DNA of 64,000 nucleotides from an uncultured Thermoleophilia bacterium (GTDB lineage Bacteria; Actinomycetota; Thermoleophilia; UBA2241). The stretch is from the NCBI GenBank assembly GCA_963735345.1, contig CAVTKL010000008.1:3283-67282 (forward strand). The letters are read 5' to 3'. Shown in pieces: positions 1-64,000 of this stretch (positions are counted from its first letter, which is position 1; every line of letters starts with the position of its first letter). The notes below the pieces were generated by a model. The model was not told the origin of the DNA. It searched no databases and was given only the letters and a program-made list of their open reading frames with translations. Made by a program: the position numbers and the translations under genes.

Positions 1-1724
1 AGGGCATGCTGGGCGTTGGACAGTAGGTTGGCGAGGACCTGCACCATCTGGTCGGCGTCCAGCTCCACGGTGGGATCCGCGAGGCGGTCGTCGAGGCGCA
101 GCGTGACACCGTCGTCGACGAGCACTGTCTGCAGGACGTCACGTACGACGACGTGCAGATCCACAGGCTGACGCACGACCCTGGTCTGGCGAGCGAAGTT
201 CAGCAGTCCGCTGATGATCTTCTTGCAGCGGTTCGCCTGGTCGACGATGAGCCGCAGATCGTCCTGCGCCGCCGGATCGTCGCCGGCGCATTCCTCGAGC
301 AGCAGGTTGGCGTGCAAGAGCAGGATGCCGAGCGGATTGTTGACCTCGTGGGCGATGCCCGCGGCGAGCTGCCCCATGCTCGCCAGCTTCTCGCTCTTCA
401 CCAGCGCCTCGCGCGTGCTGTCGAGGGAGCGATGCGATTCCTGGAGCTCGTTGACCGTGCGGCGCAGTTCCTCCACGGTGTACGGGAGACACATCTCGAT
501 CTCGGCCACGCCCTGCCAGATCGCGACGGCATGGTCGCGGCACGTCTCGTAGCCGCAGGCGCCACAGTCGAGCTCGTCCGCGGCGTCCCGCTTGTTCATG
601 CGCGCCAGGACCGTGACGACCTCCTCCGGTGTCGGCATATCGTCAAAGCGCTGGTCGGACGGCGCGAACGAGCGCGAGAGGTCGAGCGATGCATACTGCG
701 CCATCGCGGCGTGCCACGCCGCCTCGTCGCGCGCCTTGTGACGGGCGCGCGTCTCGCGGCTGACGTCGGAGCGACGTTTGAAGACGGGCTCATCACGGCT
801 GAAGCCCGCGCCCATGATGCAGCCCTGGCAGCAGAGGATGTCGAGCAGTCGCGCCTCGGTCTCGCCGTGTTCGAATTCCATGATGGCGTCGACCAGATTG
901 GCGCGCCCGTCGGCACTGACGACGTCGCCGCTGAGAAGATCCTCGGTCAGACCCGCCGCCTGGAGCATGCCGCGCGTGATGGGGAAGAGCGCCCCGAGGC
1001 CGCTGTGCGGCGCGTCGAAATCGTCGCCGGGTGACCCGGCGAGCGCGATGCCGCGCCGCTCCAGCATGGCGCGCAGTTCCACGTAGGTGAGGGCGGCGTC
1101 GACCTCAGACTGGAGGCGCCCGTCGTCGGCCTCGCCCTTCTTGGCGATGCAGGGTCCGACGAAGACCACCCTGGTGTCCGGCCCATACCTGTGCTGCAGT
1201 ACCCGCGCCGTGGCGAGCATCGGCGAGACGATGGGCGCCAGATGGTCGAGAAGGTCAGGGTGGTACTTGCGCACGTAGTTCACGACCGCCGGGCAGGTGG
1301 TGGCGATGAAGCGCCCGGTGTCCTGTTCGTCCAGGAGGCGAGCGTAGCGTGCCGCCACCAGATCGGCGCCGAAGCCCACCTCATGGACGTACGTGAAGCC
1401 GAGGGCGCGCAGCGCCGCGACCAGCCCGGAGGTCGCGCACTCCGTGAACTCGGCGGGGTAGCTCGGGGCGACGATGGCGGCGACCGGCGCGGAGCCGCTC
1501 AGAAGGATCTCCGTGGCCTCGACGCCGCTCGCCACGAGTTTCGCCTGCTGACTGCAGACGGTGACGCAGTTGCCGCAGCCGATGCAGCGCGCCTGGATGA
1601 CGCTCGCCTGACCGTCGAGGATCTGGATGGCCTTGGCGGGACACTCGCGCACACAGGTGTAGCAGGCGCGACAGCGCTCGCGGATGGTGGTGACGAGCGG
1701 GGCGGAGGATGTGGCGTCCGGCAT
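1..1724 (-). CDS. Sensor histidine kinase with N-terminal 2x[4Fe-4S] ferredoxin and [FeFe]-hydrogenase-like domain; C-terminus runs off the left edge
   Basis: My own minus-strand translation from ATG at 1724..1722: MPDATSSAPLVTTIRERCRACYTCVRECP...CIGCGNCVTVC (two ferredoxin Cys motifs). Hydrogenase-like motifs follow: ATTCPAVV, VGPCIAKKGE, CCQGCIMG. Then CGACGYETC (PF04060-type Fe-S motif) and HisKA H-box GIAHEVNNPLG. Absent from the ORF track because there is no stop inside the window. Confidence 0.85.
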   Translation of the reverse strand, partial: MPDATSSAPLVTTIRERCRACYTCVRECPAKAIQILDGQASVIQARCIGCGNCVTVCSQQAKLVASGVEATEILLSGSAPVAAIVAPSYPAEFTECATSGLVAALRALGFTYVHEVGFGADLVAARYARLLDEQDTGRFIATTCPAVVNYVRKYHPDLLDHLAPIVSPMLATARVLQHRYGPDTRVVFVGPCIAKKGEADDGRLQSEVDAALTYVELRAMLERRGIALAGSPGDDFDAPHSGLGALFPITRGMLQAAGLTEDLLSGDVVSADGRANLVDAIMEFEHGETEARLLDILCCQGCIMGAGFSRDEPVFKRRSDVSRETRARHKARDEAAWHAAMAQYASLDLSRSFAPSDQRFDDMPTPEEVVTVLARMNKRDAADELDCGACGYETCRDHAVAIWQGVAEIEMCLPYTVEELRRTVNELQESHRSLDSTREALVKSEKLASMGQLAAGIAHEVNNPLGILLLHANLLLEECAGDDPAAQDDLRLIVDQANRCKKIISGLLNFARQTRVVRQPVDLHVVVRDVLQTVLVDDGVTLRLDDRLADPTVELDADQMVQVLANLLSNAQHA

Positions 1725-1882
1725 CGTGCGTTCTCAGGTGGTCTGCTGCGGATAGGCCGCCGAAGTCATGCTTGGAGTATAGCCCCTTCACAGAGGGCCG
1801 GCCTCCGCATCTTTGCTAGAGTTGCGGTGCTGCGCAGCCAAATACCCAAGGACCCATACGGTCTTCTCTGGAGGTCTCTCGC

Positions 1883-3157
1883 ATGGTGGACAAACCGGCG
1901 ATCAACAGGCACCTGCCGCATTTCCTGAACCCGCTCACGCCGCTCACGATCGATCACGCCGAAGGCAGCTGGGTCTACGGCGTCGACGGCAGCAAATGGC
2001 TCGACTTCGTCGTCGGCATCGCCGTCGTGGGTACGGGTCACTGCCATCCGCGGGTCGTGCGGGCGGTGCAGGACCAGGCGGCGATCTGCGCGCACGCCCA
2101 GACCGGCATCTACCGCCACCAGCCCATGCTCGATCTCAGCGCGAGGATCGCCGGCCTGCTGCCGGATCCCATCGACGAGATCATGTACATGAACTCCGGC
2201 GCCGAGGCCGTCGAGAACGCCGTGAAGCTCGCCAAGCAGGCGACGCGGCGCCCGGGAGTCATCGCCTTCCAGGGCGCTTTCCATGGTCGCACGCACCTGG
2301 CGATGGCCATGACCGACTCCGCCGTCCACTACCGTGGTCACTGCGAGCCGCTCGTGGGCAGCGTCTATCATGCGCGCTACTGCTACCCGTTCCGCACTCC
2401 CTCAGGCGAAGACCCCACGGCATACGCGATCGACGACCTTCGCCGCGTCCTGCGCGCCGAGATCTACCCCGACGACGTCGCGTGCATCGTGGTGGAGCCG
2501 ATCCAGGGGGAGGGCGGCTTCATCGTGCCGACCGCCGAGTTCATGCGGGAGTTGCGCGCCGTCGCCGACGAGATCGGCGCGCTGCTCGTCCTCGACGAGA
2601 TCCAGGCGGGCGTGGGACGCACGGGCAAGTGGTTCGGCTTCGAACACTACGGGATCGTCCCCGACATCGTGACCATCGCCAAGGGCATCGCCTCGGGGTA
2701 TCCACTGTCGGCGATCGCCGCGCGGCGGGAGCTGTGGGACAAGTGCCTGCCCGGCTCGATGGGCGGCACCTACGGCGGCAACGCCGTCGCCTGTGCCGCC
2801 GCCATCGCGACCTTGGATGTCATGGAACAGGAGGGTCTCCCGGCCAACGCCGCCGATCAAGGCGCCAAGCTCCTCGACTTCTTCCGGGCGAAGCAGGCGC
2901 GGTACCCCGGTGTCGGCGATGTGCGCGGCAAAGGCCTCATGTGCGCCATCGAGTGCGTACGCCCAGGGACGATCGAGCCCGACGCTGCAGCCGCCAAGGC
3001 GTTCATCGCCGAGGCCGCCAGGAGGAAGGTGATCCTCATGGGGGCGGGCGCCTTCGGCAACTGTGTGCGCTTCATCCCGGCGCTCAACATCGCCGACGAC
3101 GAGATGGATCTCGCGTTGTCCCTCTTCGACGAGTGCCTCGCGGCGGTGTACGCCTGA
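1883..3157 (+). CDS. Class-III PLP aminotransferase (4-aminobutyrate/omega-amino acid aminotransferase-like)
   Basis: 424-aa ORF. It has DFVVGIAVVGTGHCHP, EPIQGEGGF, LVLDEIQAGVGRTGKWF and PLP-lysine context TIAKGIASG. Confidence 0.9.
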   Translation: MVDKPAINRHLPHFLNPLTPLTIDHAEGSWVYGVDGSKWLDFVVGIAVVGTGHCHPRVVRAVQDQAAICAHAQTGIYRHQPMLDLSARIAGLLPDPIDEIMYMNSGAEAVENAVKLAKQATRRPGVIAFQGAFHGRTHLAMAMTDSAVHYRGHCEPLVGSVYHARYCYPFRTPSGEDPTAYAIDDLRRVLRAEIYPDDVACIVVEPIQGEGGFIVPTAEFMRELRAVADEIGALLVLDEIQAGVGRTGKWFGFEHYGIVPDIVTIAKGIASGYPLSAIAARRELWDKCLPGSMGGTYGGNAVACAAAIATLDVMEQEGLPANAADQGAKLLDFFRAKQARYPGVGDVRGKGLMCAIECVRPGTIEPDAAAAKAFIAEAARRKVILMGAGAFGNCVRFIPALNIADDEMDLALSLFDECLAAVYA

Positions 3158-3224
3158 ACCGGCGGACGGCGGGCGCGGCCGTCGCCTCAGAGACGGGCTC
3201 AGAGCCGTGCTAGACTCCGGGACG

Positions 3225-3695
3225 ATGAGCAGCCCCCAGTCATCGCCGACCGAGCTTGCGCAGGCCGCATCGCCGCCGCGGTTCACGACGCGGCTGCGCG
3301 TGCGCTACGCGGAGACCGACGCCGCCGGCGTCGTCTACCACGCCAACTACCTGGTGTACTTCGAGGTGGCGCGCGTCGAGTTGCTGCGATCCCTCGGCCT
3401 GCCGATCACCGAGGTCGAGTCTCGCGGCCTCGTGCTGCCGGTCGTGGAGGCGCGCCTCAAGTACCTGCGTCCGGCGCGCCTGGACGACCTCCTCGAGGTC
3501 TCGTTGAGCGTCCAGTCAGTCGGGCCGGCTTCCTTCACGTGTGCCTACGAGATCGCGCGCGACGGTCTCTTGCTGGCCTCCGGGTGGACGCGCCTCGCCG
3601 TGTGCGAGCGCGAATCAGGGCGTTGCACACCCATGCCGCCGTGGTTGCGGGAGTTGTTCGGCCGGATGCCCACATCCGCCGCGGAGCCCGCATGA
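3225..3695 (+). CDS. YbgC/4HBT-family acyl-CoA thioesterase
   Basis: Internal ATG (aa 55 of ORF 3063..3695). Hot-dog thioesterase motif RVRYAETDAAGVVYHANYLVYFEVARVE. Stop overlaps the next start (ATGA at 3692). Confidence 0.85.
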   Translation: MSSPQSSPTELAQAASPPRFTTRLRVRYAETDAAGVVYHANYLVYFEVARVELLRSLGLPITEVESRGLVLPVVEARLKYLRPARLDDLLEVSLSVQSVGPASFTCAYEIARDGLLLASGWTRLAVCERESGRCTPMPPWLRELFGRMPTSAAEPA

Positions 3696-4663
3696 GCCAG
3701 CCTCCACAGCCCGGGGGCCAGGGCATGCCCCCCGACTTCGAGCCCGGCATGCCCGACGATCTCGACGTGCGGCGCTGCTATCGCCACCCGGATCGCGAGA
3801 CCGGCGTGGCGTGCTCCAACTGTGGCCGCCCCATCTGCCACGAGTGCATGATCGTGGCGCCGGTCGGCTTCCGCTGCCCCGAGTGCGTCAAGGAGCAGAA
3901 CGCCGGCGGATCGCGCGCCAAGGTCGTGACCCGCGCCCAGATCCGCTCCGGTTGGGGATCGGCCGGCGGCAGCATGATGTCGGGCGCTCCCGTGACGCGC
4001 GTCCTCATCGGCATCAATCTCGCCGTGTTCGTGATCGAGATGGCTCTGGGGGCGGTTGGCCTCATGAGTGGCGGCTCCACCGACGCTCTGGTCTCGATGG
4101 GCGCCCTGGTTCCCGGCTATGTGTCCGCCAACGGCGAGTACTGGCGTCTGGTCACGGCGATGTTCCTGCACGGCGGGCTGCTGCATATCGCCTTCAACAT
4201 GTATGCCCTGTACATCGGCGGGTCGTTCCTCGAGACGATCTCGAGCCGCGGCAAGTACATCGCCATCTATCTGGTCGCGGGGTTCACGGGCAACGTCGCC
4301 GTCCTTGTTCTGGCGCCGGCGTTCTCAGTGACGATCGGCGCCTCGACGGCGATCTTCGGCATCTTCGGCGCCCTGTTCGTCTACAGCCTGCATCATCGCG
4401 ACACCGCTGTCGGCCGTGCGCTGCGGAGCATGGGCACGCTGATCCTCATCAATCTGGCGTTCACCTTCCTCGTGCCGGGCATCTCCTGGCAGGGGCACAT
4501 CGGCGGCCTCATCGGCGGCGTGGCGGCGCTGGAGGCTGTCACATGGTTCGGGCAGCGCGACCTGCGCGCGCCGATCGGTCTCCGCGACGCGGCGCTGCTG
4601 GCCGGTGTCGCCGCGGCGCTGGTGGTCATCGTCGGGTGGAGCACGGCGGCCTTCGCCGCCTGA
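3692..4663 (+). CDS. Rhomboid-family intramembrane serine protease with N-terminal zinc ribbon
   Basis: ATG at aa 52 of ORF 3539..4663. Zinc ribbon CSNCGRPICHEC...CPEC, multiple TM segments, catalytic motifs GASTAIFG and GHIGGLIGG. Confidence 0.88.
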   Translation: MSQPPQPGGQGMPPDFEPGMPDDLDVRRCYRHPDRETGVACSNCGRPICHECMIVAPVGFRCPECVKEQNAGGSRAKVVTRAQIRSGWGSAGGSMMSGAPVTRVLIGINLAVFVIEMALGAVGLMSGGSTDALVSMGALVPGYVSANGEYWRLVTAMFLHGGLLHIAFNMYALYIGGSFLETISSRGKYIAIYLVAGFTGNVAVLVLAPAFSVTIGASTAIFGIFGALFVYSLHHRDTAVGRALRSMGTLILINLAFTFLVPGISWQGHIGGLIGGVAALEAVTWFGQRDLRAPIGLRDAALLAGVAAALVVIVGWSTAAFAA

Positions 4664-4677
4664 CCCGCGCGGGCGAT

Positions 4678-5472
4678 GTGGAACAGCTGACCCGCGACGT
4701 CTGGCTGCATCGTGTCGACGCCGAGGGCTTTCCCACGGTCGGCGCCGTCGTTCTCACCCGGCGCCGGGCCTTCGTCATCGATACGCTGACGCGGCCCACC
4801 GACATGACGCCGGTGCTGGCGCTGCTGCGGGACGAGGGTCCCGGCCGCCGCCCTCTGGTCGTGAACACCCACCACCATTGGGACCATGTCTATGGGAACG
4901 CGGCCTTTGCGGGCGAGGAGATCATCGCCCATGAGTCGTGTCCACGGCTCCTGGCGGCCCAGCTCGGCGGGACCGGCGAGCCGGCGCCGTCGCCGCCCGC
5001 CGAGGGCGTGCCGTTGCCGTGTCTCACGTTCGCCGACCACCTCGTCTCTGCGGATGGGCGCGAAGTGGTCCGACTGATCCACGCGCCGGGGCACAGCGAG
5101 GACTCCGTCGTCGTTCTGCTTAAGGATGCGCGCATCCTCTTCGCCGGAGACGCCTTGGAGTGGCCGTTGCCCAGTCTGGGACGGCATGGCCACGCGGCTC
5201 TCTGGATCCGCAGCATCCGCATGTTGCGCGAACTCGACGCCGGACTCATCGTGCCCAGCCATGGACCGGCGATGGGGACGGAGTTGCTCGATGCCAACGA
5301 GCGGTACTTGACGGGCCTCGTCGCGGCGGTCTCCGCCGCGAAGCGGGCCGCCGTCCAGCGGCGCGATCTCGACCTTCCGGTGACGCGCTTCATCGCCCCC
5401 GAGGTCGAGATCGGCGTGCTCTACCACGAGGTCCACGCCGCCAACGTCATCCGCGTCTGGGAGGACGTCTGA
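4678..5472 (+). CDS. MBL-fold metallo-hydrolase
   Basis: Only the last ~264 codons of the 643-aa ORF 3541..5472 look coding. GTG at 4678 follows the rhomboid stop. Motifs VNTHHHWDHVYGN and HAPGHSEDS. Start uncertain. Confidence 0.75.
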   Translation: MEQLTRDVWLHRVDAEGFPTVGAVVLTRRRAFVIDTLTRPTDMTPVLALLRDEGPGRRPLVVNTHHHWDHVYGNAAFAGEEIIAHESCPRLLAAQLGGTGEPAPSPPAEGVPLPCLTFADHLVSADGREVVRLIHAPGHSEDSVVVLLKDARILFAGDALEWPLPSLGRHGHAALWIRSIRMLRELDAGLIVPSHGPAMGTELLDANERYLTGLVAAVSAAKRAAVQRRDLDLPVTRFIAPEVEIGVLYHEVHAANVIRVWEDV

Positions 5473-5523
5473 GCGTGGCGCGTCAAAGTGGACATTCTTC
5501 GCCACTTGGTGTACAAAGCATCC

Positions 5524-5970
5524 ATGAAGCTCTCGACGCAAGCTGACTACGCCGTGCGCGCCGTCTACGAGCTCGCTCGGCGCGAACCGGGTTCCGTGGT
5601 GCACACGGACGCCATCGCCGGCGCCCAGCGCATCCCGATGGCGCGGCTTGCGAAGGTGGTCCAGGATCTTGCTCGGGCCGGTCTCGTGCGGACGCTGCGT
5701 GGCCGGCAGGGCGGGGTCGTCCTGGCGCGACCTGCGGACGACATCACGGTGCGTGATGTCTACGAGGCAGTGGAGGGCCCCATCCTGATGTGCCGCTGTC
5801 GGCAGCGGGCAGAGCCCTGTGGTGAGCAGGTCTGCGACACCCATGCCTTCTGGAATGGCGTGGAGACGCTTCTGAACGAGGAACTCGAGACCATGACGTT
5901 CGCGGCCCTGGCCGACTCGAGGCGCTCCGCGCCCGGCTCAGGCCCCCGCTTTCATGCGACGAGGAGGTGA
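5524..5970 (+). CDS. Rrf2-family transcriptional regulator with three-Cys cluster-ligand motif
   Basis: MKLSTQADYAVRAVYELA (Rrf2 N-terminal wHTH) and Cys-rich CRCRQRAEPCGEQVCD. Start taken at aa 13 of ORF 5488..5970. Confidence 0.88.
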   Translation: MKLSTQADYAVRAVYELARREPGSVVHTDAIAGAQRIPMARLAKVVQDLARAGLVRTLRGRQGGVVLARPADDITVRDVYEAVEGPILMCRCRQRAEPCGEQVCDTHAFWNGVETLLNEELETMTFAALADSRRSAPGSGPRFHATRR

Positions 5971-5975
5971 AAGAT

Positions 5976-6206
5976 ATGACTGAGCTCAAGGAACAGGTCG
6001 AGAAAGCCCTCGACGATATCCGTCCGGCGCTGCAGGCGGACGGTGGAGACATCGAGTTCGTCGACTGTGTCGACGGCGTCGTGCAGGTGCGCCTCCAAGG
6101 CGCCTGTGCCGGCTGCCCGATGTCCCAGATGACCCTGACCAACGGCGTCGAGCGGCACCTCAAGAACGTGGTGCCGGGTGTCGAGCGCGTGGAGAACATG
6201 GCGTGA
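5976..6206 (+). CDS. NifU C-terminal domain (Nfu-type) Fe-S scaffold/carrier protein
   Basis: IRPALQADGGDIEFV...GACAGCPMSQMTL (CxxC of Nfu). RBS GAGGAGG at 5961..5967 favours ATG 5976 over GTG 5967. Confidence 0.88.
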   Translation: MTELKEQVEKALDDIRPALQADGGDIEFVDCVDGVVQVRLQGACAGCPMSQMTLTNGVERHLKNVVPGVERVENMA

Positions 6207-6217
6207 TCGACGGACCA

Positions 6218-6274
6218 GGGGCCAGAGCCCCGGATGGGCGGCGTTCGGCGCCGCCCATCCGGGGCTCTGGCCCC
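6218..6274 (+). terminator. Perfect 26-bp inverted repeat (GGGGCCAGAGCCCCGGATGGGCGGCG / 5-nt loop / reverse complement) just after the nfu stop
   Basis: Arms 6218..6243 and 6249..6274 are exact reverse complements. There is no T-tract, which is common in high-GC genomes. Confidence 0.55.
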
Positions 6275-6361
6275 GTTCGTAGGGCAGGACGTATACTTCC
6301 TCTTAGAGGCGAGCCCGACCGCGGCGATGATCGGGCGCTTGGGGATGAGAGGAGACGACCT

Positions 6362-8536
6362 ATGCCAGACCCGGACGATGGTGCGGCCGACGAGAGACCC
6401 GGTGCGGAACCTTCCGGGGCCGTCGCCTCCATGAGCGTGTGCGACGAGACCCCCATCGAGGACCTGCCGGACGCCTTGCTCTACATCAATCGTGAGCTCA
6501 GCCTCCTCGACTTCTTCGAACGGGTGCTCGACGAGGCGCGCGACCGTACGAACCCTCTCCTCGAGCGCCTGAAGTTCATCGGCATCGCGCAGTCGGTGCT
6601 CGGCGAGTTCTTCATGGTGCGCATGGCCGGCCTGCGCCAGCAAGTGGACGCCGGCGTCACCGAGGCCGTGGACGGCTTCACGCCGCAGCAGCTCCTGCCC
6701 GTGGTGCGGGAGCGCGCCCTGGGCCAGATGAGGGCGGCACGACAGGCCTTCAGTCTCCTGCTGCCCGAGCTGGAGGCTGCCGGCATCCACATCGCGAACT
6801 ACGGCGATCTCACCGAGACGCAGCATGCCGCGCTTCGGACGTACTACGAGACCAGGGTCTTCCCGGTCCTCACGCCGCTCGCCTTCGATCCCGGCCGGCC
6901 GTTCCCGCACATCTCGAACATGAGCCACAACCTCGCCGTGGTCGTCCGCGACCAGTCTGGCGAGGAGCACTTCGCGCGCGTCAAGGTGCCGACATCGCTG
7001 CCGCGCCTCGTGGTCGTGCCTCCCGGTGACGAGGACGATGGGCACTGGTTCACGTGGTTGGAACAGCTCATCGCCGCCCACCTCGACTCGCTGTTTCCCG
7101 GCATGGAAGTGGTCGAGTCGAGCCCCTTCCGGGTGACGCGCGACGCCGATCTCACCATCCAGGAGGCCGAGGCCGACGATCTCCTCGAGACCATCGAGAG
7201 GTTCGTGCGCCGCCGTCGCTTCGGTTCGGTCATCCGCGTCACCACCGACCCGTCGATGCCGGAGCACACGCGGGAGATCCTCAAGGAGAACCTGGAGCTG
7301 GAGGACCACGATCTGTACACGGTCGAGTCGCCGCTTGGTCTGGGCAGTCTCTGGGACGTGGGGCGGGTCGATGCACCGGATCTCAAGTACCCGCCGCTCC
7401 TTCAAGCGGTCCCTGCCCCCCTGGACGATGCGGAAGGCGTGGATGTGTTCGCCGCCATCCGGCAACACGACATCCTGCTGCATCATCCCTACGATTCCTT
7501 CGATCCGGTGGTCGACTTCGTGTCCGCGGCCGCCCAGGATCCTGATGTCCTCGCCATCAAGACCACGCTGTACAGGGTGGGTCGCAACGCCCCCGTGGTC
7601 GACGCGCTCCTGGAGGCGGCCGGCAACGGCAAGCAGGTCGCGGCCCTCATCGAGCTCAAGGCCCGCTTCGACGAAGAGAGCAACATCGGCTGGGCGAAGT
7701 CGCTCGAGCAGGAGGGCGTGCACGTCATCTACGGACTCGTCGGCCTCAAGACCCATTCGAAGATCATGCTCGTCGTGCGCAACGAGGGTGATCGGGTCCG
7801 TCGCTACGTCCACTTGGGCACAGGCAACTACAACAGCGTCACGAGCAAGCAGTACACGGACCTCGGCTACCTGTCGTGCAACGAGGATCTGGGCGCCGAC
7901 GCCTCCGTCGTCTTCAACTCCCTGACCGGGTACGCCACGGGCAGCAGCTACCGCCAGTTCCTCGTCGCGCCTCACAGCATGAGGCGCGGGCTCGAGGAGC
8001 GCATCGACCGCGAGATCGCGTATGCGCGCCGTGGGGAAGAGGCCCACATCATCTTCAAGATGAACGCGCTCATCGACAAACCGCTGATCCGCAGGCTCTA
8101 CTGCGCCTCTCAGGCTGGAGTCAAAGTGGAGCTCATCGTGCGAGGGATGTGCTGCCTGCGGCCCGGTCTTCCCGGCATCAGCGACAACATCACGGAGCGC
8201 AGCATCGTCGGGCGCTTCCTTGAACACAGCCGCATCTACTGGTTCCGCAACGGTGGGGAGGACGAAGTCCTTCTCGGCAGCGCCGATCTCATGCCGCGCA
8301 ATCTCAACCGGCGCGTCGAGATCCTCTTCCCGGTGCCAGATCGCGGCATCGTGCGCCGTCTGCGCGATGAGATCCTCGCCACATACCTCGCCGACAACAT
8401 GAAGACGCGTGTGTTGAACCCCGAGGGCATCTGGGCGCATATCTGGCCCGCCGAGGGCGAAGAGCCGCTCAACAGCCAGGACTGGTTCGTGGCCCGCGCC
8501 CGCGAGGCGGCGCGCGGCAAGGAGGGGGTCACGTGA
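6362..8536 (+). CDS. ppk1: Polyphosphate kinase 1
   Basis: ORF 6203..8536. YINRELSLLDFFERVLDEA, LKFIGI, typical PPK1 middle and two PLD-like C-terminal domains (GTGNYN, HSKIMLV). ATG 6362 is preceded by GAGGAGA. Confidence 0.93.
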   Translation: MPDPDDGAADERPGAEPSGAVASMSVCDETPIEDLPDALLYINRELSLLDFFERVLDEARDRTNPLLERLKFIGIAQSVLGEFFMVRMAGLRQQVDAGVTEAVDGFTPQQLLPVVRERALGQMRAARQAFSLLLPELEAAGIHIANYGDLTETQHAALRTYYETRVFPVLTPLAFDPGRPFPHISNMSHNLAVVVRDQSGEEHFARVKVPTSLPRLVVVPPGDEDDGHWFTWLEQLIAAHLDSLFPGMEVVESSPFRVTRDADLTIQEAEADDLLETIERFVRRRRFGSVIRVTTDPSMPEHTREILKENLELEDHDLYTVESPLGLGSLWDVGRVDAPDLKYPPLLQAVPAPLDDAEGVDVFAAIRQHDILLHHPYDSFDPVVDFVSAAAQDPDVLAIKTTLYRVGRNAPVVDALLEAAGNGKQVAALIELKARFDEESNIGWAKSLEQEGVHVIYGLVGLKTHSKIMLVVRNEGDRVRRYVHLGTGNYNSVTSKQYTDLGYLSCNEDLGADASVVFNSLTGYATGSSYRQFLVAPHSMRRGLEERIDREIAYARRGEEAHIIFKMNALIDKPLIRRLYCASQAGVKVELIVRGMCCLRPGLPGISDNITERSIVGRFLEHSRIYWFRNGGEDEVLLGSADLMPRNLNRRVEILFPVPDRGIVRRLRDEILATYLADNMKTRVLNPEGIWAHIWPAEGEEPLNSQDWFVARAREAARGKEGVT

Positions 8537-9024
8537 TGAAGGTCTACTTCTTACGGCACGGCAAGTCCTCGGCACGGGCCGCATGGCGCGATGACGACGA
8601 CCTGCGACCGCTGACACCGGAGGGCGTGGACCTCATGCGGCGCGAGGCGGTCGGCATCCGCAAGCTGGGGATGGTCCCTGATGTCATCATCACGAGCCCT
8701 CTGGCGCGCGCCCGGCAGACCGCCGAGATCGTCGCCGCCGAGCTCGGCATGGGTGCCGCGCTCGTCGAGGACGAGCGGCTCGCCCACGGCTTCGACAGGG
8801 ATCGGCTGGTACAGATCATCGATGGGCACCCCGGCGTCGACAGCATCATGCTGGTCGGCCATGAGCCGGACTTCAGCGCGACCGCGGCGACCCTCTTGGG
8901 CGGCGGTCGTCTCCAGTTCAAGAAGGGCGGCCTGGCGCGCGTGGATATCGTCGAGAGGGTCGGTGACCTTGTCTACGGGGTCCTCGTCGCGCTGTTGACC
9001 CCAGACCAGCTGGGCAGGGTGTGA
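8536..9024 (+). CDS. sixA: SixA-like histidine phosphatase (phosphohistidine phosphatase family)
   Basis: MKVYFLRHGKS (RHG catalytic motif), SPLARARQTAEIV, LVGHEPD. Start overlaps the ppk1 stop. Confidence 0.8.
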   Translation: MKVYFLRHGKSSARAAWRDDDDLRPLTPEGVDLMRREAVGIRKLGMVPDVIITSPLARARQTAEIVAAELGMGAALVEDERLAHGFDRDRLVQIIDGHPGVDSIMLVGHEPDFSATAATLLGGGRLQFKKGGLARVDIVERVGDLVYGVLVALLTPDQLGRV

Positions 9025-9028
9025 ATCC

Positions 9029-11056
9029 ATGGAGATAGAGGCGAAGTACGCGGTGCCCGATGTCGAGGTCCTGGCGCGGCTGGAGACGGTCCCTATGCTG
9101 GCCGGGTACGAGATCGATGCTGGCGAACGCCGGCACGACGTGGATACGTTCCTCGACACCGCCGACCGCCGTTTCCTCGCCGCCGGCTACTACCTGCGGC
9201 GTCGCGAGACCGCAGGGGGTGTGCGCCTCACGCTCAAGGGACTCAGCGGCGGAGTCGCGGGCATCCATCGCCGCGAGGAACTGGAAGCGCTGGTCGCGGC
9301 AGACGCGCCGCCGACAGAGTGGCCGCCCGGCTCGTTGCGCGAGCGCGTGCGCTCGATCGTGGGAGACGCGCCGCTGGAGCAACTCCTCCAGCTCCGCCAG
9401 GAGCGGTTGGCGCGGCGCGTCCGCGACGGCGAACGAGACGTCGCCGAGCTGAGCCTCGACCGGGTCATCCTCGACGACGCCGAGGGCCGCGGCTGGTTCG
9501 AGGCGGAACTCGAGCTTCGCGCCGATGGCACCGAGGACGATCTCGAGCGTCTGACCGCCGCTTTGCTCGAGGCAGGTCCGCTGGCGCCGGAATCGCGTTC
9601 CAAGTTCGCCCGGGCTCTGGAGACCGCGGCCGCAGACGCCGGCGCCGAGGCGGCGAGTCCGAGTCTGTTCCCGCCGGAAGAGCGCGTCCTCCATGAGGAT
9701 GAGGCACGCAAGGCCGGCGCGCGCGGGCGGCGCGCCTTGGCTCTGCTGGCCCTCGACGATGGCCTGACACAGGTCGAAGCTGGGCTCCGGGCCGGGCTGT
9801 CGGATCGACGCGTGCGCTACTGGCTGTCGCGCTACCGCGGCGAGGGCGTGGCGATCTACGGCGTCGTCGCCGCGCCCGCCTCGCCGGCCGGTGACGCGAC
9901 GAGCGCGGAGTCGGCTGCGGTCACGACGCCGGCCGAGGCCGTCGCGCTGGAGACCGACGCGATGTCGGCCCGCGGGTCGGCGGCCGACGCGGCCGCCCCC
10001 GGCGAGATGAGCGCCGACATGGGGGCCGAGGCGCTCGGCCCAGACGGGCTGGAGGCCGGCGCGCCCGTCGTCGCACCGGGGCCCCAGAAGAAGCGCCCCG
10101 ATATCGCGCCCACCGACTCGATGACCGCCGCCGCCGTCAGTACGCTGCGCTTCCATCTCGCGAGAATGCTCGAGCACGAGGCGGGCACCCGTCTTGGCGA
10201 GGACCCCGAGGAGTTGCACGACATGCGTGTCTCCACGCGGCGCATGCGCATGGCCCTGCGTGTGTTCGCCGACTACCTGGATCGTGACACGCTGCGGCCT
10301 GTGCTCAAGGGCCTGCGGCGCACCGGCGACACCCTTGGGGCGGTGCGCGACCTTGACGTGTTCCAGGAGAAGACGCGCCTCTACCTGGACAGCCTTCCGG
10401 CGGAGCGCTCCGGCGAGCTTGGCGGCCTCCTGGCCGCGTGGAGCGTCGAACGCGACCTGCAACGCGAGCACCTGGTGGACTACCTGGACGGAGAGCGCTA
10501 TCAGCGGTTCGTGGAGTCCACGAGCGAGTTGCTCGACGGGCCCTTGGAGCGTCTCGTGCCGCAGGCGTTCGGCGGGCCGCGCCCACAGCGCGTCTCTCAG
10601 GTCCTGCCGGGCATCCTGTTCCAGGACATGGCGGTCGTCTGGGCCTTCGAGAGCCAGATCGATGGCCCGCAGACGCCGCTGCCCATCTTCCACGCTCTGC
10701 GTAAGGCGTGCAAGGGACTACGCTACACGCTCGAGTTCTTCGAAGGGGTCCTCGGGCCGGGCGCCAAGCCGCTGATCAAGACGGTCAAGGGGATGCAAGA
10801 CCACCTCGGCGACCTGCAGGACGCCGTCGTCACGTGCGGGGTCTTGCGCGACTTCATCACCTGGGGAGAGTGGCGTCATCACGGCCACACCCTCCCGGAG
10901 CCGACCGAGCTGGTCGTCGCGCCGGGTGCCGCCCGTTACATGGCGGCCCGACAGGAGGAGATGGAGCGGCTCGTGCTGGGCTTCCCCGAGGTATGGCCGA
11001 CGGTCGCGGGCGCCGGCTTCAGCCGCGAACTCGCCACAGTGATCGCCGAGATCTGA
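9029..11056 (+). CDS. CYTH (triphosphate tunnel) - CHAD domain protein with a central HTH-like/Ala-rich insert
   Basis: N-terminal EIEAKY (ExExK CYTH signature). C-terminal CHAD helices HDMRVSTRRMRMALRVF, ALRKACKGLRYTLEFF. Middle segment LTQVEAGLRAGLSDRRVRYWLSRYRGEG. Confidence 0.85.
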   Translation: MEIEAKYAVPDVEVLARLETVPMLAGYEIDAGERRHDVDTFLDTADRRFLAAGYYLRRRETAGGVRLTLKGLSGGVAGIHRREELEALVAADAPPTEWPPGSLRERVRSIVGDAPLEQLLQLRQERLARRVRDGERDVAELSLDRVILDDAEGRGWFEAELELRADGTEDDLERLTAALLEAGPLAPESRSKFARALETAAADAGAEAASPSLFPPEERVLHEDEARKAGARGRRALALLALDDGLTQVEAGLRAGLSDRRVRYWLSRYRGEGVAIYGVVAAPASPAGDATSAESAAVTTPAEAVALETDAMSARGSAADAAAPGEMSADMGAEALGPDGLEAGAPVVAPGPQKKRPDIAPTDSMTAAAVSTLRFHLARMLEHEAGTRLGEDPEELHDMRVSTRRMRMALRVFADYLDRDTLRPVLKGLRRTGDTLGAVRDLDVFQEKTRLYLDSLPAERSGELGGLLAAWSVERDLQREHLVDYLDGERYQRFVESTSELLDGPLERLVPQAFGGPRPQRVSQVLPGILFQDMAVVWAFESQIDGPQTPLPIFHALRKACKGLRYTLEFFEGVLGPGAKPLIKTVKGMQDHLGDLQDAVVTCGVLRDFITWGEWRHHGHTLPEPTELVVAPGAARYMAARQEEMERLVLGFPEVWPTVAGAGFSRELATVIAEI

Positions 11057-11064
11057 GGGGCGCC

Positions 11065-11096
11065 GCCGCCGGAGCGGCTGCTGTCGTTCCGGCGGC
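11065..11096. terminator. Hairpin between convergent genes (GCCGCCGGA-N14-TCCGGCGGC); a second hairpin lies at 11109..11135
   Basis: 9-bp stem read directly from sequence. Second stem is CAGCGGC/GCCGCTG. The pair sits between the CHAD stop (11056) and the small-gene stop (11139). Confidence 0.4.
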
Positions 11097-11138
11097 CGGG
11101 GCAGGGATCAGCGGCCGGCTCTCCGTGAGCCGCTGCGC

Positions 11139-11369
11139 TCAGGACTTGGCTTTGCTCTTGGACGTCTTCTTCTTGGACTTCGCCTTGCCGCTCTTCTTCT
11201 TGCCGCTCTTCTTGGCGAGCACCGCCTTGCGGTCTTCGTTGAGTTGCTTCAATCCCGCGCTGCGGCCGTGGGCGCCGATGTAGGTCTGGGCGATCGCGCA
11301 CTTCTTGCAGCCCTTGCCGCAGCAGTCTTTCCACTCCTTACGGCTGAACTCGCTCGTCATGTCCGGCAT
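11139..11369 (-). CDS. Small Cys-rich protein (CCxxGCxxC motif) with poly-Lys tail
   Basis: MPDMTSEFSRKEWKDCCGKGCKKCAIAQTY...KKSGKKKSGKAKSKKKTSKSKAKS. ATG at 11369 preceded by GGGAGG. Motif resembles the Oxidored-like CCxxGCxxC domain (from memory). Confidence 0.65.
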   Translation of the reverse strand: MPDMTSEFSRKEWKDCCGKGCKKCAIAQTYIGAHGRSAGLKQLNEDRKAVLAKKSGKKKSGKAKSKKKTSKSKAKS

Positions 11370-11382
11370 TGTCGGCCTCCCG

Positions 11383-12069
11383 TCAGGGTGATGGTCGTGT
11401 CTCGTCGTCGCCGTACGCGGCCATGCGCACGTCTTCGGCGACCGCGTACGCCATGTCGGTGCATGCCGCGATCGCCTCCAGCGAGTAGCCGGCGGCGACC
11501 TCCTCGAGGACGAAGCCGGCGCCCGCATGGCGGCGGAAGAGGGCGCGCTCCGTGATGATCACGTCGCACTCTCCCGCGCCGGTCAAGGGGAACGTGCACC
11601 GCTTCATGAGCTTCGAACTGCCGTCCCTGGCGCAGTGCTCGGTGACGATGTACACCGTCTTGGCGCCGGTCACGAGGTCCATGGCGCCGCCCATCCCGGC
11701 GAGCATCTTGCCCGGAATGATCCAGTTGGCGATGTCGCCCCGCCCGTCCACCTGGAGCGTGCCGAGGAACGTGGCGTCCAGATGGCCGCCACGGATCATC
11801 GCGAACGAGGTGGCGGAGTCGAAGTAGCTGCCGCCCGGCAGGAGCGTGATCGGCTGATTGCCGGCGTTGGCGCGGTCGTGGTCCTCGCAGCCTGGCTCCG
11901 GGGCCGGGCCGACGCCGATGGCGCCGTTCTCCGTCTGGATGACGACGTCCACGCCGGGCGGCACGTAGTTGGCGATCAGAGTCGGCAGGCCGATCCCCAG
12001 GTTGATGATCTGGCCGTCGCGGAGTTCGCGGGCGGCACGGGCGGCGATGGTCTGTTTGGCGTCAGGCAC
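11383..12069 (-). CDS. 3-oxoacid/acetate CoA-transferase subunit B
   Basis: GTG at 12069 preceded by GGAGG. INLGIGLPT and IQTENGAIG (SENG-type catalytic Glu). Overlaps the subunit A stop. Confidence 0.9.
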   Translation of the reverse strand: MPDAKQTIAARAARELRDGQIINLGIGLPTLIANYVPPGVDVVIQTENGAIGVGPAPEPGCEDHDRANAGNQPITLLPGGSYFDSATSFAMIRGGHLDATFLGTLQVDGRGDIANWIIPGKMLAGMGGAMDLVTGAKTVYIVTEHCARDGSSKLMKRCTFPLTGAGECDVIITERALFRRHAGAGFVLEEVAAGYSLEAIAACTDMAYAVAEDVRMAAYGDDETRPSP

Positions 12070-12805
12070 TGTACGCCTCCTTGCGCTGGACGCAGTACTC
12101 GAGGTCCGCGCGCACGACCGCGTCGACGAAGATCCCGGAGGTGTGGACGGCGTTGGGGTCGAGTTCACCGAGCGTATAGAGGTCCTCGACCTCGGCGATG
12201 GTGTGCTGCGCGCACATCGCCGCCGGCACATTGAAGTTGCGCGAGGTGCCGCGGTAGATGAGATTGCCCCACGTATCTCCCGCATGGGCGCGCACGAGGG
12301 CGACATCGCATTTGACGGCCGGTACGAGGATGTACACGCGGCCGTCGAGCTCGACGAGCTGCTTGCCCTCCTCGGCGGTCGTGCCTACTCCTGTGGGGGT
12401 GAGAAACCCGCCAAGGCCTGCGCCGCCGGCGCGCAGCATCTCGGCCAGAGTGCCTTGCGGCGTGGCCTCGACCTGCAGACGCCCCTCGTTCATGGCCCGG
12501 CCGATCTCGGGAGTCGTGCCGACGTGGCTGGCGACGATCTTCCTGACCTTGCCCATGCGCACCAGTTCCACGATGCCGCGTTCGTGGAACCCGGCATCGT
12601 TCGCGTAGATCGTCAGATCGGCGACGTCCATCCTCTTCAAGTGATCGAGCAGTGTGAGCGGGTCGCCCTGGCCGATGAAGCCGCCGACGGCGATGCTCAT
12701 TCCCGACTCGACGTGCGCCATCGCCTCGGCGACGTCGACGACTTTGTTCCTGGGCACCTTCTCACCCCATGACGGTCGGCCGCCGGACGCGCCAGATGCT
12801 ATCAC
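12062..12805 (-). CDS. 3-oxoacid/acetate CoA-transferase subunit A
   Basis: MSIAVGGFIGQGDPLTLL, TPQGTLAEMLRAGGAGLGGFLTPTG. The start may instead be GTG at 12757. Confidence 0.88.
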   Translation of the reverse strand: MIASGASGGRPSWGEKVPRNKVVDVAEAMAHVESGMSIAVGGFIGQGDPLTLLDHLKRMDVADLTIYANDAGFHERGIVELVRMGKVRKIVASHVGTTPEIGRAMNEGRLQVEATPQGTLAEMLRAGGAGLGGFLTPTGVGTTAEEGKQLVELDGRVYILVPAVKCDVALVRAHAGDTWGNLIYRGTSRNFNVPAAMCAQHTIAEVEDLYTLGELDPNAVHTSGIFVDAVVRADLEYCVQRKEAYSA

Positions 12806-12875
12806 CGCCGCCGCCGACTGTCGTTCGCGGCGCCTTCTGCGAAGCCCGTCGTTCAGCGGGCGTCGCCGGCGCGCT

Positions 12876-14855
12876 TCAGCGGGAGTCTCGGATCCCTTCG
12901 AGCATCGCCGGATCCTCGATGCTCGACAGATCGCCGAGTTCCTCCTCCAGGTAGGCGCGGCGGATCACGCCACGGACGATCTTCCCCGAGCGCGTCTTGG
13001 GGAGGGCGCTCACGAAGCGCACGTCCTCGGGACGCAGCGTACGGCCCAGGAGCGTCGCGACATGCTCCCTGAGATCGGACCGTAGCGTCTCGGACTCGTC
13101 GAGGCCGGACTTGAGGACGACGAAGCAGAGGAGGCCCGCGCCCTTGATCTCGTGAGGGACGCCGACAACGACGGCCTCCGAGACCGCCGGATGCTCGATC
13201 AGGGCCGATTCGACCTCCGCGGGACTGGTGCGCCGACCGCTCACCTTGATCGTGTCGTCGGCGCGGCCCATGAGGAACCAGAAGCCGTCCTTGTCGATGG
13301 TGGCCCAATCGCCGTGGAACCAGATGTCCGCGCCGAAACGGCTGAAGTAGGTGTCGATGTAGCGCTGGGGATCGTTGAGGAATCCCTTCGTCATGGACGG
13401 CGCCGGGCGTCGGCAGATGAGGTAGCCGAGCTGCTCGCGCACCGGCCGGCCCTCGTCGTCGACGCAGTCGACGGCCATGCCCAGCGCCGGTCCGCGCAGC
13501 GTCGTCGCCTTGAGTGACGAGATCGGCAGCGGCATGAGGAAGCAGCCGACGATCTCGGTGCCGCCGGATATGTTGATGATGGGGAGGCGGCTGCGGCCGA
13601 TGTGTTCGAAGAACCATTGGTAGGAGTCGGGATCCCACGGCTCGCCGGTGGAGCCCAAGTACTTCAGGCTCGAGAGGTCATACGCGTCCGCGATCTCATC
13701 GCCTTCTCTCATGAGGAGACGGATCGCTGTCGGCGAGATACCCAGATGGGTGGCGCGCAGTTCGGCACAGGCCTCCCACAAGCGCCCCTGATGAGGCCAG
13801 TTCGGCGTGCCTTCGTAGAGCACGACGGTGGCGCCGAAGAAGTGCACGCCGATGAGCTCCCAAGGACCCATCATCCAGCCAATATCCGTCACCCAGAAGA
13901 AGACGTCGTCACCCTTGACGTCGAAGGCGTACCCGAGCTCCTTGGCCATCTGCGCGAGGCAGCCTGCGTGCGTGTGGACGGTGCCTTTCGGGCGACCCGT
14001 GGTCCCAGAGGTGAAGAGGATCAGAGCGCCGGCTTCCGCGTCGAGACTCTCGCCGGGGCACGTCTCGGCCTGCCCGTCGAGAAAGTCGCTCCACCACACG
14101 TCGCGCCCTCGCATCATGGAGATCTGGATCCCGGCCTCGCGACGGCGCTCCGTCCCTAGGCGGTCGACGACGATCACTGTCTCGACGTCGGGATGCTCTG
14201 CTCGCGCAAGGTCGACGTCTGGCTTGATCGCGAAAGGCCTGCCGCGACGGACCGACCCATCCGCGGTGAACACGACCCGGCAGCCGCCATCCTGGAGCCG
14301 GGTGGCCAGCGCCCGGGCTCCGAACCCCGAGAACACCGGGATCAGCACGGCGCCGATCTTCAGGGCCGCGTAGAAGACCGCCACGAGTTCCGGCACCATC
14401 GGCATGTACAGGCCCACGGTGTCGCCGCGGTGGACGCCGACAGCTTTCATCGCATTGGCGACGCGGCAACTTTCGCGCTCGAGCTCGGCATACGTCGTCG
14501 TCGCGCGCTCGCCGCCTTCGGAGACCCATTCGACGGCGGGATGGTCGGCGTGTGGCCCTGACGCATGACGCTCGAGGCAGTTGCGCGCGATGTTGAGCTT
14601 GCCGCCGAGGAACCACCGAGCCCACGGGAAGCCGCGCGATTCGTCTAGCACCGTGTGGTACGGCTGATCCCACTGGACGCCGAGGTCCTTGAGGGCGGCG
14701 TCCCAGAACCAAGCCACGTCGCTGGTCGAGCGTCCCACGAGCTCGTCGTAACTCGCGATGCCGTGCGTATCCATGAAGCGCCGCACGTTGCTGTTCTCGA
14801 GGTAGTCCCCGTACGGCTCCCAGATGATGTCATCGGGGGTTGACTGTGCAGGCAT
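12876..14855 (-). CDS. AMP-forming acyl-CoA synthetase (acetyl/acetoacetyl-CoA synthetase family)
   Basis: ATG 14855 preceded by AAGGAG. AMP-binding motif LFTSGTTGRPKGTVHTH, YLGSTGEPW, GDWATIDKDGFWFLMGRADD. Confidence 0.9.
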   Translation of the reverse strand: MPAQSTPDDIIWEPYGDYLENSNVRRFMDTHGIASYDELVGRSTSDVAWFWDAALKDLGVQWDQPYHTVLDESRGFPWARWFLGGKLNIARNCLERHASGPHADHPAVEWVSEGGERATTTYAELERESCRVANAMKAVGVHRGDTVGLYMPMVPELVAVFYAALKIGAVLIPVFSGFGARALATRLQDGGCRVVFTADGSVRRGRPFAIKPDVDLARAEHPDVETVIVVDRLGTERRREAGIQISMMRGRDVWWSDFLDGQAETCPGESLDAEAGALILFTSGTTGRPKGTVHTHAGCLAQMAKELGYAFDVKGDDVFFWVTDIGWMMGPWELIGVHFFGATVVLYEGTPNWPHQGRLWEACAELRATHLGISPTAIRLLMREGDEIADAYDLSSLKYLGSTGEPWDPDSYQWFFEHIGRSRLPIINISGGTEIVGCFLMPLPISSLKATTLRGPALGMAVDCVDDEGRPVREQLGYLICRRPAPSMTKGFLNDPQRYIDTYFSRFGADIWFHGDWATIDKDGFWFLMGRADDTIKVSGRRTSPAEVESALIEHPAVSEAVVVGVPHEIKGAGLLCFVVLKSGLDESETLRSDLREHVATLLGRTLRPEDVRFVSALPKTRSGKIVRGVIRRAYLEEELGDLSSIEDPAMLEGIRDSR

Positions 14856-15025
14856 GCGCGGCTCCTTTCGCGAGCGTCCCACGATTCTACGAGCCCTGCC
14901 CGGCCACGGCAATGGACTCCGCCGGTGTGTGAGCCTGTCGCCGCAACCTGGGGGCGCTCACCTGTTCTTCACAAGCGTCGTAACCTGTATACTCCCTATC
15001 CGTTCTGGGCGACGGGGAGGGTGTC

Positions 15026-15904
15026 GTGGGTGAAGTGGGTGAAGTGACAGAGTCCGCCACGGTGGGGGTCATCGGCGGATCGGGGTTCTACGAGCTGCTC
15101 GAGAACGCCCGGGAGGTCGACATCGAAACTCCCTTCGGTCCTCCCAGCGACCGGTACTTCCTTGGTGAGATAGGCGGCGTCAGCGTGGCGTTCCTGCCAC
15201 GACACGGACGCGGTCATCGCATCTCGCCGGGCGAGGTCAATTACCGCGCCAACCTCTGGGGGATGAAGGCTCTCGGTGTCCGCTACGTCCTCTCGGCCAG
15301 CGCCGTGGGCAGCCTGCGTGAGGAGCTCAGGCCGCTGGACGTCGTCGTGCCGGATCAGCTCTTCGACCGCACCAAGACGCGGCCGAGCACCTTCTTCGGC
15401 GACGGCATCGTCGTCCACGTGGGCTTCGCCGATCCCTTCTGCGCCTATGTGAGCAAGCTCCTCGTGGCCGCCGGACGGGAGGCGGGCGCCACCATCCACG
15501 AGGGTGGCACCTATGTGTGCATCGAGGGCCCGCAATTCTCCACGCGCGCCGAGTCCCGGGTGTACCGGCAGCTCGGCTTCGACGTCATCGGCATGACCAA
15601 CCTCCAAGAGGCCAAGCTCGCCCGCGAGGCCGAACTCTGCTACGCGACGCTGGCTCTCGTGACGGACTACGACGTATGGCACGAGAGCGAGGAGGATGTC
15701 ACCCTCGAGCAGGTGCTCGCCAACGTGCGGATCAACGTGGAGACGGCCCAGGCCATCGTCAAGAGGGTGATCGTCGCGCTTGACGGCGCCCGCGACTGCG
15801 CGTGTCGGCACGCCGTCGAACACGCCATCATCACGCCGGCCGAGCTCGTTCCTCAGGCGACCAAAGAAAGACTCGACCTGCTCATCGGGAATTATCTCTG
15901 CTGA
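15026..15904 (+). CDS. mtnP: S-methyl-5'-thioadenosine phosphorylase
   Basis: VGVIGGSGFYELLE, FLPRHGRGHRISPGEVNYRANLWGMKALG, GPQFSTRAES. GTG start follows GGGGAGGG. Confidence 0.9.
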   Translation: MGEVGEVTESATVGVIGGSGFYELLENAREVDIETPFGPPSDRYFLGEIGGVSVAFLPRHGRGHRISPGEVNYRANLWGMKALGVRYVLSASAVGSLREELRPLDVVVPDQLFDRTKTRPSTFFGDGIVVHVGFADPFCAYVSKLLVAAGREAGATIHEGGTYVCIEGPQFSTRAESRVYRQLGFDVIGMTNLQEAKLAREAELCYATLALVTDYDVWHESEEDVTLEQVLANVRINVETAQAIVKRVIVALDGARDCACRHAVEHAIITPAELVPQATKERLDLLIGNYLC

Positions 15905-16034
15905 GGTCGCGCCCACGTGGGGCGCGGTCTTCGCGACGTTCGGTACAGGGCGCCAGCGGCGCCGTCATGACAGGGTGGTCCGCGCGGGGGTCTAGCAGGC
16001 GCGGACCAGATGGGGTTCAGAAAGGAGCCATGCA

Positions 16035-18194
16035 GTGCAGTCGTTCGTGTCCAACAACGCCATGCTTCTGGCGATCATCTGTGGGCTGATCGCAGTCGTC
16101 TACGGCATCCTGCTCATCAGGTGGCTGCTCAAGCTGCCGGCCGGCGACGAGGCGATGCAGCGTGTCGCCGGAGCGATCCAGGAGGGCGCCAAGGCGTACC
16201 TCGACCGTCAGTATCGCACGATCGCGATGGTCGGTGTCGGCGTCTTCATCATCCTGCTGGTGGCGCTCGGCATCGGCAAAGACTGGACCTACGCCTGGCA
16301 CGTCGCCGTGGGCTTCGTCGTCGGCGCCCTGCTCTCGTCGGCGACCGGCTATATCGGCATGATGGTCAGCGTCCGCGTCAACGTGCGCACCGCTGAGGCG
16401 GCCCGCAGGGGCCTCGGCCCGGCGCTCACCGTCGCCTTCCGCGGCGGCGCCGTGACCGGCCTTCTGGTGGTCGGCTTGGCGTTGCTCGGCGTGGCCGGCT
16501 ACTACTGGGTCACGGGCGACGTCGCGGCCATGGTCGGTCTCGGGTTCGGCGGCAGCCTCATCAGCGTGTTCGCCCGCGTCGGCGGTGGCATCTTCACCAA
16601 GGCCGCAGATGTCGGCGCCGACCTGGTGGGCAAGGTCGAGGCGGGCATCCCCGAGGACGATCCGCGCAACCCGGCAGTCATCGCCGACAACGTCGGCGAC
16701 AACGTCGGCGATTGCGCGGGCATGGCGGCCGACCTCTTCGAGACGTATGCGGTGACCGCGGTCGCGGCCATGCTCCTCGCCTTCCTCACGTTCAGGGCCA
16801 ACGTCTCCGTCACTGGGGTCAGCGAGAATCTGCTCATCCACGCGCAGGGCGCGCTGGCCTACCAGCCGGCGGTGGTGTATCCGCTGGTCATCGGCGGCGT
16901 GTCGATCATCGCCAGCATCATCGGCACGTTCTTCGTGCGCCTCGGCAAGTCCGGCAACATCATGAACGCACTGTACAAGGGCCTGGCCGTGTCGGCGGTC
17001 ATCTCGATCGCCCTCTTCTATCCCGTCACCGACTGGCTCATGGGCGATCCGATCGCGCAGAGTGTCTTCGGCGTCCCGAGTGTGGGCCGTCTCTTCTGGG
17101 CTGCCGTGACGGGCGTCGTGGTGACAGCGCTCATCGTGGTCATCACCGAGTACTACACGTCCACGCGGTACAAGCCCGTGAGGAGCGTGGCCGCGGCCAG
17201 CCTCACCGGCCACGCCACCAACATCATCCAGGGCCTGGCCGTCTCCATGCAGGCCACCGCTCTGCCGGTCATCGTCATCGCCGCCGGCATCCTCGTGAGC
17301 TACACCGTGGTCGGCGGCGGCGCCGCCGGCCTGTACGGCATCGCCGTGGCGGTCATGGCCATGCTCTCGATGACCGGCATCATCGTGGCGATCGACGCCT
17401 ACGGGCCCATCACCGACAACGCCGGCGGCATCGCCGAGATGGCGAACATGCCGGAAGAGGTGCGCGCCACCACCGATCCCCTCGATGCGGTCGGCAACAC
17501 CACCAAGGCCATCACCAAGGGCTACGCCATCGGCTCCGCTGGTTTCGCGGCCCTCATCCTGTTCGTCTCGTACACGCTCGACCTGCAGGAGCATTTCGCA
17601 GAGAAATACGACTACAAGGGCGCCCTCTCGTTCATGATCGACAATCCCTGGGTGCTTGCCGGCCTGTTCATCGGAGGCATGCTGCCCTACCTCTTCGCCT
17701 CGCTCTGCATGCAGGCAGTGGGCAAGGCGGGCGGTCAGGTGGTCGAAGAGGTCCGCCGTCAGTTCCGCGAGATCCCCGGCATCATGGACGGCTCGGACAA
17801 GCCGGACTACCGCACGGCCGTCGACATCGTCACCAAGTCGGCGATCCGCAAGATGCTCCTGCCGGCGGCGATCCCCGTCCTCACGCCGATCATCATCGGT
17901 GTCGCCTTCGGCTCCAAGGGCTACCTGGTGCTCGGCGGCGTGCTCATGGGCACGATCATCACAGGCATCTTCCTGGCCATCAGCATGACCAGCGGAGGCG
18001 GCGCCTGGGACAACGCCAAGAAGCTCATCGAGGACGGCGAGTACGGGGGCAAGGGTTCGGATGCCCACGCGGCCGCCGTCACCGGCGACACGGTCGGCGA
18101 CCCGTACAAGGATACGGCCGGCCCCGCCATCAACCCGATGATCAAGGTCATCAACATCGTCGCGCTGCTCGTGATCCCCTTCCTCGTGATGTAG
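16035..18194 (+). CDS. hppA: Membrane-integral H+-translocating pyrophosphatase, K+-insensitive type
   Basis: 719 aa, about 16 TM. Motifs [19 protein letters not shown] and GNTTKA (Lys = K+-independent class). GTG 16035 is 8 nt after AAAGGAG. Confidence 0.95.
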
Positions 18195-18221
18195 CAGGAA
18201 GGGCAGGTGCACGGTGCGTTC

Positions 18222-18259
18222 AGTCGCGGCGGGTGGCCCTACGGCCGCCCGCCGCGACT
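18222..18259 (+). terminator. Rho-independent-type terminator after hppA
   Basis: AGTCGCGGCGGG...CCCGCCGCGACT, a 12-bp perfect stem extendable via GGCC/GGCC. It is followed by the T-rich stretch GCTTTCGTTTCGG. Confidence 0.65.
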
Positions 18260-18390
18260 GCTTTCGTTTCGGCTTCTCGCGGCCTCTTCGCCGAACGGAT
18301 CTCATGGTTGTGCGGCCCTTCGCCCGGTGGTAACGTGAGCGCTTCGCTTGATTCCGTTCCAAGTTCCAAGGGGGAGTCCACCGCTCGACC

Positions 18391-18549
18391 ATGCGCACGA
18401 CGCAGCGGATACTGGCGGTCGTCATGGGTGTGCTTGGCCTGCTGCTCATCGTGAAAGGGACGATGGACGGCGTGTGGCCGGTCTCGGCGCAGTTGCTCGC
18501 GGGGGTTCTGTTGGTCGTGTTCGCGGTCTTGCGTTGGCGTACTCTCTGA
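18391..18549 (+). CDS. 52-aa hydrophobic peptide (two predicted TM segments), below the ORF-track cutoff
   Basis: My translation: MRTTQRILAVVMGVLGLLLIVKGTMDGVWPVSAQLLAGVLLVVFAVLRWRTL. GGGGAG lies upstream. It ends 16 nt before the permease start. Confidence 0.5.
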   Translation: MRTTQRILAVVMGVLGLLLIVKGTMDGVWPVSAQLLAGVLLVVFAVLRWRTL

Positions 18550-18565
18550 GGCTGTGAGGTAGGGC

Positions 18566-20737
18566 ATGGCACGACGCAAGCATAGGGAAGGCGAGGAGCT
18601 TCAACGAGTCCTCGGAGTCCCTGCGCTGTTCAGCACCGCGTACGGCAACGTCGGCTCGTCCATCTACTATGCCCTCGGCGTGGTGGCGGCCTCCGCCATG
18701 GGCGCCACCCCCATCGTGTTCGTCCTCACCGGTATGCTCTTCGTGACCATCGCCTGGAGCTACGCCGAGGCGACGGCGGCGTTGCCCGAGGCGGGCGGTT
18801 CCGCGAGTTTTGCGCGGCGCGCCTTCAACGAGTTCGTCAGCTTCGGCATCGGCTGGGGCCAGATGCTCGTCTACACGGCCACGATCGCCATCTCCGCCCT
18901 GTTCGTCCCTCAGTACCTGTCTGTCTTCTGGCCGATCCTCAACCATTGGCCCTACAACGCCATCGGCGGCATCGTCACGGCGGTCGCGTTGGTCGCCATC
19001 AACGTCTTCGGCATCAAGGAGGCGGCGCGCATCAACATCCTGTTGGCGCTGCTGGACCTGGCGACCCAGATCATCATCATGGCGATCGCCCTGGTCCTGC
19101 TGCTCGAGCCGACGATCCTTCTCGAACAGATCAAGTGGGGTGTCGCGCCTACCTGGACGCAGTTCCTCTACGGCCTCGCCATCGGCACCGTGGCCTACAC
19201 GGGCATCGAGACGGTGTCCAATATGGCCGAGGAAGCCACGAATCCGGGGCGGGACGTGCCGCGGGCCATCAACATGGTCATCGTCGCGGTCATCATCGTC
19301 TACATCGGCATGCCCCTCGCAGGCCTGTCGGCCATGCCGGTGCGCTCGAACACCGTGGCGATGGACCCCGCCCGGCCAGGCTTCACCGTCCCGGTGAAGG
19401 TCGCGCCGGGCGAGCCGGAAGGCACGTACGTGCTCGCCGACGACGAAGAGACCGTCGTCTACGTGCCGGTCGAGGCGATCGGCGACGAGATGTTCATCCC
19501 GGCGCAGCAGCCTCCGGAGAACGCATTGGAGGTCGTGGATGGCACCCCCGTCGCCAATCTGTACGGCACGCAGCTAGGCAGCAACTACAGCGGCGACCCT
19601 GTGCTTGGGCTGGTCCGATTCCTGCCTGAGAGCCTTGGCTGGGTCAAGGACGTGCTGGCGATCTGGGTCGGTATCCTCGCCGCCACCATCCTCGTGATCG
19701 CCACCAACGCCGGCCTCATCGGTGTCTCGCGGCTCACCTACTCATTTGGCCAGCACAACCAGTTGCCGCCTGTGCTGGGCCGCATGCACGCCCGCCGCAT
19801 GACGCCCTACGTCTCCATCATCCTGTTCGGCGCCATCGCCTGCGTGCTCATCATCCCCGGCCGGGTGACGCTCCTTGTGGACTTGTACGTCTTCGGCTCG
19901 ATGATCTCGTTCACGGCGGCCCACATCTCGGTGATCGTGCTGCGCATCAAGGAGCCGGACCTGGAGCGTCCGTGGCGCATCCCGTTCAACATCCGCGTAC
20001 GCGGCCGTCTTCTGCCCGTCACGTCGCTGATCGGCGCCGTGGGGACGTTCTGCGTCTGGATCGTGATCGTCTGGTTCCAGAGCTACAGCCGGATCATCGG
20101 CTTCTCCTGGATCATTGTCGGGCTCATCGCCTACGTCGTGTACCGCAGATCCAAGGGCTACTCCCTTACTCAGCCGGTCGACCGCCTGTACATGCCCGAG
20201 TCGATGCAGTCGGACGTCGACTACCACGAGATCCTGGTGCCGATCGTCGGCACCCGGGTCAGCGATCACATGATGGTCCTCGCCTGCCAGCTGGCGACCG
20301 AGAAGAAGTCCTCGATCGCCGGCCTCTATGTGATCGAGGTCCCTCTCAACCTGCCACTCGATGCCAGACTGACGCGCGAACGCGCCAAGGCCGACCAGGT
20401 GCTCAAGGCGGCGGCGCTCATCGCCTCGCAGTTCAAGGTCCCGTTCACGCCGCATGTTGTGGCGGCGCGCCATGCGGGCCGGGCCATCGTGGACGAAGCC
20501 GGCGTCCTGCGTTCCGAGGTCATCGTCCTCGGGACCATGCGCAAACGGCGCATCGCCGACAGGGTCTTCGGGAGGACGAGCGACTACGTGATCGACCATG
20601 CACCGTGCGAGGTTCTGCTCAACCTCGTCCCCAGTTCCTATGCCTTGGAGGGCTCCGGGCTTCCCAGTGGAGAGGGCAGCGGTTCCGCCGGCCATCCGTC
20701 CACAGGGGGTCACGCCGGCCCCTCGACGACCAAGTGA
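18566..20737 (+). CDS. APC-superfamily permease fused to a C-terminal universal stress protein (Usp) domain
   Basis: FSTAYGNVGSSIYYALG, 12+ TM segments, an ~100-aa extracytoplasmic loop, and Usp-like C-terminus ILVPIVGT...VIVLGT...VIDHAPCEVLL. Confidence 0.88.
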   Translation: MARRKHREGEELQRVLGVPALFSTAYGNVGSSIYYALGVVAASAMGATPIVFVLTGMLFVTIAWSYAEATAALPEAGGSASFARRAFNEFVSFGIGWGQMLVYTATIAISALFVPQYLSVFWPILNHWPYNAIGGIVTAVALVAINVFGIKEAARINILLALLDLATQIIIMAIALVLLLEPTILLEQIKWGVAPTWTQFLYGLAIGTVAYTGIETVSNMAEEATNPGRDVPRAINMVIVAVIIVYIGMPLAGLSAMPVRSNTVAMDPARPGFTVPVKVAPGEPEGTYVLADDEETVVYVPVEAIGDEMFIPAQQPPENALEVVDGTPVANLYGTQLGSNYSGDPVLGLVRFLPESLGWVKDVLAIWVGILAATILVIATNAGLIGVSRLTYSFGQHNQLPPVLGRMHARRMTPYVSIILFGAIACVLIIPGRVTLLVDLYVFGSMISFTAAHISVIVLRIKEPDLERPWRIPFNIRVRGRLLPVTSLIGAVGTFCVWIVIVWFQSYSRIIGFSWIIVGLIAYVVYRRSKGYSLTQPVDRLYMPESMQSDVDYHEILVPIVGTRVSDHMMVLACQLATEKKSSIAGLYVIEVPLNLPLDARLTRERAKADQVLKAAALIASQFKVPFTPHVVAARHAGRAIVDEAGVLRSEVIVLGTMRKRRIADRVFGRTSDYVIDHAPCEVLLNLVPSSYALEGSGLPSGEGSGSAGHPSTGGHAGPSTTK

Positions 20738-20747
20738 GAGGTGACCT

Positions 20748-21167
20748 ATGCATGTTGTGATCGCCGGCTGCGGCCGGGTGGGTTCAGGCCTTGCTCGTGA
20801 CATCGCGCACGAGGGCTTCGAGGTGGCCGTCATCGACGAGAACCCCGACGCCTTCTATCTCCTGGGCGAGAACTTCCCCGGTGAACTCGTCGTCGGGCCG
20901 GCCCTCGACTGGAGCGTCTTGCGCAAGGCGCGCTTGAAGGATGCGGCCGCCTTCGTGGCCTGTACCGACGGCGACAACACCAACCTCGTGATCGCCCAGA
21001 TCGCGCAGAAGAAGTACAACATCGGCTGCGTGGTCTGCAGGGTGTTCGATCCTCTGCGCGCCGAGCTCTTCAGCCAGGCGGGGATCCGCACGGTGTGCCC
21101 GACTCGCGAACTGCGGGCTACGCTGTTCGACGCGGTGCGGGCCTGTCGTGTCCCGAAGGCGGGCTGA
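20748..21167 (+). CDS. TrkA-N (RCK N-terminal, NAD-binding) domain protein
   Basis: MHVVIAGCGRVGSGLARDI Rossmann motif. 139 aa with no RCK-C domain. Confidence 0.85.
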   Translation: MHVVIAGCGRVGSGLARDIAHEGFEVAVIDENPDAFYLLGENFPGELVVGPALDWSVLRKARLKDAAAFVACTDGDNTNLVIAQIAQKKYNIGCVVCRVFDPLRAELFSQAGIRTVCPTRELRATLFDAVRACRVPKAG

Positions 21168-21170
21168 GCG

Positions 21171-21884
21171 ATGTTCGTACTCATCGTCGGCGGCGGCAAG
21201 GTGGGGCTCAACACCGCGCGCCAACTCATTCAGCTCGGGCATGAGATCGTCGTTGTCGAGCAGCGCTCCATCCGCTACGACGCGGTCGCCAAGGTGATCG
21301 GAGACGAGTACGTGGTCTTCGGCGACGGCACCGAGATCTGGGTCCTCGAGAAGGCCGGCATCGGACGGGCCGACATGGTGGTCGCGGTCACCGGTGACGA
21401 CGAAGACAACATCATCATCGCCCAGATCGCCGAGCTGAAGTTCGGGGTGCCCAAGGTCGTCGCCCGGGTGAACAATCCCTTCAACCAGGCCACCTTCGAT
21501 CTCCTCGGCATCGAAAACACCGTGAGCGCCACCACGGGCATGCTCAATCTCATCATGCACGAACTTCCGACCCATAAGTTCGTGCACCTTCTGTCGCTGC
21601 GCCGCGAGAAGCTCGAACTCGTGGAACTCGAAGTCGGGGACAACTCGCCGTTCGCCAACACGCTCGTGCAGGACATCGATCTCCCCGAGGGCGTGCTGTT
21701 GGTGGCCATCCTGCGTGCCGGCGGCGCCCTGGTGGCGCGGGGACACTCGGAGATCCTCCCGGGCGACTACGTGATCTGCCTCCTGCCTCGTGGCCAGGAG
21801 GAAGAGCTCATCAAGGTGTTCCTCCCCGGGGAAGAGGCCGGGAGGGTGCAGGACGACTCGGAGCTCGAGACGTCTGACGGCTGA
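21171..21884 (+). CDS. trkA: TrkA/RCK protein (TrkA-N plus TrkA-C)
   Basis: MFVLIVGGGKVGLNTARQL Rossmann motif. C-terminal RCK-C segment LVELEVGDNSPFANTLVQDIDLPEGVLLVAILR. Confidence 0.85.
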   Translation: MFVLIVGGGKVGLNTARQLIQLGHEIVVVEQRSIRYDAVAKVIGDEYVVFGDGTEIWVLEKAGIGRADMVVAVTGDDEDNIIIAQIAELKFGVPKVVARVNNPFNQATFDLLGIENTVSATTGMLNLIMHELPTHKFVHLLSLRREKLELVELEVGDNSPFANTLVQDIDLPEGVLLVAILRAGGALVARGHSEILPGDYVICLLPRGQEEELIKVFLPGEEAGRVQDDSELETSDG

Positions 21885-21897
21885 CGGCTGACGTTGG

Positions 21898-21926
21898 TTG
21901 ACCCGAGTCGGCCCGGCGGATAGCAT
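21898..21926 (+). promoter_or_regulatory. Sigma-70/SigA-type promoter for tRNA-Phe (TTGACC-17 nt-TAGCAT)
   Basis: -35 at 21898..21903 and -10 at 21921..21926 with an exact 17-nt spacer, about 35 nt upstream of the tRNA 5' end. Confidence 0.5.
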
Positions 21927-21960
21927 GGGCCGCGCTCTTCGGACCCCCAGGGTCTTCTGC

Positions 21961-22036
21961 GGCGAGGTAGCTCAGCTGGTAGAGCACGCGACTGAAAATC
22001 GCGGTGTCGACAGTTCAACTCTGTCCCTCGCCACCA
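21961..22036 (+). tRNA. tRNA-Phe (anticodon GAA), CCA encoded
   Basis: Cloverleaf folded by hand. Acceptor GGCGAGG/CCTCGCC, D-arm GCTC-AGCTGGTA-GAGC, anticodon arm CGCGA-CTGAAAA-TCGCG, T-arm GACAG-TTCAACT-CTGTC, discriminator A, then CCA. Confidence 0.92.
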
Positions 22037-22109
22037 CAAACCCCCAGCAAAACGGCATCATCGCCGCTTCGCTGTGGGTCCTGAGTCCTGCGTCGGCCGG
22101 CCCGTCGCG

Positions 22110-22421
22110 TCAGTCGCAGAAGACCTCTTCGCCGACGAGGTCGCGCACGCGTAGCATGTCGAAGATGCCGCGCACGACGGGGGAGAGCCGGCGGGCCAAG
22201 AGGGGCGTGCCTTGGCTCTTCATGTCGAGGCAGATCCGCACGAAGATGCCCGTGCCGGACGAGTCGATGAATCCCACGCGGTCGAAGTCGAGGACGACCA
22301 TCTCGGCCCCGCGCGCGGCATCGGCGACAGCTTCACGCAGGAGGTCGGCGCAGTCGAGGTCCATCTCGCCGACGAGATAGATCGTGGGCGCGGGGCCCGG
22401 GGCTGTTGTCGTCTGCAGCAT
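22110..22421 (-). CDS. STAS-domain anti-sigma-factor antagonist (RsbV/SpoIIAA-like)
   Basis: 103 aa. VVLDFDRVGFIDSSGTGIFV carries the phosphorylatable Ser context DSSG. Confidence 0.88.
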   Translation of the reverse strand: MLQTTTAPGPAPTIYLVGEMDLDCADLLREAVADAARGAEMVVLDFDRVGFIDSSGTGIFVRICLDMKSQGTPLLARRLSPVVRGIFDMLRVRDLVGEEVFCD

Positions 22422-22429
22422 GCCGCCCC

Positions 22430-23269
22430 TCAGTCTGTCTTGCGATCCAGGATGAGCGTGGTGCCGGATGGACCGCTGTGCAATTCTACGGCATCGAGGT
22501 AGTCAAGGATGATCTTGAAGCCGTAGCCCATCGAGTTGGCGCTGGCGGCGGCCGGCACGCTGCTCCAGTTGAGGAAGTCGAGACCGGCGCCCTGGTCGGC
22601 GACGACGAAGCGCAGACGATCGTCGAGGCGGCGCAGGGTGATGTGCCCGCGTCCTCCGCCATGCAGCAGGATGTTGGTCGCTGCCTCAGAGACGGCCAGC
22701 ACGGTGCGCTGTCGTAGGAGACCGTGGACGCCACAGTCCGTCAGGGCGGCTCCGGCGGTTTCCCGTGCCTGCGCCAGGGACGCAGTGTCCTCGATGCCGA
22801 GACCGAGGAGCCGAGTGCCGGCGCGGCGCTCTGTCGCGAGCTCCGCGTCATCGAGCACGATCAGGCTGCCGCAGGCAACGGCGCCGGCCAGATTGCCCAG
22901 GATGTCGACGAGACTGCGCCGCTGGTCGCTTTGGCGCGGCCTTCGGCCGTTCGTGTGGATGCTGAGGATGTCGCAGGAGTTCCCCTTGGGCACGAAGCAG
23001 AGGTCGTCCGCGGACGCATCGTCGCACTGGACGACCGTGTGGAACATGAAGGCACTGCCTGCCAAGGCCTCGGCGGCGTAGACCGCCAGGTCCGCCTCGG
23101 GCAAGCAGGATTCATCAGGGCCGATGATCGTGCGGATCTGATCGTCACCGGCCCGGTAGCGGAAGACGCGCAGTGTCGCCGGGGCCTCGCGGACTCGTTC
23201 ACCCCTGGTCGTCCTCTCTTGGCCGGGCGCCGGCGGGTGGATCGCCGCGCAGTGCGAGAGCGGACTCAT
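22430..23269 (-). CDS. Anti-sigma-type Ser/Thr kinase (HATPase_c, RsbW/SpoIIAB-like) with ~150-aa unassigned N-terminal domain
   Basis: C-terminal N-box SEAATNILLHG and G1 box VVADQGAGL. The N-terminal half has no motif I recognise. ATG overlaps the PP2C stop (ATGA). Confidence 0.8.
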   Translation of the reverse strand: MSPLSHCAAIHPPAPGQERTTRGERVREAPATLRVFRYRAGDDQIRTIIGPDESCLPEADLAVYAAEALAGSAFMFHTVVQCDDASADDLCFVPKGNSCDILSIHTNGRRPRQSDQRRSLVDILGNLAGAVACGSLIVLDDAELATERRAGTRLLGLGIEDTASLAQARETAGAALTDCGVHGLLRQRTVLAVSEAATNILLHGGGRGHITLRRLDDRLRFVVADQGAGLDFLNWSSVPAAASANSMGYGFKIILDYLDAVELHSGPSGTTLILDRKTD

Positions 23270-24795
23270 CGGAACCGCACCAGCAGGAGCGTCGCATCGT
23301 CGCCGGGCGGCGTTCCGGATCTGAAGGCGGCCACGTCATCCCAGACAGCTCCCAGCGTCTGAGGCGTCGCGAGGTCTTGATACCCGACCAGCGCCGTCTT
23401 GAGACGCTCGAGCCCGTACAATCGCCCGTGCGGGTCGCGCGCTTCCGTGAGGCCATCCGTGTAGAGAGCCACGAGGTCGCCGGGCAGGACGGCGATGCTG
23501 TCCTCGGCGAACTCCAGACGGGAGCGGACGCCGAGGGCCGCGCCGCGTGAGGGAATTTCGCGCAGGCCCTCGCGGCCGACGATCAGAGCGGGGTTGTGTC
23601 CCCCACCGGCGATCGTGATCGTGCGCTCGCGAGGGTCGTAGACGGCCATCGCCAGAGTGAGGAAGTACGGCAGGCGCTGGCCCTCAAGATCGCGGGTCAG
23701 GGCGTCATTCACCTCCGCGAGGATCTCCCCGGCGCCCTTGCCTCTGCCGGCGGCGTTGTGGAGGAGGGATCGCGCCATGGCCATGATGAGCGCGGCGGCC
23801 AGGCCCTTGCCCATGACGTCGCCGCAGATGATGCCCAGGCGACCATCGCCGAAGGGCACGTAGTCATAGTAGTCGCCGCCCATCTCGCCCAGGAACTCGA
23901 TGCGCTGAACCAGCTCCAGGCCGTCGCAGTCGGGGGTCGCCCCGGGGAGGAGGTCCATCTGGATGCGACGAGCTCGCTCGATCTCGGCCGCGACTTTGAG
24001 TTGAGCGCTGCGCAGCTGGTCGTGCAGCTTCACGGATGTCGCCAGTTCGGACTGGAAACCCTCTCGCTCGGCGTCGAAGGTGACACGCTCACGCGCCCTG
24101 CCTACATAGATGTCGTAGGAGTAGTAGATGAGGACGACGGGGGGGATGGCCAGGACGAGTCCGGCCACACCGAGCAGTCCGAACAGCCAGGCCGCGATGA
24201 GGGCGAAGGTGGCCCCGGCCAGGTATCCGGGCAGCGCCCATTCGTAGTTCTGGCGCCACACTGCGAGAGGCGTGGCGGCCGTGCTCATCGCGACCACTAT
24301 CGCCAGGGCGGCGGTGTTGGCCAGGAAGTCGACGGCGGTGGCCGCGAAAGCGGGCACGATCTGCGCCGCGAGGCCGCCGCCCTCGGGAACAAGGGCGAGG
24401 AAGACGATCCCGGCCACGAACGTCGAGACCACGTAGTTGCTCACATTGAAGGCGATCTTCTGCGGGTCTCGAGTGAAGCCGGCAGAGGTGGCGCCGGAGA
24501 CGATCGCGACCACCATCGCCGGCCAGAGCCCGAGGACGATCAAGGCAGCCATGGCCGGCACGAACGACATGCCGACGACACCGACTCCCGGGAGGCGCAC
24601 CTCGCGCAGATCGGCCAGTGTCGCGAGGAGGATGAAGGCGAGCAGCGCCCACGACAGCGAGACGCCGTCGTGGTACGTCACCCACGAGAAGGAGACCGCT
24701 GCCACAAGTGCGAAAGCCGAGACGTACAGCGAGACGGCCGAGCGTTGCCGCTCGGCCGTCTCGTACTTGACCTGTGTGGTGTCCGCCGCGATCAC
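23266..24795 (-). CDS. Membrane-anchored PP2C/SpoIIE-family phosphatase (RsbU-like) with multi-TM N-terminal sensor domain
   Basis: About 7 TM segments, then ARRIQMDLLP, GGDYYDY, GDVMGKGLAAAL, LYTDGLTEA. I prefer GTG 24795 (GTGA overlap with the protease stop) over the ATG at 24864, which lies inside the protease repeat. Confidence 0.85.
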   Translation of the reverse strand: MIAADTTQVKYETAERQRSAVSLYVSAFALVAAVSFSWVTYHDGVSLSWALLAFILLATLADLREVRLPGVGVVGMSFVPAMAALIVLGLWPAMVVAIVSGATSAGFTRDPQKIAFNVSNYVVSTFVAGIVFLALVPEGGGLAAQIVPAFAATAVDFLANTAALAIVVAMSTAATPLAVWRQNYEWALPGYLAGATFALIAAWLFGLLGVAGLVLAIPPVVLIYYSYDIYVGRARERVTFDAEREGFQSELATSVKLHDQLRSAQLKVAAEIERARRIQMDLLPGATPDCDGLELVQRIEFLGEMGGDYYDYVPFGDGRLGIICGDVMGKGLAAALIMAMARSLLHNAAGRGKGAGEILAEVNDALTRDLEGQRLPYFLTLAMAVYDPRERTITIAGGGHNPALIVGREGLREIPSRGAALGVRSRLEFAEDSIAVLPGDLVALYTDGLTEARDPHGRLYGLERLKTALVGYQDLATPQTLGAVWDDVAAFRSGTPPGDDATLLLVRFR

Positions 24796-26471
24796 TGTCC
24801 TTGGAGCAAGACTGTCCACTTGAACTTCGTCCATTCGTACTCGGTCCACTTGAACTTGGTCCACTCAGTTTGAGTCCACTTGAACTTCGTCCACTTGAAC
24901 TTCGTCCAAGCCACGTCTGTCCACTCGGACTTCGTCCACTTGAACTTGGTCCACTTGAACTTCGTCCACTTGAACTTCGTCCAGCCGTACTTGGACCAGG
25001 CTCTCTTCTCCCACTTCTGGTAGTCGCCGTTCTTGAAAACATCCTTGCCGTCGCCGACGTAGGCCGAAAGGGCGAAGCCGTCGGCGCGTATCGTGCTGGA
25101 CAGGGCTTCGTCGACGTCGAGCGTGCCCGCGCCCTGCTGGTAGGGGGCGGCTCCGGCGACCGCGTCTGCCGTCGCCATAAGGCGGCGCTTCACATCACCT
25201 GGAGTGAGCGTGGGATCCTCGGCGACCATGAGCGCAGCAGCTCCGGCCACGAGCGGGGCAGACGTGCTGGAGCCCGAGAGCATGAGGTAGTTCGATGGCG
25301 TGCCGGGCGGCGCCGTGGGGGCGTAGTCCGCTACCGGGATGACGTTCTCGGGGAAGTTCGTATCGATGAACGAGGCCGGCGTGCGCAAGGAGATCAGACG
25401 GTTGCCCGGCGCGACGAGATCGGGCTTCGCGAACTCGTCGAACAGGGTAGGGCCGATGGAACTGTACGCGGCCACGGCGTCGTCGGTCACGGCGGCCGTC
25501 TGCCGTGTGTCGGTGGCGCCGACCGTCATCACGAAGGGGCTGTTGCCCGGCGAGAGGATGCCGCCGGGGCCGAACTCACCCTCGTTGCCGGCGGCGCAGA
25601 CCACGAAGAGGCCCTGACGCCAGGCGCTTTCGACCGCCCTGGCCACTGGGTCGCGCCTGATGGAACCCACGGGATTGCCGCCGATCGAGATGTTCAGCAC
25701 TCGGATGCCGTAGTCGGCCTTGTGTTCGATGGCCCAAGCGATGCCGGCGATCAGCGACGAGGTGCGCCCTTGGCCTGTCTCGTCCAGCACCTTGATGCCG
25801 ACGATGTCGGCGGCCGGGGCGACCCCCCGGAATTGGACGGTCGCGCGTCCGCCGTCATCCAGGGGAAGAGAACCGGTGCCGTCGCCGGCGATCAGCCCTG
25901 CGACGAAGGTGCCGTGACCCGCGTCGTCGTACGGCATGGACTTCCCGTTGACGAAGTCCTTCCACCCGACGATGCGACTGCCTGCGAGGTCGGAGTTCGT
26001 GGCGACGCCGCTGTCGAGGACCGCGACGGCGACTCCGGCGCCGTCGGGGCCGCCCTCGTCGCCCGGGACGACATTACCGAGCCCGATCGTCAGGTTCGTG
26101 ATATCCATCGAGCTCGCCACGCCAAAACCGAAGACGGGGTTATCGGCAGTGATCTCCACGACCGAATCGACCGTGGCGAGCGCGTTGATCTCTTCCGGGG
26201 TGAGGAAGGCGGCGACGCCGCTGACGATCGGCAGGCGCGTGATGCGGACGCCCACAGGGAGCATCGCGGCCACATCTGCCGCGGCGCCGGGCGCCGAGAC
26301 GATGACCGGCACGGCCTGGGTGCCGCCGGTTGCCTCAAGAATGGTCCGGACGCTCGGGTCGATCTTGCCCGGAGGCTCCTCACTTGCCTGGGCGAGGGTC
26401 GGGAACAAGAGCAGGCAGAAGAACATGACGACCGTCGGAAGAGATCTCGCTCTTGTTCGGCTGGCGCTCAT
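24792..26471 (-). CDS. Secreted subtilisin-family (S8) serine protease with C-terminal xxxWT pentad-repeat tail
   Basis: Signal peptide MSASRTRARSLPTVVMFFCLLLFPTLAQA. Catalytic triad contexts AVLDSGV, DDAGHGTFVAG, LSGSSTSAP. The tail is KYGWTKFKWTKFKWTKFKWT... Confidence 0.9.
   Translation of the reverse strand: MSASRTRARSLPTVVMFFCLLLFPTLAQASEEPPGKIDPSVRTILEATGGTQAVPVIVSAPGAAADVAAMLPVGVRITRLPIVSGVAAFLTPEEINALATVDSVVEITADNPVFGFGVASSMDITNLTIGLGNVVPGDEGGPDGAGVAVAVLDSGVATNSDLAGSRIVGWKDFVNGKSMPYDDAGHGTFVAGLIAGDGTGSLPLDDGGRATVQFRGVAPAADIVGIKVLDETGQGRTSSLIAGIAWAIEHKADYGIRVLNISIGGNPVGSIRRDPVARAVESAWRQGLFVVCAAGNEGEFGPGGILSPGNSPFVMTVGATDTRQTAAVTDDAVAAYSSIGPTLFDEFAKPDLVAPGNRLISLRTPASFIDTNFPENVIPVADYAPTAPPGTPSNYLMLSGSSTSAPLVAGAAALMVAEDPTLTPGDVKRRLMATADAVAGAAPYQQGAGTLDVDEALSSTIRADGFALSAYVGDGKDVFKNGDYQKWEKRAWSKYGWTKFKWTKFKWTKFKWTKSEWTDVAWTKFKWTKFKWTQTEWTKFKWTEYEWTKFKWTVLLQGQ
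24813..25022 (-). repeat. In-frame 15-bp tandem repeat (about 14 units; consensus CCACTTGAACTTCGT on the + strand) encoding x-x-x-W-T pentads
   Basis: Direct reading shows units differing by 0-6 nt. Translation: YQKWE KRAWS KYGWT KFKWT KFKWT KFKWT KSEWT DVAWT KFKWT KFKWT QTEWT KFKWT EYEWT KFKWT. Confidence 0.9.
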
Positions 26472-26631
26472 GATGGCCTCCAGTAAGGCAGGGCGCAACG
26501 CCTCGGGCATAGGCAGTCTCCATCCCTATCGGCGTGTAGCGGGGAATGGAAGAGCGTGGCGGCGACGAAGTGTAGCCCGGGAGGAGACATCTCCCTGCGC
26601 GTCGAAACCACGCCGAGAGTAGACTCTCCAG

Positions 26632-29125
26632 ATGACGACACCTCTTCCCCGCAATCGCGTCGCTCGCGCCACGGTGGCATCCGTCGCTGCCATCCTGCTG
26701 GCGGTAGTCGGCGTTTGGCTTGCCCCAAGGGTCAGCGAGTCGTACGCCTCGTGGCTGCGATCACCTGCGGTCCGCGCGCACACTGTGGAAGTGCAGGGGG
26801 CCATGCCTGTCCGCGTGGTGGCGTCGCATCCGGCTGAGGAGCGGCTTTCCGGCGAGAAGACGTCCGGCAATGGCCCCGGGACGAAGTCGGCGTCTGAAGG
26901 GCCGGCGGGGAAGGCTCCCGAACTCGACGCCGGCTTGCGCTTCACGATGGTCGGGCTCCAGTGCCGACCGCCGAAGAGCCGCGCGACTGTGACGATCAGG
27001 CTGCGCACCAGCGAGGACGGCGTCGCTTGGAGCGCCTGGTACTCAGCGGATCTCGAGTACGCCGCCGAATTCGGCGGCACCCCTCAGGCCTTCACGGAGG
27101 CGTTGTGGACGGGGAGCGGCCGCTACATCCAGGTGGCCGCCGAGGCGCAGGAAGGGTCGGCGCCGGCAGTGCTCGATGACGTGCGTCTTACGGCGATCAG
27201 CACTGCGGAGGACGCCGATCCCGTCGCTCGGGGGCTCGGCGTCGTGCGACGGGTCGCCATGACCATCGCCAGTCTTGAGTTCGCGTCGCCCTCCCGAGCG
27301 ATGACCACTCAGCCGACCATCGTGAGGCGCGCCCAATGGGGCGCCGACGAGTCGTGGCGCACGGGCGAGCCGTCTGTGGCGCCGGTCAAGATGGCGTTCG
27401 TCCATCACACGGGGAGCGGCAACAGCTACACGCGCGCGGAGGCGCCGGCCATCGTACGGGGCGCCTACTACTACCACACGAAGTCGTTGGGCTGGTCCGA
27501 CATCGGCTACAACTTCCTCATCGATCGCTACGGCACGGTCTACGAGGGACGGTACGGGGGCATCAGCGAGGGGGTGATCGGCGCTCAGACGCTGGGCTAC
27601 AACACCGGCAGCACCGGCATCTCGGTGATCGGCGAGTACACGCACGCCGCCCCACCCGCGGCGGCGGTGAATGCTCTGAAGAGGCTGCTCGCATGGAAGC
27701 TCGACGTGCATCATGTGGACCCTGCTTCGCGCGTGAAGATGGTGTGCAGCTACGGGAGCCGGTATGCGACCGGGCAGGTCGTCGACTTCCCCGCGATCGC
27801 CGGTCATCGCGACGCCAACTTCACGGACTGTCCCGGCAACAAGCTCTACGCGCTGCTGCCGTCCATCCGCCGGGCGGTAGCCTCTCAGGGCCTCCCCAAG
27901 ATCTACCATCCATCTGTCGGCGTTCCGTTCCTGAGCCCGGATCGCGATGGGAACAACGACAAGACGAGCCTGGATTTCACGATGTCGGCGGCAGCGGATT
28001 GGCGGATCGATGTGCGCGACAGCGCCGGAGCCACTGTGCGCACGTTCAATGGGTCGGGCCTGGCCGCCAAGGCCGAGTGGGACGGCAGGAGCGCCGCTGG
28101 AGTCGCTCAGCCGGACGGCGCATACACGGTGGTCATGAGCGCCGAGACGGCGAATGGAGTCGCCCGCCCGGCCACGGCGACGGTCGTGCTCGACACGGTG
28201 CGCCCGAAGCTGGCGAGCGCCGGGATCTCCCCAGATCCCTTCAGCCCCAACGGCGATGGGCAAGGGGATGAGACGACGGTGAGCTTCACCCCCAACGAGG
28301 CCTGCTCGTCGAGGGTGTCCGTGCTCGGCAGCGGCACGGTCCTGCGCCGTTTGAGCGCGTGGTCGACGTCGACCGTGGGTCGAACCGCGATCCGCTGGAA
28401 GGGGGAGGTGGGCGCCGGAGACACTCTCTCGCCTGCCGCTGAAGGGCCTACCGTCATCGAGATAGCGCTGCGTGACAGAGCGGGGAACACCGCTGCCTTC
28501 ACCCGGGGCGTGCGCCTCGATCGCACGCTGGGCTTTCCGTCTGCCGCCCCAAGCACCTTCTCTCCGAATGGTGACGGCGTCCAGGATGCCGTGACCCTCG
28601 GTTTCAAGCTCACGCGCAAGGCGACCGTCACCGTTGAGGCGTGCGCGGGAGGCGCCGTGCTGCGCACTCTGGATCAAGGTGAGCTCAGCGCGGGCGCCCA
28701 CTCGCTCGAGTGGGACGGCAGCCTGGCGAGCGAGATCGCCTTGCCCAGCGGCTTCTACCAGTTCCGCGTGAGGGCCTCGGGTGCGATGGGCACCAGCGTC
28801 GTCTCCGTGCCCTTCACCGTCGATCGCTACCTGCCGCGGATCTCGGCGCCTGAGAAGGCGAGCGCGACCTATAGGGAGTACGGCCCGGATCGGTTACACC
28901 GTCCGGGACCCGTACAGTCCCAAGGTGAAGGTGTGGGCCGTCGTGAAGGACGCGCGAGGCGCGACGGTCGCGACGGTGGCCTGCGGCTGGGTCGCGCAAG
29001 GCAAGGCCCAGACTTGCGCCTGGCGACCGCCGGCAAGAGGCGTCTACGCCCTGGCCTTCAACGCCGCGGATCGCGGGGGCAATCGGCAGAACGCCGTGCG
29101 CACGACGTTGCTGACCGTACGCTGA
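26632..29125 (+). pseudogene. N-acetylmuramoyl-L-alanine amidase (Amidase_2/PGRP) with several Ig-like (FlgD-Ig type) repeats; frame broken near 28,867-28,890
   Basis: Signal anchor, then HHTGSGNSY, IGYNFLIDRYG, GHRDANFTDCPG. Repeated FSPNGDG/SPDRDGNND modules follow. The last Ig-like module (IGYTVRDPYSPKVKVWAVVKDARG...NAADRGGN...LLTVR) is in the +1 frame (ORF 28781..29125). The original frame turns Arg-rich after ~28,890. Confidence 0.75.
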
Positions 29126-29160
29126 CCCCGCGGGGCATGACGCCCGATGGTGAGGAACGA

Positions 29161-29192
29161 CCGCCGGACGGCGCCTGCGGCGCGTCCGGCGG
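29161..29192. terminator. Hairpin between convergent genes (CCGCCGGACG-N12-CGTCCGGCGG)
   Basis: 10-bp perfect stem located between stops at 29125 (+) and 29204 (-). Confidence 0.45.
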
Positions 29193-29203
29193 TCGCCGCT
29201 TCT

Positions 29204-29998
29204 TCATGCCGCGGCACTCTCCCGGCGCCAGCGACAGTGTGGGATGGGGCACGTCGCCATGCGCTCGGCATCGCAGAGTTCGCAGCGCTGGGCGGCCATG
29301 CTGATGGGGAGGTCGAAGTTCCCCTGCGGGGCGTCTCCCAGGCGCATGACCGCGTGGAGCGCTCGGGAGACCGCCTTCATGTCGGCGAACGTGTCGGCCT
29401 TCTCGGGCAGATCGATCAGGCCCATGCGCACGGCGCGCTTGCGTACGCGACCGTCCGGCACGCAGGCGAAGCGGTCGAGGGCCTCGTCGTCCCAGAGCCC
29501 GTGGCGGCGCATCTCGCGTACGGCCCAGAAGGCGCGTGACTTCAGGGCGCCGCCGGAACACGCGTGCAGCACGTCCACGGCGACGTCCGGATCCGGCGGC
29601 TGCGGCAGAAGCCCGCTCCAGGAGCCGCGCGTCTCCGCAAGGCGCGTGAAGTCGATGATCTTGCCCTTGCTGTCGCTGCGCGATACCGGGGGGTCCAGCG
29701 CGTAGCGCTTGAGATCGAACTCATCGGCGAAGAGCGCGTCGACGACGCCCGCGGTGTCCAGACGGCGCCAGTCCGCGTGCACGACCGCCTCGGGGGCGGG
29801 CTGCGCCGCCAGCGCCCCGTAGCAGAGCAACTTGAAGAAGAGCCGGGCCTGCTGGTCTGGGTCGGACGCCGCGAAGCTCTCGCGCTCGTCCGGGCTGAGC
29901 ACGTCCGCCGGCTGTCGCTCCGCGGCGGCGAAGGCCTGGGTGAGAAAGGCGATGTTCTCGCGGCGTTCACGATTGGTGAGCGTGGTCGATTCGTTCAC
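29204..29998 (-). CDS. Hypothetical protein with C-terminal four-Cys motif (possibly HhH/DUF2400-like glycosylase-superfamily fold)
   Basis: GTG 29998 is 5 nt after GGGAG. C-terminus is CELCDAERMATCPIPHC. The segment VPDGRVRKRAVRMGLIDLP resembles the HhH region of TIGR02757/DUF2400 proteins; this is from memory and weak. Confidence 0.55.
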   Translation of the reverse strand: MNESTTLTNRERRENIAFLTQAFAAAERQPADVLSPDERESFAASDPDQQARLFFKLLCYGALAAQPAPEAVVHADWRRLDTAGVVDALFADEFDLKRYALDPPVSRSDSKGKIIDFTRLAETRGSWSGLLPQPPDPDVAVDVLHACSGGALKSRAFWAVREMRRHGLWDDEALDRFACVPDGRVRKRAVRMGLIDLPEKADTFADMKAVSRALHAVMRLGDAPQGNFDLPISMAAQRCELCDAERMATCPIPHCRWRRESAAA

Positions 29999-30239
29999 GG
30001 TTGCTCCCACGTTGCTGATTGGAATGAGCTGCCGGCCGGCATGCCACGGTCGGATGCTACGCGGGCGCCGTGTCCTCGCGAAGGCTGACAATAGGGCACG
30101 GCGGGTGACGCCTGCAGTTTCGCCTGGTGTACAATCGACACACGATCTGCCCATCGTTGACGCCGAATGCAGACTGAAGTAGTCTTGTTGCCGGTCCCCA
30201 CGGAGCGGAGGTACGCGCCATTCACCACGACATCAGATC

Positions 30240-33200
30240 ATGACGTCACTAGGCCTCGATATCGGCTGCATCAGCCTCAAAGCGGCCCTCGTGGGCGACG
30301 TTCACGACTCGGCCCTCTTCTCTGATCTTCTCGCCCGGCACCCCGACCTCTTCCATGTCCCCGTCAATGGGTTGACGCTGGTCGACGGACGGCCGCTGCT
30401 CGTGACGCAGTACCGGCGCATCAAGGGTGGGCCCGGGGAGGCGACGAAGGCGCTCGTCGACGAGTTGCTCGCGGTCCTGCCCGAGGGCAAGCTCGCGGGC
30501 GTGCGCGTGACCGGCTCCGGAGGTCGCCTCATTGGCCAGGCCATCGAAGCCAGCTTCGAGAACGAGTTCAAGGCCATCACGCGCGGCATGACGCGGCTGC
30601 ACCCCGAAGCGCATACCGTCTTCGAGATGGGTGGCGAGACCTCCAAGTTCATCCGTCTCGAGGTCATCGACGAGGGCAGTTGCGCGGGGATCGTCGACTA
30701 CCAGAGCAACGGCGACTGCGCCGCCGGCACGGGGTCCTTCATGGACCAGCAGGCAAGTCGCCTGCTGTACGACATCGAGGACGTGGGCGACATCGTGCTC
30801 GATGCCGGCAAGGCGGCGAGCATCGCCGGGCGCTGCAGCGTGTTCGCCAAGAGCGACATGATCCATGCGCAGCAGAAGGGCTACCAGCCGCCGGAGGTCT
30901 TGCGCGGGTTGTGCGACGCGGTGATCCGCAATTTCAAGGGGACCATCGCCAAGGGCAAGGTCGTCGAGGCGCCGGTCGCGTTCATCGGCGGCGTGGCCGC
31001 CAACAAGGGCGCCGTCCAGGCGCTGCGCGAGGCCTTCGACCTCGAAGACGAGGAACTCTTCGTCCCTGAGTTCCACAGTTCCATGGGCGCCATCGGCGCG
31101 GCCCTGATCGAGGCGGACTTCGACGCGGCGCGCGACGCGGCGCTCGGCGGGCTCGACGCGGATCGGCTGCCCGCCGCCGACTTCCCCGTCACGGAACCGC
31201 TCTCCATGGACCGCGTGGTGCTCCTCCGCGACATGGCCATTCCCTATGAGTTCTCCGACGACCGCGTCGTCGACGTGTTCATGGGCATCGACATCGGCTC
31301 GGTGTCCACGAACCTCGTGCTCGTCGACGCCGAGGGGCGCGTGGTCAAAGAGATCTACACCAAGACGGACGCGCGCCCCGTGGAGGTCGTGGGGAAGGCA
31401 CTGCTCGACGTCCACAACGAGATCGGCGCGCGGATCAACCTTCTGGGCGTCGGCACGACCGGGTCTGGGCGCGAACTCATCGGTGAGCTCTGCGGGGCCG
31501 ATGTGATCACCGACGAGATCACGGCGCACAAGACCGGCGCCGACTTCGTCGGGCGCAAGATCGATCGCCAGGTCGACACCATCTTCGAGATCGGCGGTCA
31601 AGACTCCAAATTCATCAGCCTCCAGGACGGGATCGTCGTCGACTTCGCCATGAACGAGGCCTGCGCCGCCGGCACCGGCTCCTTCCTTGAGGAACAGGCC
31701 GAGAAGCTGGGCATCAACATCATCGATGAGTTCGCGCGCCTCGCGCTCAGCTCGCCGGCGCCCATCCGCCTTGGCGAACGCTGCACCGTGTTCATGGAGC
31801 GCGACGTCATGGCCTACCAGCAGCGCGGCGCGCGCCGCGAAGACCTCGTCGCCGGTCTGGCCTTCTCGATCGCCACCAACTACCTCAACCGGCTCGTGCG
31901 CGAGCGTACTGTGGGCGACTGCATCTTCTTCCAGGGCGGCACCGCCTACAACGATGCCGTCGCCGCCGCTTTCAGCCAGATCCTCGGCAAAGAGGTCATC
32001 GTGCCGCCACACAACGGCGTGATCGGCGCGCTCGGCATGGCGCTCCTTGCCAGGGAGCGCGTGCAGCGTACCGGCGAGGCCACCTCGTTCCGCGGCTGGG
32101 ACCTGCAGGAGGTGGACTACACGGTCGTCGATTTCGTCTGCAAGGCCTGCGCCAACGCCTGCGACGTGCGGCAGTTCACCATCGAGGGCGAGAAGACCTA
32201 CTGGGGCGACAAATGCTCCGATCGGTACCGGCGGCCGGCCAAGATCGACAAGCAACCTGTGATTGCCGACTTGGTCGCGTATCGCGAGGAGCGGCTCCTG
32301 GCGCCCTATGAGGCAGCAGTCGCCGCAGCCGCGAAAGGCGCCCGCACGGTCGGCATCCCGAGGAGCATGTACACCTACGACAGGCTGCCCTTCTGGGCCA
32401 CCTTCTTCGCCGAACTCGGCCTGCGTCCCTTGTTGTCGCCGGAGAGCGACAAGAAGATCCGCGAGGCCGGCGTCGATCTCACGGTCGCCGAGCCATGCTT
32501 CCCGATCCGCGTCGCCCACGGCCATGTGCAGTGGCTCGCGGAGAACGGCGCCGACTACATCTTCCTGCCCAATCAGGTGAACGAAGAGACCGAGTTCATG
32601 CAGGTCAACTCGCACGCCTGCCCGTGGGGTCAGACGCTCCCCTTCGTGGTGCGCACCGCCCCCGGGATCGAGGAGCATCGCGAGAAGCTTCTGGCGCCGC
32701 GCGTCAGGTTCCGCGACGGTCGTGCCGGGCTGCTGCGCGATATGGCCGACATGGGCGTGACGCTGGGCGTCGGCAAGGCGCGGTTGGGCGCTGCCCTGGA
32801 CCGCGCTTACGCCGCGCAGCAGGCGTTTCGTGATTCCCTGCTGGAGGCCGGGCGTGAGGCTCTGGACGTGCTGGCGCGGACCGGCGAGCCGGGCATCGTG
32901 CTCGTCGGTCGTTCGTACAACGTGTTCGACAAGGGCATCAACATGGACATCCCGCGGAAGCTGCGCAAGTTCTACGGGGTGAATCTGATCCCGCTCGACT
33001 TCCTGCCGATCTCCGGCATCGAGCTCGACGACATCGTGCCCAACATGTTCTGGAACTACGGACGCAAGATCCTGCAGGCAGCGCGTTTCGTGCGCGACTA
33101 TGAGGACCTCCACCTGATCTACATGACCAACTTCAAGTGCGGCCCCGACTCCTACATCAAGCACTACATCCGCGAGGCGTCCGGCAAGCCGTTCCTCTCG

Positions 33201-33353
33201 TTGCAGTTCGACGAGCACCAGAACGACGCCGGGGCGATGACCCGCTGCGAAGCCTATCTCGACAGCAAGGGATTCCTGCGCACCTGGTCCCAGCACGACG
33301 ACGATGGCGCCTGCGCGCCTCGCTTGGAGGTGGTGGGCGTTGTCCACTCCTGA
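30240..33353 (+). CDS. Double BadF/BadG/BcrA/BcrD-type ATPase (two 2-hydroxyacyl-CoA-dehydratase-activase-like modules) fused to a DUF2229-like C-terminal domain
   Basis: Two ASKHA phosphate-1 motifs: LGLDIGCISLKAAL and MGIDIGSVSTNLVLV. Two copies of C(A)AGTGSF(M/L). About 420-aa C-terminal extension. 1037 aa. Confidence 0.85.
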   Translation: MTSLGLDIGCISLKAALVGDVHDSALFSDLLARHPDLFHVPVNGLTLVDGRPLLVTQYRRIKGGPGEATKALVDELLAVLPEGKLAGVRVTGSGGRLIGQAIEASFENEFKAITRGMTRLHPEAHTVFEMGGETSKFIRLEVIDEGSCAGIVDYQSNGDCAAGTGSFMDQQASRLLYDIEDVGDIVLDAGKAASIAGRCSVFAKSDMIHAQQKGYQPPEVLRGLCDAVIRNFKGTIAKGKVVEAPVAFIGGVAANKGAVQALREAFDLEDEELFVPEFHSSMGAIGAALIEADFDAARDAALGGLDADRLPAADFPVTEPLSMDRVVLLRDMAIPYEFSDDRVVDVFMGIDIGSVSTNLVLVDAEGRVVKEIYTKTDARPVEVVGKALLDVHNEIGARINLLGVGTTGSGRELIGELCGADVITDEITAHKTGADFVGRKIDRQVDTIFEIGGQDSKFISLQDGIVVDFAMNEACAAGTGSFLEEQAEKLGINIIDEFARLALSSPAPIRLGERCTVFMERDVMAYQQRGARREDLVAGLAFSIATNYLNRLVRERTVGDCIFFQGGTAYNDAVAAAFSQILGKEVIVPPHNGVIGALGMALLARERVQRTGEATSFRGWDLQEVDYTVVDFVCKACANACDVRQFTIEGEKTYWGDKCSDRYRRPAKIDKQPVIADLVAYREERLLAPYEAAVAAAAKGARTVGIPRSMYTYDRLPFWATFFAELGLRPLLSPESDKKIREAGVDLTVAEPCFPIRVAHGHVQWLAENGADYIFLPNQVNEETEFMQVNSHACPWGQTLPFVVRTAPGIEEHREKLLAPRVRFRDGRAGLLRDMADMGVTLGVGKARLGAALDRAYAAQQAFRDSLLEAGREALDVLARTGEPGIVLVGRSYNVFDKGINMDIPRKLRKFYGVNLIPLDFLPISGIELDDIVPNMFWNYGRKILQAARFVRDYEDLHLIYMTNFKCGPDSYIKHYIREASGKPFLSLQFDEHQNDAGAMTRCEAYLDSKGFLRTWSQHDDDGACAPRLEVVGVVHS

Positions 33354-34641
33354 TCCCAAGCTGCAGCGCGCGATCAAGGAGTTCGGCCTCGAGGGCCGGA
33401 CGTTGTATGTCGCCCAGATGCCGTACGGCGGGAGCTACCTGTTGGCTGCGGCCATCCGCTCGCTCGGCTTCGACGCATGGCCGACCAACGATTCGGACGA
33501 GCGTACCCTCGAGTTGGGCGGCCGACACACGTCCGGCGACGAGTGCTACCCGCAGAAGATCACGCTGGGCGACTACCTGCGCGTCATCGAGGACGAGGGG
33601 CCCGACAAGGTCGCCTTTCTCATGCCGACCGCCAATGGACCCTGCCGCTTCGGTCAGTACCTGCACCTGGTGCGCGCCAAGTTCGACGAGCTCGGCTACA
33701 ACGACGTGCCGGTGATCACCATCAGCTCGAACGACGGCTACTCGTCGATCGGCGCCTACTCTGACGATCTCGTGCGCACCGCGTGGCGCGCCATCATCAG
33801 CCAGGACATCCTCATGAAGCTCCTGCTGAAGACGCGTCCCTACGAGATCGAGAGGGGCAGCGCCGATGCCGTGTACCAGCAGGGCCTTGAGGAGGTCGGC
33901 GCCGCGATCAGCGCGATGGGCGTCTCGAACAAGCAGCGTCTGGCGGCGATCGCCGCCGCACTGACAGTCACGCGGGACCGCTTCCGCGACCTGCCCGCCC
34001 GCTACGACCGCTCGCGGCCGCTGATCGGTGTCGTCGGCGAGATCTTCTGCCGGTTCAACACCTTCTCGAACTTCGATCTCATCCGGGTCGTCGAGTCGGA
34101 GGGCGGGGAGTGCTGGCTGGCCGACATCGGCGAATGGATCTGGTACACGGACGCCGAGCAGCGCCGCCGGTTCCACGAGGAGGGGCGGCGCTTCAGCAAG
34201 GACAACGCCGTCCGCGCCCTCAAGAGCAAGGTCATGCGCTCAGACGAGCACACACTCTACGCCCCGTTCAAGGACGACTTCGTCGGGTACGAGGAGCCGG
34301 AGGACGTGGGCGAGGTGCTCGAGATGAGTTTCCCCTACCTGCCGCACACCGGATCGCTGGGCGAGATGGTCCTCAGCAGCGGCAAGGCGGTGTACCTCTA
34401 CGGCAAGGGCGCCGACGGGATCATGGACATCAGCCCGTTCTCGTGCATGAACGGCATCGTCACCGAGGCCATCTATCCGCGGTTGCAGAAGGATCTCGGC
34501 AACATGCCCATCCGTACCTTCTACTTCGACGGTACGCAGGGCGACCTCGAACGCGACGTGGGGATCTTCCTGGAGCTCGCCAATACCTATGGACGGCGCA
34601 AGAAGAAGCCGCGCGTGTATCCGGCCTACTTCGGGGAGTGA
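33304..34641 (+). CDS. Activase-associated protein (2-hydroxyacyl-CoA dehydratase D-component/DUF2229-like)
   Basis: GDECYPQKITLGDY, MPTANGPCRFGQY, ISPFSCMNG. It overlaps the upstream gene. TTG 33340 (9 nt after GGAGG) is an alternative start to ATG 33304. Confidence 0.7.
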   Translation: MAPARLAWRWWALSTPDPKLQRAIKEFGLEGRTLYVAQMPYGGSYLLAAAIRSLGFDAWPTNDSDERTLELGGRHTSGDECYPQKITLGDYLRVIEDEGPDKVAFLMPTANGPCRFGQYLHLVRAKFDELGYNDVPVITISSNDGYSSIGAYSDDLVRTAWRAIISQDILMKLLLKTRPYEIERGSADAVYQQGLEEVGAAISAMGVSNKQRLAAIAAALTVTRDRFRDLPARYDRSRPLIGVVGEIFCRFNTFSNFDLIRVVESEGGECWLADIGEWIWYTDAEQRRRFHEEGRRFSKDNAVRALKSKVMRSDEHTLYAPFKDDFVGYEEPEDVGEVLEMSFPYLPHTGSLGEMVLSSGKAVYLYGKGADGIMDISPFSCMNGIVTEAIYPRLQKDLGNMPIRTFYFDGTQGDLERDVGIFLELANTYGRRKKKPRVYPAYFGE

Positions 34642-34817
34642 GGGATCGCGGATCGAGGAGGTGCCGGACGGGTCGTCCTGCGTGACGGGTTCGCCGAAGC
34701 CGCGATGAATCGCACGGCGCGGGTGATGGGGGCGAACGCGGGGACTATGACTACGTGACCGCTGGGGCGGCCGGTGTGAACTCGGGGCCTTGCGCCCGTG
34801 AGCAGACCTGAGGAAGC

Positions 34818-34955
34818 CTAGAAGCTGCGGCCGCGGCGCACGGTGTCGGCGACGTACACACGGATGTGGCCGCGTGCATCGCCGGACGGTGTGCTGATGA
34901 CCCGGCCGGAACCCTCGAAGAACTCAAGCAGTGAACTGAGCACGCGATTCTGCAC
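34818..34955 (-). CDS. 45-aa hypothetical protein with a strong RBS
   Basis: AAGGAGG (34968..34962), a 6-nt spacer, then GTG 34955. Peptide: (M)QNRVLSSLLEFFEGSGRVISTPSGDARGHIRVYVADTVRRGRSF. No family recognised. Confidence 0.5.
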   Translation of the reverse strand: MQNRVLSSLLEFFEGSGRVISTPSGDARGHIRVYVADTVRRGRSF

Positions 34956-34986
34956 GGCGTGCCTCCTTACGTGTGTACCCCGACTT

Positions 34987-35002
34987 TGTGTCGGCCTGCA
35001 CA
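34987..35002. promoter_or_regulatory. CRP/FNR-type palindrome TGTGT-N6-GCACA in a divergent intergenic region
   Basis: TGTGTCGGCCTGCACA read directly. It lies between the 45-aa gene (minus) and the cupin gene (plus). Compared with consensus TGTGA-N6-TCACA. Confidence 0.3.
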
Positions 35003-35146
35003 AATCCTATCTCCTGCGAGCGGCTGATGTCAAACCAGTGTCTGAGCGCGCCTCGCGGGCCAGCTGACCAAGATCAAGGTACTTCCAGACGTGGCTTGGG
35101 TAGGCTCACCGTGGCAAGGAATGGCCAGTGGCATCGGGAGGACAAG

Positions 35147-35467
35147 ATGGAACCGACGCAACCGATCGTCGCCGATCTCGAGGCGATGGCTCAGGTCGCC
35201 GACCAAGGGATCGTCAGCAAGTCGATCGTCGAGAACGAGCATCACAAGATCGTGCATTTCACGTTTGCGCCCGGCCAGGAACTGAGCGAGCACACCGCCA
35301 GCGTGCCGGCGGTGATCCACGTGCTCAAGGGTGAGGGCGTCGTGGTCCTCGGGGGCGAACGGTACGAGGCGGGCCCCGGCAAGCTGTACTACATGCCCGC
35401 CGATCTCAAGCACGCCGTGCAGGCGCGCGGTGAGTTGGTCTTCCTGCTCACGATGTTCCGCACCTGA
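35147..35467 (+). CDS. Cupin-domain protein
   Basis: ATG 35147 after GGGAGG. FAPGQELSEHTASVPAVIHVLKGEGVVVLGGE...YYMPADLKHAV. Confidence 0.8.
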   Translation: MEPTQPIVADLEAMAQVADQGIVSKSIVENEHHKIVHFTFAPGQELSEHTASVPAVIHVLKGEGVVVLGGERYEAGPGKLYYMPADLKHAVQARGELVFLLTMFRT

Positions 35468-35486
35468 CCGCGCGCGGCCCCGGCGG

Positions 35487-36335
35487 TCATGCGACGCGCA
35501 CGCCTCCGGGGCCGCTCGTAAGGAGGCCGTCCCGCTCGAGCAATGTGATCAACTCGACGACGGCGGCGGGGGAGAAGCCCGTGACCGCCGCCAAGTGGGC
35601 GACCGTCTGAGGGCCTCCCGTGAGGACGGTCTGCAACAGCTGCGAGCGCTGCCAGCGACGGGATCCGACGAAGGAATCCTGGCTGTGCCGCGAAGACACA
35701 CCACTGACGCGTGCCGTGAGCACCAGCGCGCCGTAGTCCATCAGGGCGTTGTGCCAGTCGCGACTGCGGCCGCGTGGCAGCACCGCCTCGGCGAGCGCCT
35801 GAAGGTCGGTCGCGCCGGTGTCGCGGGCGAGCCCGAGCTCGTGGGTGAGGACGCGGCGCACGTTCGTATCGACCGCGGCCACATCCTGATCGTAGGCGAA
35901 GACCAGCAGGGCGCGGGCCGTGTACGGTCCGACGCCGGGCAGGCGGAGGAGCTCCGGGAGGGTGCGTGGCAGCGCTGCGTCACCGTCGGCCGCAGTCTCC
36001 ACGGCCGCCGCGGCGCAGTCTCGCAGGCGTCTGGCGCGGGTGTTGTAGCCCAGGCCCTGCCAGCTGCGCAGCACGGCGTCGAACGGCGCCGCGGCGAGGT
36101 CCTCGAGCCGGGGATAGGCTTGCAGCCAGGCATGGTACTTGGGGACCACCCGGCTCACCTGCGTCTGCTGCAGCATGATCTCGCTGACGAGAACGGCGTA
36201 CGGGTCGCGCGTATGGCGCCAGGGCAGGTCGCGGCCGTTGGCCGAGTACCAGCTGAGAAGGCGTTCCTGGAGTTCGGCGACCGCTGCGGTGTCAAGTGCG
36301 GGGAGGCGCTTCTGCTTCGCGCGTCGAGCGGTCAT
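35487..36335 (-). CDS. HhH-GPD DNA glycosylase (MutY/EndoIII-like) lacking the Fe-S Cys loop, with C-terminal winged-helix-like domain
   Basis: DLPWRHTRDPYAVLVSEIMLQQTQVSRV, LPGVGPYTARALL, catalytic-Asp context VDTNVRRVL. No Cys occurs after MDYGALV. The tail VAHLAAVTGFSPAAVVELITLLERDGLL looks like a wHTH. Confidence 0.8.
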   Translation of the reverse strand: MTARRAKQKRLPALDTAAVAELQERLLSWYSANGRDLPWRHTRDPYAVLVSEIMLQQTQVSRVVPKYHAWLQAYPRLEDLAAAPFDAVLRSWQGLGYNTRARRLRDCAAAAVETAADGDAALPRTLPELLRLPGVGPYTARALLVFAYDQDVAAVDTNVRRVLTHELGLARDTGATDLQALAEAVLPRGRSRDWHNALMDYGALVLTARVSGVSSRHSQDSFVGSRRWQRSQLLQTVLTGGPQTVAHLAAVTGFSPAAVVELITLLERDGLLTSGPGGVRVA

Positions 36336-36337
36336 CG

Positions 36338-38326
36338 CTACCCTTGCTCGTCGACGAGCTTCTCCCACTCCTGATACTCCCGCTGGAGGAGGCTCTCGAC
36401 GGTGTTGCGCTCGTCGAGGAGCCGGTTGAGGACGTTGCGGTCGGCATAGGTCTCGGGTTCGGCGAGCGCGCCGTCGATCGCGCCCAGCCGCTTTTCGGCG
36501 CGGAGGACGGCGGCTTCGCTGGCGCGCAGCCGAGCGCGATGGCGGCGCGCTTCTTCGGCGGTACGCTGGGGCTGGCGAGCCTTGGCGGCGCCTGACGGCG
36601 CTGCCGCCGCGACGCGGCGCGTGGAGGTCTCACGCGAGAGTGCACGATCCGCACTCGGAGCGCTCACCGGCGGCGGGATGTCATCGGCACCGGCGGTCCG
36701 CGCGGTCCGCGCCTCCCAGTAGCGCGCCGCCGAGAGGTGATTGAGAAGCTCGCTGCCGTCGATCTCGAGCACGCGCGAGGCGACGCGGTCGATGAGGTGG
36801 CGATCGTGCGTGACCAGCAGGAGCGTGCCGGTGTAGTCCTCGAGCGCGTCGGCCAAGGCTTCGACGGAGCCCATGTCGAGGTGGTTCGTGGGCTCATCGA
36901 GGAGCAGGAAGTTGGCGTCGCCCACGAGGAGCGTGAGTAGGCGGAGCCGGCTGCGTTCGCCGCCCGAGAGCATCTCGACGCGCTTCTCGACCTCCTCGGG
37001 GCCGAACTGGAAGCGCCCGAGGAGCTTGCGCGCCTGCTGTTCGTCGTGCCCGACGAGCGGCAGGACCGTCTGCAGGCACGTATCGGTCTCGTTGAGTTCG
37101 CGGCCCTGCTGTGAGTAGTAGGCGACGCGTGTGTTGTGGCCCAGATGTGACACGCCGCGGGCGAGGCTGCGCAGACCGGCCACGGTCTCGACCAGGGTCG
37201 TCTTGCCGGAGCCGTTCGGGCCCAGGAGGGCGACCTTCTCGCCGCGTTCCAGGACGATGTCGACGTTGCGCACGAGGGCGCGCACGCCGGCCGGGTCGTC
37301 GGCGGAGCCGACGTTGAGGGCCGGCGTCTTCATCTCCAGCACCACCCGCGCCGAGGGCGTCGGCTGCGGCAGTCCCAGCTTGAAGCTCCTGCCCTGCTTG
37401 GGCGGCTCCTTGAGGTCTCGCTTGATGCGCTGGATCTGCGTGAGCTTGGCCTTCGCCTGCTTGGCCTTGTCCTTCTTGGCGTGGAAGCGGTCGTAGAAGT
37501 GCTGCAGTTGCGCGATCTTCTCGAGGTCCTGGGTGTACTCGCGCTGCATGAGGTCGAGACGGGCGGCGCTTTCGCGTACGTACGTCGCGAAGTCGCCGCC
37601 CTGGGTCTCGACGGTCTCGTGCTCGACGGCGAGGACGCGCCGGCCCACCTTCTCGAGCAGGCGCCGATCATGCGTGACCAGCAGGAACGCTCCCACGTAG
37701 TCGCTGAGAAACCCCTCCAGCCACTCCACCGAGTCGATGTCAAGGTGATTGGTGGGCTCGTCCAGCAGCAGAAGGTCGGCGTCGGCGAGCAACGCCCGCG
37801 CCAGGGTGACACGCGTGAGTTCGCCGCCCGACAGCGACAGGAGCCGGCGGTCAAGCATCTCCTCGGGCAGGCCGAGGCCTTCGACGACGCCGCTGAGTCG
37901 GCTGCGGTAGCCGTACCCTCCTGCCGCGTCGAAACGGCGCTGCAACTGCTGATACGTCTTCATCGTGTCGCGCAGCTCAGGGCTGTGTTCGGCCAACCCA
38001 GACAGGCGCTCCTCGACCTCGCGCAGAGCGGCTTCGAGCTCGACCGCCTCGCCGAACGCCTCGAGCAGGTAGTCGCGCACGCTGCGGTCGCGCTCGAGCT
38101 CAGGCGTTTGGTCGTGCAGCCAGATGCGGCGTCCGCGGGCGCGCGCGATCGTGCCCTCGTCGGCGTGGTCGTCGCCGGAGATGAGGCGCAAGATGGTGGT
38201 CTTTCCGGTGCCGTTGCGCCCCACCAGCACGGCGTGGTCGTGGTCGTGGATGGCGAAGCTCGCCTTGGCGAACAGGCGCTGGCCACCGAAGGACTTCTCG
38301 ACGTTGTTGAAGGTGACGATGCTCAT
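36338..38326 (-). CDS. ABC-F family ATPase (translation-factor type, Uup/EttA-like)
   Basis: Two Walker A motifs (GRNGTGKTT, GPNGSGKTT), two LSGGE signatures, no TM segments, coiled C-terminal extension. Start at aa 35 of the ORF. Confidence 0.9.
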   Translation of the reverse strand: MSIVTFNNVEKSFGGQRLFAKASFAIHDHDHAVLVGRNGTGKTTILRLISGDDHADEGTIARARGRRIWLHDQTPELERDRSVRDYLLEAFGEAVELEAALREVEERLSGLAEHSPELRDTMKTYQQLQRRFDAAGGYGYRSRLSGVVEGLGLPEEMLDRRLLSLSGGELTRVTLARALLADADLLLLDEPTNHLDIDSVEWLEGFLSDYVGAFLLVTHDRRLLEKVGRRVLAVEHETVETQGGDFATYVRESAARLDLMQREYTQDLEKIAQLQHFYDRFHAKKDKAKQAKAKLTQIQRIKRDLKEPPKQGRSFKLGLPQPTPSARVVLEMKTPALNVGSADDPAGVRALVRNVDIVLERGEKVALLGPNGSGKTTLVETVAGLRSLARGVSHLGHNTRVAYYSQQGRELNETDTCLQTVLPLVGHDEQQARKLLGRFQFGPEEVEKRVEMLSGGERSRLRLLTLLVGDANFLLLDEPTNHLDMGSVEALADALEDYTGTLLLVTHDRHLIDRVASRVLEIDGSELLNHLSAARYWEARTARTAGADDIPPPVSAPSADRALSRETSTRRVAAAAPSGAAKARQPQRTAEEARRHRARLRASEAAVLRAEKRLGAIDGALAEPETYADRNVLNRLLDERNTVESLLQREYQEWEKLVDEQG

Positions 38327-38482
38327 GGCGGGGGTGCGTCCGTGGGCGCTGACGACAGGCGGGAGCGGCCACACGCGGCCGCTCCCCAGAGTTGGAGTAA
38401 GGGTAACAGCGCCGGGGAACGAATGCATCTAGTGGACGCCGTGCATTGCGGCAGGGATGCGTTGTGCCTTGGAGGGGACGAT

Positions 38483-39196
38483 ATGGATATCGGCAGGTGC
38501 TTCAAAGACGCTTGGGGGCTGTTCAGGCTCGATCTGGGACCACTGATCGCGACGGCCGTCATCGCCGCCGTGGTGGTAGGGGCGGTGAACCTGCTGGTCG
38601 GCATCGCCATCCTCGGCAGCGTCAGCGCCTTCGGCGGCGAATGGTCGGGTCTCGCCTTCGGCTCGGCGTTGTTCGGTGGCCTGCTGATCGCGCTCGTAGC
38701 GATCGTCGCCTACGCCTGGATGTACGCCGTCGTGTTTCACATGATGCTTCGCCGTGTGCGCGAGCAGCGGCCGGCCGAGTACACCGATATGCAGGACTTC
38801 GACCAGATCGGCGCCTTCGCGATCGCCGCGGTCGTGCTCGGGATCGTCATCAGCCTGGGCTACGTCCTGCTCATCATCCCGGGGCTGTTCCTGACCACCA
38901 TCTGGGTGTACGCCCTGCCGTTGATCGGCGATCGCAGGATCGGCCTCTCGGAAGCGATGGCGCAGAGCAGGAAGCTGGCGTCCGTTCCCGGCCTCTTCAC
39001 CACGTTCGCGGCCTGGCTGGTCGGGGCGGTCGTGGTCGCGGTCGTGGTCGGCGTCCTCAACGGCATCCCGATCATCGGGCTCATCATCGGGCTGCTGGCG
39101 GTGCCGTTCGGCGTCGGCTACCTGATCAGCATGTACTTCCAGGCCATCGGTGAAGGAGACCTGGTCGCCGAGGTCATCGAGCGCGCGTCACACTGA
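38483..39196 (+). CDS. Polytopic membrane protein (DUF975/UPF0259-like), paralog 1
   Basis: MDIGRCFKDAWGLFRLDLGPLI... ATG is 5 nt after GGAGGGG. Only the 3' 238 codons of ORF 37481..39196 are coding. Confidence 0.75.
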   Translation: MDIGRCFKDAWGLFRLDLGPLIATAVIAAVVVGAVNLLVGIAILGSVSAFGGEWSGLAFGSALFGGLLIALVAIVAYAWMYAVVFHMMLRRVREQRPAEYTDMQDFDQIGAFAIAAVVLGIVISLGYVLLIIPGLFLTTIWVYALPLIGDRRIGLSEAMAQSRKLASVPGLFTTFAAWLVGAVVVAVVVGVLNGIPIIGLIIGLLAVPFGVGYLISMYFQAIGEGDLVAEVIERASH

Positions 39197-39221
39197 GTGC
39201 GGGAGCAGGGAGGTCGCGACC

Positions 39222-40349
39222 ATGGACATCGGCAGACTGTTCAACCAGGCGTGGGGTCTGTTCCTGAAGGATGCAGGGCCTCTGCTTGTCGGCTCGCTGA
39301 TCGCGGGCATCATCCCTGCGGTCGCGGCGGGCATCATCTTCGTGGGGATCGTGGGAGCGACGTTCGCGACCGGCGGCATCGTCTCTCAAGGCGATGTCAC
39401 CAGCGTCGGCGCCGTGGGCTGGGCCCTCCTCGTGGTCGGGTCCATCCTCGTCGTGGTCGTGTCGCTGTTGCTCACCGTGCCGCTGTACGCCGGCCTCATC
39501 ATGGGTGTGATCCGTCGCGTGCGCGAAGGGCGGACGATGGGCTACGGCGACGCTTTTGAGGGGTTCAAGCTGTTTGGCAGGGTGGTCGCCGTGTCGCTCC
39601 TCATCGGTCTCATCTTCCTGGGCATCGCCATCATCCCGTTGGTCCTCGGGGCGGCTGCGGCCGGATTGTCGTCCGCCTTGATCGGCGTGCTGGCGGCGCT
39701 GGCGGGCGTGATCGCAGTTGTCCCCATGATCTATCTGAGCGTGCGATGGGCGTACGTCTTTCCCCTGATCGTCGACCGAGGCGCGACCTCCACAGGCGCC
39801 CTGCGCGAGAGCGGCGTGGCCGTGGCCGGCTCCGGCTGGTGGACGACCTTCCTGGCGCTGCTCGTGATGTCTCTTGCCGTCGGTGTGGTCAGCGGAGTGC
39901 TCGGCATCATCCCGGTCATCGGCTCGATCGCGTCACTCTTCCTCACGCCGTTCGTGCTCACATACCTCGTCGCCATGTACTTCCAGGCGATGCGAGAGGA
40001 GCGGCTGGTCGGCGAGACCCTCCAGCGCTGGCCGGCCTCGCTCCCCTGGCAGGCGGTGCCCCCGCCGCCTGGCGCCGGCCCGTCCCAGTATCCACCGCCC
40101 CCTGGGGCTGCAGCCTACCCGCCGGTCCAGCCGCCAACGTACGCGGCTCCTCCGACGCCTCCCGGCCCCACGGGGGGCGCGGCGCGGGAGGCTACGGACG
40201 CCGCGGAATGGCGGGCGGCCGCAGACCCGCTGGCGCCGGCGGCAGCTCCTGAGGCGGCGGACGTTCCGCCGCCGCCGGACCTGCCGTTCGCTCCTCCCGA
40301 GCCGGAGGCCCCGTCGGCTCCCGTCGCTCCGGTAGGCCCGGCCTCCTGA
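39222..40349 (+). CDS. Polytopic membrane protein, paralog 2, with ~100-aa Pro/Ala-rich C-terminal tail
   Basis: MDIGRLFNQAWGLFLKDAGPLL... Same architecture as the upstream gene. Tail: PPPPGAGPSQYPPPPGAAAYPPVQPPTYAAPPTPPGP. Confidence 0.75.
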   Translation: MDIGRLFNQAWGLFLKDAGPLLVGSLIAGIIPAVAAGIIFVGIVGATFATGGIVSQGDVTSVGAVGWALLVVGSILVVVVSLLLTVPLYAGLIMGVIRRVREGRTMGYGDAFEGFKLFGRVVAVSLLIGLIFLGIAIIPLVLGAAAAGLSSALIGVLAALAGVIAVVPMIYLSVRWAYVFPLIVDRGATSTGALRESGVAVAGSGWWTTFLALLVMSLAVGVVSGVLGIIPVIGSIASLFLTPFVLTYLVAMYFQAMREERLVGETLQRWPASLPWQAVPPPPGAGPSQYPPPPGAAAYPPVQPPTYAAPPTPPGPTGGAAREATDAAEWRAAADPLAPAAAPEAADVPPPPDLPFAPPEPEAPSAPVAPVGPAS

Positions 40350-40448
40350 GGGGCTGTCCAGAAGGCGGGTGCGCGCCGGCAGGGCCTCGTCGGTCTCGGC
40401 GGAGGGCGCTGCGCGGGGAGTGACGGCTCTGCGATACAATCCGCAGCT

Positions 40449-41987
40449 GTGATCACCTACAAAGACACCCGCGGCGTCATCGACGCGCCGCGCACCTTCA
40501 CTGCCGCGCTTCTCGAGGGCATCGCCCCGGGCGGCGGCCTGTTCGTCCCGGAGCGGCTCCCCCGATTCTCGCTCGACGAGGTCCTGGGGCTGGCGCAGCT
40601 GCCCTACCACGAGCGTGCCGCCCAGGTGTACGAGGCCTTCGGGCTCGATATCGCCGCGGGGACGACGCGCGCCATCGCCGCGACGGCCTACGGCGACAAC
40701 TTCGACGACGCGCAGATCGCGCCGATCCGCGAGGTCGCGCCAGGACGCTTCGTGCTCGAACTCTGGCATGGTCCCACGCTCGCCTTCAAGGACATGGCCC
40801 TGCAGTGCATGCCGCTGTTCTTCAGCCAGGCCCTCTCGCAGGCTCACGCCGGCGGGGTGACCGATCTGGACTTCCTCATCTTGGTGGCCACGTCGGGCGA
40901 CACAGGGGTGGCGGCGCTCAACGGCTTCGCCGATCGCGCTCACACGCGCATCTGCGTGTACTATCCCGAGGCCGGCGTCAGCGCGCTGCAGGAACTGCAG
41001 ATGGTCACGCAGCAGGGCGACAACGTCATGGTGTTCGGACTGGATGGCGACTTCGACGCCTGTCAGAGCGCCGTCAAGGCGGTCTTCGACGACGCCGAGT
41101 TCGGCCGCGAGCTGGCCGAACATCACAGCCTGGCCACCTCTTCGGCCAACTCCATCAACTGGGGCCGGCTGATGCCGCAGATCGTCTACTACTTGAGCGC
41201 TTACGCCGACATGGTGGCGGAGCGCGCCCTGCCGGCCGGCGCGCCGCTCGATGTCTGCGTGCCCACCGGCAACTTCGGCAACATCCTGGCGGCGTACTAC
41301 GCCAAGCTGATGGGCGCTCCCCTCGGACGCCTGTTCTGCGCCTGTAACGCGAACAAGGTGCTGGCGGACTTCCTGGCCACCGGCGTCTACGACATCTCCG
41401 CGCGGCGCCTCGTCAAGACGGCCTCGCCCTCGATGGACATCCTCGTCTCCTCGAACCTCGAGCGTCTGCTTCACCATCTCTGTGGGGACGGCGCCCAGAT
41501 CCGCCGCTGGATGGCGGAACTCAATACTTCTGGGCGGTTCGCCGTGGATGCCGCGACGCACGCCAGGCTGAGCGCTGAGTTCTCCGCGGGCTGGGTGGAC
41601 GACGCGGCCTGTCTGCGGACGATCGGGCGCGTGCAGCGGGAGCACGGGTACCTGCTGGATCCGCACACGGCCGTGGCCTGGGACGTGGCCGGCGCCCTGC
41701 GTGACGAGGAGGCGCCGGTGCTCATCGTGAGCACCGCACACTGGAGCAAGTTCGCCGCGGATGTGGTGCGCGGCCTTGAGGGCATCGCGCCGGGTCTGCC
41801 GGTGCCGGGCGCCGGCAACGACATCGAGTTGCTCGACCGCGTCGTCGAGCTCGTGCCGGACGCGGTCGTGCCGCCGCAGCTTCAGGCGGTGCGCCGCCGC
41901 GCGGTGCGCTTCCGTGGTCGCGTCGGCGCGGGTCGCGCAGCCGTCGAGGACAGCCTGCGCGAGTGGCTGGCGGGCCCGACGGCCTGA
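40449..41987 (+). CDS. thrC: Threonine synthase (long form)
   Basis: LELWHGPTLAFKDMALQ (PLP Lys), VATSGDTG, VPTGNFGN. Confidence 0.92.
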   Translation: MITYKDTRGVIDAPRTFTAALLEGIAPGGGLFVPERLPRFSLDEVLGLAQLPYHERAAQVYEAFGLDIAAGTTRAIAATAYGDNFDDAQIAPIREVAPGRFVLELWHGPTLAFKDMALQCMPLFFSQALSQAHAGGVTDLDFLILVATSGDTGVAALNGFADRAHTRICVYYPEAGVSALQELQMVTQQGDNVMVFGLDGDFDACQSAVKAVFDDAEFGRELAEHHSLATSSANSINWGRLMPQIVYYLSAYADMVAERALPAGAPLDVCVPTGNFGNILAAYYAKLMGAPLGRLFCACNANKVLADFLATGVYDISARRLVKTASPSMDILVSSNLERLLHHLCGDGAQIRRWMAELNTSGRFAVDAATHARLSAEFSAGWVDDAACLRTIGRVQREHGYLLDPHTAVAWDVAGALRDEEAPVLIVSTAHWSKFAADVVRGLEGIAPGLPVPGAGNDIELLDRVVELVPDAVVPPQLQAVRRRAVRFRGRVGAGRAAVEDSLREWLAGPTA

Positions 41988-42011
41988 CCGTCGGCTTCCA
42001 GTCGAGGCGCT

Positions 42012-43529
42012 TCAGGCGCGGGGCGTGCCGAAGGCCCTGACGCTGGCCACGGCGGCGGTCCATCCCTCGCGCAAGGCGTCCTGGTCGCTCCCGGGATCAG
42101 GGACGAAACGCCGATCCGCGCGCCACGGCGACTGCATCGGCGTCTCGCCCTCCCAGAATCCAACGGCCAGACCGGCGAGCGCCGCCGCCCCCAGGGCCGT
42201 CGCCTCCTTCTGGGCAGCGCGCGCGACCGTGAGGCCGAGGATGTCTGCCTGGATCTGCATGAGAAGGTCGCTGCCCGCTGCGCCGCCGTCGACGCGCAGC
42301 TCGCTGGGGTACAGGCCAGCATCCTGGGTGATCGCGGTGTACAGGTCGGCGACCTGAAGCGCGATGCCCTCGAGGGCGGCGCGTGCGATGTTGGCGGGTG
42401 TCGTTCCCGCTGTGAGGCCGAGGATGGCGCCGCGGGCGTGGGCGTCCCAATGCGGCGCTCCGAGGCCGGTGAAGGCAGGCACGAAGTACACGCCTTCGCT
42501 CCCCGGCGCGCGCGCCGCCAGCGCGCCCGACTCGGCGACGTCGTCGATCAGGCCAAGGCCGTCGCGCAGCCACTGGATGGCCGCGCCGGCCATGAAGACG
42601 CTGCCCTCGAGCGCGTAGTCGCGGCGTCCCGCGCGCTGCAGGGCGACGGTGGTCAGCAGGCCGTGCGTCGAGGCAGCCGGCGTCTGCCCTGTGTGCATGA
42701 GGAGGAAGCAGCCTGTCCCGTAGGTGGCTTTCGCCATGCCCGGGGCCGTGCAGGCCTGGCCGAACAGGGCGGCCTGCTGATCGCCGACGAGCGCGGCGAT
42801 CGGGATGCGCGCGCCGAGGTGCTCGGCCTCCGTCTCACCGACCGCTCCGCTGGTGTCGCAGACCTCCGGCAAGATGGAGCGCGGCACTGCGAAGAGCTCG
42901 AGCAGTTCCTCGTCCCAGTGGCCGCGGTGGATGTCGTAGAGCAGCGTCCTTGAGGCATTGGTCGCATCGGTGACGTGCCGGCGGCCTCCGGTGAGTCGCC
43001 AGGTCAGCCAGCTGTCGATCGTGCCGAAGGCGAGCTCGCCGGCCAGGGCGCGCTCGCGGGCGCGCGGCACGTTGTCGAGCAGCCATGCGAGCTTGGTCGC
43101 CGAGAAGTACGGGTCGAGAAGCAGCCCGGTCCTGCTGCGCACGAGCGCTTCGTGACCCGCTTGACGGAGGCTCTCGCAGAGAGCCGCCGTGCGCCGGTCC
43201 TGCCAGACGATGGCCGGCGCGATGGGCTCCGAGGTCGCTCGATCCCAGAGGATCGTCGTCTCGCGCTGGTTCGTGATGCCCACCGCGGCCACCTCGTCGG
43301 CGCGGACGCCGGCGCGCGCCAGCGCCTCCACCGCCGAGTCCAACTGGCAGCGCCAGATCTCCTGGGGGTCCATCTCGACGAGACCGGGGCGCGGATAGCT
43401 GCGCGTGACGGCCCTCTGCGCCGTCGCGAGGATCGCCCCGGTCTCGTCCACGACGAGGGTCCTCGAACTGCTCGTGCCCTGGTCGAGGGCCAGCACGACC
43501 CGGCCGCCGGAAGATCGCCGCGCGTTCAT
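42012..43529 (-). CDS. glpK: Glycerol kinase
   Basis: [56 protein letters not shown]. Confidence 0.95.
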
Positions 43530-43619
43530 CGTCGCCTCGTTTCGTCGCGCCCTGTGTGCGAACGCCAGAATGATACGACATCACGCCTGGCGACGGGGTA
43601 GGATGTCCGTGCGGGCAAC

Positions 43620-44222
43620 ATGAGCGACGCGCTGGTCCCCGGTCCTGAGGAGGAGTCCATGACCTGGAGAAAGATCCTGGAGGACGAGCATCGTCTCGTC
43701 CTCGAGGTCCTCGAAGCCGCCGAGAAGGAGTGCGACCACATCGACGCGACGGGATGCTGCCGCGTCGACCTGGTCGGCGACATGCTGGAGTTCTTCCGGT
43801 ACTTCAACGACGGCCTGCACGACCCGAAGGAGGAGGGGCTGCTGTTCGCGCGCTGCCACAAGCGCGGCATGACCAACGACGACGAGCCGCTCGAGCAGAT
43901 GCTCGGTGAGCACGAGTGGTGTTGCGGCAAGCTCGACTCCCTGCAGATGACGCTCAAGGCCATCGTCGGCGGAGGCGCTGGCCTCACGCACGAGCTCTCG
44001 GTGGGTCTCAGGGAGTACATCGAGGTGAATCGCTGCCACATCGAGGTCGAGGAGTCGTTGTTCTTCGACATGGCCTCGAGCTACCTGACCAAGAGGGACC
44101 TCGAGGAGTTGACGGCGGAGTTCGAGGCGGCGCACTCCGACGAGGTCGATGAGGGCGTGCAGGCCTTCTACGAGGGGCTGGCCCACCGCGTGCTGGCGGC
44201 CGAGAACGAGGTCTGTGGCTAG
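43620..44222 (+). CDS. Hemerythrin (HHE cation-binding) domain protein
   Basis: ILEDEHRLV...FFRYFNDGLHDPKEE...HIEVEESLFF. The start could instead be ATG 43659. Confidence 0.75.
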   Translation: MSDALVPGPEEESMTWRKILEDEHRLVLEVLEAAEKECDHIDATGCCRVDLVGDMLEFFRYFNDGLHDPKEEGLLFARCHKRGMTNDDEPLEQMLGEHEWCCGKLDSLQMTLKAIVGGGAGLTHELSVGLREYIEVNRCHIEVEESLFFDMASSYLTKRDLEELTAEFEAAHSDEVDEGVQAFYEGLAHRVLAAENEVCG

Positions 44223-46030
44223 AGCCAGTCGCCGCCGTCGTTCAGGTAGAGGTGCATGTCGTCCGCAGCCTTGCGGGCGGCTCCCATCGCGAGGATCACA
44301 GTGGCCGCTCCGGTGACGATGTCGCCGCCCGCCCACACACGGGGGACGCTGGTACGGCCGGCATCCGTGTAGACTCGGATGTAGCCGCGCGAGGTGCGCT
44401 CCAGACCCGCGGCGTCCTCGAACAAGGCCTTGTTCGGGCCGGCGCCGACCGCCACGACGACCATGTCGACGCCGATGAGGAAGTCAGAGCCGAGCACCGG
44501 CACCGGACGCCGGCGGCCTGAGGCGTCCGGGTCGCCGAGCGTCATCCGCACGCAGCGCATGCTCCGCACCCAACCTTGGTCGTCGCCTTCGTAGGCGATG
44601 GGGCTGGTGAGGTACGCGAGGCGCACGCCCTCTTCCTCGGCGTGCTCGATCTCCTCGCGGCGCGCCGGCATCTCGTCGCGCGTGCGCCGATAGACGAGGG
44701 TCACCTCGCGCGCGCCCATGCGCAGCGCCGTGCGCGCGCAATCCATGGCGACGTTGCCGCCACCAACGACCGCCACCTGGGCGCCGTGGGGCGCCGGCGT
44801 GTCGTATTCGGGGAAGCGATACGCCTTCATGAGGTTGACGCGCGTGAGGTACTCGTTGGCGGAGACGATGTTGCAGAGGTTCTCCCCGGGCAGGCCCATG
44901 AACCCGGGGAGCCCGGCGCCGGTGGCCAGGTAGACGGCGTCAAAGCCCATGTCGAGCAGATCGGTGAGGCCGTACAACTTGCCGACGATGCTGTTGAGCT
45001 CGAAGCGCACGCCCATGCGTCGCAGGTCGCCGATCTCCGCCTCCACGATGGCCTTCGGGAGGCGGAACTCGGGGATGCCGTAGACGAGCACTCCGCCGGG
45101 GCCGTGCAGCGCCTCGTGGACGGTGACGCTGTGGCCTTTGGCGGCCATGTCCGCGGCCATCGTCAATCCGGCCGGGCCGCTGCCGACGACGGCGATGCGG
45201 CGGCCAGTCCTGGCCGCCATCCGGGGTAAGGCGACCTGGCCGGCTTCACGTTCGTAGTCGGCGGCGAAACGCTCCAGGGCGCCGATGGCGAGAGGTTCGC
45301 CTTTGTTGCCGAGCACGCAGACCTTCTCGCACTGGTCGTCCTGTGGGCACACGCGTCCGCAGATCGCCGGCAGGGCGTTCTTCTCACGAATGAGCTGCGC
45401 CGCGCGGGCGTACTCACCCTCCGTCAGCAGCTTGACGAACCCGGGGATGTCCACCTCGACGGGGCAGCCGGCCACGCAATCCGGCTTCTTGCACTGCAGA
45501 CAGCGGCCGGCCTCGAGCGTCGCGAGCTCCGCGTCATAGCCGTAGCTGACCTCGTTGTAGTTGCGGATGCGCAGTTCGGGGTCTTGCGCAGGCTTCTTCT
45601 GCCGCCGCGTCCCGGCGAGGACTTTGGCGCGGGTGCGTTGGGGCACGCCGTACCAGGTGCACCCCGCCCGTGCGCAGAGAGAGAGCGGGGTGACGCGCGT
45701 GTGCAGGGAGATGTCGATGGTGAAGAGCTGCGATCCGCAGCGCTCGCACGACGAATCGGCGTCCAGCAGTGACCCCGCACAGTGAGGGCAGAGAACGTCG
45801 GCCGCAACGGCCTCCTTGTGCCATGTTTCCGGGTCGACGCGTTCGGATCCATCGAGGCGCGGGTCGAGAAGCACATCGTGGATCTCGTCGCCGACGGCGA
45901 TCTGCATGCCCAGCCACACGCGCTTCGACGCGTCGTCGTAGACGACCAAGGGCGCGTGGCAGCGAGGGCAGAAGCTCGCGAGATCGCCTTGCTGGGCGAG
46001 GGCGTCGATGTCGAGCTGCATCGCCGCCAT
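44219..46030 (-). CDS. nfnB: NfnB/GltD-like NADPH-dependent FAD/Fe-S oxidoreductase with ~135-aa N-terminal Cys-pair (zinc-ribbon-like) extension
   Basis: Canonical part from ~aa 140: RCLQCKKPDCVAGCPV, CGRVCPQDDQCE, VVGSGPAGL, VVGGGNVAMD. Extension carries CPRC, CPHC, CERC. Confidence 0.8.
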   Translation of the reverse strand: MAAMQLDIDALAQQGDLASFCPRCHAPLVVYDDASKRVWLGMQIAVGDEIHDVLLDPRLDGSERVDPETWHKEAVAADVLCPHCAGSLLDADSSCERCGSQLFTIDISLHTRVTPLSLCARAGCTWYGVPQRTRAKVLAGTRRQKKPAQDPELRIRNYNEVSYGYDAELATLEAGRCLQCKKPDCVAGCPVEVDIPGFVKLLTEGEYARAAQLIREKNALPAICGRVCPQDDQCEKVCVLGNKGEPLAIGALERFAADYEREAGQVALPRMAARTGRRIAVVGSGPAGLTMAADMAAKGHSVTVHEALHGPGGVLVYGIPEFRLPKAIVEAEIGDLRRMGVRFELNSIVGKLYGLTDLLDMGFDAVYLATGAGLPGFMGLPGENLCNIVSANEYLTRVNLMKAYRFPEYDTPAPHGAQVAVVGGGNVAMDCARTALRMGAREVTLVYRRTRDEMPARREEIEHAEEEGVRLAYLTSPIAYEGDDQGWVRSMRCVRMTLGDPDASGRRRPVPVLGSDFLIGVDMVVVAVGAGPNKALFEDAAGLERTSRGYIRVYTDAGRTSVPRVWAGGDIVTGAATVILAMGAARKAADDMHLYLNDGGDWL

Positions 46031-46033
46031 GGT

Positions 46034-46864
46034 TCAGCGCGCCTTGACGGAGTCGAGCAGAGAGACGCGCTCGTCGCGCGCGTACATCTGGTTGCGCTGG
46101 ATGAGTTCGTCGAAGTCGACGGCGAGGCCGTCGAACTGGGGGCCGTCGACGCAGGCGAAGTTGGTCTCGCCGTGCACCGTGCAACGGCAGCCGCCGCACA
46201 TCCCGGTGCCGTCGACCATGATCGGGTTGAGGCTGACACGCGTAGGGAGGCCGTAGATGCGGGTCATCTGGGTGACGGCGCGCATCATGACCAGAGGCCC
46301 GACGGCGAGGACCTGGCCTATGTTCTCAGGCCGTTCGACCAGGGTCTGCAGGGCGTCGGTGACCCTGCCGTGGATGCCGTAGCTGCCGTCGTCGGTGGTG
46401 ACGATGAGCTCGTCGCAGAGTGCTCGCATCTCGTTCTCGAGGATGAGCATGTCCTTCTGACGCGCTCCCACGATCGCGACGATCCTGTTGCCGACCGCGC
46501 GATGCCCTGTGAGAAGGTGATGCAGCACCGCGACGCCGGAGCCGCCGCCGATGCCGACGACCGTACCGATGGGTTCAAAGGGCTCGGCGACGCCGAGTGG
46601 GCCGCACACGTCCTTGATGGCGTCGCCGGCGCTCAGGGAGGCGAGCAGCGCCGTGCTCTTGCCGACGACCTGGAAGATGATGGTGATGGTGCCGTTGTGT
46701 GGGTCAGTGTAGGCGACCGTGAGCGGCACGCGTTCGCCGGTCTCGTTGACGCGCAGGATGACGAACTGGCCGGGCCGGATGCGGCGCGCGATCTGCGGCG
46801 CCTCGACGGTGAGGCTGATGAGATCGCGCTTGGAGAGCTCCTGCCTGTCGGCGATCAGGTACAC
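46034..46864 (-). CDS. nfnA: NfnA/SudB-like ferredoxin-NADP+ reductase subunit (FAD/[2Fe-2S])
   Basis: RPGQFVILRV, GIGGGSGVA, C-terminal GTGMCGGCRC...FACVDGP. It lies 3 nt upstream of the nfnB start. Confidence 0.8.
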   Translation of the reverse strand: MYLIADRQELSKRDLISLTVEAPQIARRIRPGQFVILRVNETGERVPLTVAYTDPHNGTITIIFQVVGKSTALLASLSAGDAIKDVCGPLGVAEPFEPIGTVVGIGGGSGVAVLHHLLTGHRAVGNRIVAIVGARQKDMLILENEMRALCDELIVTTDDGSYGIHGRVTDALQTLVERPENIGQVLAVGPLVMMRAVTQMTRIYGLPTRVSLNPIMVDGTGMCGGCRCTVHGETNFACVDGPQFDGLAVDFDELIQRNQMYARDERVSLLDSVKAR

Positions 46865-47076
46865 GCGTCCGCCTTGACTGGATGGCCGCCTCTAGGGCCG
46901 CGCCGTGCCTTCCGCATCCTGCCCGCTCAGTATGCCACATCCCACAAGAAGACTCCCGGGGTCCGGCCTGCGCGCCGCCGCCGCCATTCCTGGACACATC
47001 GCCCTGCTAGACTCCAGGCTGCGAGGTGATCGCGATGAGCGAGTGTGTCGACAGCGTGAGGCGGAGAGGAGCAGTC

Positions 47077-48043
47077 ATGGCGGAAGGCGTGTCGGTGCGC
47101 TGGCAGGAGGTCGCCGGCAGGAGAGTCGAGGTCGGGCCGATGTGCGCCACGTGGACCGACCTGGGCAAGGCCGGGGGGAGCGTCGCCACCGGCCTCAAGC
47201 GCATCCAGATCGAGGCGGGCCGTCGCTCGACCCCCGTCCATGTTCATGACGCCGAGGAGGAGATCTTCTATGTCCTCGGCGGCGGCGGGCTCAGCTGGCA
47301 AGACGGCGAGACGTGCGCGCATCGCCTCCGGCGACTGCATCGTTCACGTCGCCGGCGGCGCGGCGCACACGCTGATCGCCGGCGAGGAGGGGCTGGACGT
47401 CCTCGCCTTCGGTACGCGCTGCCCTGCGCCGGTGACTCGGCTGCCGCGCGCCGGCGTGTCGTGGCTCGGGCAGAACTGGGTGGCGATCGGCGGAGAACCG
47501 CACCCCTGGGGTCGCGAGGTGGCAGCCGGCGAACTGGTGGTCCCGGAGCCCGGCCAATGTCCGGCGAACGTGGTCGCGAGCGGCACGACGGACGAGGTGT
47601 CGATCGCCTACGGCGACACGGACCGCCGCGAATGCGCGCTCGGCCGCGCCGGCGGGTCGCGCCTCACGGGGCTCAATCACGTGGTCGTCGCGTGCAACCG
47701 GCTCAGCTGTCCGCCGCATGTCCACGCCGCGGAAGAAGAGGTCTTCGTCGTACTGGAGGGGGACGGCAATCTCCTGTTGTACGACTGCGACACGCATCCG
47801 CAGGCGCCACCGACGCTGTACGCCGTGGGCGCCGGCGACCTCGTGGTCCGTCCCGCGGGCAGCGGGGTCGCGCACGCCTTCCTCGCCAACGCCATGGGGC
47901 TCACCATCCTCGCCTATGGCGAGCGGCGCGGTGACGAGATGACGTACTATCCGCGCTCGGGCAAGGTGCGCTTCCGCGGCCTCGGCGTCACCGGCCGTCT
48001 CGAGATGTGCAACTACTGGGATAGAGAGCCGCCGCAGGGCTGA
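47077..48043 (+). pseudogene. Bicupin protein; frame break at ~47,311-47,321 inside a (GC)n run
   Basis: Frame 1 reads MAEGVSVRW...PVHVHDAEEEIFYVLGGGGLSWQDGET, then switches to frame 2: RIASGDCIVHVAGGAAHTL...second cupin PPHVHAAEEEVFVVLEGDG. ATG 47077 follows GGAGAGGAG. Confidence 0.7.
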
Positions 48044-48094
48044 GCCGCCGAGGCACGTCGTCTTCGCCGGCGGCGGCTCCTGATCGGCGGCAGG

Positions 48095-49201
48095 TCAGTG
48101 CAGCCGCGTGCGCAGCACCTTCCAGACGGCAGGGTCCTCCTGGCCCATGATCCAGCAGTACACGCCGCGGATGCGTGGGTGGCGCTCAAGCAGCATGGCC
48201 AGCTTGGCGTCGATCGCCTTGGCGTCCGGGAAGAACGCCGTGTGCGCGGCGCCGTCGCGGCTGTACGAGAGCACGAGCTCAGCCGAGGGGCCGCGCGATT
48301 CGCGCGGCGTGTCGGCCGAGCGGATCCGCTGGACGTCCGTCCACACCAGGTCGGTGGTCTTGGCGCCGCGCCAGTCGCGGCCGTAGAAGCCGACGCCCAT
48401 GACGATCTTGTGGGGCTCGACCTGCGTCTCGGCGAAGTCGAGCACCTTGTCCATCCATGCGGGCGGCGAGAGCGGGCCGGGCCCGGACCAGGACCCCGAA
48501 TAGTTGTAGGTCATCACGCGGAACTGGTCGACGGCCCGGCCTAGTCGCCGCCAGTCCTGCGCCCGCGGCCCGTCCCATCCGCCCGGCTCGCTGGTCTTGG
48601 GGTAGACATCGACGGCGATGAGCCGGCCGTCGTCGTGCAGCCGCTGGGCGAGCTCCTCGACGAAGGCCGTGAAGCTGGTGCGCTGTCCGGCGGTGAGCGC
48701 CTCCCAGTCCACGTCCACGCCGTCCACTGCGTTTGCGCGGCACCAGTCCGCGACGGCCGCGACATGGCGACGACGGGTCTCGGCCGTCGCCAGGATGGCG
48801 GCCGCGATCGCCGGGTCGAACTGGTGGGTGGCCGTGCTGTAGTCGGTGAGCGTGACGATCACACGGCAGTCCTGCTCGCGCGCCTCGGCGACGAAGCTCG
48901 CATCCGCCCCAGGGGCCTCGACGCTGCCGTCGGCGCGCGAGCGCAGCCAGTCGACGCTCACTTCGTCGATGGCGCCGGCGTCGACGGCGCGTGCGAGCGA
49001 AGCGCGGTCGCCGAAGGTCCAGGCGCCGATGAGATACGGGCCGTGCGGGCGCTCGTCCTCGAGGACGCTTGCAAGCGCGAAGGCGGCGCCCACCGCCGCG
49101 AGACCGACGATGAGGATGATGACCAGGGCCGGTGTGCCGCGGCGCCTCGACCGGCGGGCACCGCCGACGCTGCCTTCTGCTGCTCTTCCGCGCGTCGTCA
49201 C
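48095..49201 (-). CDS. Membrane-anchored glycoside hydrolase family 18-like protein
   Basis: N-terminal TM segment ALVIILIVGLAAVGAAFALASVL. GH18 catalytic motif VDGVDVDWE. Start (GTG 49201) is uncertain. Confidence 0.75.
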   Translation of the reverse strand: MTTRGRAAEGSVGGARRSRRRGTPALVIILIVGLAAVGAAFALASVLEDERPHGPYLIGAWTFGDRASLARAVDAGAIDEVSVDWLRSRADGSVEAPGADASFVAEAREQDCRVIVTLTDYSTATHQFDPAIAAAILATAETRRRHVAAVADWCRANAVDGVDVDWEALTAGQRTSFTAFVEELAQRLHDDGRLIAVDVYPKTSEPGGWDGPRAQDWRRLGRAVDQFRVMTYNYSGSWSGPGPLSPPAWMDKVLDFAETQVEPHKIVMGVGFYGRDWRGAKTTDLVWTDVQRIRSADTPRESRGPSAELVLSYSRDGAAHTAFFPDAKAIDAKLAMLLERHPRIRGVYCWIMGQEDPAVWKVLRTRLH

Positions 49202-49360
49202 GCCTTCATCATGACGCCTCACCGGCCTCCGGAGAAACCGGCCCGTGGGGGCGCCGCCCGGCAGCGCGGGTCGCCTCCGCGGCGGGCGCGGGTTGCTCGC
49301 ATGACCGTCGTGGGTATCCACTTGACAGCGTCCACTCAACCCCGACCAGCGAGGTTTCCC

Positions 49361-49924
49361 GTGAAGGAGAAGCTCGGCTCCACCAACGCACTGTACCCGC
49401 TCGTCACCGCGATCGTCGGCGCGACGGTCGACGGCAAGCCCGACTTCGCCACCATCGCCCATGTGGGCATCGCTCATCTCAAAGGCATCACGCTGGGCAT
49501 GGGCAAGATCCACCTCACCAACAAGGGCATCATCGCCAGCAAGACGTTCAGCGTCAGTCTCCCGTCCGAGGACATGGTGGCCGTGACAGACCACATCGGC
49601 ATGGTGAGCGGTACCCAGGAGGACAAGAGCGCCATCTTCGACGTCTTCTACGGCGAGCTCAAGAACGCTCCCATGATCGAGCAGTGCAAGGTGACGATGG
49701 AATGCAAGCTCATCGAGCACATCGAGCTGCCGACCCACGATCTCTTCGTCGGTGAGATCGTCGGTACGTACGCGGATGTCGAGGTGCTCACCAACGGCAT
49801 CGTCGACATCGCCAAGCTCAAGCCGCTGCTCTTCGACATGGCGAGCAAGAAGTACTGGTCGCTGGGCGAGCCGGTGGCCAAGTGCTGGAGCGTGGGGAAG
49901 GACTATCGGCCGCTGACCCGCTGA
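49361..49924 (+). CDS. Flavin reductase-like (FMN-binding split-barrel) protein
   Basis: GTG 49361 is 6 nt after GAGG. LVTAIVGATVDGKPDFATIAH... Only the 3' 188 codons of ORF 48635..49924 are coding. Confidence 0.7.
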   Translation: MKEKLGSTNALYPLVTAIVGATVDGKPDFATIAHVGIAHLKGITLGMGKIHLTNKGIIASKTFSVSLPSEDMVAVTDHIGMVSGTQEDKSAIFDVFYGELKNAPMIEQCKVTMECKLIEHIELPTHDLFVGEIVGTYADVEVLTNGIVDIAKLKPLLFDMASKKYWSLGEPVAKCWSVGKDYRPLTR

Positions 49925-49931
49925 CCGCGGG

Positions 49932-50186
49932 TCATCCCTGTGCGGCCAGCGCTGTCGTGATCAGCGAGCTCACCTCGGCCTGCGACGGCACTTTGCCGCT
50001 CATCACCAGCTTGCCGTCGATCGCCAGAGCGGGCGTCGACATGACCCCGTAGGCCATGATCGTCGGGAAGTCCTCGACCTTGACGACCTCGGCGTCCTCG
50101 ATGCGAAGGTCGTGTAGGGCCGCTTCGGTGAGCGCCATCAGCTTCTGGCAGTTGGCGCAGCCTGAACCGAGGATCTCGAGCTTCAT
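49932..50186 (-). CDS. Small thioredoxin-fold protein (redox-active disulfide protein 2 type)
   Basis: MKLEILGSGCANCQKL...GVMSTPALAIDGK. 84 aa. This type is typically paired with ArsP/DUF318 permeases and ars operons. Confidence 0.88.
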   Translation of the reverse strand: MKLEILGSGCANCQKLMALTEAALHDLRIEDAEVVKVEDFPTIMAYGVMSTPALAIDGKLVMSGKVPSQAEVSSLITTALAAQG

Positions 50187-50208
50187 GTGACTCTCCTTCG
50201 CGTTGTGG

Positions 50209-50595
50209 TCATGAGGCGGCTCTTTGCGCCGGCTTCTTCGCGGCGGTGGCGCAGGCGCTGTCGGCGTCGCTTGGGGCGCGCGGAGCAGCGAGCAAACGCT
50301 CGACGCAGTCCAGGAAGCCCCCGAGATCGCCGTCGAAGCGCTCCCAGTCGATCGAGTAGTAGGTCCGCGTGCCCTCGCTGCGCAGACGCACCAGGCCGGC
50401 GTCGCGCAGCAGGGCGAGGTGGTGCGAGACGAGGGGCTGGCTCTGGTCGAGCGGCCCCGTCATCTCGCAGACGCAACGCTCGCCACCCAGCAGGAACTCG
50501 ATGATCTGCGCGCGGATGGGGTTGGAGAAGGCCTTGAAGAACGGGACGAAATCGACCATGCTGCGGACTTCTGCCGGGTCTGTGGCGATCTTCAT
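50209..50595 (-). CDS. arsR: ArsR/SmtB-family metalloregulator with CVC As(III)-type site
   Basis: FKAFSNPIRAQIIEFLLGGERCVCEM...VSHHLALLRDAGLV. Start at aa 24 of ORF 50209..50664. Confidence 0.88.
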   Translation of the reverse strand: MKIATDPAEVRSMVDFVPFFKAFSNPIRAQIIEFLLGGERCVCEMTGPLDQSQPLVSHHLALLRDAGLVRLRSEGTRTYYSIDWERFDGDLGGFLDCVERLLAAPRAPSDADSACATAAKKPAQRAAS

Positions 50596-50596
50596 G

Positions 50597-51712
<1,116 letters not shown>

Positions 51713-51765
51713 AGCGGTGATCTCCTTGGCCGTGCCGGCGCCGGACGGACACCGAGAAGCATACA

Positions 51766-51801
51766 TTGACAAACGCTGATGGTCAAGCTAAGTTTATATA
51801 A
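51766..51801. promoter_or_regulatory. Divergent ars promoter/operator region: TTGAC-N11-GTCAA inverted repeat plus TTATATAA palindrome
   Basis: TTGACA at 51766..51771 and GTCAA at 51782..51786. TTATATAA at 51794..51801 is the most AT-rich spot I noticed in the window. A possible promoter is TTGACA-17-TAAGTT. Confidence 0.35.
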
Positions 51802-51811
51802 GTCTCACGGC

Positions 51812-52585
51812 ATGAACCGAGAAAGGCGGGAGAGCGTGAAGACCATCCAGCTCGACGAGCCCTTCGCCGTGTTCTCTGATGTGCACGGCAACCTGCCGGC
51901 GCTCGAAGCGGTCCTCTCGGACATCGAGCGCTGCGGCGTGGCCCACACGCTCTGTCTCGGAGACCTCGTGGGGTATGGTCCTTCACCGAACGAGGTCGCC
52001 CTGCTCATCCGCGATCGCGACATCCCGACGCTCATGGGCAACTACGACCAGGGCATCGGCTTCGAGACGGGCGACTGCGGCTGCGTCTACAAGACCGACG
52101 AGCAGCGCGCCGAAGGCGCGGCATCCCTCGCCTGGACGCAGACGGCCGTGAGCGACGAGGTCAAGGCCTACCTGCGCACCCTCGAGGATCACTTCGTGCT
52201 GCAGACGCCGAGCGGCGACATCCTCGCCGTGCACGGCAGCCCGCGCCGCATCAACGAGTACCTGTTCGAGGACCGGCCTGCCTCCGCCATGGGGCGCATG
52301 GCGCGCGAATACCCGTATCCGGTCATCCTTTTCGGGCACACGCACCTGCCCTATGCTCGGCAGGTCGGCGAGACCACCTTCGTGAATGTCGGCAGCGCCG
52401 GGCGTCCCAAAGACGGCGACTGGCGCGTCTGCTACGCCATCGTCGACCCCGCCCGGCTCGGCCGAGGCGAGGAACTCGTTGAGTTCGTGCGCGTCGCCTA
52501 TGACTACGCGCGGCTGCTGGCCGATATGGCGCCGACGCCGCTGATCACGAGCTTCTCCGCGCCGCCATCGTCCAGATCGGAGTGA
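51812..52585 (+). CDS. Metallophosphoesterase (YfcE/MJ0936-like)
   Basis: FSDVHGN, LGDLVGYGP, LFGHTHLP, plus an unusual GDCGCVYK insert. The start could instead be GTG ~51836. Confidence 0.82.
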   Translation: MNRERRESVKTIQLDEPFAVFSDVHGNLPALEAVLSDIERCGVAHTLCLGDLVGYGPSPNEVALLIRDRDIPTLMGNYDQGIGFETGDCGCVYKTDEQRAEGAASLAWTQTAVSDEVKAYLRTLEDHFVLQTPSGDILAVHGSPRRINEYLFEDRPASAMGRMAREYPYPVILFGHTHLPYARQVGETTFVNVGSAGRPKDGDWRVCYAIVDPARLGRGEELVEFVRVAYDYARLLADMAPTPLITSFSAPPSSRSE

Positions 52586-52592
52586 ACCGTCC

Positions 52593-53798
52593 ATGAATCA
52601 GGAGACTGTCGGCGCTGCTGCGCCCGTGGCGTTGGGAACAGAGGACGATCTGACGCCGACGTCAGCGGCGCCCATGTGTGACTGCGGCACCCCGGCCGCC
52701 GCCGTCGCGGAGCCGGCGGCCGCTGCGGATCCGGCGCCGGCGACGCCTCAGAGTCGCGCGCCGCACAAGGTGCTCGCGCGCCTGTTTGCCCGCCTGCCGC
52801 TCTGGTTGCGCGTCGGCGGCGGCGTGCTGCTCTGGGCGATCGTGTATCACTACTGGTTGCCGGTGGCGACGTGGCTCACGGAGGACGTGCTTCACCTCAC
52901 CACGGGGCGCCTCGCCTCGTCGCTTCAGTTCTTCATCTACGACACCGTCAAGGTGCTGCTGCTGCTCACCATCGTCGTCTTCGGCGTCGGCATCGTGCGC
53001 ACGTTCTTCAGCCCGCAGCGCACCCGGGCCCTGCTGCACGGCAGACGCGAGGTCACCGGCAACGTCATGGCCGCCAGCCTCGGCATCGTGACGCCGTTTT
53101 GCAGTTGCTCGGCCGTGCCCCTCTTCATCGGCTTCGTAGAGGCCGGCATTCCGCTCGGCGTCACCTTCTCGTTCCTCATCGCCGCTCCCATGGTCAATGA
53201 GATCGCCCTGGTGCTGCTCTACGGCCTGTTCGGCTGGGAGGTCGCCACGCTGTACCTCACCACGGGGCTCATCATCGCCATGGTCGCCGGCTGGGTCATC
53301 GGTCGCCTCAAGCTGGAGCGCTACGTCGAGGACTGGGTGCGCGAGATCCGCATGGGCGACGCGGTGGCCGGCGAGGAGCTCGACTGGCCGGCGCGAGTGC
53401 ACTACGCCTGGCAGGCCGTCAAGGACATCGTCGGCAAGGTGTGGCCCTACGTGGTCGCCGGTATCGCGGTCGGCGCCGTCATCCACGGCTACGTGCCCGA
53501 GAACTTCATGGCCGGCGTCATGGGCGCCGACGCCTGGTGGAGCGTGCCGGTGGCGGTGCTCGTCGGCATCCCCATGTACTCCAACGCCGCCGGCATCATC
53601 CCGATCGTCGAGGCGCTGCTCGAGAAGGGCGCGGCCCTGGGCACAGTGCTCGCCTTCATGATGGCCGTCATCGCGCTCTCGCTGCCCGAGACGATCATCC
53701 TGCGCAAAGTCCTGAAGTGGCCGCTCATCGCGACCTTCCTCGGGGTGGTCGGCGTCGGCATCATGATGGTCGGCTTCCTGTTCAACTGGATCCTGTGA
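52593..53798 (+). CDS. arsP: ArsP-like (PF03773/DUF318) permease with ~80-aa N-terminal extension
   Basis: GIVTPFCSCSAVPLFIGF, the vicinal-Cys TPFCSCS motif characteristic of ArsP/DUF318 permeases. About 8-10 TM segments. Confidence 0.8.
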   Translation: MNQETVGAAAPVALGTEDDLTPTSAAPMCDCGTPAAAVAEPAAAADPAPATPQSRAPHKVLARLFARLPLWLRVGGGVLLWAIVYHYWLPVATWLTEDVLHLTTGRLASSLQFFIYDTVKVLLLLTIVVFGVGIVRTFFSPQRTRALLHGRREVTGNVMAASLGIVTPFCSCSAVPLFIGFVEAGIPLGVTFSFLIAAPMVNEIALVLLYGLFGWEVATLYLTTGLIIAMVAGWVIGRLKLERYVEDWVREIRMGDAVAGEELDWPARVHYAWQAVKDIVGKVWPYVVAGIAVGAVIHGYVPENFMAGVMGADAWWSVPVAVLVGIPMYSNAAGIIPIVEALLEKGAALGTVLAFMMAVIALSLPETIILRKVLKWPLIATFLGVVGVGIMMVGFLFNWIL

Positions 53799-53802
53799 AG
53801 GG

Positions 53803-54186
53803 GTGGGCGTGGAAGCACTGACGACGTTCACCGAGCCCACGGAGTGCGAACGCGCGACGACGCTCCTCGAGCGCCTGGGCATCGCGCACGCGGTGATCTC
53901 CCCCGAACCCGGATACGCACACGTGGGGTGCCCGGCGCTCGTGCTCGCCGACGAGGAGAAGGGGACCTTCCTGGCGAGCGGAGGAGCGGACGTGATGTGC
54001 GCCGGCTGGGTCGACTACCGGCCGCCGGCGCATGACGTTCCCGACCGACGCTCCGCGCGAGTTCGCGGAGGACATCGTGGGTCAGGTGGCCGTCGTGGTG
54101 CTCGCCCCGTGTGTCGCCGACCTCGATCGCCTGCGTCTCACCGCGCATCTTCTCCGGCGACGTCGGCGAGGCTCTGCCGTACCTGA
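53803..54186 (+). CDS. DUF3343 (putative Se/S carrier-like) protein; only ~53,803/53,809-54,031 looks coding, and the ORF lacks a stop there
   Basis: TFTEPTECERATTLLERLGIAHAVISPEPGYAHVGCPALVL fits the DUF3343 pattern. Third-position GC falls sharply after 54,030 while the +1 frame becomes protein-like. Confidence 0.6.
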   Translation: MGVEALTTFTEPTECERATTLLERLGIAHAVISPEPGYAHVGCPALVLADEEKGTFLASGGADVMCAGWVDYRPPAHDVPDRRSARVRGGHRGSGGRRGARPVCRRPRSPASHRASSPATSARLCRT

Positions 54187-54608
54187 ACGGGGTGCTGCCC
54201 CAGGCCTCTTACGTCGCCACATTGCCCGTGCTCACCTTCATGGACGGTCACCGCATGGTGTCGCTGTACCGGGACCGCATCGCCGTTGCCAAAGCTGACG
54301 ACATCGTCGACGCCTGGGCGAGCCTCGAGCGCCTGCGCTGCCTGGTGAACGACACGTGGTCGCGCCGTGCCGAGATCACCCCGTCGCTGGAGCTGCACCG
54401 CAGGCCGCCGGCCCTGGAGATCTACAAGCGTCTGCCGGGGACGAACTGCAAGGGCTGCGGTGAGCCCACCTGCACCGCCTTCGCCTGGGCCGTGTGGCGC
54501 GGAGGGGCCGACATCCATGCCTGCCGCCCCGTCTTCAGCGGTGAGCGCGGCGACCTCAAGGAGGCCCTGCTTTCCGTCTGCTCCGGCCTGGGGCTGGTGG
54601 ACGAATGA
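54032..54608 (+). pseudogene. PF04060-type Fe-S cluster protein; frame break near 54,140-54,150
   Basis: Frame 2 from ATG 54032 reads MTFPTDAPREFAEDIVGQVAVVVLAPCVADLDRLRLTAH. Frame 0 continues IFSGDVGEALPYLNGVL...LPGTNCKGCGEPTCTAFA...IHACRP (CxxCxxxxC...C Fe-S motif). Confidence 0.6.
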
Positions 54609-54612
54609 GGGC

Positions 54613-55548
54613 TCAGCTCAGCAGCCCCTCGATGATCAGGTCGGTCGCCTCGTCTTCTGTCAGTCCGCGGCTCATGAGCGTCTGCAGTTGCTTGGAGTCG
54701 ACCGAGCCGATCGCGGCCTCGTGGGTGATGTGGGCCAGCGGGTGGCTCACCTCGACGATGGGCACGGCTTTGGCGACCGCCCGGTCCTGGACGATCTCCT
54801 TGCAGTCGACGTGCCCGCGCGCGTAGGGCGCTGAGGCAGTCAGCGTGTTGTACACCTCGGCGCGGGCGTCGCCGCGCAGGGCCAGGTAGGACTGCAGCAC
54901 GGCGCGAGCGCCTTCGCCGTTGAGGCGCCCGGTCTCGCGGATCGTCACCGTGTCATGGCCGCGGGCGATGATGCGCGTGATCATCTCGAGCGTGCTGCGC
55001 GCGTCGCAGTCGGCCTCGTAGTCGAAGTCGATGACGCCCGCGCGACCCTTGACCAGTTCGAACTCGGTGCGGAAGCGCGCGCCCTCGCCGATGTGGACCA
55101 GCGTCTTGGGCACCACGAGCACGCCGCCGTCGGCGCCGTGCAGGTGGCGCTCGAAGTATTCGTAGGTCGCGCCGGGGGCGATGTTCACCACGGCGTCCAT
55201 CTTGTGAGTGATGTCGATGGCGTTGGGGAAGGTGCAGTGGGCCTGCACAGAGGCAGACGAGTCGGCCTCGACATCGACCTTCATGACGATGTGCTGCAGG
55301 CCGTCGGTGGGCAGCATGCCGAAGCACAGGTGCACCGGGTTGGCGATCCTGACGCCCTCGTGCAGGCGGATGTGCGCCTCGATGCCGTCGTCGAGCTGCT
55401 CAACGTCGACGTCGAGCCCGGGGACCAGGTGCGCGCCCACCACCTCGTTGCCGCTGACCTCAAGGTGCGCGACGTCGTCGCCGCTGAAGTGCGCGCCGTA
55501 GTCGCCCAGCGACTCGAGCAGCGCGCGTGCCGTGGCGACGTCGCTCAT
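54613..55548 (-). CDS. Short SufB/SufD-family Fe-S assembly protein (minimal SUF-like, SmsB-type)
   Basis: 311 aa, beta-helix-type repeats, C-terminal EAAIGSVDSKQLQTLMSRGLTEDEATDLII typical of SufB/D. Start overlaps the sufC-like stop. Confidence 0.8.
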   Translation of the reverse strand: MSDVATARALLESLGDYGAHFSGDDVAHLEVSGNEVVGAHLVPGLDVDVEQLDDGIEAHIRLHEGVRIANPVHLCFGMLPTDGLQHIVMKVDVEADSSASVQAHCTFPNAIDITHKMDAVVNIAPGATYEYFERHLHGADGGVLVVPKTLVHIGEGARFRTEFELVKGRAGVIDFDYEADCDARSTLEMITRIIARGHDTVTIRETGRLNGEGARAVLQSYLALRGDARAEVYNTLTASAPYARGHVDCKEIVQDRAVAKAVPIVEVSHPLAHITHEAAIGSVDSKQLQTLMSRGLTEDEATDLIIEGLLS

Positions 55549-56285
55549 ACCGGCATCATCTCTTCCGGACCCGGCACGTTCTCGTGGTCGCAGGGGATGC
55601 AATGGCCGGCGAAGTAGCCGCTGATCTTGTCGACTACGCCCTTGTCGAGGATGCGGCCGTTGCAGAGGAGAAAGGCGTGCTCGGCGTGCTCGAGTACCGT
55701 CATGCTGTGAGTGATCATGACGACGGTGGCGCCCATCGTCTTGAAGTCCGCAAGGACGTCGAAGATGCGTTCCAGCGCCTCGACGTCGATACCCGAGTCT
55801 GGTTCGTCCATGAGCACGAGGCGGGGCTCCATGGCCAGGATCGAGGCCAGTTCCACGCGTTTGCGCTCGCCGCCGGAGAGGGTCTTGTCGACCTTGCGTG
55901 TGAGATAGCGGTCGGGGTCGAGGCCGACGCGCTCCAGCACCTCGCGGACCTTCTCCCGACTCTTGTCCTTGGCGCCGGCGGCGATGAAGCGGTCCATGCG
56001 CAGGCCCTCGAAGCGGGCCGGCTCCTGCCAGGCGAGCGTGATGCCGCGCCGCGCCCGTTCGTCGACCGACACGCCGCGCAGCGATGCGCCGTCGAACAGG
56101 ATGTCGCCGCCGTGCTGCGTGTAGCCCGGCAGGCCCATGATGGTGCTGGCGAGCGTGGACTTGCCGGCCCCGTTCGGGCCGATCAGGGCGTGGACGCGTC
56201 CCTCCCAGAACTCGGCGCTGAGGCCGTTGAGGATGCGCTTGCCGCCAAGCTCGAGCGTGACGTCGTGCAGTTCGAGGATCGCCAT
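55545..56285 (-). CDS. sufC: SufC-like Fe-S assembly ABC ATPase (SmsC-type)
   Basis: GPNGAGKSTL, LSGGERKRVEL, LVLMDEPDSGID, VMITHS. The C-terminal CIPCDHE is unusual. Confidence 0.85.
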   Translation of the reverse strand: MAILELHDVTLELGGKRILNGLSAEFWEGRVHALIGPNGAGKSTLASTIMGLPGYTQHGGDILFDGASLRGVSVDERARRGITLAWQEPARFEGLRMDRFIAAGAKDKSREKVREVLERVGLDPDRYLTRKVDKTLSGGERKRVELASILAMEPRLVLMDEPDSGIDVEALERIFDVLADFKTMGATVVMITHSMTVLEHAEHAFLLCNGRILDKGVVDKISGYFAGHCIPCDHENVPGPEEMMPV

Positions 56286-56340
56286 GCGGGGACCACGACC
56301 TTTCCTGGCGGGCGCGGGGAGGCGCTCCCGCCCTCTTACT

Positions 56341-56805
56341 CTACTCCGGGTAGCACCTGATGAGCCGCTTGCAGACGGCCTGCGGATGGCAGCCCACGGC
56401 ATACTGCTCGCATGCGGCGCAGTCGGCGAGCAGCAGGTCTCGCTCGGCGCCCTCGACGAGCACCGCGTAGCCGTTCGCGGCGAAGAATCCGGGGGCGCGC
56501 GCCGCCGCGTAGAGGATCGAGTGGCCACTGCGCAGCGCCTCCTCCTCGAGTGCGGCCAGGAGACGCCTGCCAAGGCCCTGGCCGCGGTGCGCGGGCGCGA
56601 CAGCCAGACGCTCGACGATGGGGAGTCCCGCAAGCTCGCCGAGCGCCACGGTGCCCACCATGCAGTCGCCTTCGAACGCCCCCCACAGGGCTTGCGGGGG
56701 CGGAGGATTCTCCGATCCTTCGAGATGCGCCTCTCTGGCGAGGGCGAGGGCGGCGGTAAGGTCGTCGCTGCGTCTGATGTCGGGAGAGTCCGCCTGGCGA
56801 GTCAT
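56341..56805 (-). CDS. GNAT N-acetyltransferase, ArsN2-like, with C-terminal Cys cluster
   Basis: LAVAPAHRGQGLGRRLL (acetyl-CoA motif). Tail CAACEQYAVGCHPQAVCKRLIRC. The ArsN2 assignment is inferred from context and loose similarity recalled from memory. Confidence 0.65.
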   Translation of the reverse strand: MTRQADSPDIRRSDDLTAALALAREAHLEGSENPPPPQALWGAFEGDCMVGTVALGELAGLPIVERLAVAPAHRGQGLGRRLLAALEEEALRSGHSILYAAARAPGFFAANGYAVLVEGAERDLLLADCAACEQYAVGCHPQAVCKRLIRCYPE

Positions 56806-56836
56806 CGCCCGTACTCTACCGCTTTCGGCCGGCCGA

Positions 56837-56864
56837 TTGCAGTCTGCGGCGCAGGCATTATACT
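56837..56864 (+). promoter_or_regulatory. Candidate SigA-type promoter (TTGCAG-16 nt-TATACT) for the DUF134-NifX pair
   Basis: Read directly from sequence. It is followed by palindrome GCATATGC and RBS GAGGA, 5 nt before ATG 56896. Confidence 0.4.
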
Positions 56865-56895
56865 GGGCATATGCTAAGAACCTTTGAGGATGAGC

Positions 56896-57432
56896 ATGCC
56901 GCGCCCGCCGATTGAACGCGCCGTGGGCGGCGTGCCGCGGGTGACGCTGTTCAAACCGGCCGGCGTGCCTGGCCGTGATCTCGAGCAGTTGTCCCTAGCC
57001 GTCGACGAACTCGAAGCGATCCGTCTCGTGGATCTGGAGGGCTTGAGTCACGAGCAGGCGGCAGCCGCCATGGGTGTGTCGCGGCAGACGATCGGTCGCG
57101 TCTTGGAACGGGGAAGAGCCAAAGTCGCGGAGGCGCTGGTGGGGGGCAAGGCGATCCTCATCGGCGGCGGTCAGTACCGAGTCGAGCCGCGGCAGCTCTG
57201 TTGCGCCGCGTGCGGGGCGATTTGGGCGGCCGTGCCGGACGCGGATCTCCCCGCCGAGTGTCCCACGTGCGGGTCGGCCGATCTGGGAACCTGCTGGGAT
57301 CCGGCCGGGCGCTGCGGGAGAGGTCACGGGGGCCAAGGCGGCGGGGGCCGGGGCTGCGGCGCCGGCGGCGCCGAGTCTGCCGGCCCCGGCTGTCAGGGGC
57401 GCGGCAACAGAAGGGGGCGCGGCAGGCCGTGA
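56896..57432 (+). CDS. DUF134 (UPF0251) putative DNA-binding protein with C-terminal zinc ribbon and Gly/Arg-rich tail
   Basis: MPRPPIERAV...FKPAGVP...DELEAIRLVDLEGLSHEQAAAAMGVSRQTIGRVLERGRAKVAEAL. Then CCAACG...CPTCG, and the tail GRGHGGQGGGGRGCGAGG...RGNRRGRGRP. Confidence 0.82.
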   Translation: MPRPPIERAVGGVPRVTLFKPAGVPGRDLEQLSLAVDELEAIRLVDLEGLSHEQAAAAMGVSRQTIGRVLERGRAKVAEALVGGKAILIGGGQYRVEPRQLCCAACGAIWAAVPDADLPAECPTCGSADLGTCWDPAGRCGRGHGGQGGGGRGCGAGGAESAGPGCQGRGNRRGRGRP

Positions 57433-57495
57433 GGCGCGCCGCGACCCGCATCCACACAGTATCGATCGATTGACCAGGAACGGAGTCTGATCTGC

Positions 57496-57879
57496 ATGAG
57501 TGATCCAACAGGAACGACCGTACGGATAGCGATCCCCTCAGAAGCTCCCGGTGGCCTCACGGCGCGGCGGTCCGGGCACTTCGGACGCTGCGAGTGCTTC
57601 ACCGTCGTCGAAATGCTCGACGGTGTCATGGTGAGCGTCGAGGTCGTGCACAACGCGCCGCACGAAGAGGGCGGCTGTATGCGCCCGGTGCTGATGCTCG
57701 CCGAGCACAACGTGACCGCGATCGTCGTCGACGGTATCGGCGGCCGCCCGCTGATGGGCTTCAACCAGGTCGGCATCGAGGTCCTTGCCGGGACGGGCGC
57801 GGACGTCGAGACGGCCGTGGCAGCCTACATCGAGGGCATCCTGCCGGTCGTCGGGCTCGAAGGGGCCTGCCAGCACTGA
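57496..57879 (+). CDS. NifB/NifX-family (dinitrogenase FeMo-cofactor-binding fold) protein
   Basis: RIAIPSE...SGHFGRCECFTVVEM...AIVVDGIGGRPLMGFNQVGIEVL. Confidence 0.85.
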   Translation: MSDPTGTTVRIAIPSEAPGGLTARRSGHFGRCECFTVVEMLDGVMVSVEVVHNAPHEEGGCMRPVLMLAEHNVTAIVVDGIGGRPLMGFNQVGIEVLAGTGADVETAVAAYIEGILPVVGLEGACQH

Positions 57880-57906
57880 GGCCGCGTCATCCCAGACCGC
57901 GCGGTA

Positions 57907-58770
57907 TCAGCCGCGCGGTTTGGTCGCGCGAACGAACCCGCTGACGAGCTGCACGCCGTCGGGCATGGGCGGCGCTCCGCACATCGAGTTCGCCGCAGAG
58001 CCGTCGTAGACGTTGGTCACCTCGACGCTGGGGTCGGCGAAGCCTGCCCGGCGCAGCCGCTCGAGGAAGTCCTGCTCCTCGAGGGCGCCGGAGATGCAGG
58101 CCGACCAAGCTTCGATATCGTGCATCAGTTCGTCCGGCACCAGGCTCAGGTCGCCGCGGAAGAGGATGTCGCTGATCGCAAACCGGCCGCCCGGCTTGAG
58201 GACGCGGAAGGCCTCGGCCAGGGCGCGGTCCTTGTCGGTGGACAGGTTGACCACGCAGTTGCTGATGATCACGTCGACCGAGGCGGTCGGCAGTGGGATG
58301 CTCTCGATCTCGCCCTTGAGGAACTCGACGTTGTCGACCCCGGCCGTGCGCTGGTTGTCGCGCGCCAGGGCGAGCATCTCGTCGGTCATGTCGATGCCGT
58401 AGGCCTTGCCGGTGGGGCCGACGCGACGAGCCGAGAGCAGCACGTCGATGCCGCCGCCGCTGCCCAGGTCGAGTACGACCTCGCCGGGGCGCAGGTCGGC
58501 GAGTGCGGTGGGGTTGCCGCAGCCGAGACTGGCGAGGACGGCCGCGGCGGGCAGCTCCCTGGTCTCGTCGACCGCGTAGAGGCCTTGGGCGATCTCATCT
58601 TGGGGGATGACCGGCGCGGCGGGTGCGCAACTGCAGCCGCAGCCGCACGACTGGGGCTGGCTCGCCGCCACGGCGCGTTCGGCGTAGTGCTCGCGGATGC
58701 GGGTCTTGAGGTCCGTGTCGTTCGGCAACTGCTCCATGACATCCCTTCTCGTGGTCAAATCAAAGGCCAT
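57907..58770 (-). CDS. arsM: Arsenite S-adenosylmethionine methyltransferase
   Basis: REHYAERA, Cys-rich [19 protein letters not shown] motif [19 protein letters not shown]. The start may be the downstream Met (MEQLPND). Confidence 0.9.
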
Positions 58771-58843
58771 GCATGCGATGATACAGTGACGAAAGTTGAT
58801 GTCAACCCCAAATCAAAGGAAGTTGTGGTATCGTCGTGCGGCG

Positions 58844-59248
58844 ATGGATGAGACGGCTTGCAGCGATACGAGAGACAGGGCGGCGCAGAAATGCTGCCCC
58901 GCGCCCGAGGAGGCCTCAGTGCTGCGCCTGGCGCTCATCGCCAAGGCCTTGAGCGATCCGATCCGACTCGGGATGCTCGACCTCATGGCTCAGGGACGCT
59001 CCTGCTGCGGCCTGCCTGACCCGGCGGAGCGGGGAGTGCCCGGCGCCGAGGGGCCGAGCGGCATCTGCGTCTGCGAGTTCCAGGAGCACTTCGGCATCGG
59101 CCAATCCAAGGTCTCGTATCACCTGCGCGTGCTCAAGGAAGCCGGCCTTGTCAGCGAGGAGACGCGCGGCAAATGGAACTTCTACGCCGTTGAGCGTGAA
59201 GTGGCGGCCGACGCGCTCCAGACGTTGCACGCGATCCTGCGCGTCTGA
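58844..59248 (+). CDS. arsR: ArsR/SmtB-family regulator (second copy) with extra Cys pairs
   Basis: KALSDPIRLGMLDLM...CVCEF...VSYHLRVLKEAGLV. Additional CC pairs (KCCPAP, SCCGLP). Confidence 0.85.
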   Translation: MDETACSDTRDRAAQKCCPAPEEASVLRLALIAKALSDPIRLGMLDLMAQGRSCCGLPDPAERGVPGAEGPSGICVCEFQEHFGIGQSKVSYHLRVLKEAGLVSEETRGKWNFYAVEREVAADALQTLHAILRV

Positions 59249-59362
59249 GTGCTCCGTCGCTCCTTCCCGCCTGCCGTGTCGCGGATCCAGCGTGGGCAGG
59301 TCTGCGTCCGGCGGCAAACGGGTAGCGTTCCGGGCAGTCGGAGGGATTCCCGGGGAGGCGCC

Positions 59363-60691
59363 ATGACGGATGTGGACGTGCTGGTGATCGGAACGGGCGC
59401 CGCCGCGCAGAACGTGGTTTCGCGCTGCGCCGCCGCGGGGCTGAGCGTGGCTGTGGTCGACAGACTGCCGTATGGCGGCACGTGCGCACGCCGCGGCTGC
59501 AACCCCAAGAAAGTGCTGTTGGCGGCCGCCGAAGCCGTGGCCCGCGGCGAGATGCTGGCGGGCGCCGGTCTGCGCGATGGCGTCGCCATCGATTGGCCGG
59601 CGCTCATGGCCCGCAAGCGCTCCTTCGTTGATCCGGTGGCCGAACGCATCGAGGCCTGGCTGGGCGGCGCCGGCGCGCAAACGCTCCACGGCGAGGCGCG
59701 GGTGGTGGGCGCCGACGAAGTGGAGGTCGGCGGTCGGCGCCTGAAGGCCGCGCACATCGTCGTCGCGACGGGTGCCCGACCGATGGCCCTGGGCATCGAG
59801 GGCGAGGACCTCGTCACCATCAGCGACGACTTCCTCGAACTCGACGATCTGCCGCCGCGCGTGGTGTTCATCGGCGGCGGCTACATCTCGTTCGAGTTCG
59901 CCGGGCTCGCCCGCCGCGCCGGCGCCGAGGTGACGATCGTGCATCGATCGGCGCGCGTGCTCAAGGGCTTCGACGCCGAGCTCGCGGCGGCGCTGGTCGC
60001 GCGTTACCGTGAGCTCGGCATCCGGGTCCTCACCGACGCGCCCGTCACCCGCGTGCGCCGTGAGGGGCAGGCATTCGTCGTGGAGAGCGCGGCCGGCGCG
60101 ATCGTCGCCGACCTCGTCGTGCACGGCGCCGGGCGCGTCGCGGATATCGACCGGCTCGGCCTCGAGAACGCCGGCGTGACGTTCGGCCGCCACGGCGTGC
60201 TGGTGGACGACCATCTGCGCAGCGTCAGCAACCCGCGCTTCTGGGCGGCCGGCGACGCCGCCGCCCTCGGCGCGCCGCTCACACCCATCGCCTCCCGCCA
60301 GGGCAGCATCGTCGCGGCCGGCATCCTCGGCGAGGAGGCCAGCTTCGACGGCCGCGCGACTCCGAGCGTGGTCTTCAGCGACCCGCCGCTGGCGGCCGTC
60401 GGGATGCGCGCCGAGGAGGCTGCCGAACGTGGCGCTGCGGTGACGGTGCAGTACAGCGACATGAGTGCCTGGTTCACGCAGCGTCGGGTCGGCCAGACGC
60501 ATGCGGGCGCCAAGGTCATCAGCGATGCGGCAAGCGGCCGCGTCCTCGGGGCCCATCTGCTGGGCGTCAACGCTGAGGAGTTGATCAACGTGTTCGCTCT
60601 GGCCGTGCGGCACGGACTCACCGTCAGCGACCTGCGGGCCGTGGAGTGGGCCTACCCCACGGCCGGCTCGGACATCCCGAGCATGGTGTAG
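59363..60691 (+). CDS. Class-I pyridine nucleotide-disulfide oxidoreductase (glutathione/mycothione/mercuric-reductase-like)
   Basis: ATG 59363 after GGGGAGG. VLVIGTGAAA, redox CxxxxC in GGTCARRGCNPKK, second Rossmann FIGGGYISFEFA, dimerisation domain. Confidence 0.85.
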   Translation: MTDVDVLVIGTGAAAQNVVSRCAAAGLSVAVVDRLPYGGTCARRGCNPKKVLLAAAEAVARGEMLAGAGLRDGVAIDWPALMARKRSFVDPVAERIEAWLGGAGAQTLHGEARVVGADEVEVGGRRLKAAHIVVATGARPMALGIEGEDLVTISDDFLELDDLPPRVVFIGGGYISFEFAGLARRAGAEVTIVHRSARVLKGFDAELAAALVARYRELGIRVLTDAPVTRVRREGQAFVVESAAGAIVADLVVHGAGRVADIDRLGLENAGVTFGRHGVLVDDHLRSVSNPRFWAAGDAAALGAPLTPIASRQGSIVAAGILGEEASFDGRATPSVVFSDPPLAAVGMRAEEAAERGAAVTVQYSDMSAWFTQRRVGQTHAGAKVISDAASGRVLGAHLLGVNAEELINVFALAVRHGLTVSDLRAVEWAYPTAGSDIPSMV

Positions 60692-60716
60692 GGGATCGAC
60701 GACGCTGGGACTCGGT

Positions 60717-61060
60717 TCAGTCGCGCGTCGTGAAGGCGCACCGCAGGAGATCGTCAGATGGGATGCCGCCGGACCCGGCGGGAGGGAAGTAGGAGCGTCA
60801 GCCGAGGCCGTAGTCGGTGCGTCGCTCGGCCTCAGGCTGCACGTCGTGGCCGCGCACGCGCACACTGGGGGAGCCGACGAAACGCAAGGCTTCGGCGGCT
60901 CTCTTGGGTGTCGACGACGCGTTTCGATGAGGTCCACCCCCACCCCGAGTTCCGCTGCCACGCGGCGGACGGCGTCGCGCGCGGCCTGCCAGTTGCCGCA
61001 GCCGGAGGTGTGCAGGATCTCGACGGGGACGAGACCGGGGGCGCCTTCTGTGTGGTTCAC
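60717..61060 (-). pseudogene. Thioredoxin-fold protein coupled to pncA. It has a -1 frame break at ~60,895-60,925 and an in-frame TGA (60,798-60,800) at a Cys-type position, so it is a candidate selenoprotein or a decayed gene
   Basis: GTG 61060 overlaps the pncA stop (GTGA). Peptide: VNHTEGAPGLVPVEILHTSGCGNWQAARDAVRRVAAELGVGVDLIETR / (frame -1) TPKRAAEALRFVGSPSVRVRGHDVQPEAERRTDYGLG-TGA-RSYFPPAGSGGIPSDDLLRCAFTTRD-TGA. Confidence 0.5.
60766..60781 (-). other. Candidate bacterial SECIS hairpin (CCGCCG-GGUC-CGGCGG)
   Basis: 6-bp GC stem with a GGUC tetraloop. The stem begins 16 nt after the UGA at 60,800..60,798. Confidence 0.4.
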
Positions 61061-61629
61061 TCGGGGACATCGGCCCCGGCCTCGCGCATCGCCGCCCGGG
61101 CTTGGCGCCCGCCCTCGGGCGTCAGCGGACGGGCGCCGTCCTCGATCAGCGCGACGGCGAACCCCTCACGCCGCGCGTCCAGCACGGTGGCCAGCACGCA
61201 CACGTCCTCGGCCAATCCGCCGACCCACAGACGCGTGATGCCTCTGGATCGCAGATGGTGGGCCAGACCCGTCTCGTCGAACGCCGAGTTCTGATCCTGA
61301 TCGAAGCGCACGCCCTTACTGACGATCACGGCGGAGTCGGGCACGTCGAGAGCGGGATGAAAGCCGGCGCCATGGCTGTCCTGCAAGCAGTGCGGCGGCC
61401 AGGGTCCGCCGTTCTCCACGAAGCTGGGATGCTCCAGGGGATGCCAGTCACGCGAGACGTACACGGGCACGTCGCGCGCCAGCGCGGCGGCGATCCAGCG
61501 GTTGAGGACGGGGACCACCGCGTCACCGTTCTCGATCGCCAGGGCGCCGCCCGAACAGAAGTCGTTCTGCACGTCGATCACGAGCACGATATCGCCGGTC
61601 GCGAGTGCTTCTCGCAGATCGGTCACCAT
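61057..61629 (-). CDS. pncA: Nicotinamidase/pyrazinamidase (isochorismatase family)
   Basis: LVIDVQNDFC, VSRDWHP, catalytic Cys context GGLAEDVCVLAT. Confidence 0.9.
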   Translation of the reverse strand: MVTDLREALATGDIVLVIDVQNDFCSGGALAIENGDAVVPVLNRWIAAALARDVPVYVSRDWHPLEHPSFVENGGPWPPHCLQDSHGAGFHPALDVPDSAVIVSKGVRFDQDQNSAFDETGLAHHLRSRGITRLWVGGLAEDVCVLATVLDARREGFAVALIEDGARPLTPEGGRQARAAMREAGADVPE

Positions 61630-63062
61630 GGCGCGTCACCCTGCCCTTCGTTCGCTTCGAAGTACCTATCTGCGGTCGGCATCAGCTTGGCGACCTGAGC
61701 CGCGACCTTCGCCTGCAGGTTGCCCAGCGCCGCGCTTACGTCCACGCGGTACGGCGCCTCGGGCGCGCTCAGTCCTCTGACGGCCTCAGGGAGACGAGCC
61801 GTCTGCTCGCGCGCGTACGCGCGTATGGCCGTCAGTTCGACACGCGCGGCGGGCAGGCGCTCGCCGTGCTCCATCATCTTCACGAGCAGCGGCCGGCCCG
61901 GCGACTCTTCAGAGGATCGCGCGATCACGTCGCGCACGTCCCGATCCCCCTCGGCGACACGAAAGACCTGCTTGCGGCCGGGAAGCACGGGCTTGCCCTC
62001 CGAGAGCTTGAGGCGCCCGCGCCCCGCGTATTCGCAGAGCTTGTAGGCGATATCCAGCGTGGGGGCATCGTCCGAGACGCCCATGCCGGCGCCGACGCCG
62101 AAGCCATCGATGGGCGAGCCCGCCGCCACGAGCGCCGCGATGGACGGCTCGTTCAGGCCGCCGCTGGCGAAGATCTCGACCTTCTCCAGGCCGGCGTCAT
62201 CCAGCAATCGTCGCGTCTGCCGGGACAGAGCCAGAAGGTCGCCCGAGTCGAGACGCACAGCCGCGACCTTGAAGTCGGGCCCGAGCTCACGGGCCAGCGC
62301 GATGACCTTGCGCACTCCCGCTAGCGTATCGTAGGTGTCCACCAGCAGGGTGGCCCCCGGATAGAGCCGCACAAAGGCGCGGAGGGCGTCCGCCTCGTCG
62401 TCGTGGGCCTGGATGTAGCTGTGCGCCATAGTCCCGGCGACCGGCAGGCCGTAACGCTGACCGGCAAGCATGTTGGAGGTCGCCGCGACGCCGCCGATGA
62501 AGAGGGCCCGCGCGCCCTTGAGCGCGGCGTCGATGCCGTGCATGCGGCGCGCCCCGAAGTCGACCACGGGCCGACCCGCGGCGGCCGTCACCACGCGCTG
62601 CGCCTTGGAGACGAGCAGGGTCTGCAGATGGATCTGGTTCATGACGAGGGTCTCGACGAGTTGCGCCTGGGGGAGAGGGGCGACGACCTCGAGAATCGGC
62701 TCGTCGGCGAAGAACGGCGTGCCCTCGGGGAGGGCGTACACGTCTCCCGTGAAGCGGAAATCGCTGAGCCACGAGAGAAAGCGCTCGGAGAACCTTCCCA
62801 GCGATGCGAGATAGGCGAGCGCTTCGTCGGAGAAGCGCAGGCGCTCGAGATAGTCGAGGACGGTGTCGAGGCCGCAGGCGAGCAGGTGGTTGCGGCCTTT
62901 CGGCAGACGGCGGACGAACAGGGTGAAGACCGCGTCCGCCGTCATGCCCTCTTCGAGGTAGGCCTGCGGCATGGTCAGCTCGTAGAGGTCGACGAACAGG
63001 GCGAGCTCGGCCGCCTCCGTCGCGGCTGAGGCGGCAGTATCCGACTGGCCTGGTCTGATCAT
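61623..63062 (-). CDS. pncB: Nicotinate phosphoribosyltransferase
   Basis: DLYELTMPQAYL, VDFGARRMHG, GTMAHSYIQAH, GVRLDSGDL. Overlaps the pncA start. Confidence 0.92.
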   Translation of the reverse strand: MIRPGQSDTAASAATEAAELALFVDLYELTMPQAYLEEGMTADAVFTLFVRRLPKGRNHLLACGLDTVLDYLERLRFSDEALAYLASLGRFSERFLSWLSDFRFTGDVYALPEGTPFFADEPILEVVAPLPQAQLVETLVMNQIHLQTLLVSKAQRVVTAAAGRPVVDFGARRMHGIDAALKGARALFIGGVAATSNMLAGQRYGLPVAGTMAHSYIQAHDDEADALRAFVRLYPGATLLVDTYDTLAGVRKVIALARELGPDFKVAAVRLDSGDLLALSRQTRRLLDDAGLEKVEIFASGGLNEPSIAALVAAGSPIDGFGVGAGMGVSDDAPTLDIAYKLCEYAGRGRLKLSEGKPVLPGRKQVFRVAEGDRDVRDVIARSSEESPGRPLLVKMMEHGERLPAARVELTAIRAYAREQTARLPEAVRGLSAPEAPYRVDVSAALGNLQAKVAAQVAKLMPTADRYFEANEGQGDAPW

Positions 63063-63279
63063 GCGCGCGAGCCCCTTCGATCCGCTTGGCGACGCCCTGC
63101 CGCGCCTGCGCTGCGCCGGCTTGCGGCAAGCCCATCGTCACGTCACAGTAGTGTATCGTGCGACTGAGACACGTTGCGGACCTTTCGTCTGCACACCCAG
63201 CGGACAGCGAAAGGCCGGAGCCAATGAGGCAGATGAGGACCACCGTGGAGCGCCGCGCGCCAACGACGGGCGTCGGGCA

Positions 63280-64000
63280 GTGAGCGGCGGCGACGCGGCC
63301 ACGGTGCGGGCGCAGGCGGCGCAGCGGCGCAGCTTCGCCGTCATCAGCCACCCCGACGCCGGGAAGTCCACGCTCACCGAGGCCCTGGCGCTGCATGCCC
63401 ATGTGATCGGCGAAGCCGGGGCGGTGCACGGCAAGGCCGGCCGGCGCGGTGTGACCAGCGACTGGATGGCCATGGAGCGTCAGCGCGGCATCTCGGTGAC
63501 CTCGGCCGCGCTGCAGTTCGCCTACCGCGACACCGTGCTCAATCTGCTCGACACCCCGGGGCACGCCGACTTCTCGGAGGACACCTACCGGGTGCTCTCC
63601 GCGGTGGACTGCGCGGTCATGCTGCTCGACGCCGCCAAGGGTCTGGAGCCGCAGACGCTCAAGCTCTTCGATGTCTGCCGGCACCGGCAGCTGCCGGTCA
63701 TCACCTTCATCAACAAGTGGGACCGGCCCGGTCTTGAAGCTCTCGAGCTGATGGACGAGATCGAGCAGCGGCTCGACCTTCGTCCGACGCCGATCACGTG
63801 GCCGGTGGGCATCGCCGGGCATATGCAGGGACTCATCGACCGGCGCAGCCCGGAGCAGCTGATCCGCTTCACCCGCGCCCCCGGCGGCGCCAAGGCGGCA
63901 GCCGAGCACCGGGTCTCCGTCACCGACGAGCTGGTGACGGACCTCCCCGGATGGTCCGCCGCCGTCGAGGAGCTCGACCTACTGGACGAGGTGGCCGGCG
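63280..64000 (+). CDS. prfC: Peptide chain release factor 3 (partial, continues past the right edge)
   Basis: My translation from GTG 63280: ...RRSFAVISHPDAGKSTLTEAL (G1), LLDTPGHADF (G3), FINKWDR (G4). Absent from the ORF track because there is no stop in the window. Confidence 0.88.
   Translation, partial: MSGGDAATVRAQAAQRRSFAVISHPDAGKSTLTEALALHAHVIGEAGAVHGKAGRRGVTSDWMAMERQRGISVTSAALQFAYRDTVLNLLDTPGHADFSEDTYRVLSAVDCAVMLLDAAKGLEPQTLKLFDVCRHRQLPVITFINKWDRPGLEALELMDEIEQRLDLRPTPITWPVGIAGHMQGLIDRRSPEQLIRFTRAPGGAKAAAEHRVSVTDELVTDLPGWSAAVEELDLLDEVAG

Follow-up and report, generated by a model that had tools for sequence, protein, structure and literature searches.

A probable selenocysteine codon in a DF family gene that carries three insertions as sequenced, in an uncultured Thermoleophilia bacterium

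In a 64,000 nt stretch of DNA from an uncultured Thermoleophilia bacterium (hereafter the window), a small open reading frame on the minus strand ends at a TGA codon, beyond which the same frame remains open. The question raised by this locus is whether the UGA terminates translation or is recoded to selenocysteine (Sec), as was proposed in a preliminary description made from the sequence of the window. The elements on which that proposal was founded could be verified: the frame ends ...RTDYGLG-TGA at 60800..60798, then reads RSYFPPAGSGGIPSDDLLRCAFTTRD up to a second TGA at 60719..60717, and a perfect hairpin, CCGCCG-GGTC-CGGCGG, begins exactly 16 nt past the first of these codons (Table 1). 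Taken alone, the UGA, the extension and the hairpin do not go beyond chance. Twenty-six stop-free codons at 68% G+C are, in our judgement, unremarkable on their own, TGA is the stop codon of 29 of the 34 genes in the window, and the hairpin folds at -11.4 kcal/mol with z = -0.35, 78 of 200 dinucleotide shuffles folding equally well or better. As this shuffle control was not significant, comparative tests were used, and the locus owes its significance to the other loci with which it was compared.

Table 1. Coordinates of the DF family gene, its elements and its neighbours in the window
Feature	Position	Strand	Remarks
DF family (seleno)protein gene	60717..61070	-	Ancestral ATG at 61070 to true stop TGA 60719-60717; orthologues in the syntenic loci L001-L008
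Conceptual product, three inserted bases removed			MSPSEPHRGAPGLVPVEILHTSGCGNWQ...RTDYGLG-U-RSYFPPAGSGGIPSDDLLRCAFTTRD
N-terminal redox Cys codon TGC, motif SG-C-GNW	60998..61000	-	Not in the frame of the ATG here
In-frame TGA, Sec codon of the family	60798..60800	-	Cys in aligned Cys-type homologues
26-codon extension after the UGA, RSYFPPAGSGGIPSDDLLRCAFTTRD	60720..60797	-	Corresponds by homology to the strand/helix region at the C-terminus of the Cys forms
SECIS-type hairpin CCGCCG-GGUC-CGGCGG	60766..60781	-	Loop 60775-60772; UGA to apical loop 22 nt
TGA serving as true stop of the full-length selenoprotein	60717..60719	-	Same stop position in L001-L009
Insertion 1, extra A (AGA-A-GGC)	61046..61047	-	Gap in L001, L006 and L008; the ancestral frame shifts here
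Insertion 2, extra C (ACG-C-GTC)	60919	-	Relative to all relatives
Insertion 3, extra A/G (GAG-A-GCC)	60899..60900	-	Beyond here the frame is again that of ATG 61070
14-nt overlap (ATGTCCCCGAGTGA) of the DF start codon with the end of the pncA-like gene	61057..61070	-	
pncA-like nicotinamidase (isochorismatase family)	61057..61629	-	Upstream, overlapping; PF00857 8.5e-33; PRK11609 below cut-off
Pyridine-nucleotide disulfide oxidoreductase, group-1 flavoprotein	59363..60691	+	Convergent; Pyr_redox_2, Pyr_redox, Pyr_redox_dim
ArsR regulator	58796-59248	+	
ArsM-like methyltransferase	57907-58770	-	

The gene had been put forward as a selenoprotein candidate; it is not a new one, as the family proves to be covered already by NF049942, 'DF family (seleno)protein', a curated NCBIfam subfamily_domain model of 96 positions with a curated cut-off of 70 bits. 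When the inserted bases are removed and U is read as C, the product scores 97.1 bits over profile positions 1-96 of 96 (a first-draft frame correction gave 94.5 bits); truncating the corrected product at the UGA lowers this to 77.0 bits over positions 1-73 only, and the ORF as sequenced, matching positions 40-73 only, reaches 37.9 bits and falls below the cut-off. The U or C is position 74 of the model, directly after D[YF]GLG, and the model is common to the Sec forms and to the Cys forms P0050, P0051 and P0107; the window copy differs from it by three +1 insertions. The DF family is hence already known, and the window locus is a copy of a catalogued selenoprotein gene. No second DF paralogue was found in the window, and a literature search on the DF family found no paper describing it.

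The codon at issue was compared across 84 family loci, 21 of Sec type (TGA) and 63 of Cys type. The codon following D[YF]GLG is TGA in 21/84 loci and TGC or TGT in 63/84, with TAA or TAG in none; the stop-containing loci thus have TGA at this position in 21 cases out of 21. The window reads TDYGLG-TGA-RSY, which agrees with the family pattern of Sec or Cys after D[YF]GLG followed by R-x-[YF]. An alignment of the conceptual protein places the UGA in a column occupied by Cys in all 63 Cys-form loci, opposite the invariant cysteine of the motif GL[STGA]-C-R-x-[YF], much as the preliminary description had supposed. Cys-form proteins number in the thousands, where the in-frame TGA/Cys criterion for selenoproteins asks for at least two homologues. 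The identical TGA is present in 20 loci besides that of the window, some of them, Thermodesulfobacteriota included, at only about 50-60% protein identity. A position near the N-terminus, in the motif G-C-[GP]-x-[WHY], is likewise Cys or Sec in 83 of the 84 loci, the exception (L023) being truncated at that end, and in four loci both redox positions are encoded by TGA; this fits the suggestion that the Sec pairs with the N-terminal Cys.

The sequence beyond the UGA is conserved as part of the protein. About 49 close database homologues (57-89% identity) have all been called as ending ...D[YF]GLG. The 26-codon extension nevertheless corresponds by homology to the C-terminal part of the Cys forms, taking up positions 74-96 of NF049942 and adding about 20 bits; its motif, RSYFPPAGSGG.PS.ELL..AL, is conserved, and both its length and its sequence are conserved in L001, L006, L008 and L009.

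Conservation of the hairpin in orthologous loci, which the proposal had called for, was likewise borne out: all Sec (TGA) forms have a hairpin with 5 bp or more, 12-19 nt after the UGA, with the apical loop at 16-22 nt, whilst the hairpin register differs between subgroups. The apical loop of bacterial SECIS elements is reported to lie 16-37 nt from the UGA (PMC10778597), a range that includes the 22 nt found in the window. Among the 21 Sec-form loci are 12 distinct hairpin sequences, at least four different stem sequences and a GG in the hairpin loop in 19 cases; stem and loop variants include CCGCCG/GGUC, CCGGA/GGA, GCCGGCC/AGGAC (in a Desulfarculus MAG) and CGAGGC/AGGUC (in a Thermodesulfobacteriota genome). 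The Cys forms, which mostly lack such a hairpin, served as the control; counting pairs in hairpins picked for each sequence would be circular. Strong hairpins with GG in the loop are found in 15/21 Sec forms and 5/63 Cys forms (Fisher p = 4e-8), or 3/17 when only Cys forms of at least 70% G+C are considered (p = 0.0013), although both p-values overstate the evidence because the Sec-form loci are phylogenetically non-independent. Synonymous sites in the stem are also frozen, with a single codon used at each of positions +6 to +9 (P-A-G-S) and an identical codon at +10 (G) in 11 of 12 sequences, the mean major-codon fraction of the other four-fold codons being 0.60. Searches with Rfam covariance models returned no SECIS match, either over the whole window or over 60680-60860 at E <= 10; the only hits were wrong-strand noise, and tRNA-Sec was not among them. 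In the comparative tests, however, the hairpin acts like a bacterial SECIS, and binding of SelB is predicted. Among the features used in PMC1976440 to recognise selenoprotein genes, the DF family has an in-frame TGA, homologues with Cys, several distinct TGA-bearing sequences and apical-loop Gs.

As in bacterial SECIS elements generally, the DF stem-loop lies within the ORF, immediately 3' to the UGA, and the apical-loop Gs are conserved across the DF family too. The GGUC loop in the window is identical to the apical loop of the Escherichia coli fdhF SECIS. In the latter the minimal helix, with its bulged U, begins 11 nt past the UGA, whereas the stem in the window is a perfect 6-bp G/C helix with no bulged U and a 16-nt spacer; other DF members have GGA, AGGAC or CCUGGU in place of the fdhF GGUC. 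The SelB of this lineage may differ in its requirements from the fdhF type.

Were the UGA an ordinary stop, the gene would encode an 89-residue protein ending GLG, and the hairpin would be a terminator or a chance GC-rich palindrome. Such an account is in keeping with the prevalence of TGA among stop codons in the window, with the ending of all homologues at GLG by gene callers and with a hairpin no more stable than shuffled sequence. It sits poorly with the conservation of the 26 downstream codons as protein, with the restriction of the codon to TGA wherever it is not Cys, with the lack of a T run after the hairpin and with the retention of the hairpin on different stems in distant lineages, and is judged very unlikely. 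Still harder to credit is a nonsense mutation private to this copy, from TGC to TGA, which would belong to the decay that also brought the frameshifts and involve no selenocysteine: the window copy is otherwise damaged and one base change would suffice, but the recurrence of the TGA in the 20 other loci, as far away as Thermodesulfobacteriota, and the intact frames of the closest relatives make this extremely improbable. For the family, the interpretation of the UGA as a Sec codon served by a SECIS appears right on the strength of the TGA/Cys pairing, the extension and the hairpin, and it is considered very probable that the window locus is a Sec-type orthologue of the small, probably thioredoxin-fold DF family, with its UGA so recoded.

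Neither the 64-kb window nor the 10 kb flanking the Sec-type loci examined contained a selA, selB, selD or tRNA-Sec gene. ARAGORN returned no tRNA-Sec from the window and 20 Sec-type loci, a 93-nt 'tRNA-Ala' in L015 being set aside as it was without Rfam support, and tblastn hits of E. coli SelA, SelB and SelD were confined to a Cys-form locus from Streptosporangium and to prfC-like GTPases. Hence the decoding of Sec in this genome stands as a prediction.

Whether this particular copy is functional is a separate matter. The preliminary description had noted a single -1 frame break upstream of the UGA; there are instead three +1 insertions relative to all relatives, which put codons 9-57 out of frame. 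This segment includes the partner cysteine, which is in frame in every relative but not in the window copy, so the gene as sequenced cannot encode a functional protein. An additional frameshift suspected in a CoA-transferase region at 11-12 kb was rejected, subunit B being intact.

The insertions may be real mutations, in which case the gene would be a recently inactivated pseudogene with the UGA, the SECIS hairpin and the extension as intact relics, or local assembly or consensus errors, in which case the gene would be intact in the organism and encode a working selenoprotein. The accuracy of the surrounding assembly argues for the former: the rest of the window appears correctly assembled, with about 45 genes giving full-length domain matches and no other frame error seen, all other indels of lengths not divisible by three in a 6.4 kb alignment to L001 are intergenic, and random errors would not be expected all to land in one 270-nt gene. 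Two window-specific substitutions, R110C and L112F, also fall in the conserved C-terminal ..L..AL helix. However, three insertions and no deletions within 150 nt would be unusual for the decay of a bacterial gene, whilst consensus errors are favoured by the events being all +1, clustered and at or just before a GG doublet; the environmental contig L006, which is 95% identical, shows that many 1-nt indels are possible in assemblies of this lineage. The other requirements for function are all conserved, the start codon, the pncA overlap, the UGA, the hairpin and the true stop all being untouched, and the lineage-specific substitutions (4 synonymous to 7 nonsynonymous) resemble those of the intact copies L001 (6:6) and L006 (5:16), without sign of relaxed selection. 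Nor was a second contig with the triple-insertion allele found: no exact match was returned for the product of the ORF as sequenced, of pncA or of the reductase, a gapped DNA pattern run over metagenome contigs gave none, and a protein-seeded metagenome scan yielded no additional contig. The choice between a very recently inactivated gene and one that is intact but misread in the local consensus is therefore about evenly balanced, real mutation being given not quite an even chance and consensus error a probability somewhat under one half.

The fold of the protein bears on how the Sec might be used. Against Pfam the conceptual protein matched no family at E <= 0.01, and DUF2703, Thioredoxin_3 and KdpC were rejected as identities, since they matched only below threshold. 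The AlphaFold2 model of the Cys form P0050 has a pLDDT of 94.4, and its top 50 PDB matches in Foldseek are nearly all thioredoxins, glutaredoxins, mycoredoxins and ArsD, albeit weak ones (E of about 0.01 and above, TM 0.35-0.52); the DF sequence profile matches thioredoxin 1fo5 at E = 4e-4. The family is accordingly modelled as sharing the beta-alpha-beta-alpha-beta-beta-alpha core of thioredoxin- and glutaredoxin-like proteins (MJ0307, 1fo5; MTH895, 1nho; thioredoxin; mycoredoxin; ArsD), together with a conserved GSP (cis-Pro-like) loop and an N-terminal Cys that begins helix 1. Unlike these proteins, however, it has no CxxC, and the second redox residue lies past strand 4 in a family-specific insertion. 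There is some likeness to DUF2703 (PF10865), whose members occur in actinobacterial ars clusters, a name given to a Cys-form homologue in one database source, although the window protein scores 13.7 bits and the Cys forms 12.4-18.3 bits against a gathering threshold of 23.6. Both are small proteins of thioredoxin fold, a putative one in DF, adjoining a flavoprotein oxidoreductase and ars genes, as in the DUF2703-arsO pair of the ars cluster of Rhodococcus aetherivorans BCP1 (PMC6514093), but DUF2703 is described with a CXXC motif, whereas DF proteins have a single N-terminal Cys and a distant C-terminal Cys or Sec.

The preliminary description had coupled the gene to pncA, and the 14-nt overlap is indeed present both here and in L001-L007; the coupling is restricted to these closest relatives, however, and other Sec-type loci adjoin arsenic genes. 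These are the more widespread neighbours of DF: Sec forms recur beside ArsM, ArsR and ACR3, and of 20 Sec-type loci, 8 have ArsM no more than 6 kb from DF, as found with queries from the window's own lineage. In the window, the ArsM and ArsR genes lie at the edge of an ars island reaching back to about 50.2 kb. The adjacent oxidoreductase, for which no NCBIfam equivalog was found at its cut-off, is kept next to DF in L001-L006 and L012 and is a possible reductase partner. A nearby gene previously likened to DUF3343 could not be substantiated, the ORF at 53803-54186 being without a Pfam match at E <= 0.01.

We infer a dependence on SelB, a pairing of Cys with Sec, a link to arsenic and a partner reductase. 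In an intact gene, the UGA would be recoded to selenocysteine when the hairpin within the ORF, whose apical loop lies 22 nt further on, recruits SelB carrying Sec-tRNA(Sec), and translation would run on through 26 further codons to the real stop. The Sec, in D[YF]GLG-U-R-x-Y, would most likely be joined as a selenenylsulfide redox pair to the single Cys of the N-terminus (G-C-G-N-W). This Cys appears to occupy the position at which the thioredoxin CxxC motif starts. To judge from the gene neighbourhood, the DF protein probably serves as a reductant in the adjoining module for arsenic detoxification and, once oxidised, is regenerated by the flavoprotein disulfide reductase next to it. A more specific version, considered doubtful at present, would make DF a redox component that depends on selenium and is dedicated to arsenic detoxification: a Cys-Sec thioredoxin-fold protein, Sec-Sec in some Thermoleophilia, that provides ArsM-type methylation or related ars enzymes with reducing equivalents and is recycled by the same reductase. 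If true, this version would constitute a direct, genetically encoded link between selenium and arsenic, of which no description was found in the literature searched.

These results also have implications for annotation. Gene callers and public protein sets truncate the family at the UGA, the 49 or so homologues being listed as proteins of 80-99 residues ending GLG. The recoded UGA, the SECIS hairpin and the Cys partner had been called correctly from raw sequence. As a curated NCBI model covers the family, a standard annotation pipeline would name the gene, and the window copy should be annotated as frameshifted or else checked against the reads. Some DF homologues are misnamed 'K+-transporting ATPase c subunit'.

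On the minus strand of the window, the small DF ORF ends at ...RTDYGLG-TGA, beyond which the frame reads RSYFPPAGSGGIPSDDLLRCAFTTRD up to a second TGA, with a perfect palindrome lying between the two. The preliminary description, which had drawn attention to these features as signs of a candidate selenoprotein, proved accurate when the coordinates were re-read. Taken alone, they are within chance expectation. The hairpin has a folding energy of -11.4 kcal/mol (z = -0.35), with 78 of 200 dinucleotide shuffles folding as well or better; TGA is the ordinary stop codon in 29 of 34 window genes; and, in our judgement, 26 codons without a stop are unremarkable at the window's G+C content of 68%. An Rfam search of the window and the DF region found nothing relevant to the hairpin.

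Features of the DF gene and the ars island in the window
Feature	Position	Strand	Detail
ArsR	50212-50667
ACR3	50600-51787
Metallophosphoesterase			in 50212-59248, listed between ACR3 and ArsP
ArsP permease	52545-53798
PF04060 Fe-S protein gene	54111-54608
SufBD-like and SufC-like proteins	54613-56801
DUF134			in 50212-59248, listed between SufC-like and NifB/X-like
NifB/X-like protein	57433-57879
ArsM	57907-58770
Second ArsR	58796-59248
Second TGA	60719-60717	minus
Palindrome	60781-60766	minus	CCGCCG-GGTC-CGGCGG, 16 nt 3' of first TGA
First TGA	60800-60798	minus
Insertion 3	60900/60899	minus	extra A/G, GAG-A-GCC
Insertion 2	60919	minus	extra C, ACG-C-GTC
Insertion 1	61047/61046	minus	extra A, AGA-A-GGC

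The window was compared with eight syntenic orthologous loci (L001-L008) and 80 further family loci from GTDB species genomes (L009-L088). The aligned codon is TGA in 21 loci, counting the window, and TGC or TGT in 63; TAA and TAG occur in none. The TGA forms are carried by Thermoleophilia and Actinomycetota MAGs, a Phycisphaerae-labelled MAG, a Desulfarculus MAG (L063) and a Thermodesulfobacteriota genome (L077), and the Cys forms by Rubrobacter, Streptomyces, Nonomuraea, Acidobacteriota, Chloroflexota and others. In L001, L006, L008 and L009 the frame after the TGA has exactly 26 open codons, reading RSYFPPAGSGG[IT]PSDELLR.AL...D-stop. With this codon distribution, the conserved extension and the hairpins, the selenocysteine and SECIS reading first offered for the window appears right at the level of the family, which, judged by its sequences, would qualify under the field's criteria for calling a bacterial selenoprotein family (PMC1976440).

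In all TGA forms the UGA is followed by a hairpin with a stem of 5 bp or more, which starts 12-19 nt downstream and has its apical loop 16-22 nt from the UGA, inside the bacterial SECIS range of 16-37 nt (PMC10778597). The stems are not the same between lineages: the window group has CCGCCG-GGUC-CGGCGG, a second Thermoleophilia group CCGGA-GGA-UCCGG with an extended bulged stem, L063 GCCGGCC-AGGAC-GGCCGGC and L077 CGAGGC-AGGUC-GCCUCG, and the loop contains GG in 19 of the 21. As a control, the identical search was run on the Cys forms. Strong GG-loop hairpins were found in 15/21 Sec forms (median best-hairpin energy -10.7 kcal/mol) as against 5/63 Cys forms (-2.1 kcal/mol; Fisher p = 4e-8) and 3/17 Cys forms of at least 70% G+C (0 kcal/mol; p = 0.0013), both p-values being optimistic because the Sec loci are mutually related. 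Synonymous sites give independent support: among 12 sequences of the window subgroup, P-A-G-S at +6 to +9 is encoded by one invariant codon per residue and G at +10 by the same codon in 11, the mean major-codon fraction at upstream four-fold degenerate codons being 0.60. In a four-way alignment the stretch from ACCGACTAC... across the UGA to ...CCATCTGACGA is nearly invariant, including in L008, whose DF gene is only 80% identical overall. From these comparisons we conclude that the hairpin is a probable SECIS element, and infer that it binds SelB.

The only tRNA gene in the 64-kb window is for Phe, with no tRNA-Sec; SelA, SelB and SelD were absent from the Pfam annotation of its ~45 ORFs, and tblastn with the E. 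coli proteins returned only prfC-like GTPase similarity. None of these genes was found in the 10-kb flanks of 20 Sec-type loci. The Cys-type DF gene of L025 (Streptosporangium sp. NPDC087985) has homologues of selA (44% identity to E. coli) and selB (41%) ~8 kb downstream, at 18138-20020.

Alignment with L001, L006 and L008 reveals three single-base insertions in the window DF gene. These sum to +3, and therefore ATG 61070 to TGA 60798 is still one open frame; nevertheless, codons 9-57, including the Cys codon at 61000-60998, are out of frame, and the copy is frame-broken as sequenced. The chances seem about even that the insertions are real mutations. In favour of this, all other indels of lengths not divisible by three in the 6.4-kb alignment with L001 (91% identity) are intergenic, and ~45 other window genes have full-length domain matches, which shows a generally accurate assembly. 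A local assembly or consensus error in an intact gene is equally credible, given three insertions of the same type inside 150 nt and unremarkable substitutions (4 synonymous to 7 nonsynonymous; L001 6:6, L006 5:16). The insertions have left the start codon, the overlap with pncA, the UGA, the SECIS and the stop intact, a pattern that points either to a very recent change or to an error in the local consensus. No second contig with the triple-insertion allele was found by product look-ups, a metagenome contig pattern search or a protein-seeded metagenome scan.

The post-UGA helix carries window-specific E106D, R110C and L112F substitutions (corrected codons; window 60725-60763), the last of which changes the almost invariant L in the ..L..AL motif of the family. 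Outside coding sequence, the window has, relative to L001, a 34-nt insertion at 63111, between prfC and NAPRTase, and several 1-nt indels at 59256-59355, between the reductase and ArsR. L006 (ENA contig_68617) shares 95% identity with the window but seems to come from an error-prone assembly, since many single-base indels relative to the window (7069-14206 and 18662-20270) fragment prfC, NAPRTase, ArsR and ArsM; its DF gene is intact.

Pfam gave no match to the conceptual protein at E <= 0.01. The curated NCBIfam model NF049942, "DF family (seleno)protein" (cut-off 70 bits), matches the product corrected for the insertions, with U read as C, at 97.1 bits over all 96 positions, compared with 77.0 bits over positions 1-73 when it is ended at the UGA; hence the 26 post-UGA codons are part of the protein. 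The ORF as sequenced scores 37.9 bits over positions 40-73 only. A search among 5.8 billion proteins gave ~49 close homologues at 57-89% identity, each with its annotated end at ...D[YF]GLG, and a few distant full-length ones with GL[ST]-C-R-x-Y...DGR.SP.PD...R.AL; database entries of Sec forms are all cut at the UGA. A second search with one Cys form gave 3751 relatives, named "thioredoxin family protein", "DUF2703" or hypothetical. The family is already known as NF049942 and its novelty is low; interest remains in its uncharacterised function, arsenic-gene association and two-Sec variants. Several shortened proteins (P0003, P0036, P0046) bear the JGI label "K+-transporting ATPase c subunit", a misannotation whose sole basis is sub-threshold KdpC similarity (18.8 bits; cut-off 24.1).

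An AlphaFold2 model of the Cys form P0050 (pLDDT 94.4) has a beta-alpha-beta-alpha-beta-beta core and a C-terminal helix. Its PDB neighbours are weak (E ~0.01 and above, TM 0.35-0.52), nearly all thioredoxins, glutaredoxins, mycoredoxin and ArsD; a sequence profile matches thioredoxin 1fo5 at E = 4e-4. There is no CxxC motif: the family has a single Cys where helix 1 begins (83 of 84 loci), along with the C-terminal Cys or Sec. TGA stands at both positions in four loci (L010, L012, L013, L014), whose products would contain two selenocysteines. The lone N-terminal Cys and these four loci support the putative Cys-Sec redox pair suggested in the preliminary description. The four, from Thermoleophilia or related, read HTPG-U-GRW at the N-terminal position (L010 gene at about 220-516), with a hairpin GGCGGCG-CGUGA-CGCCGUY 14 nt after that TGA.

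The DF gene lies at the edge of an ars island (~50.2 to 59.2 kb), convergent with a flavoprotein disulfide reductase gene. It overlaps pncA by 14 nt; the suggested coupling is lineage-specific, the linkage with pncA and NAPRTase being limited to the nearest relatives. In 8/20 Sec-type loci ArsM lies no more than 6 kb from DF, and ArsR, ACR3 or ArsP is nearby in several more. An actinobacterial precedent for this setting is the DUF2703-arsO pair of a Rhodococcus ars cluster (PMC6514093), where a flavoprotein gene accompanies that of a small thioredoxin-fold protein. From these neighbours and that precedent, our working inference is that the DF protein may be a reductant for arsenic detoxification. 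A reported DUF3343 neighbour was unconfirmed; its likely source is an ORF at 53803-54186 (+) with no Pfam match at E <= 0.01. This ORF (MGVEALTTFTEPTECERATTLLERLGIAHAVISPEPGYAHVGCPALV...) overlaps the start of the PF04060 gene. Elsewhere, an ORF at 3-1733 (-), running past the window start, combines 4Fe-4S ferredoxin, Fe-only hydrogenase large-subunit C-terminal, PF04060 Fe-S and HisKA domains, the predicted architecture of a hydrogenase-like sensor histidine kinase.
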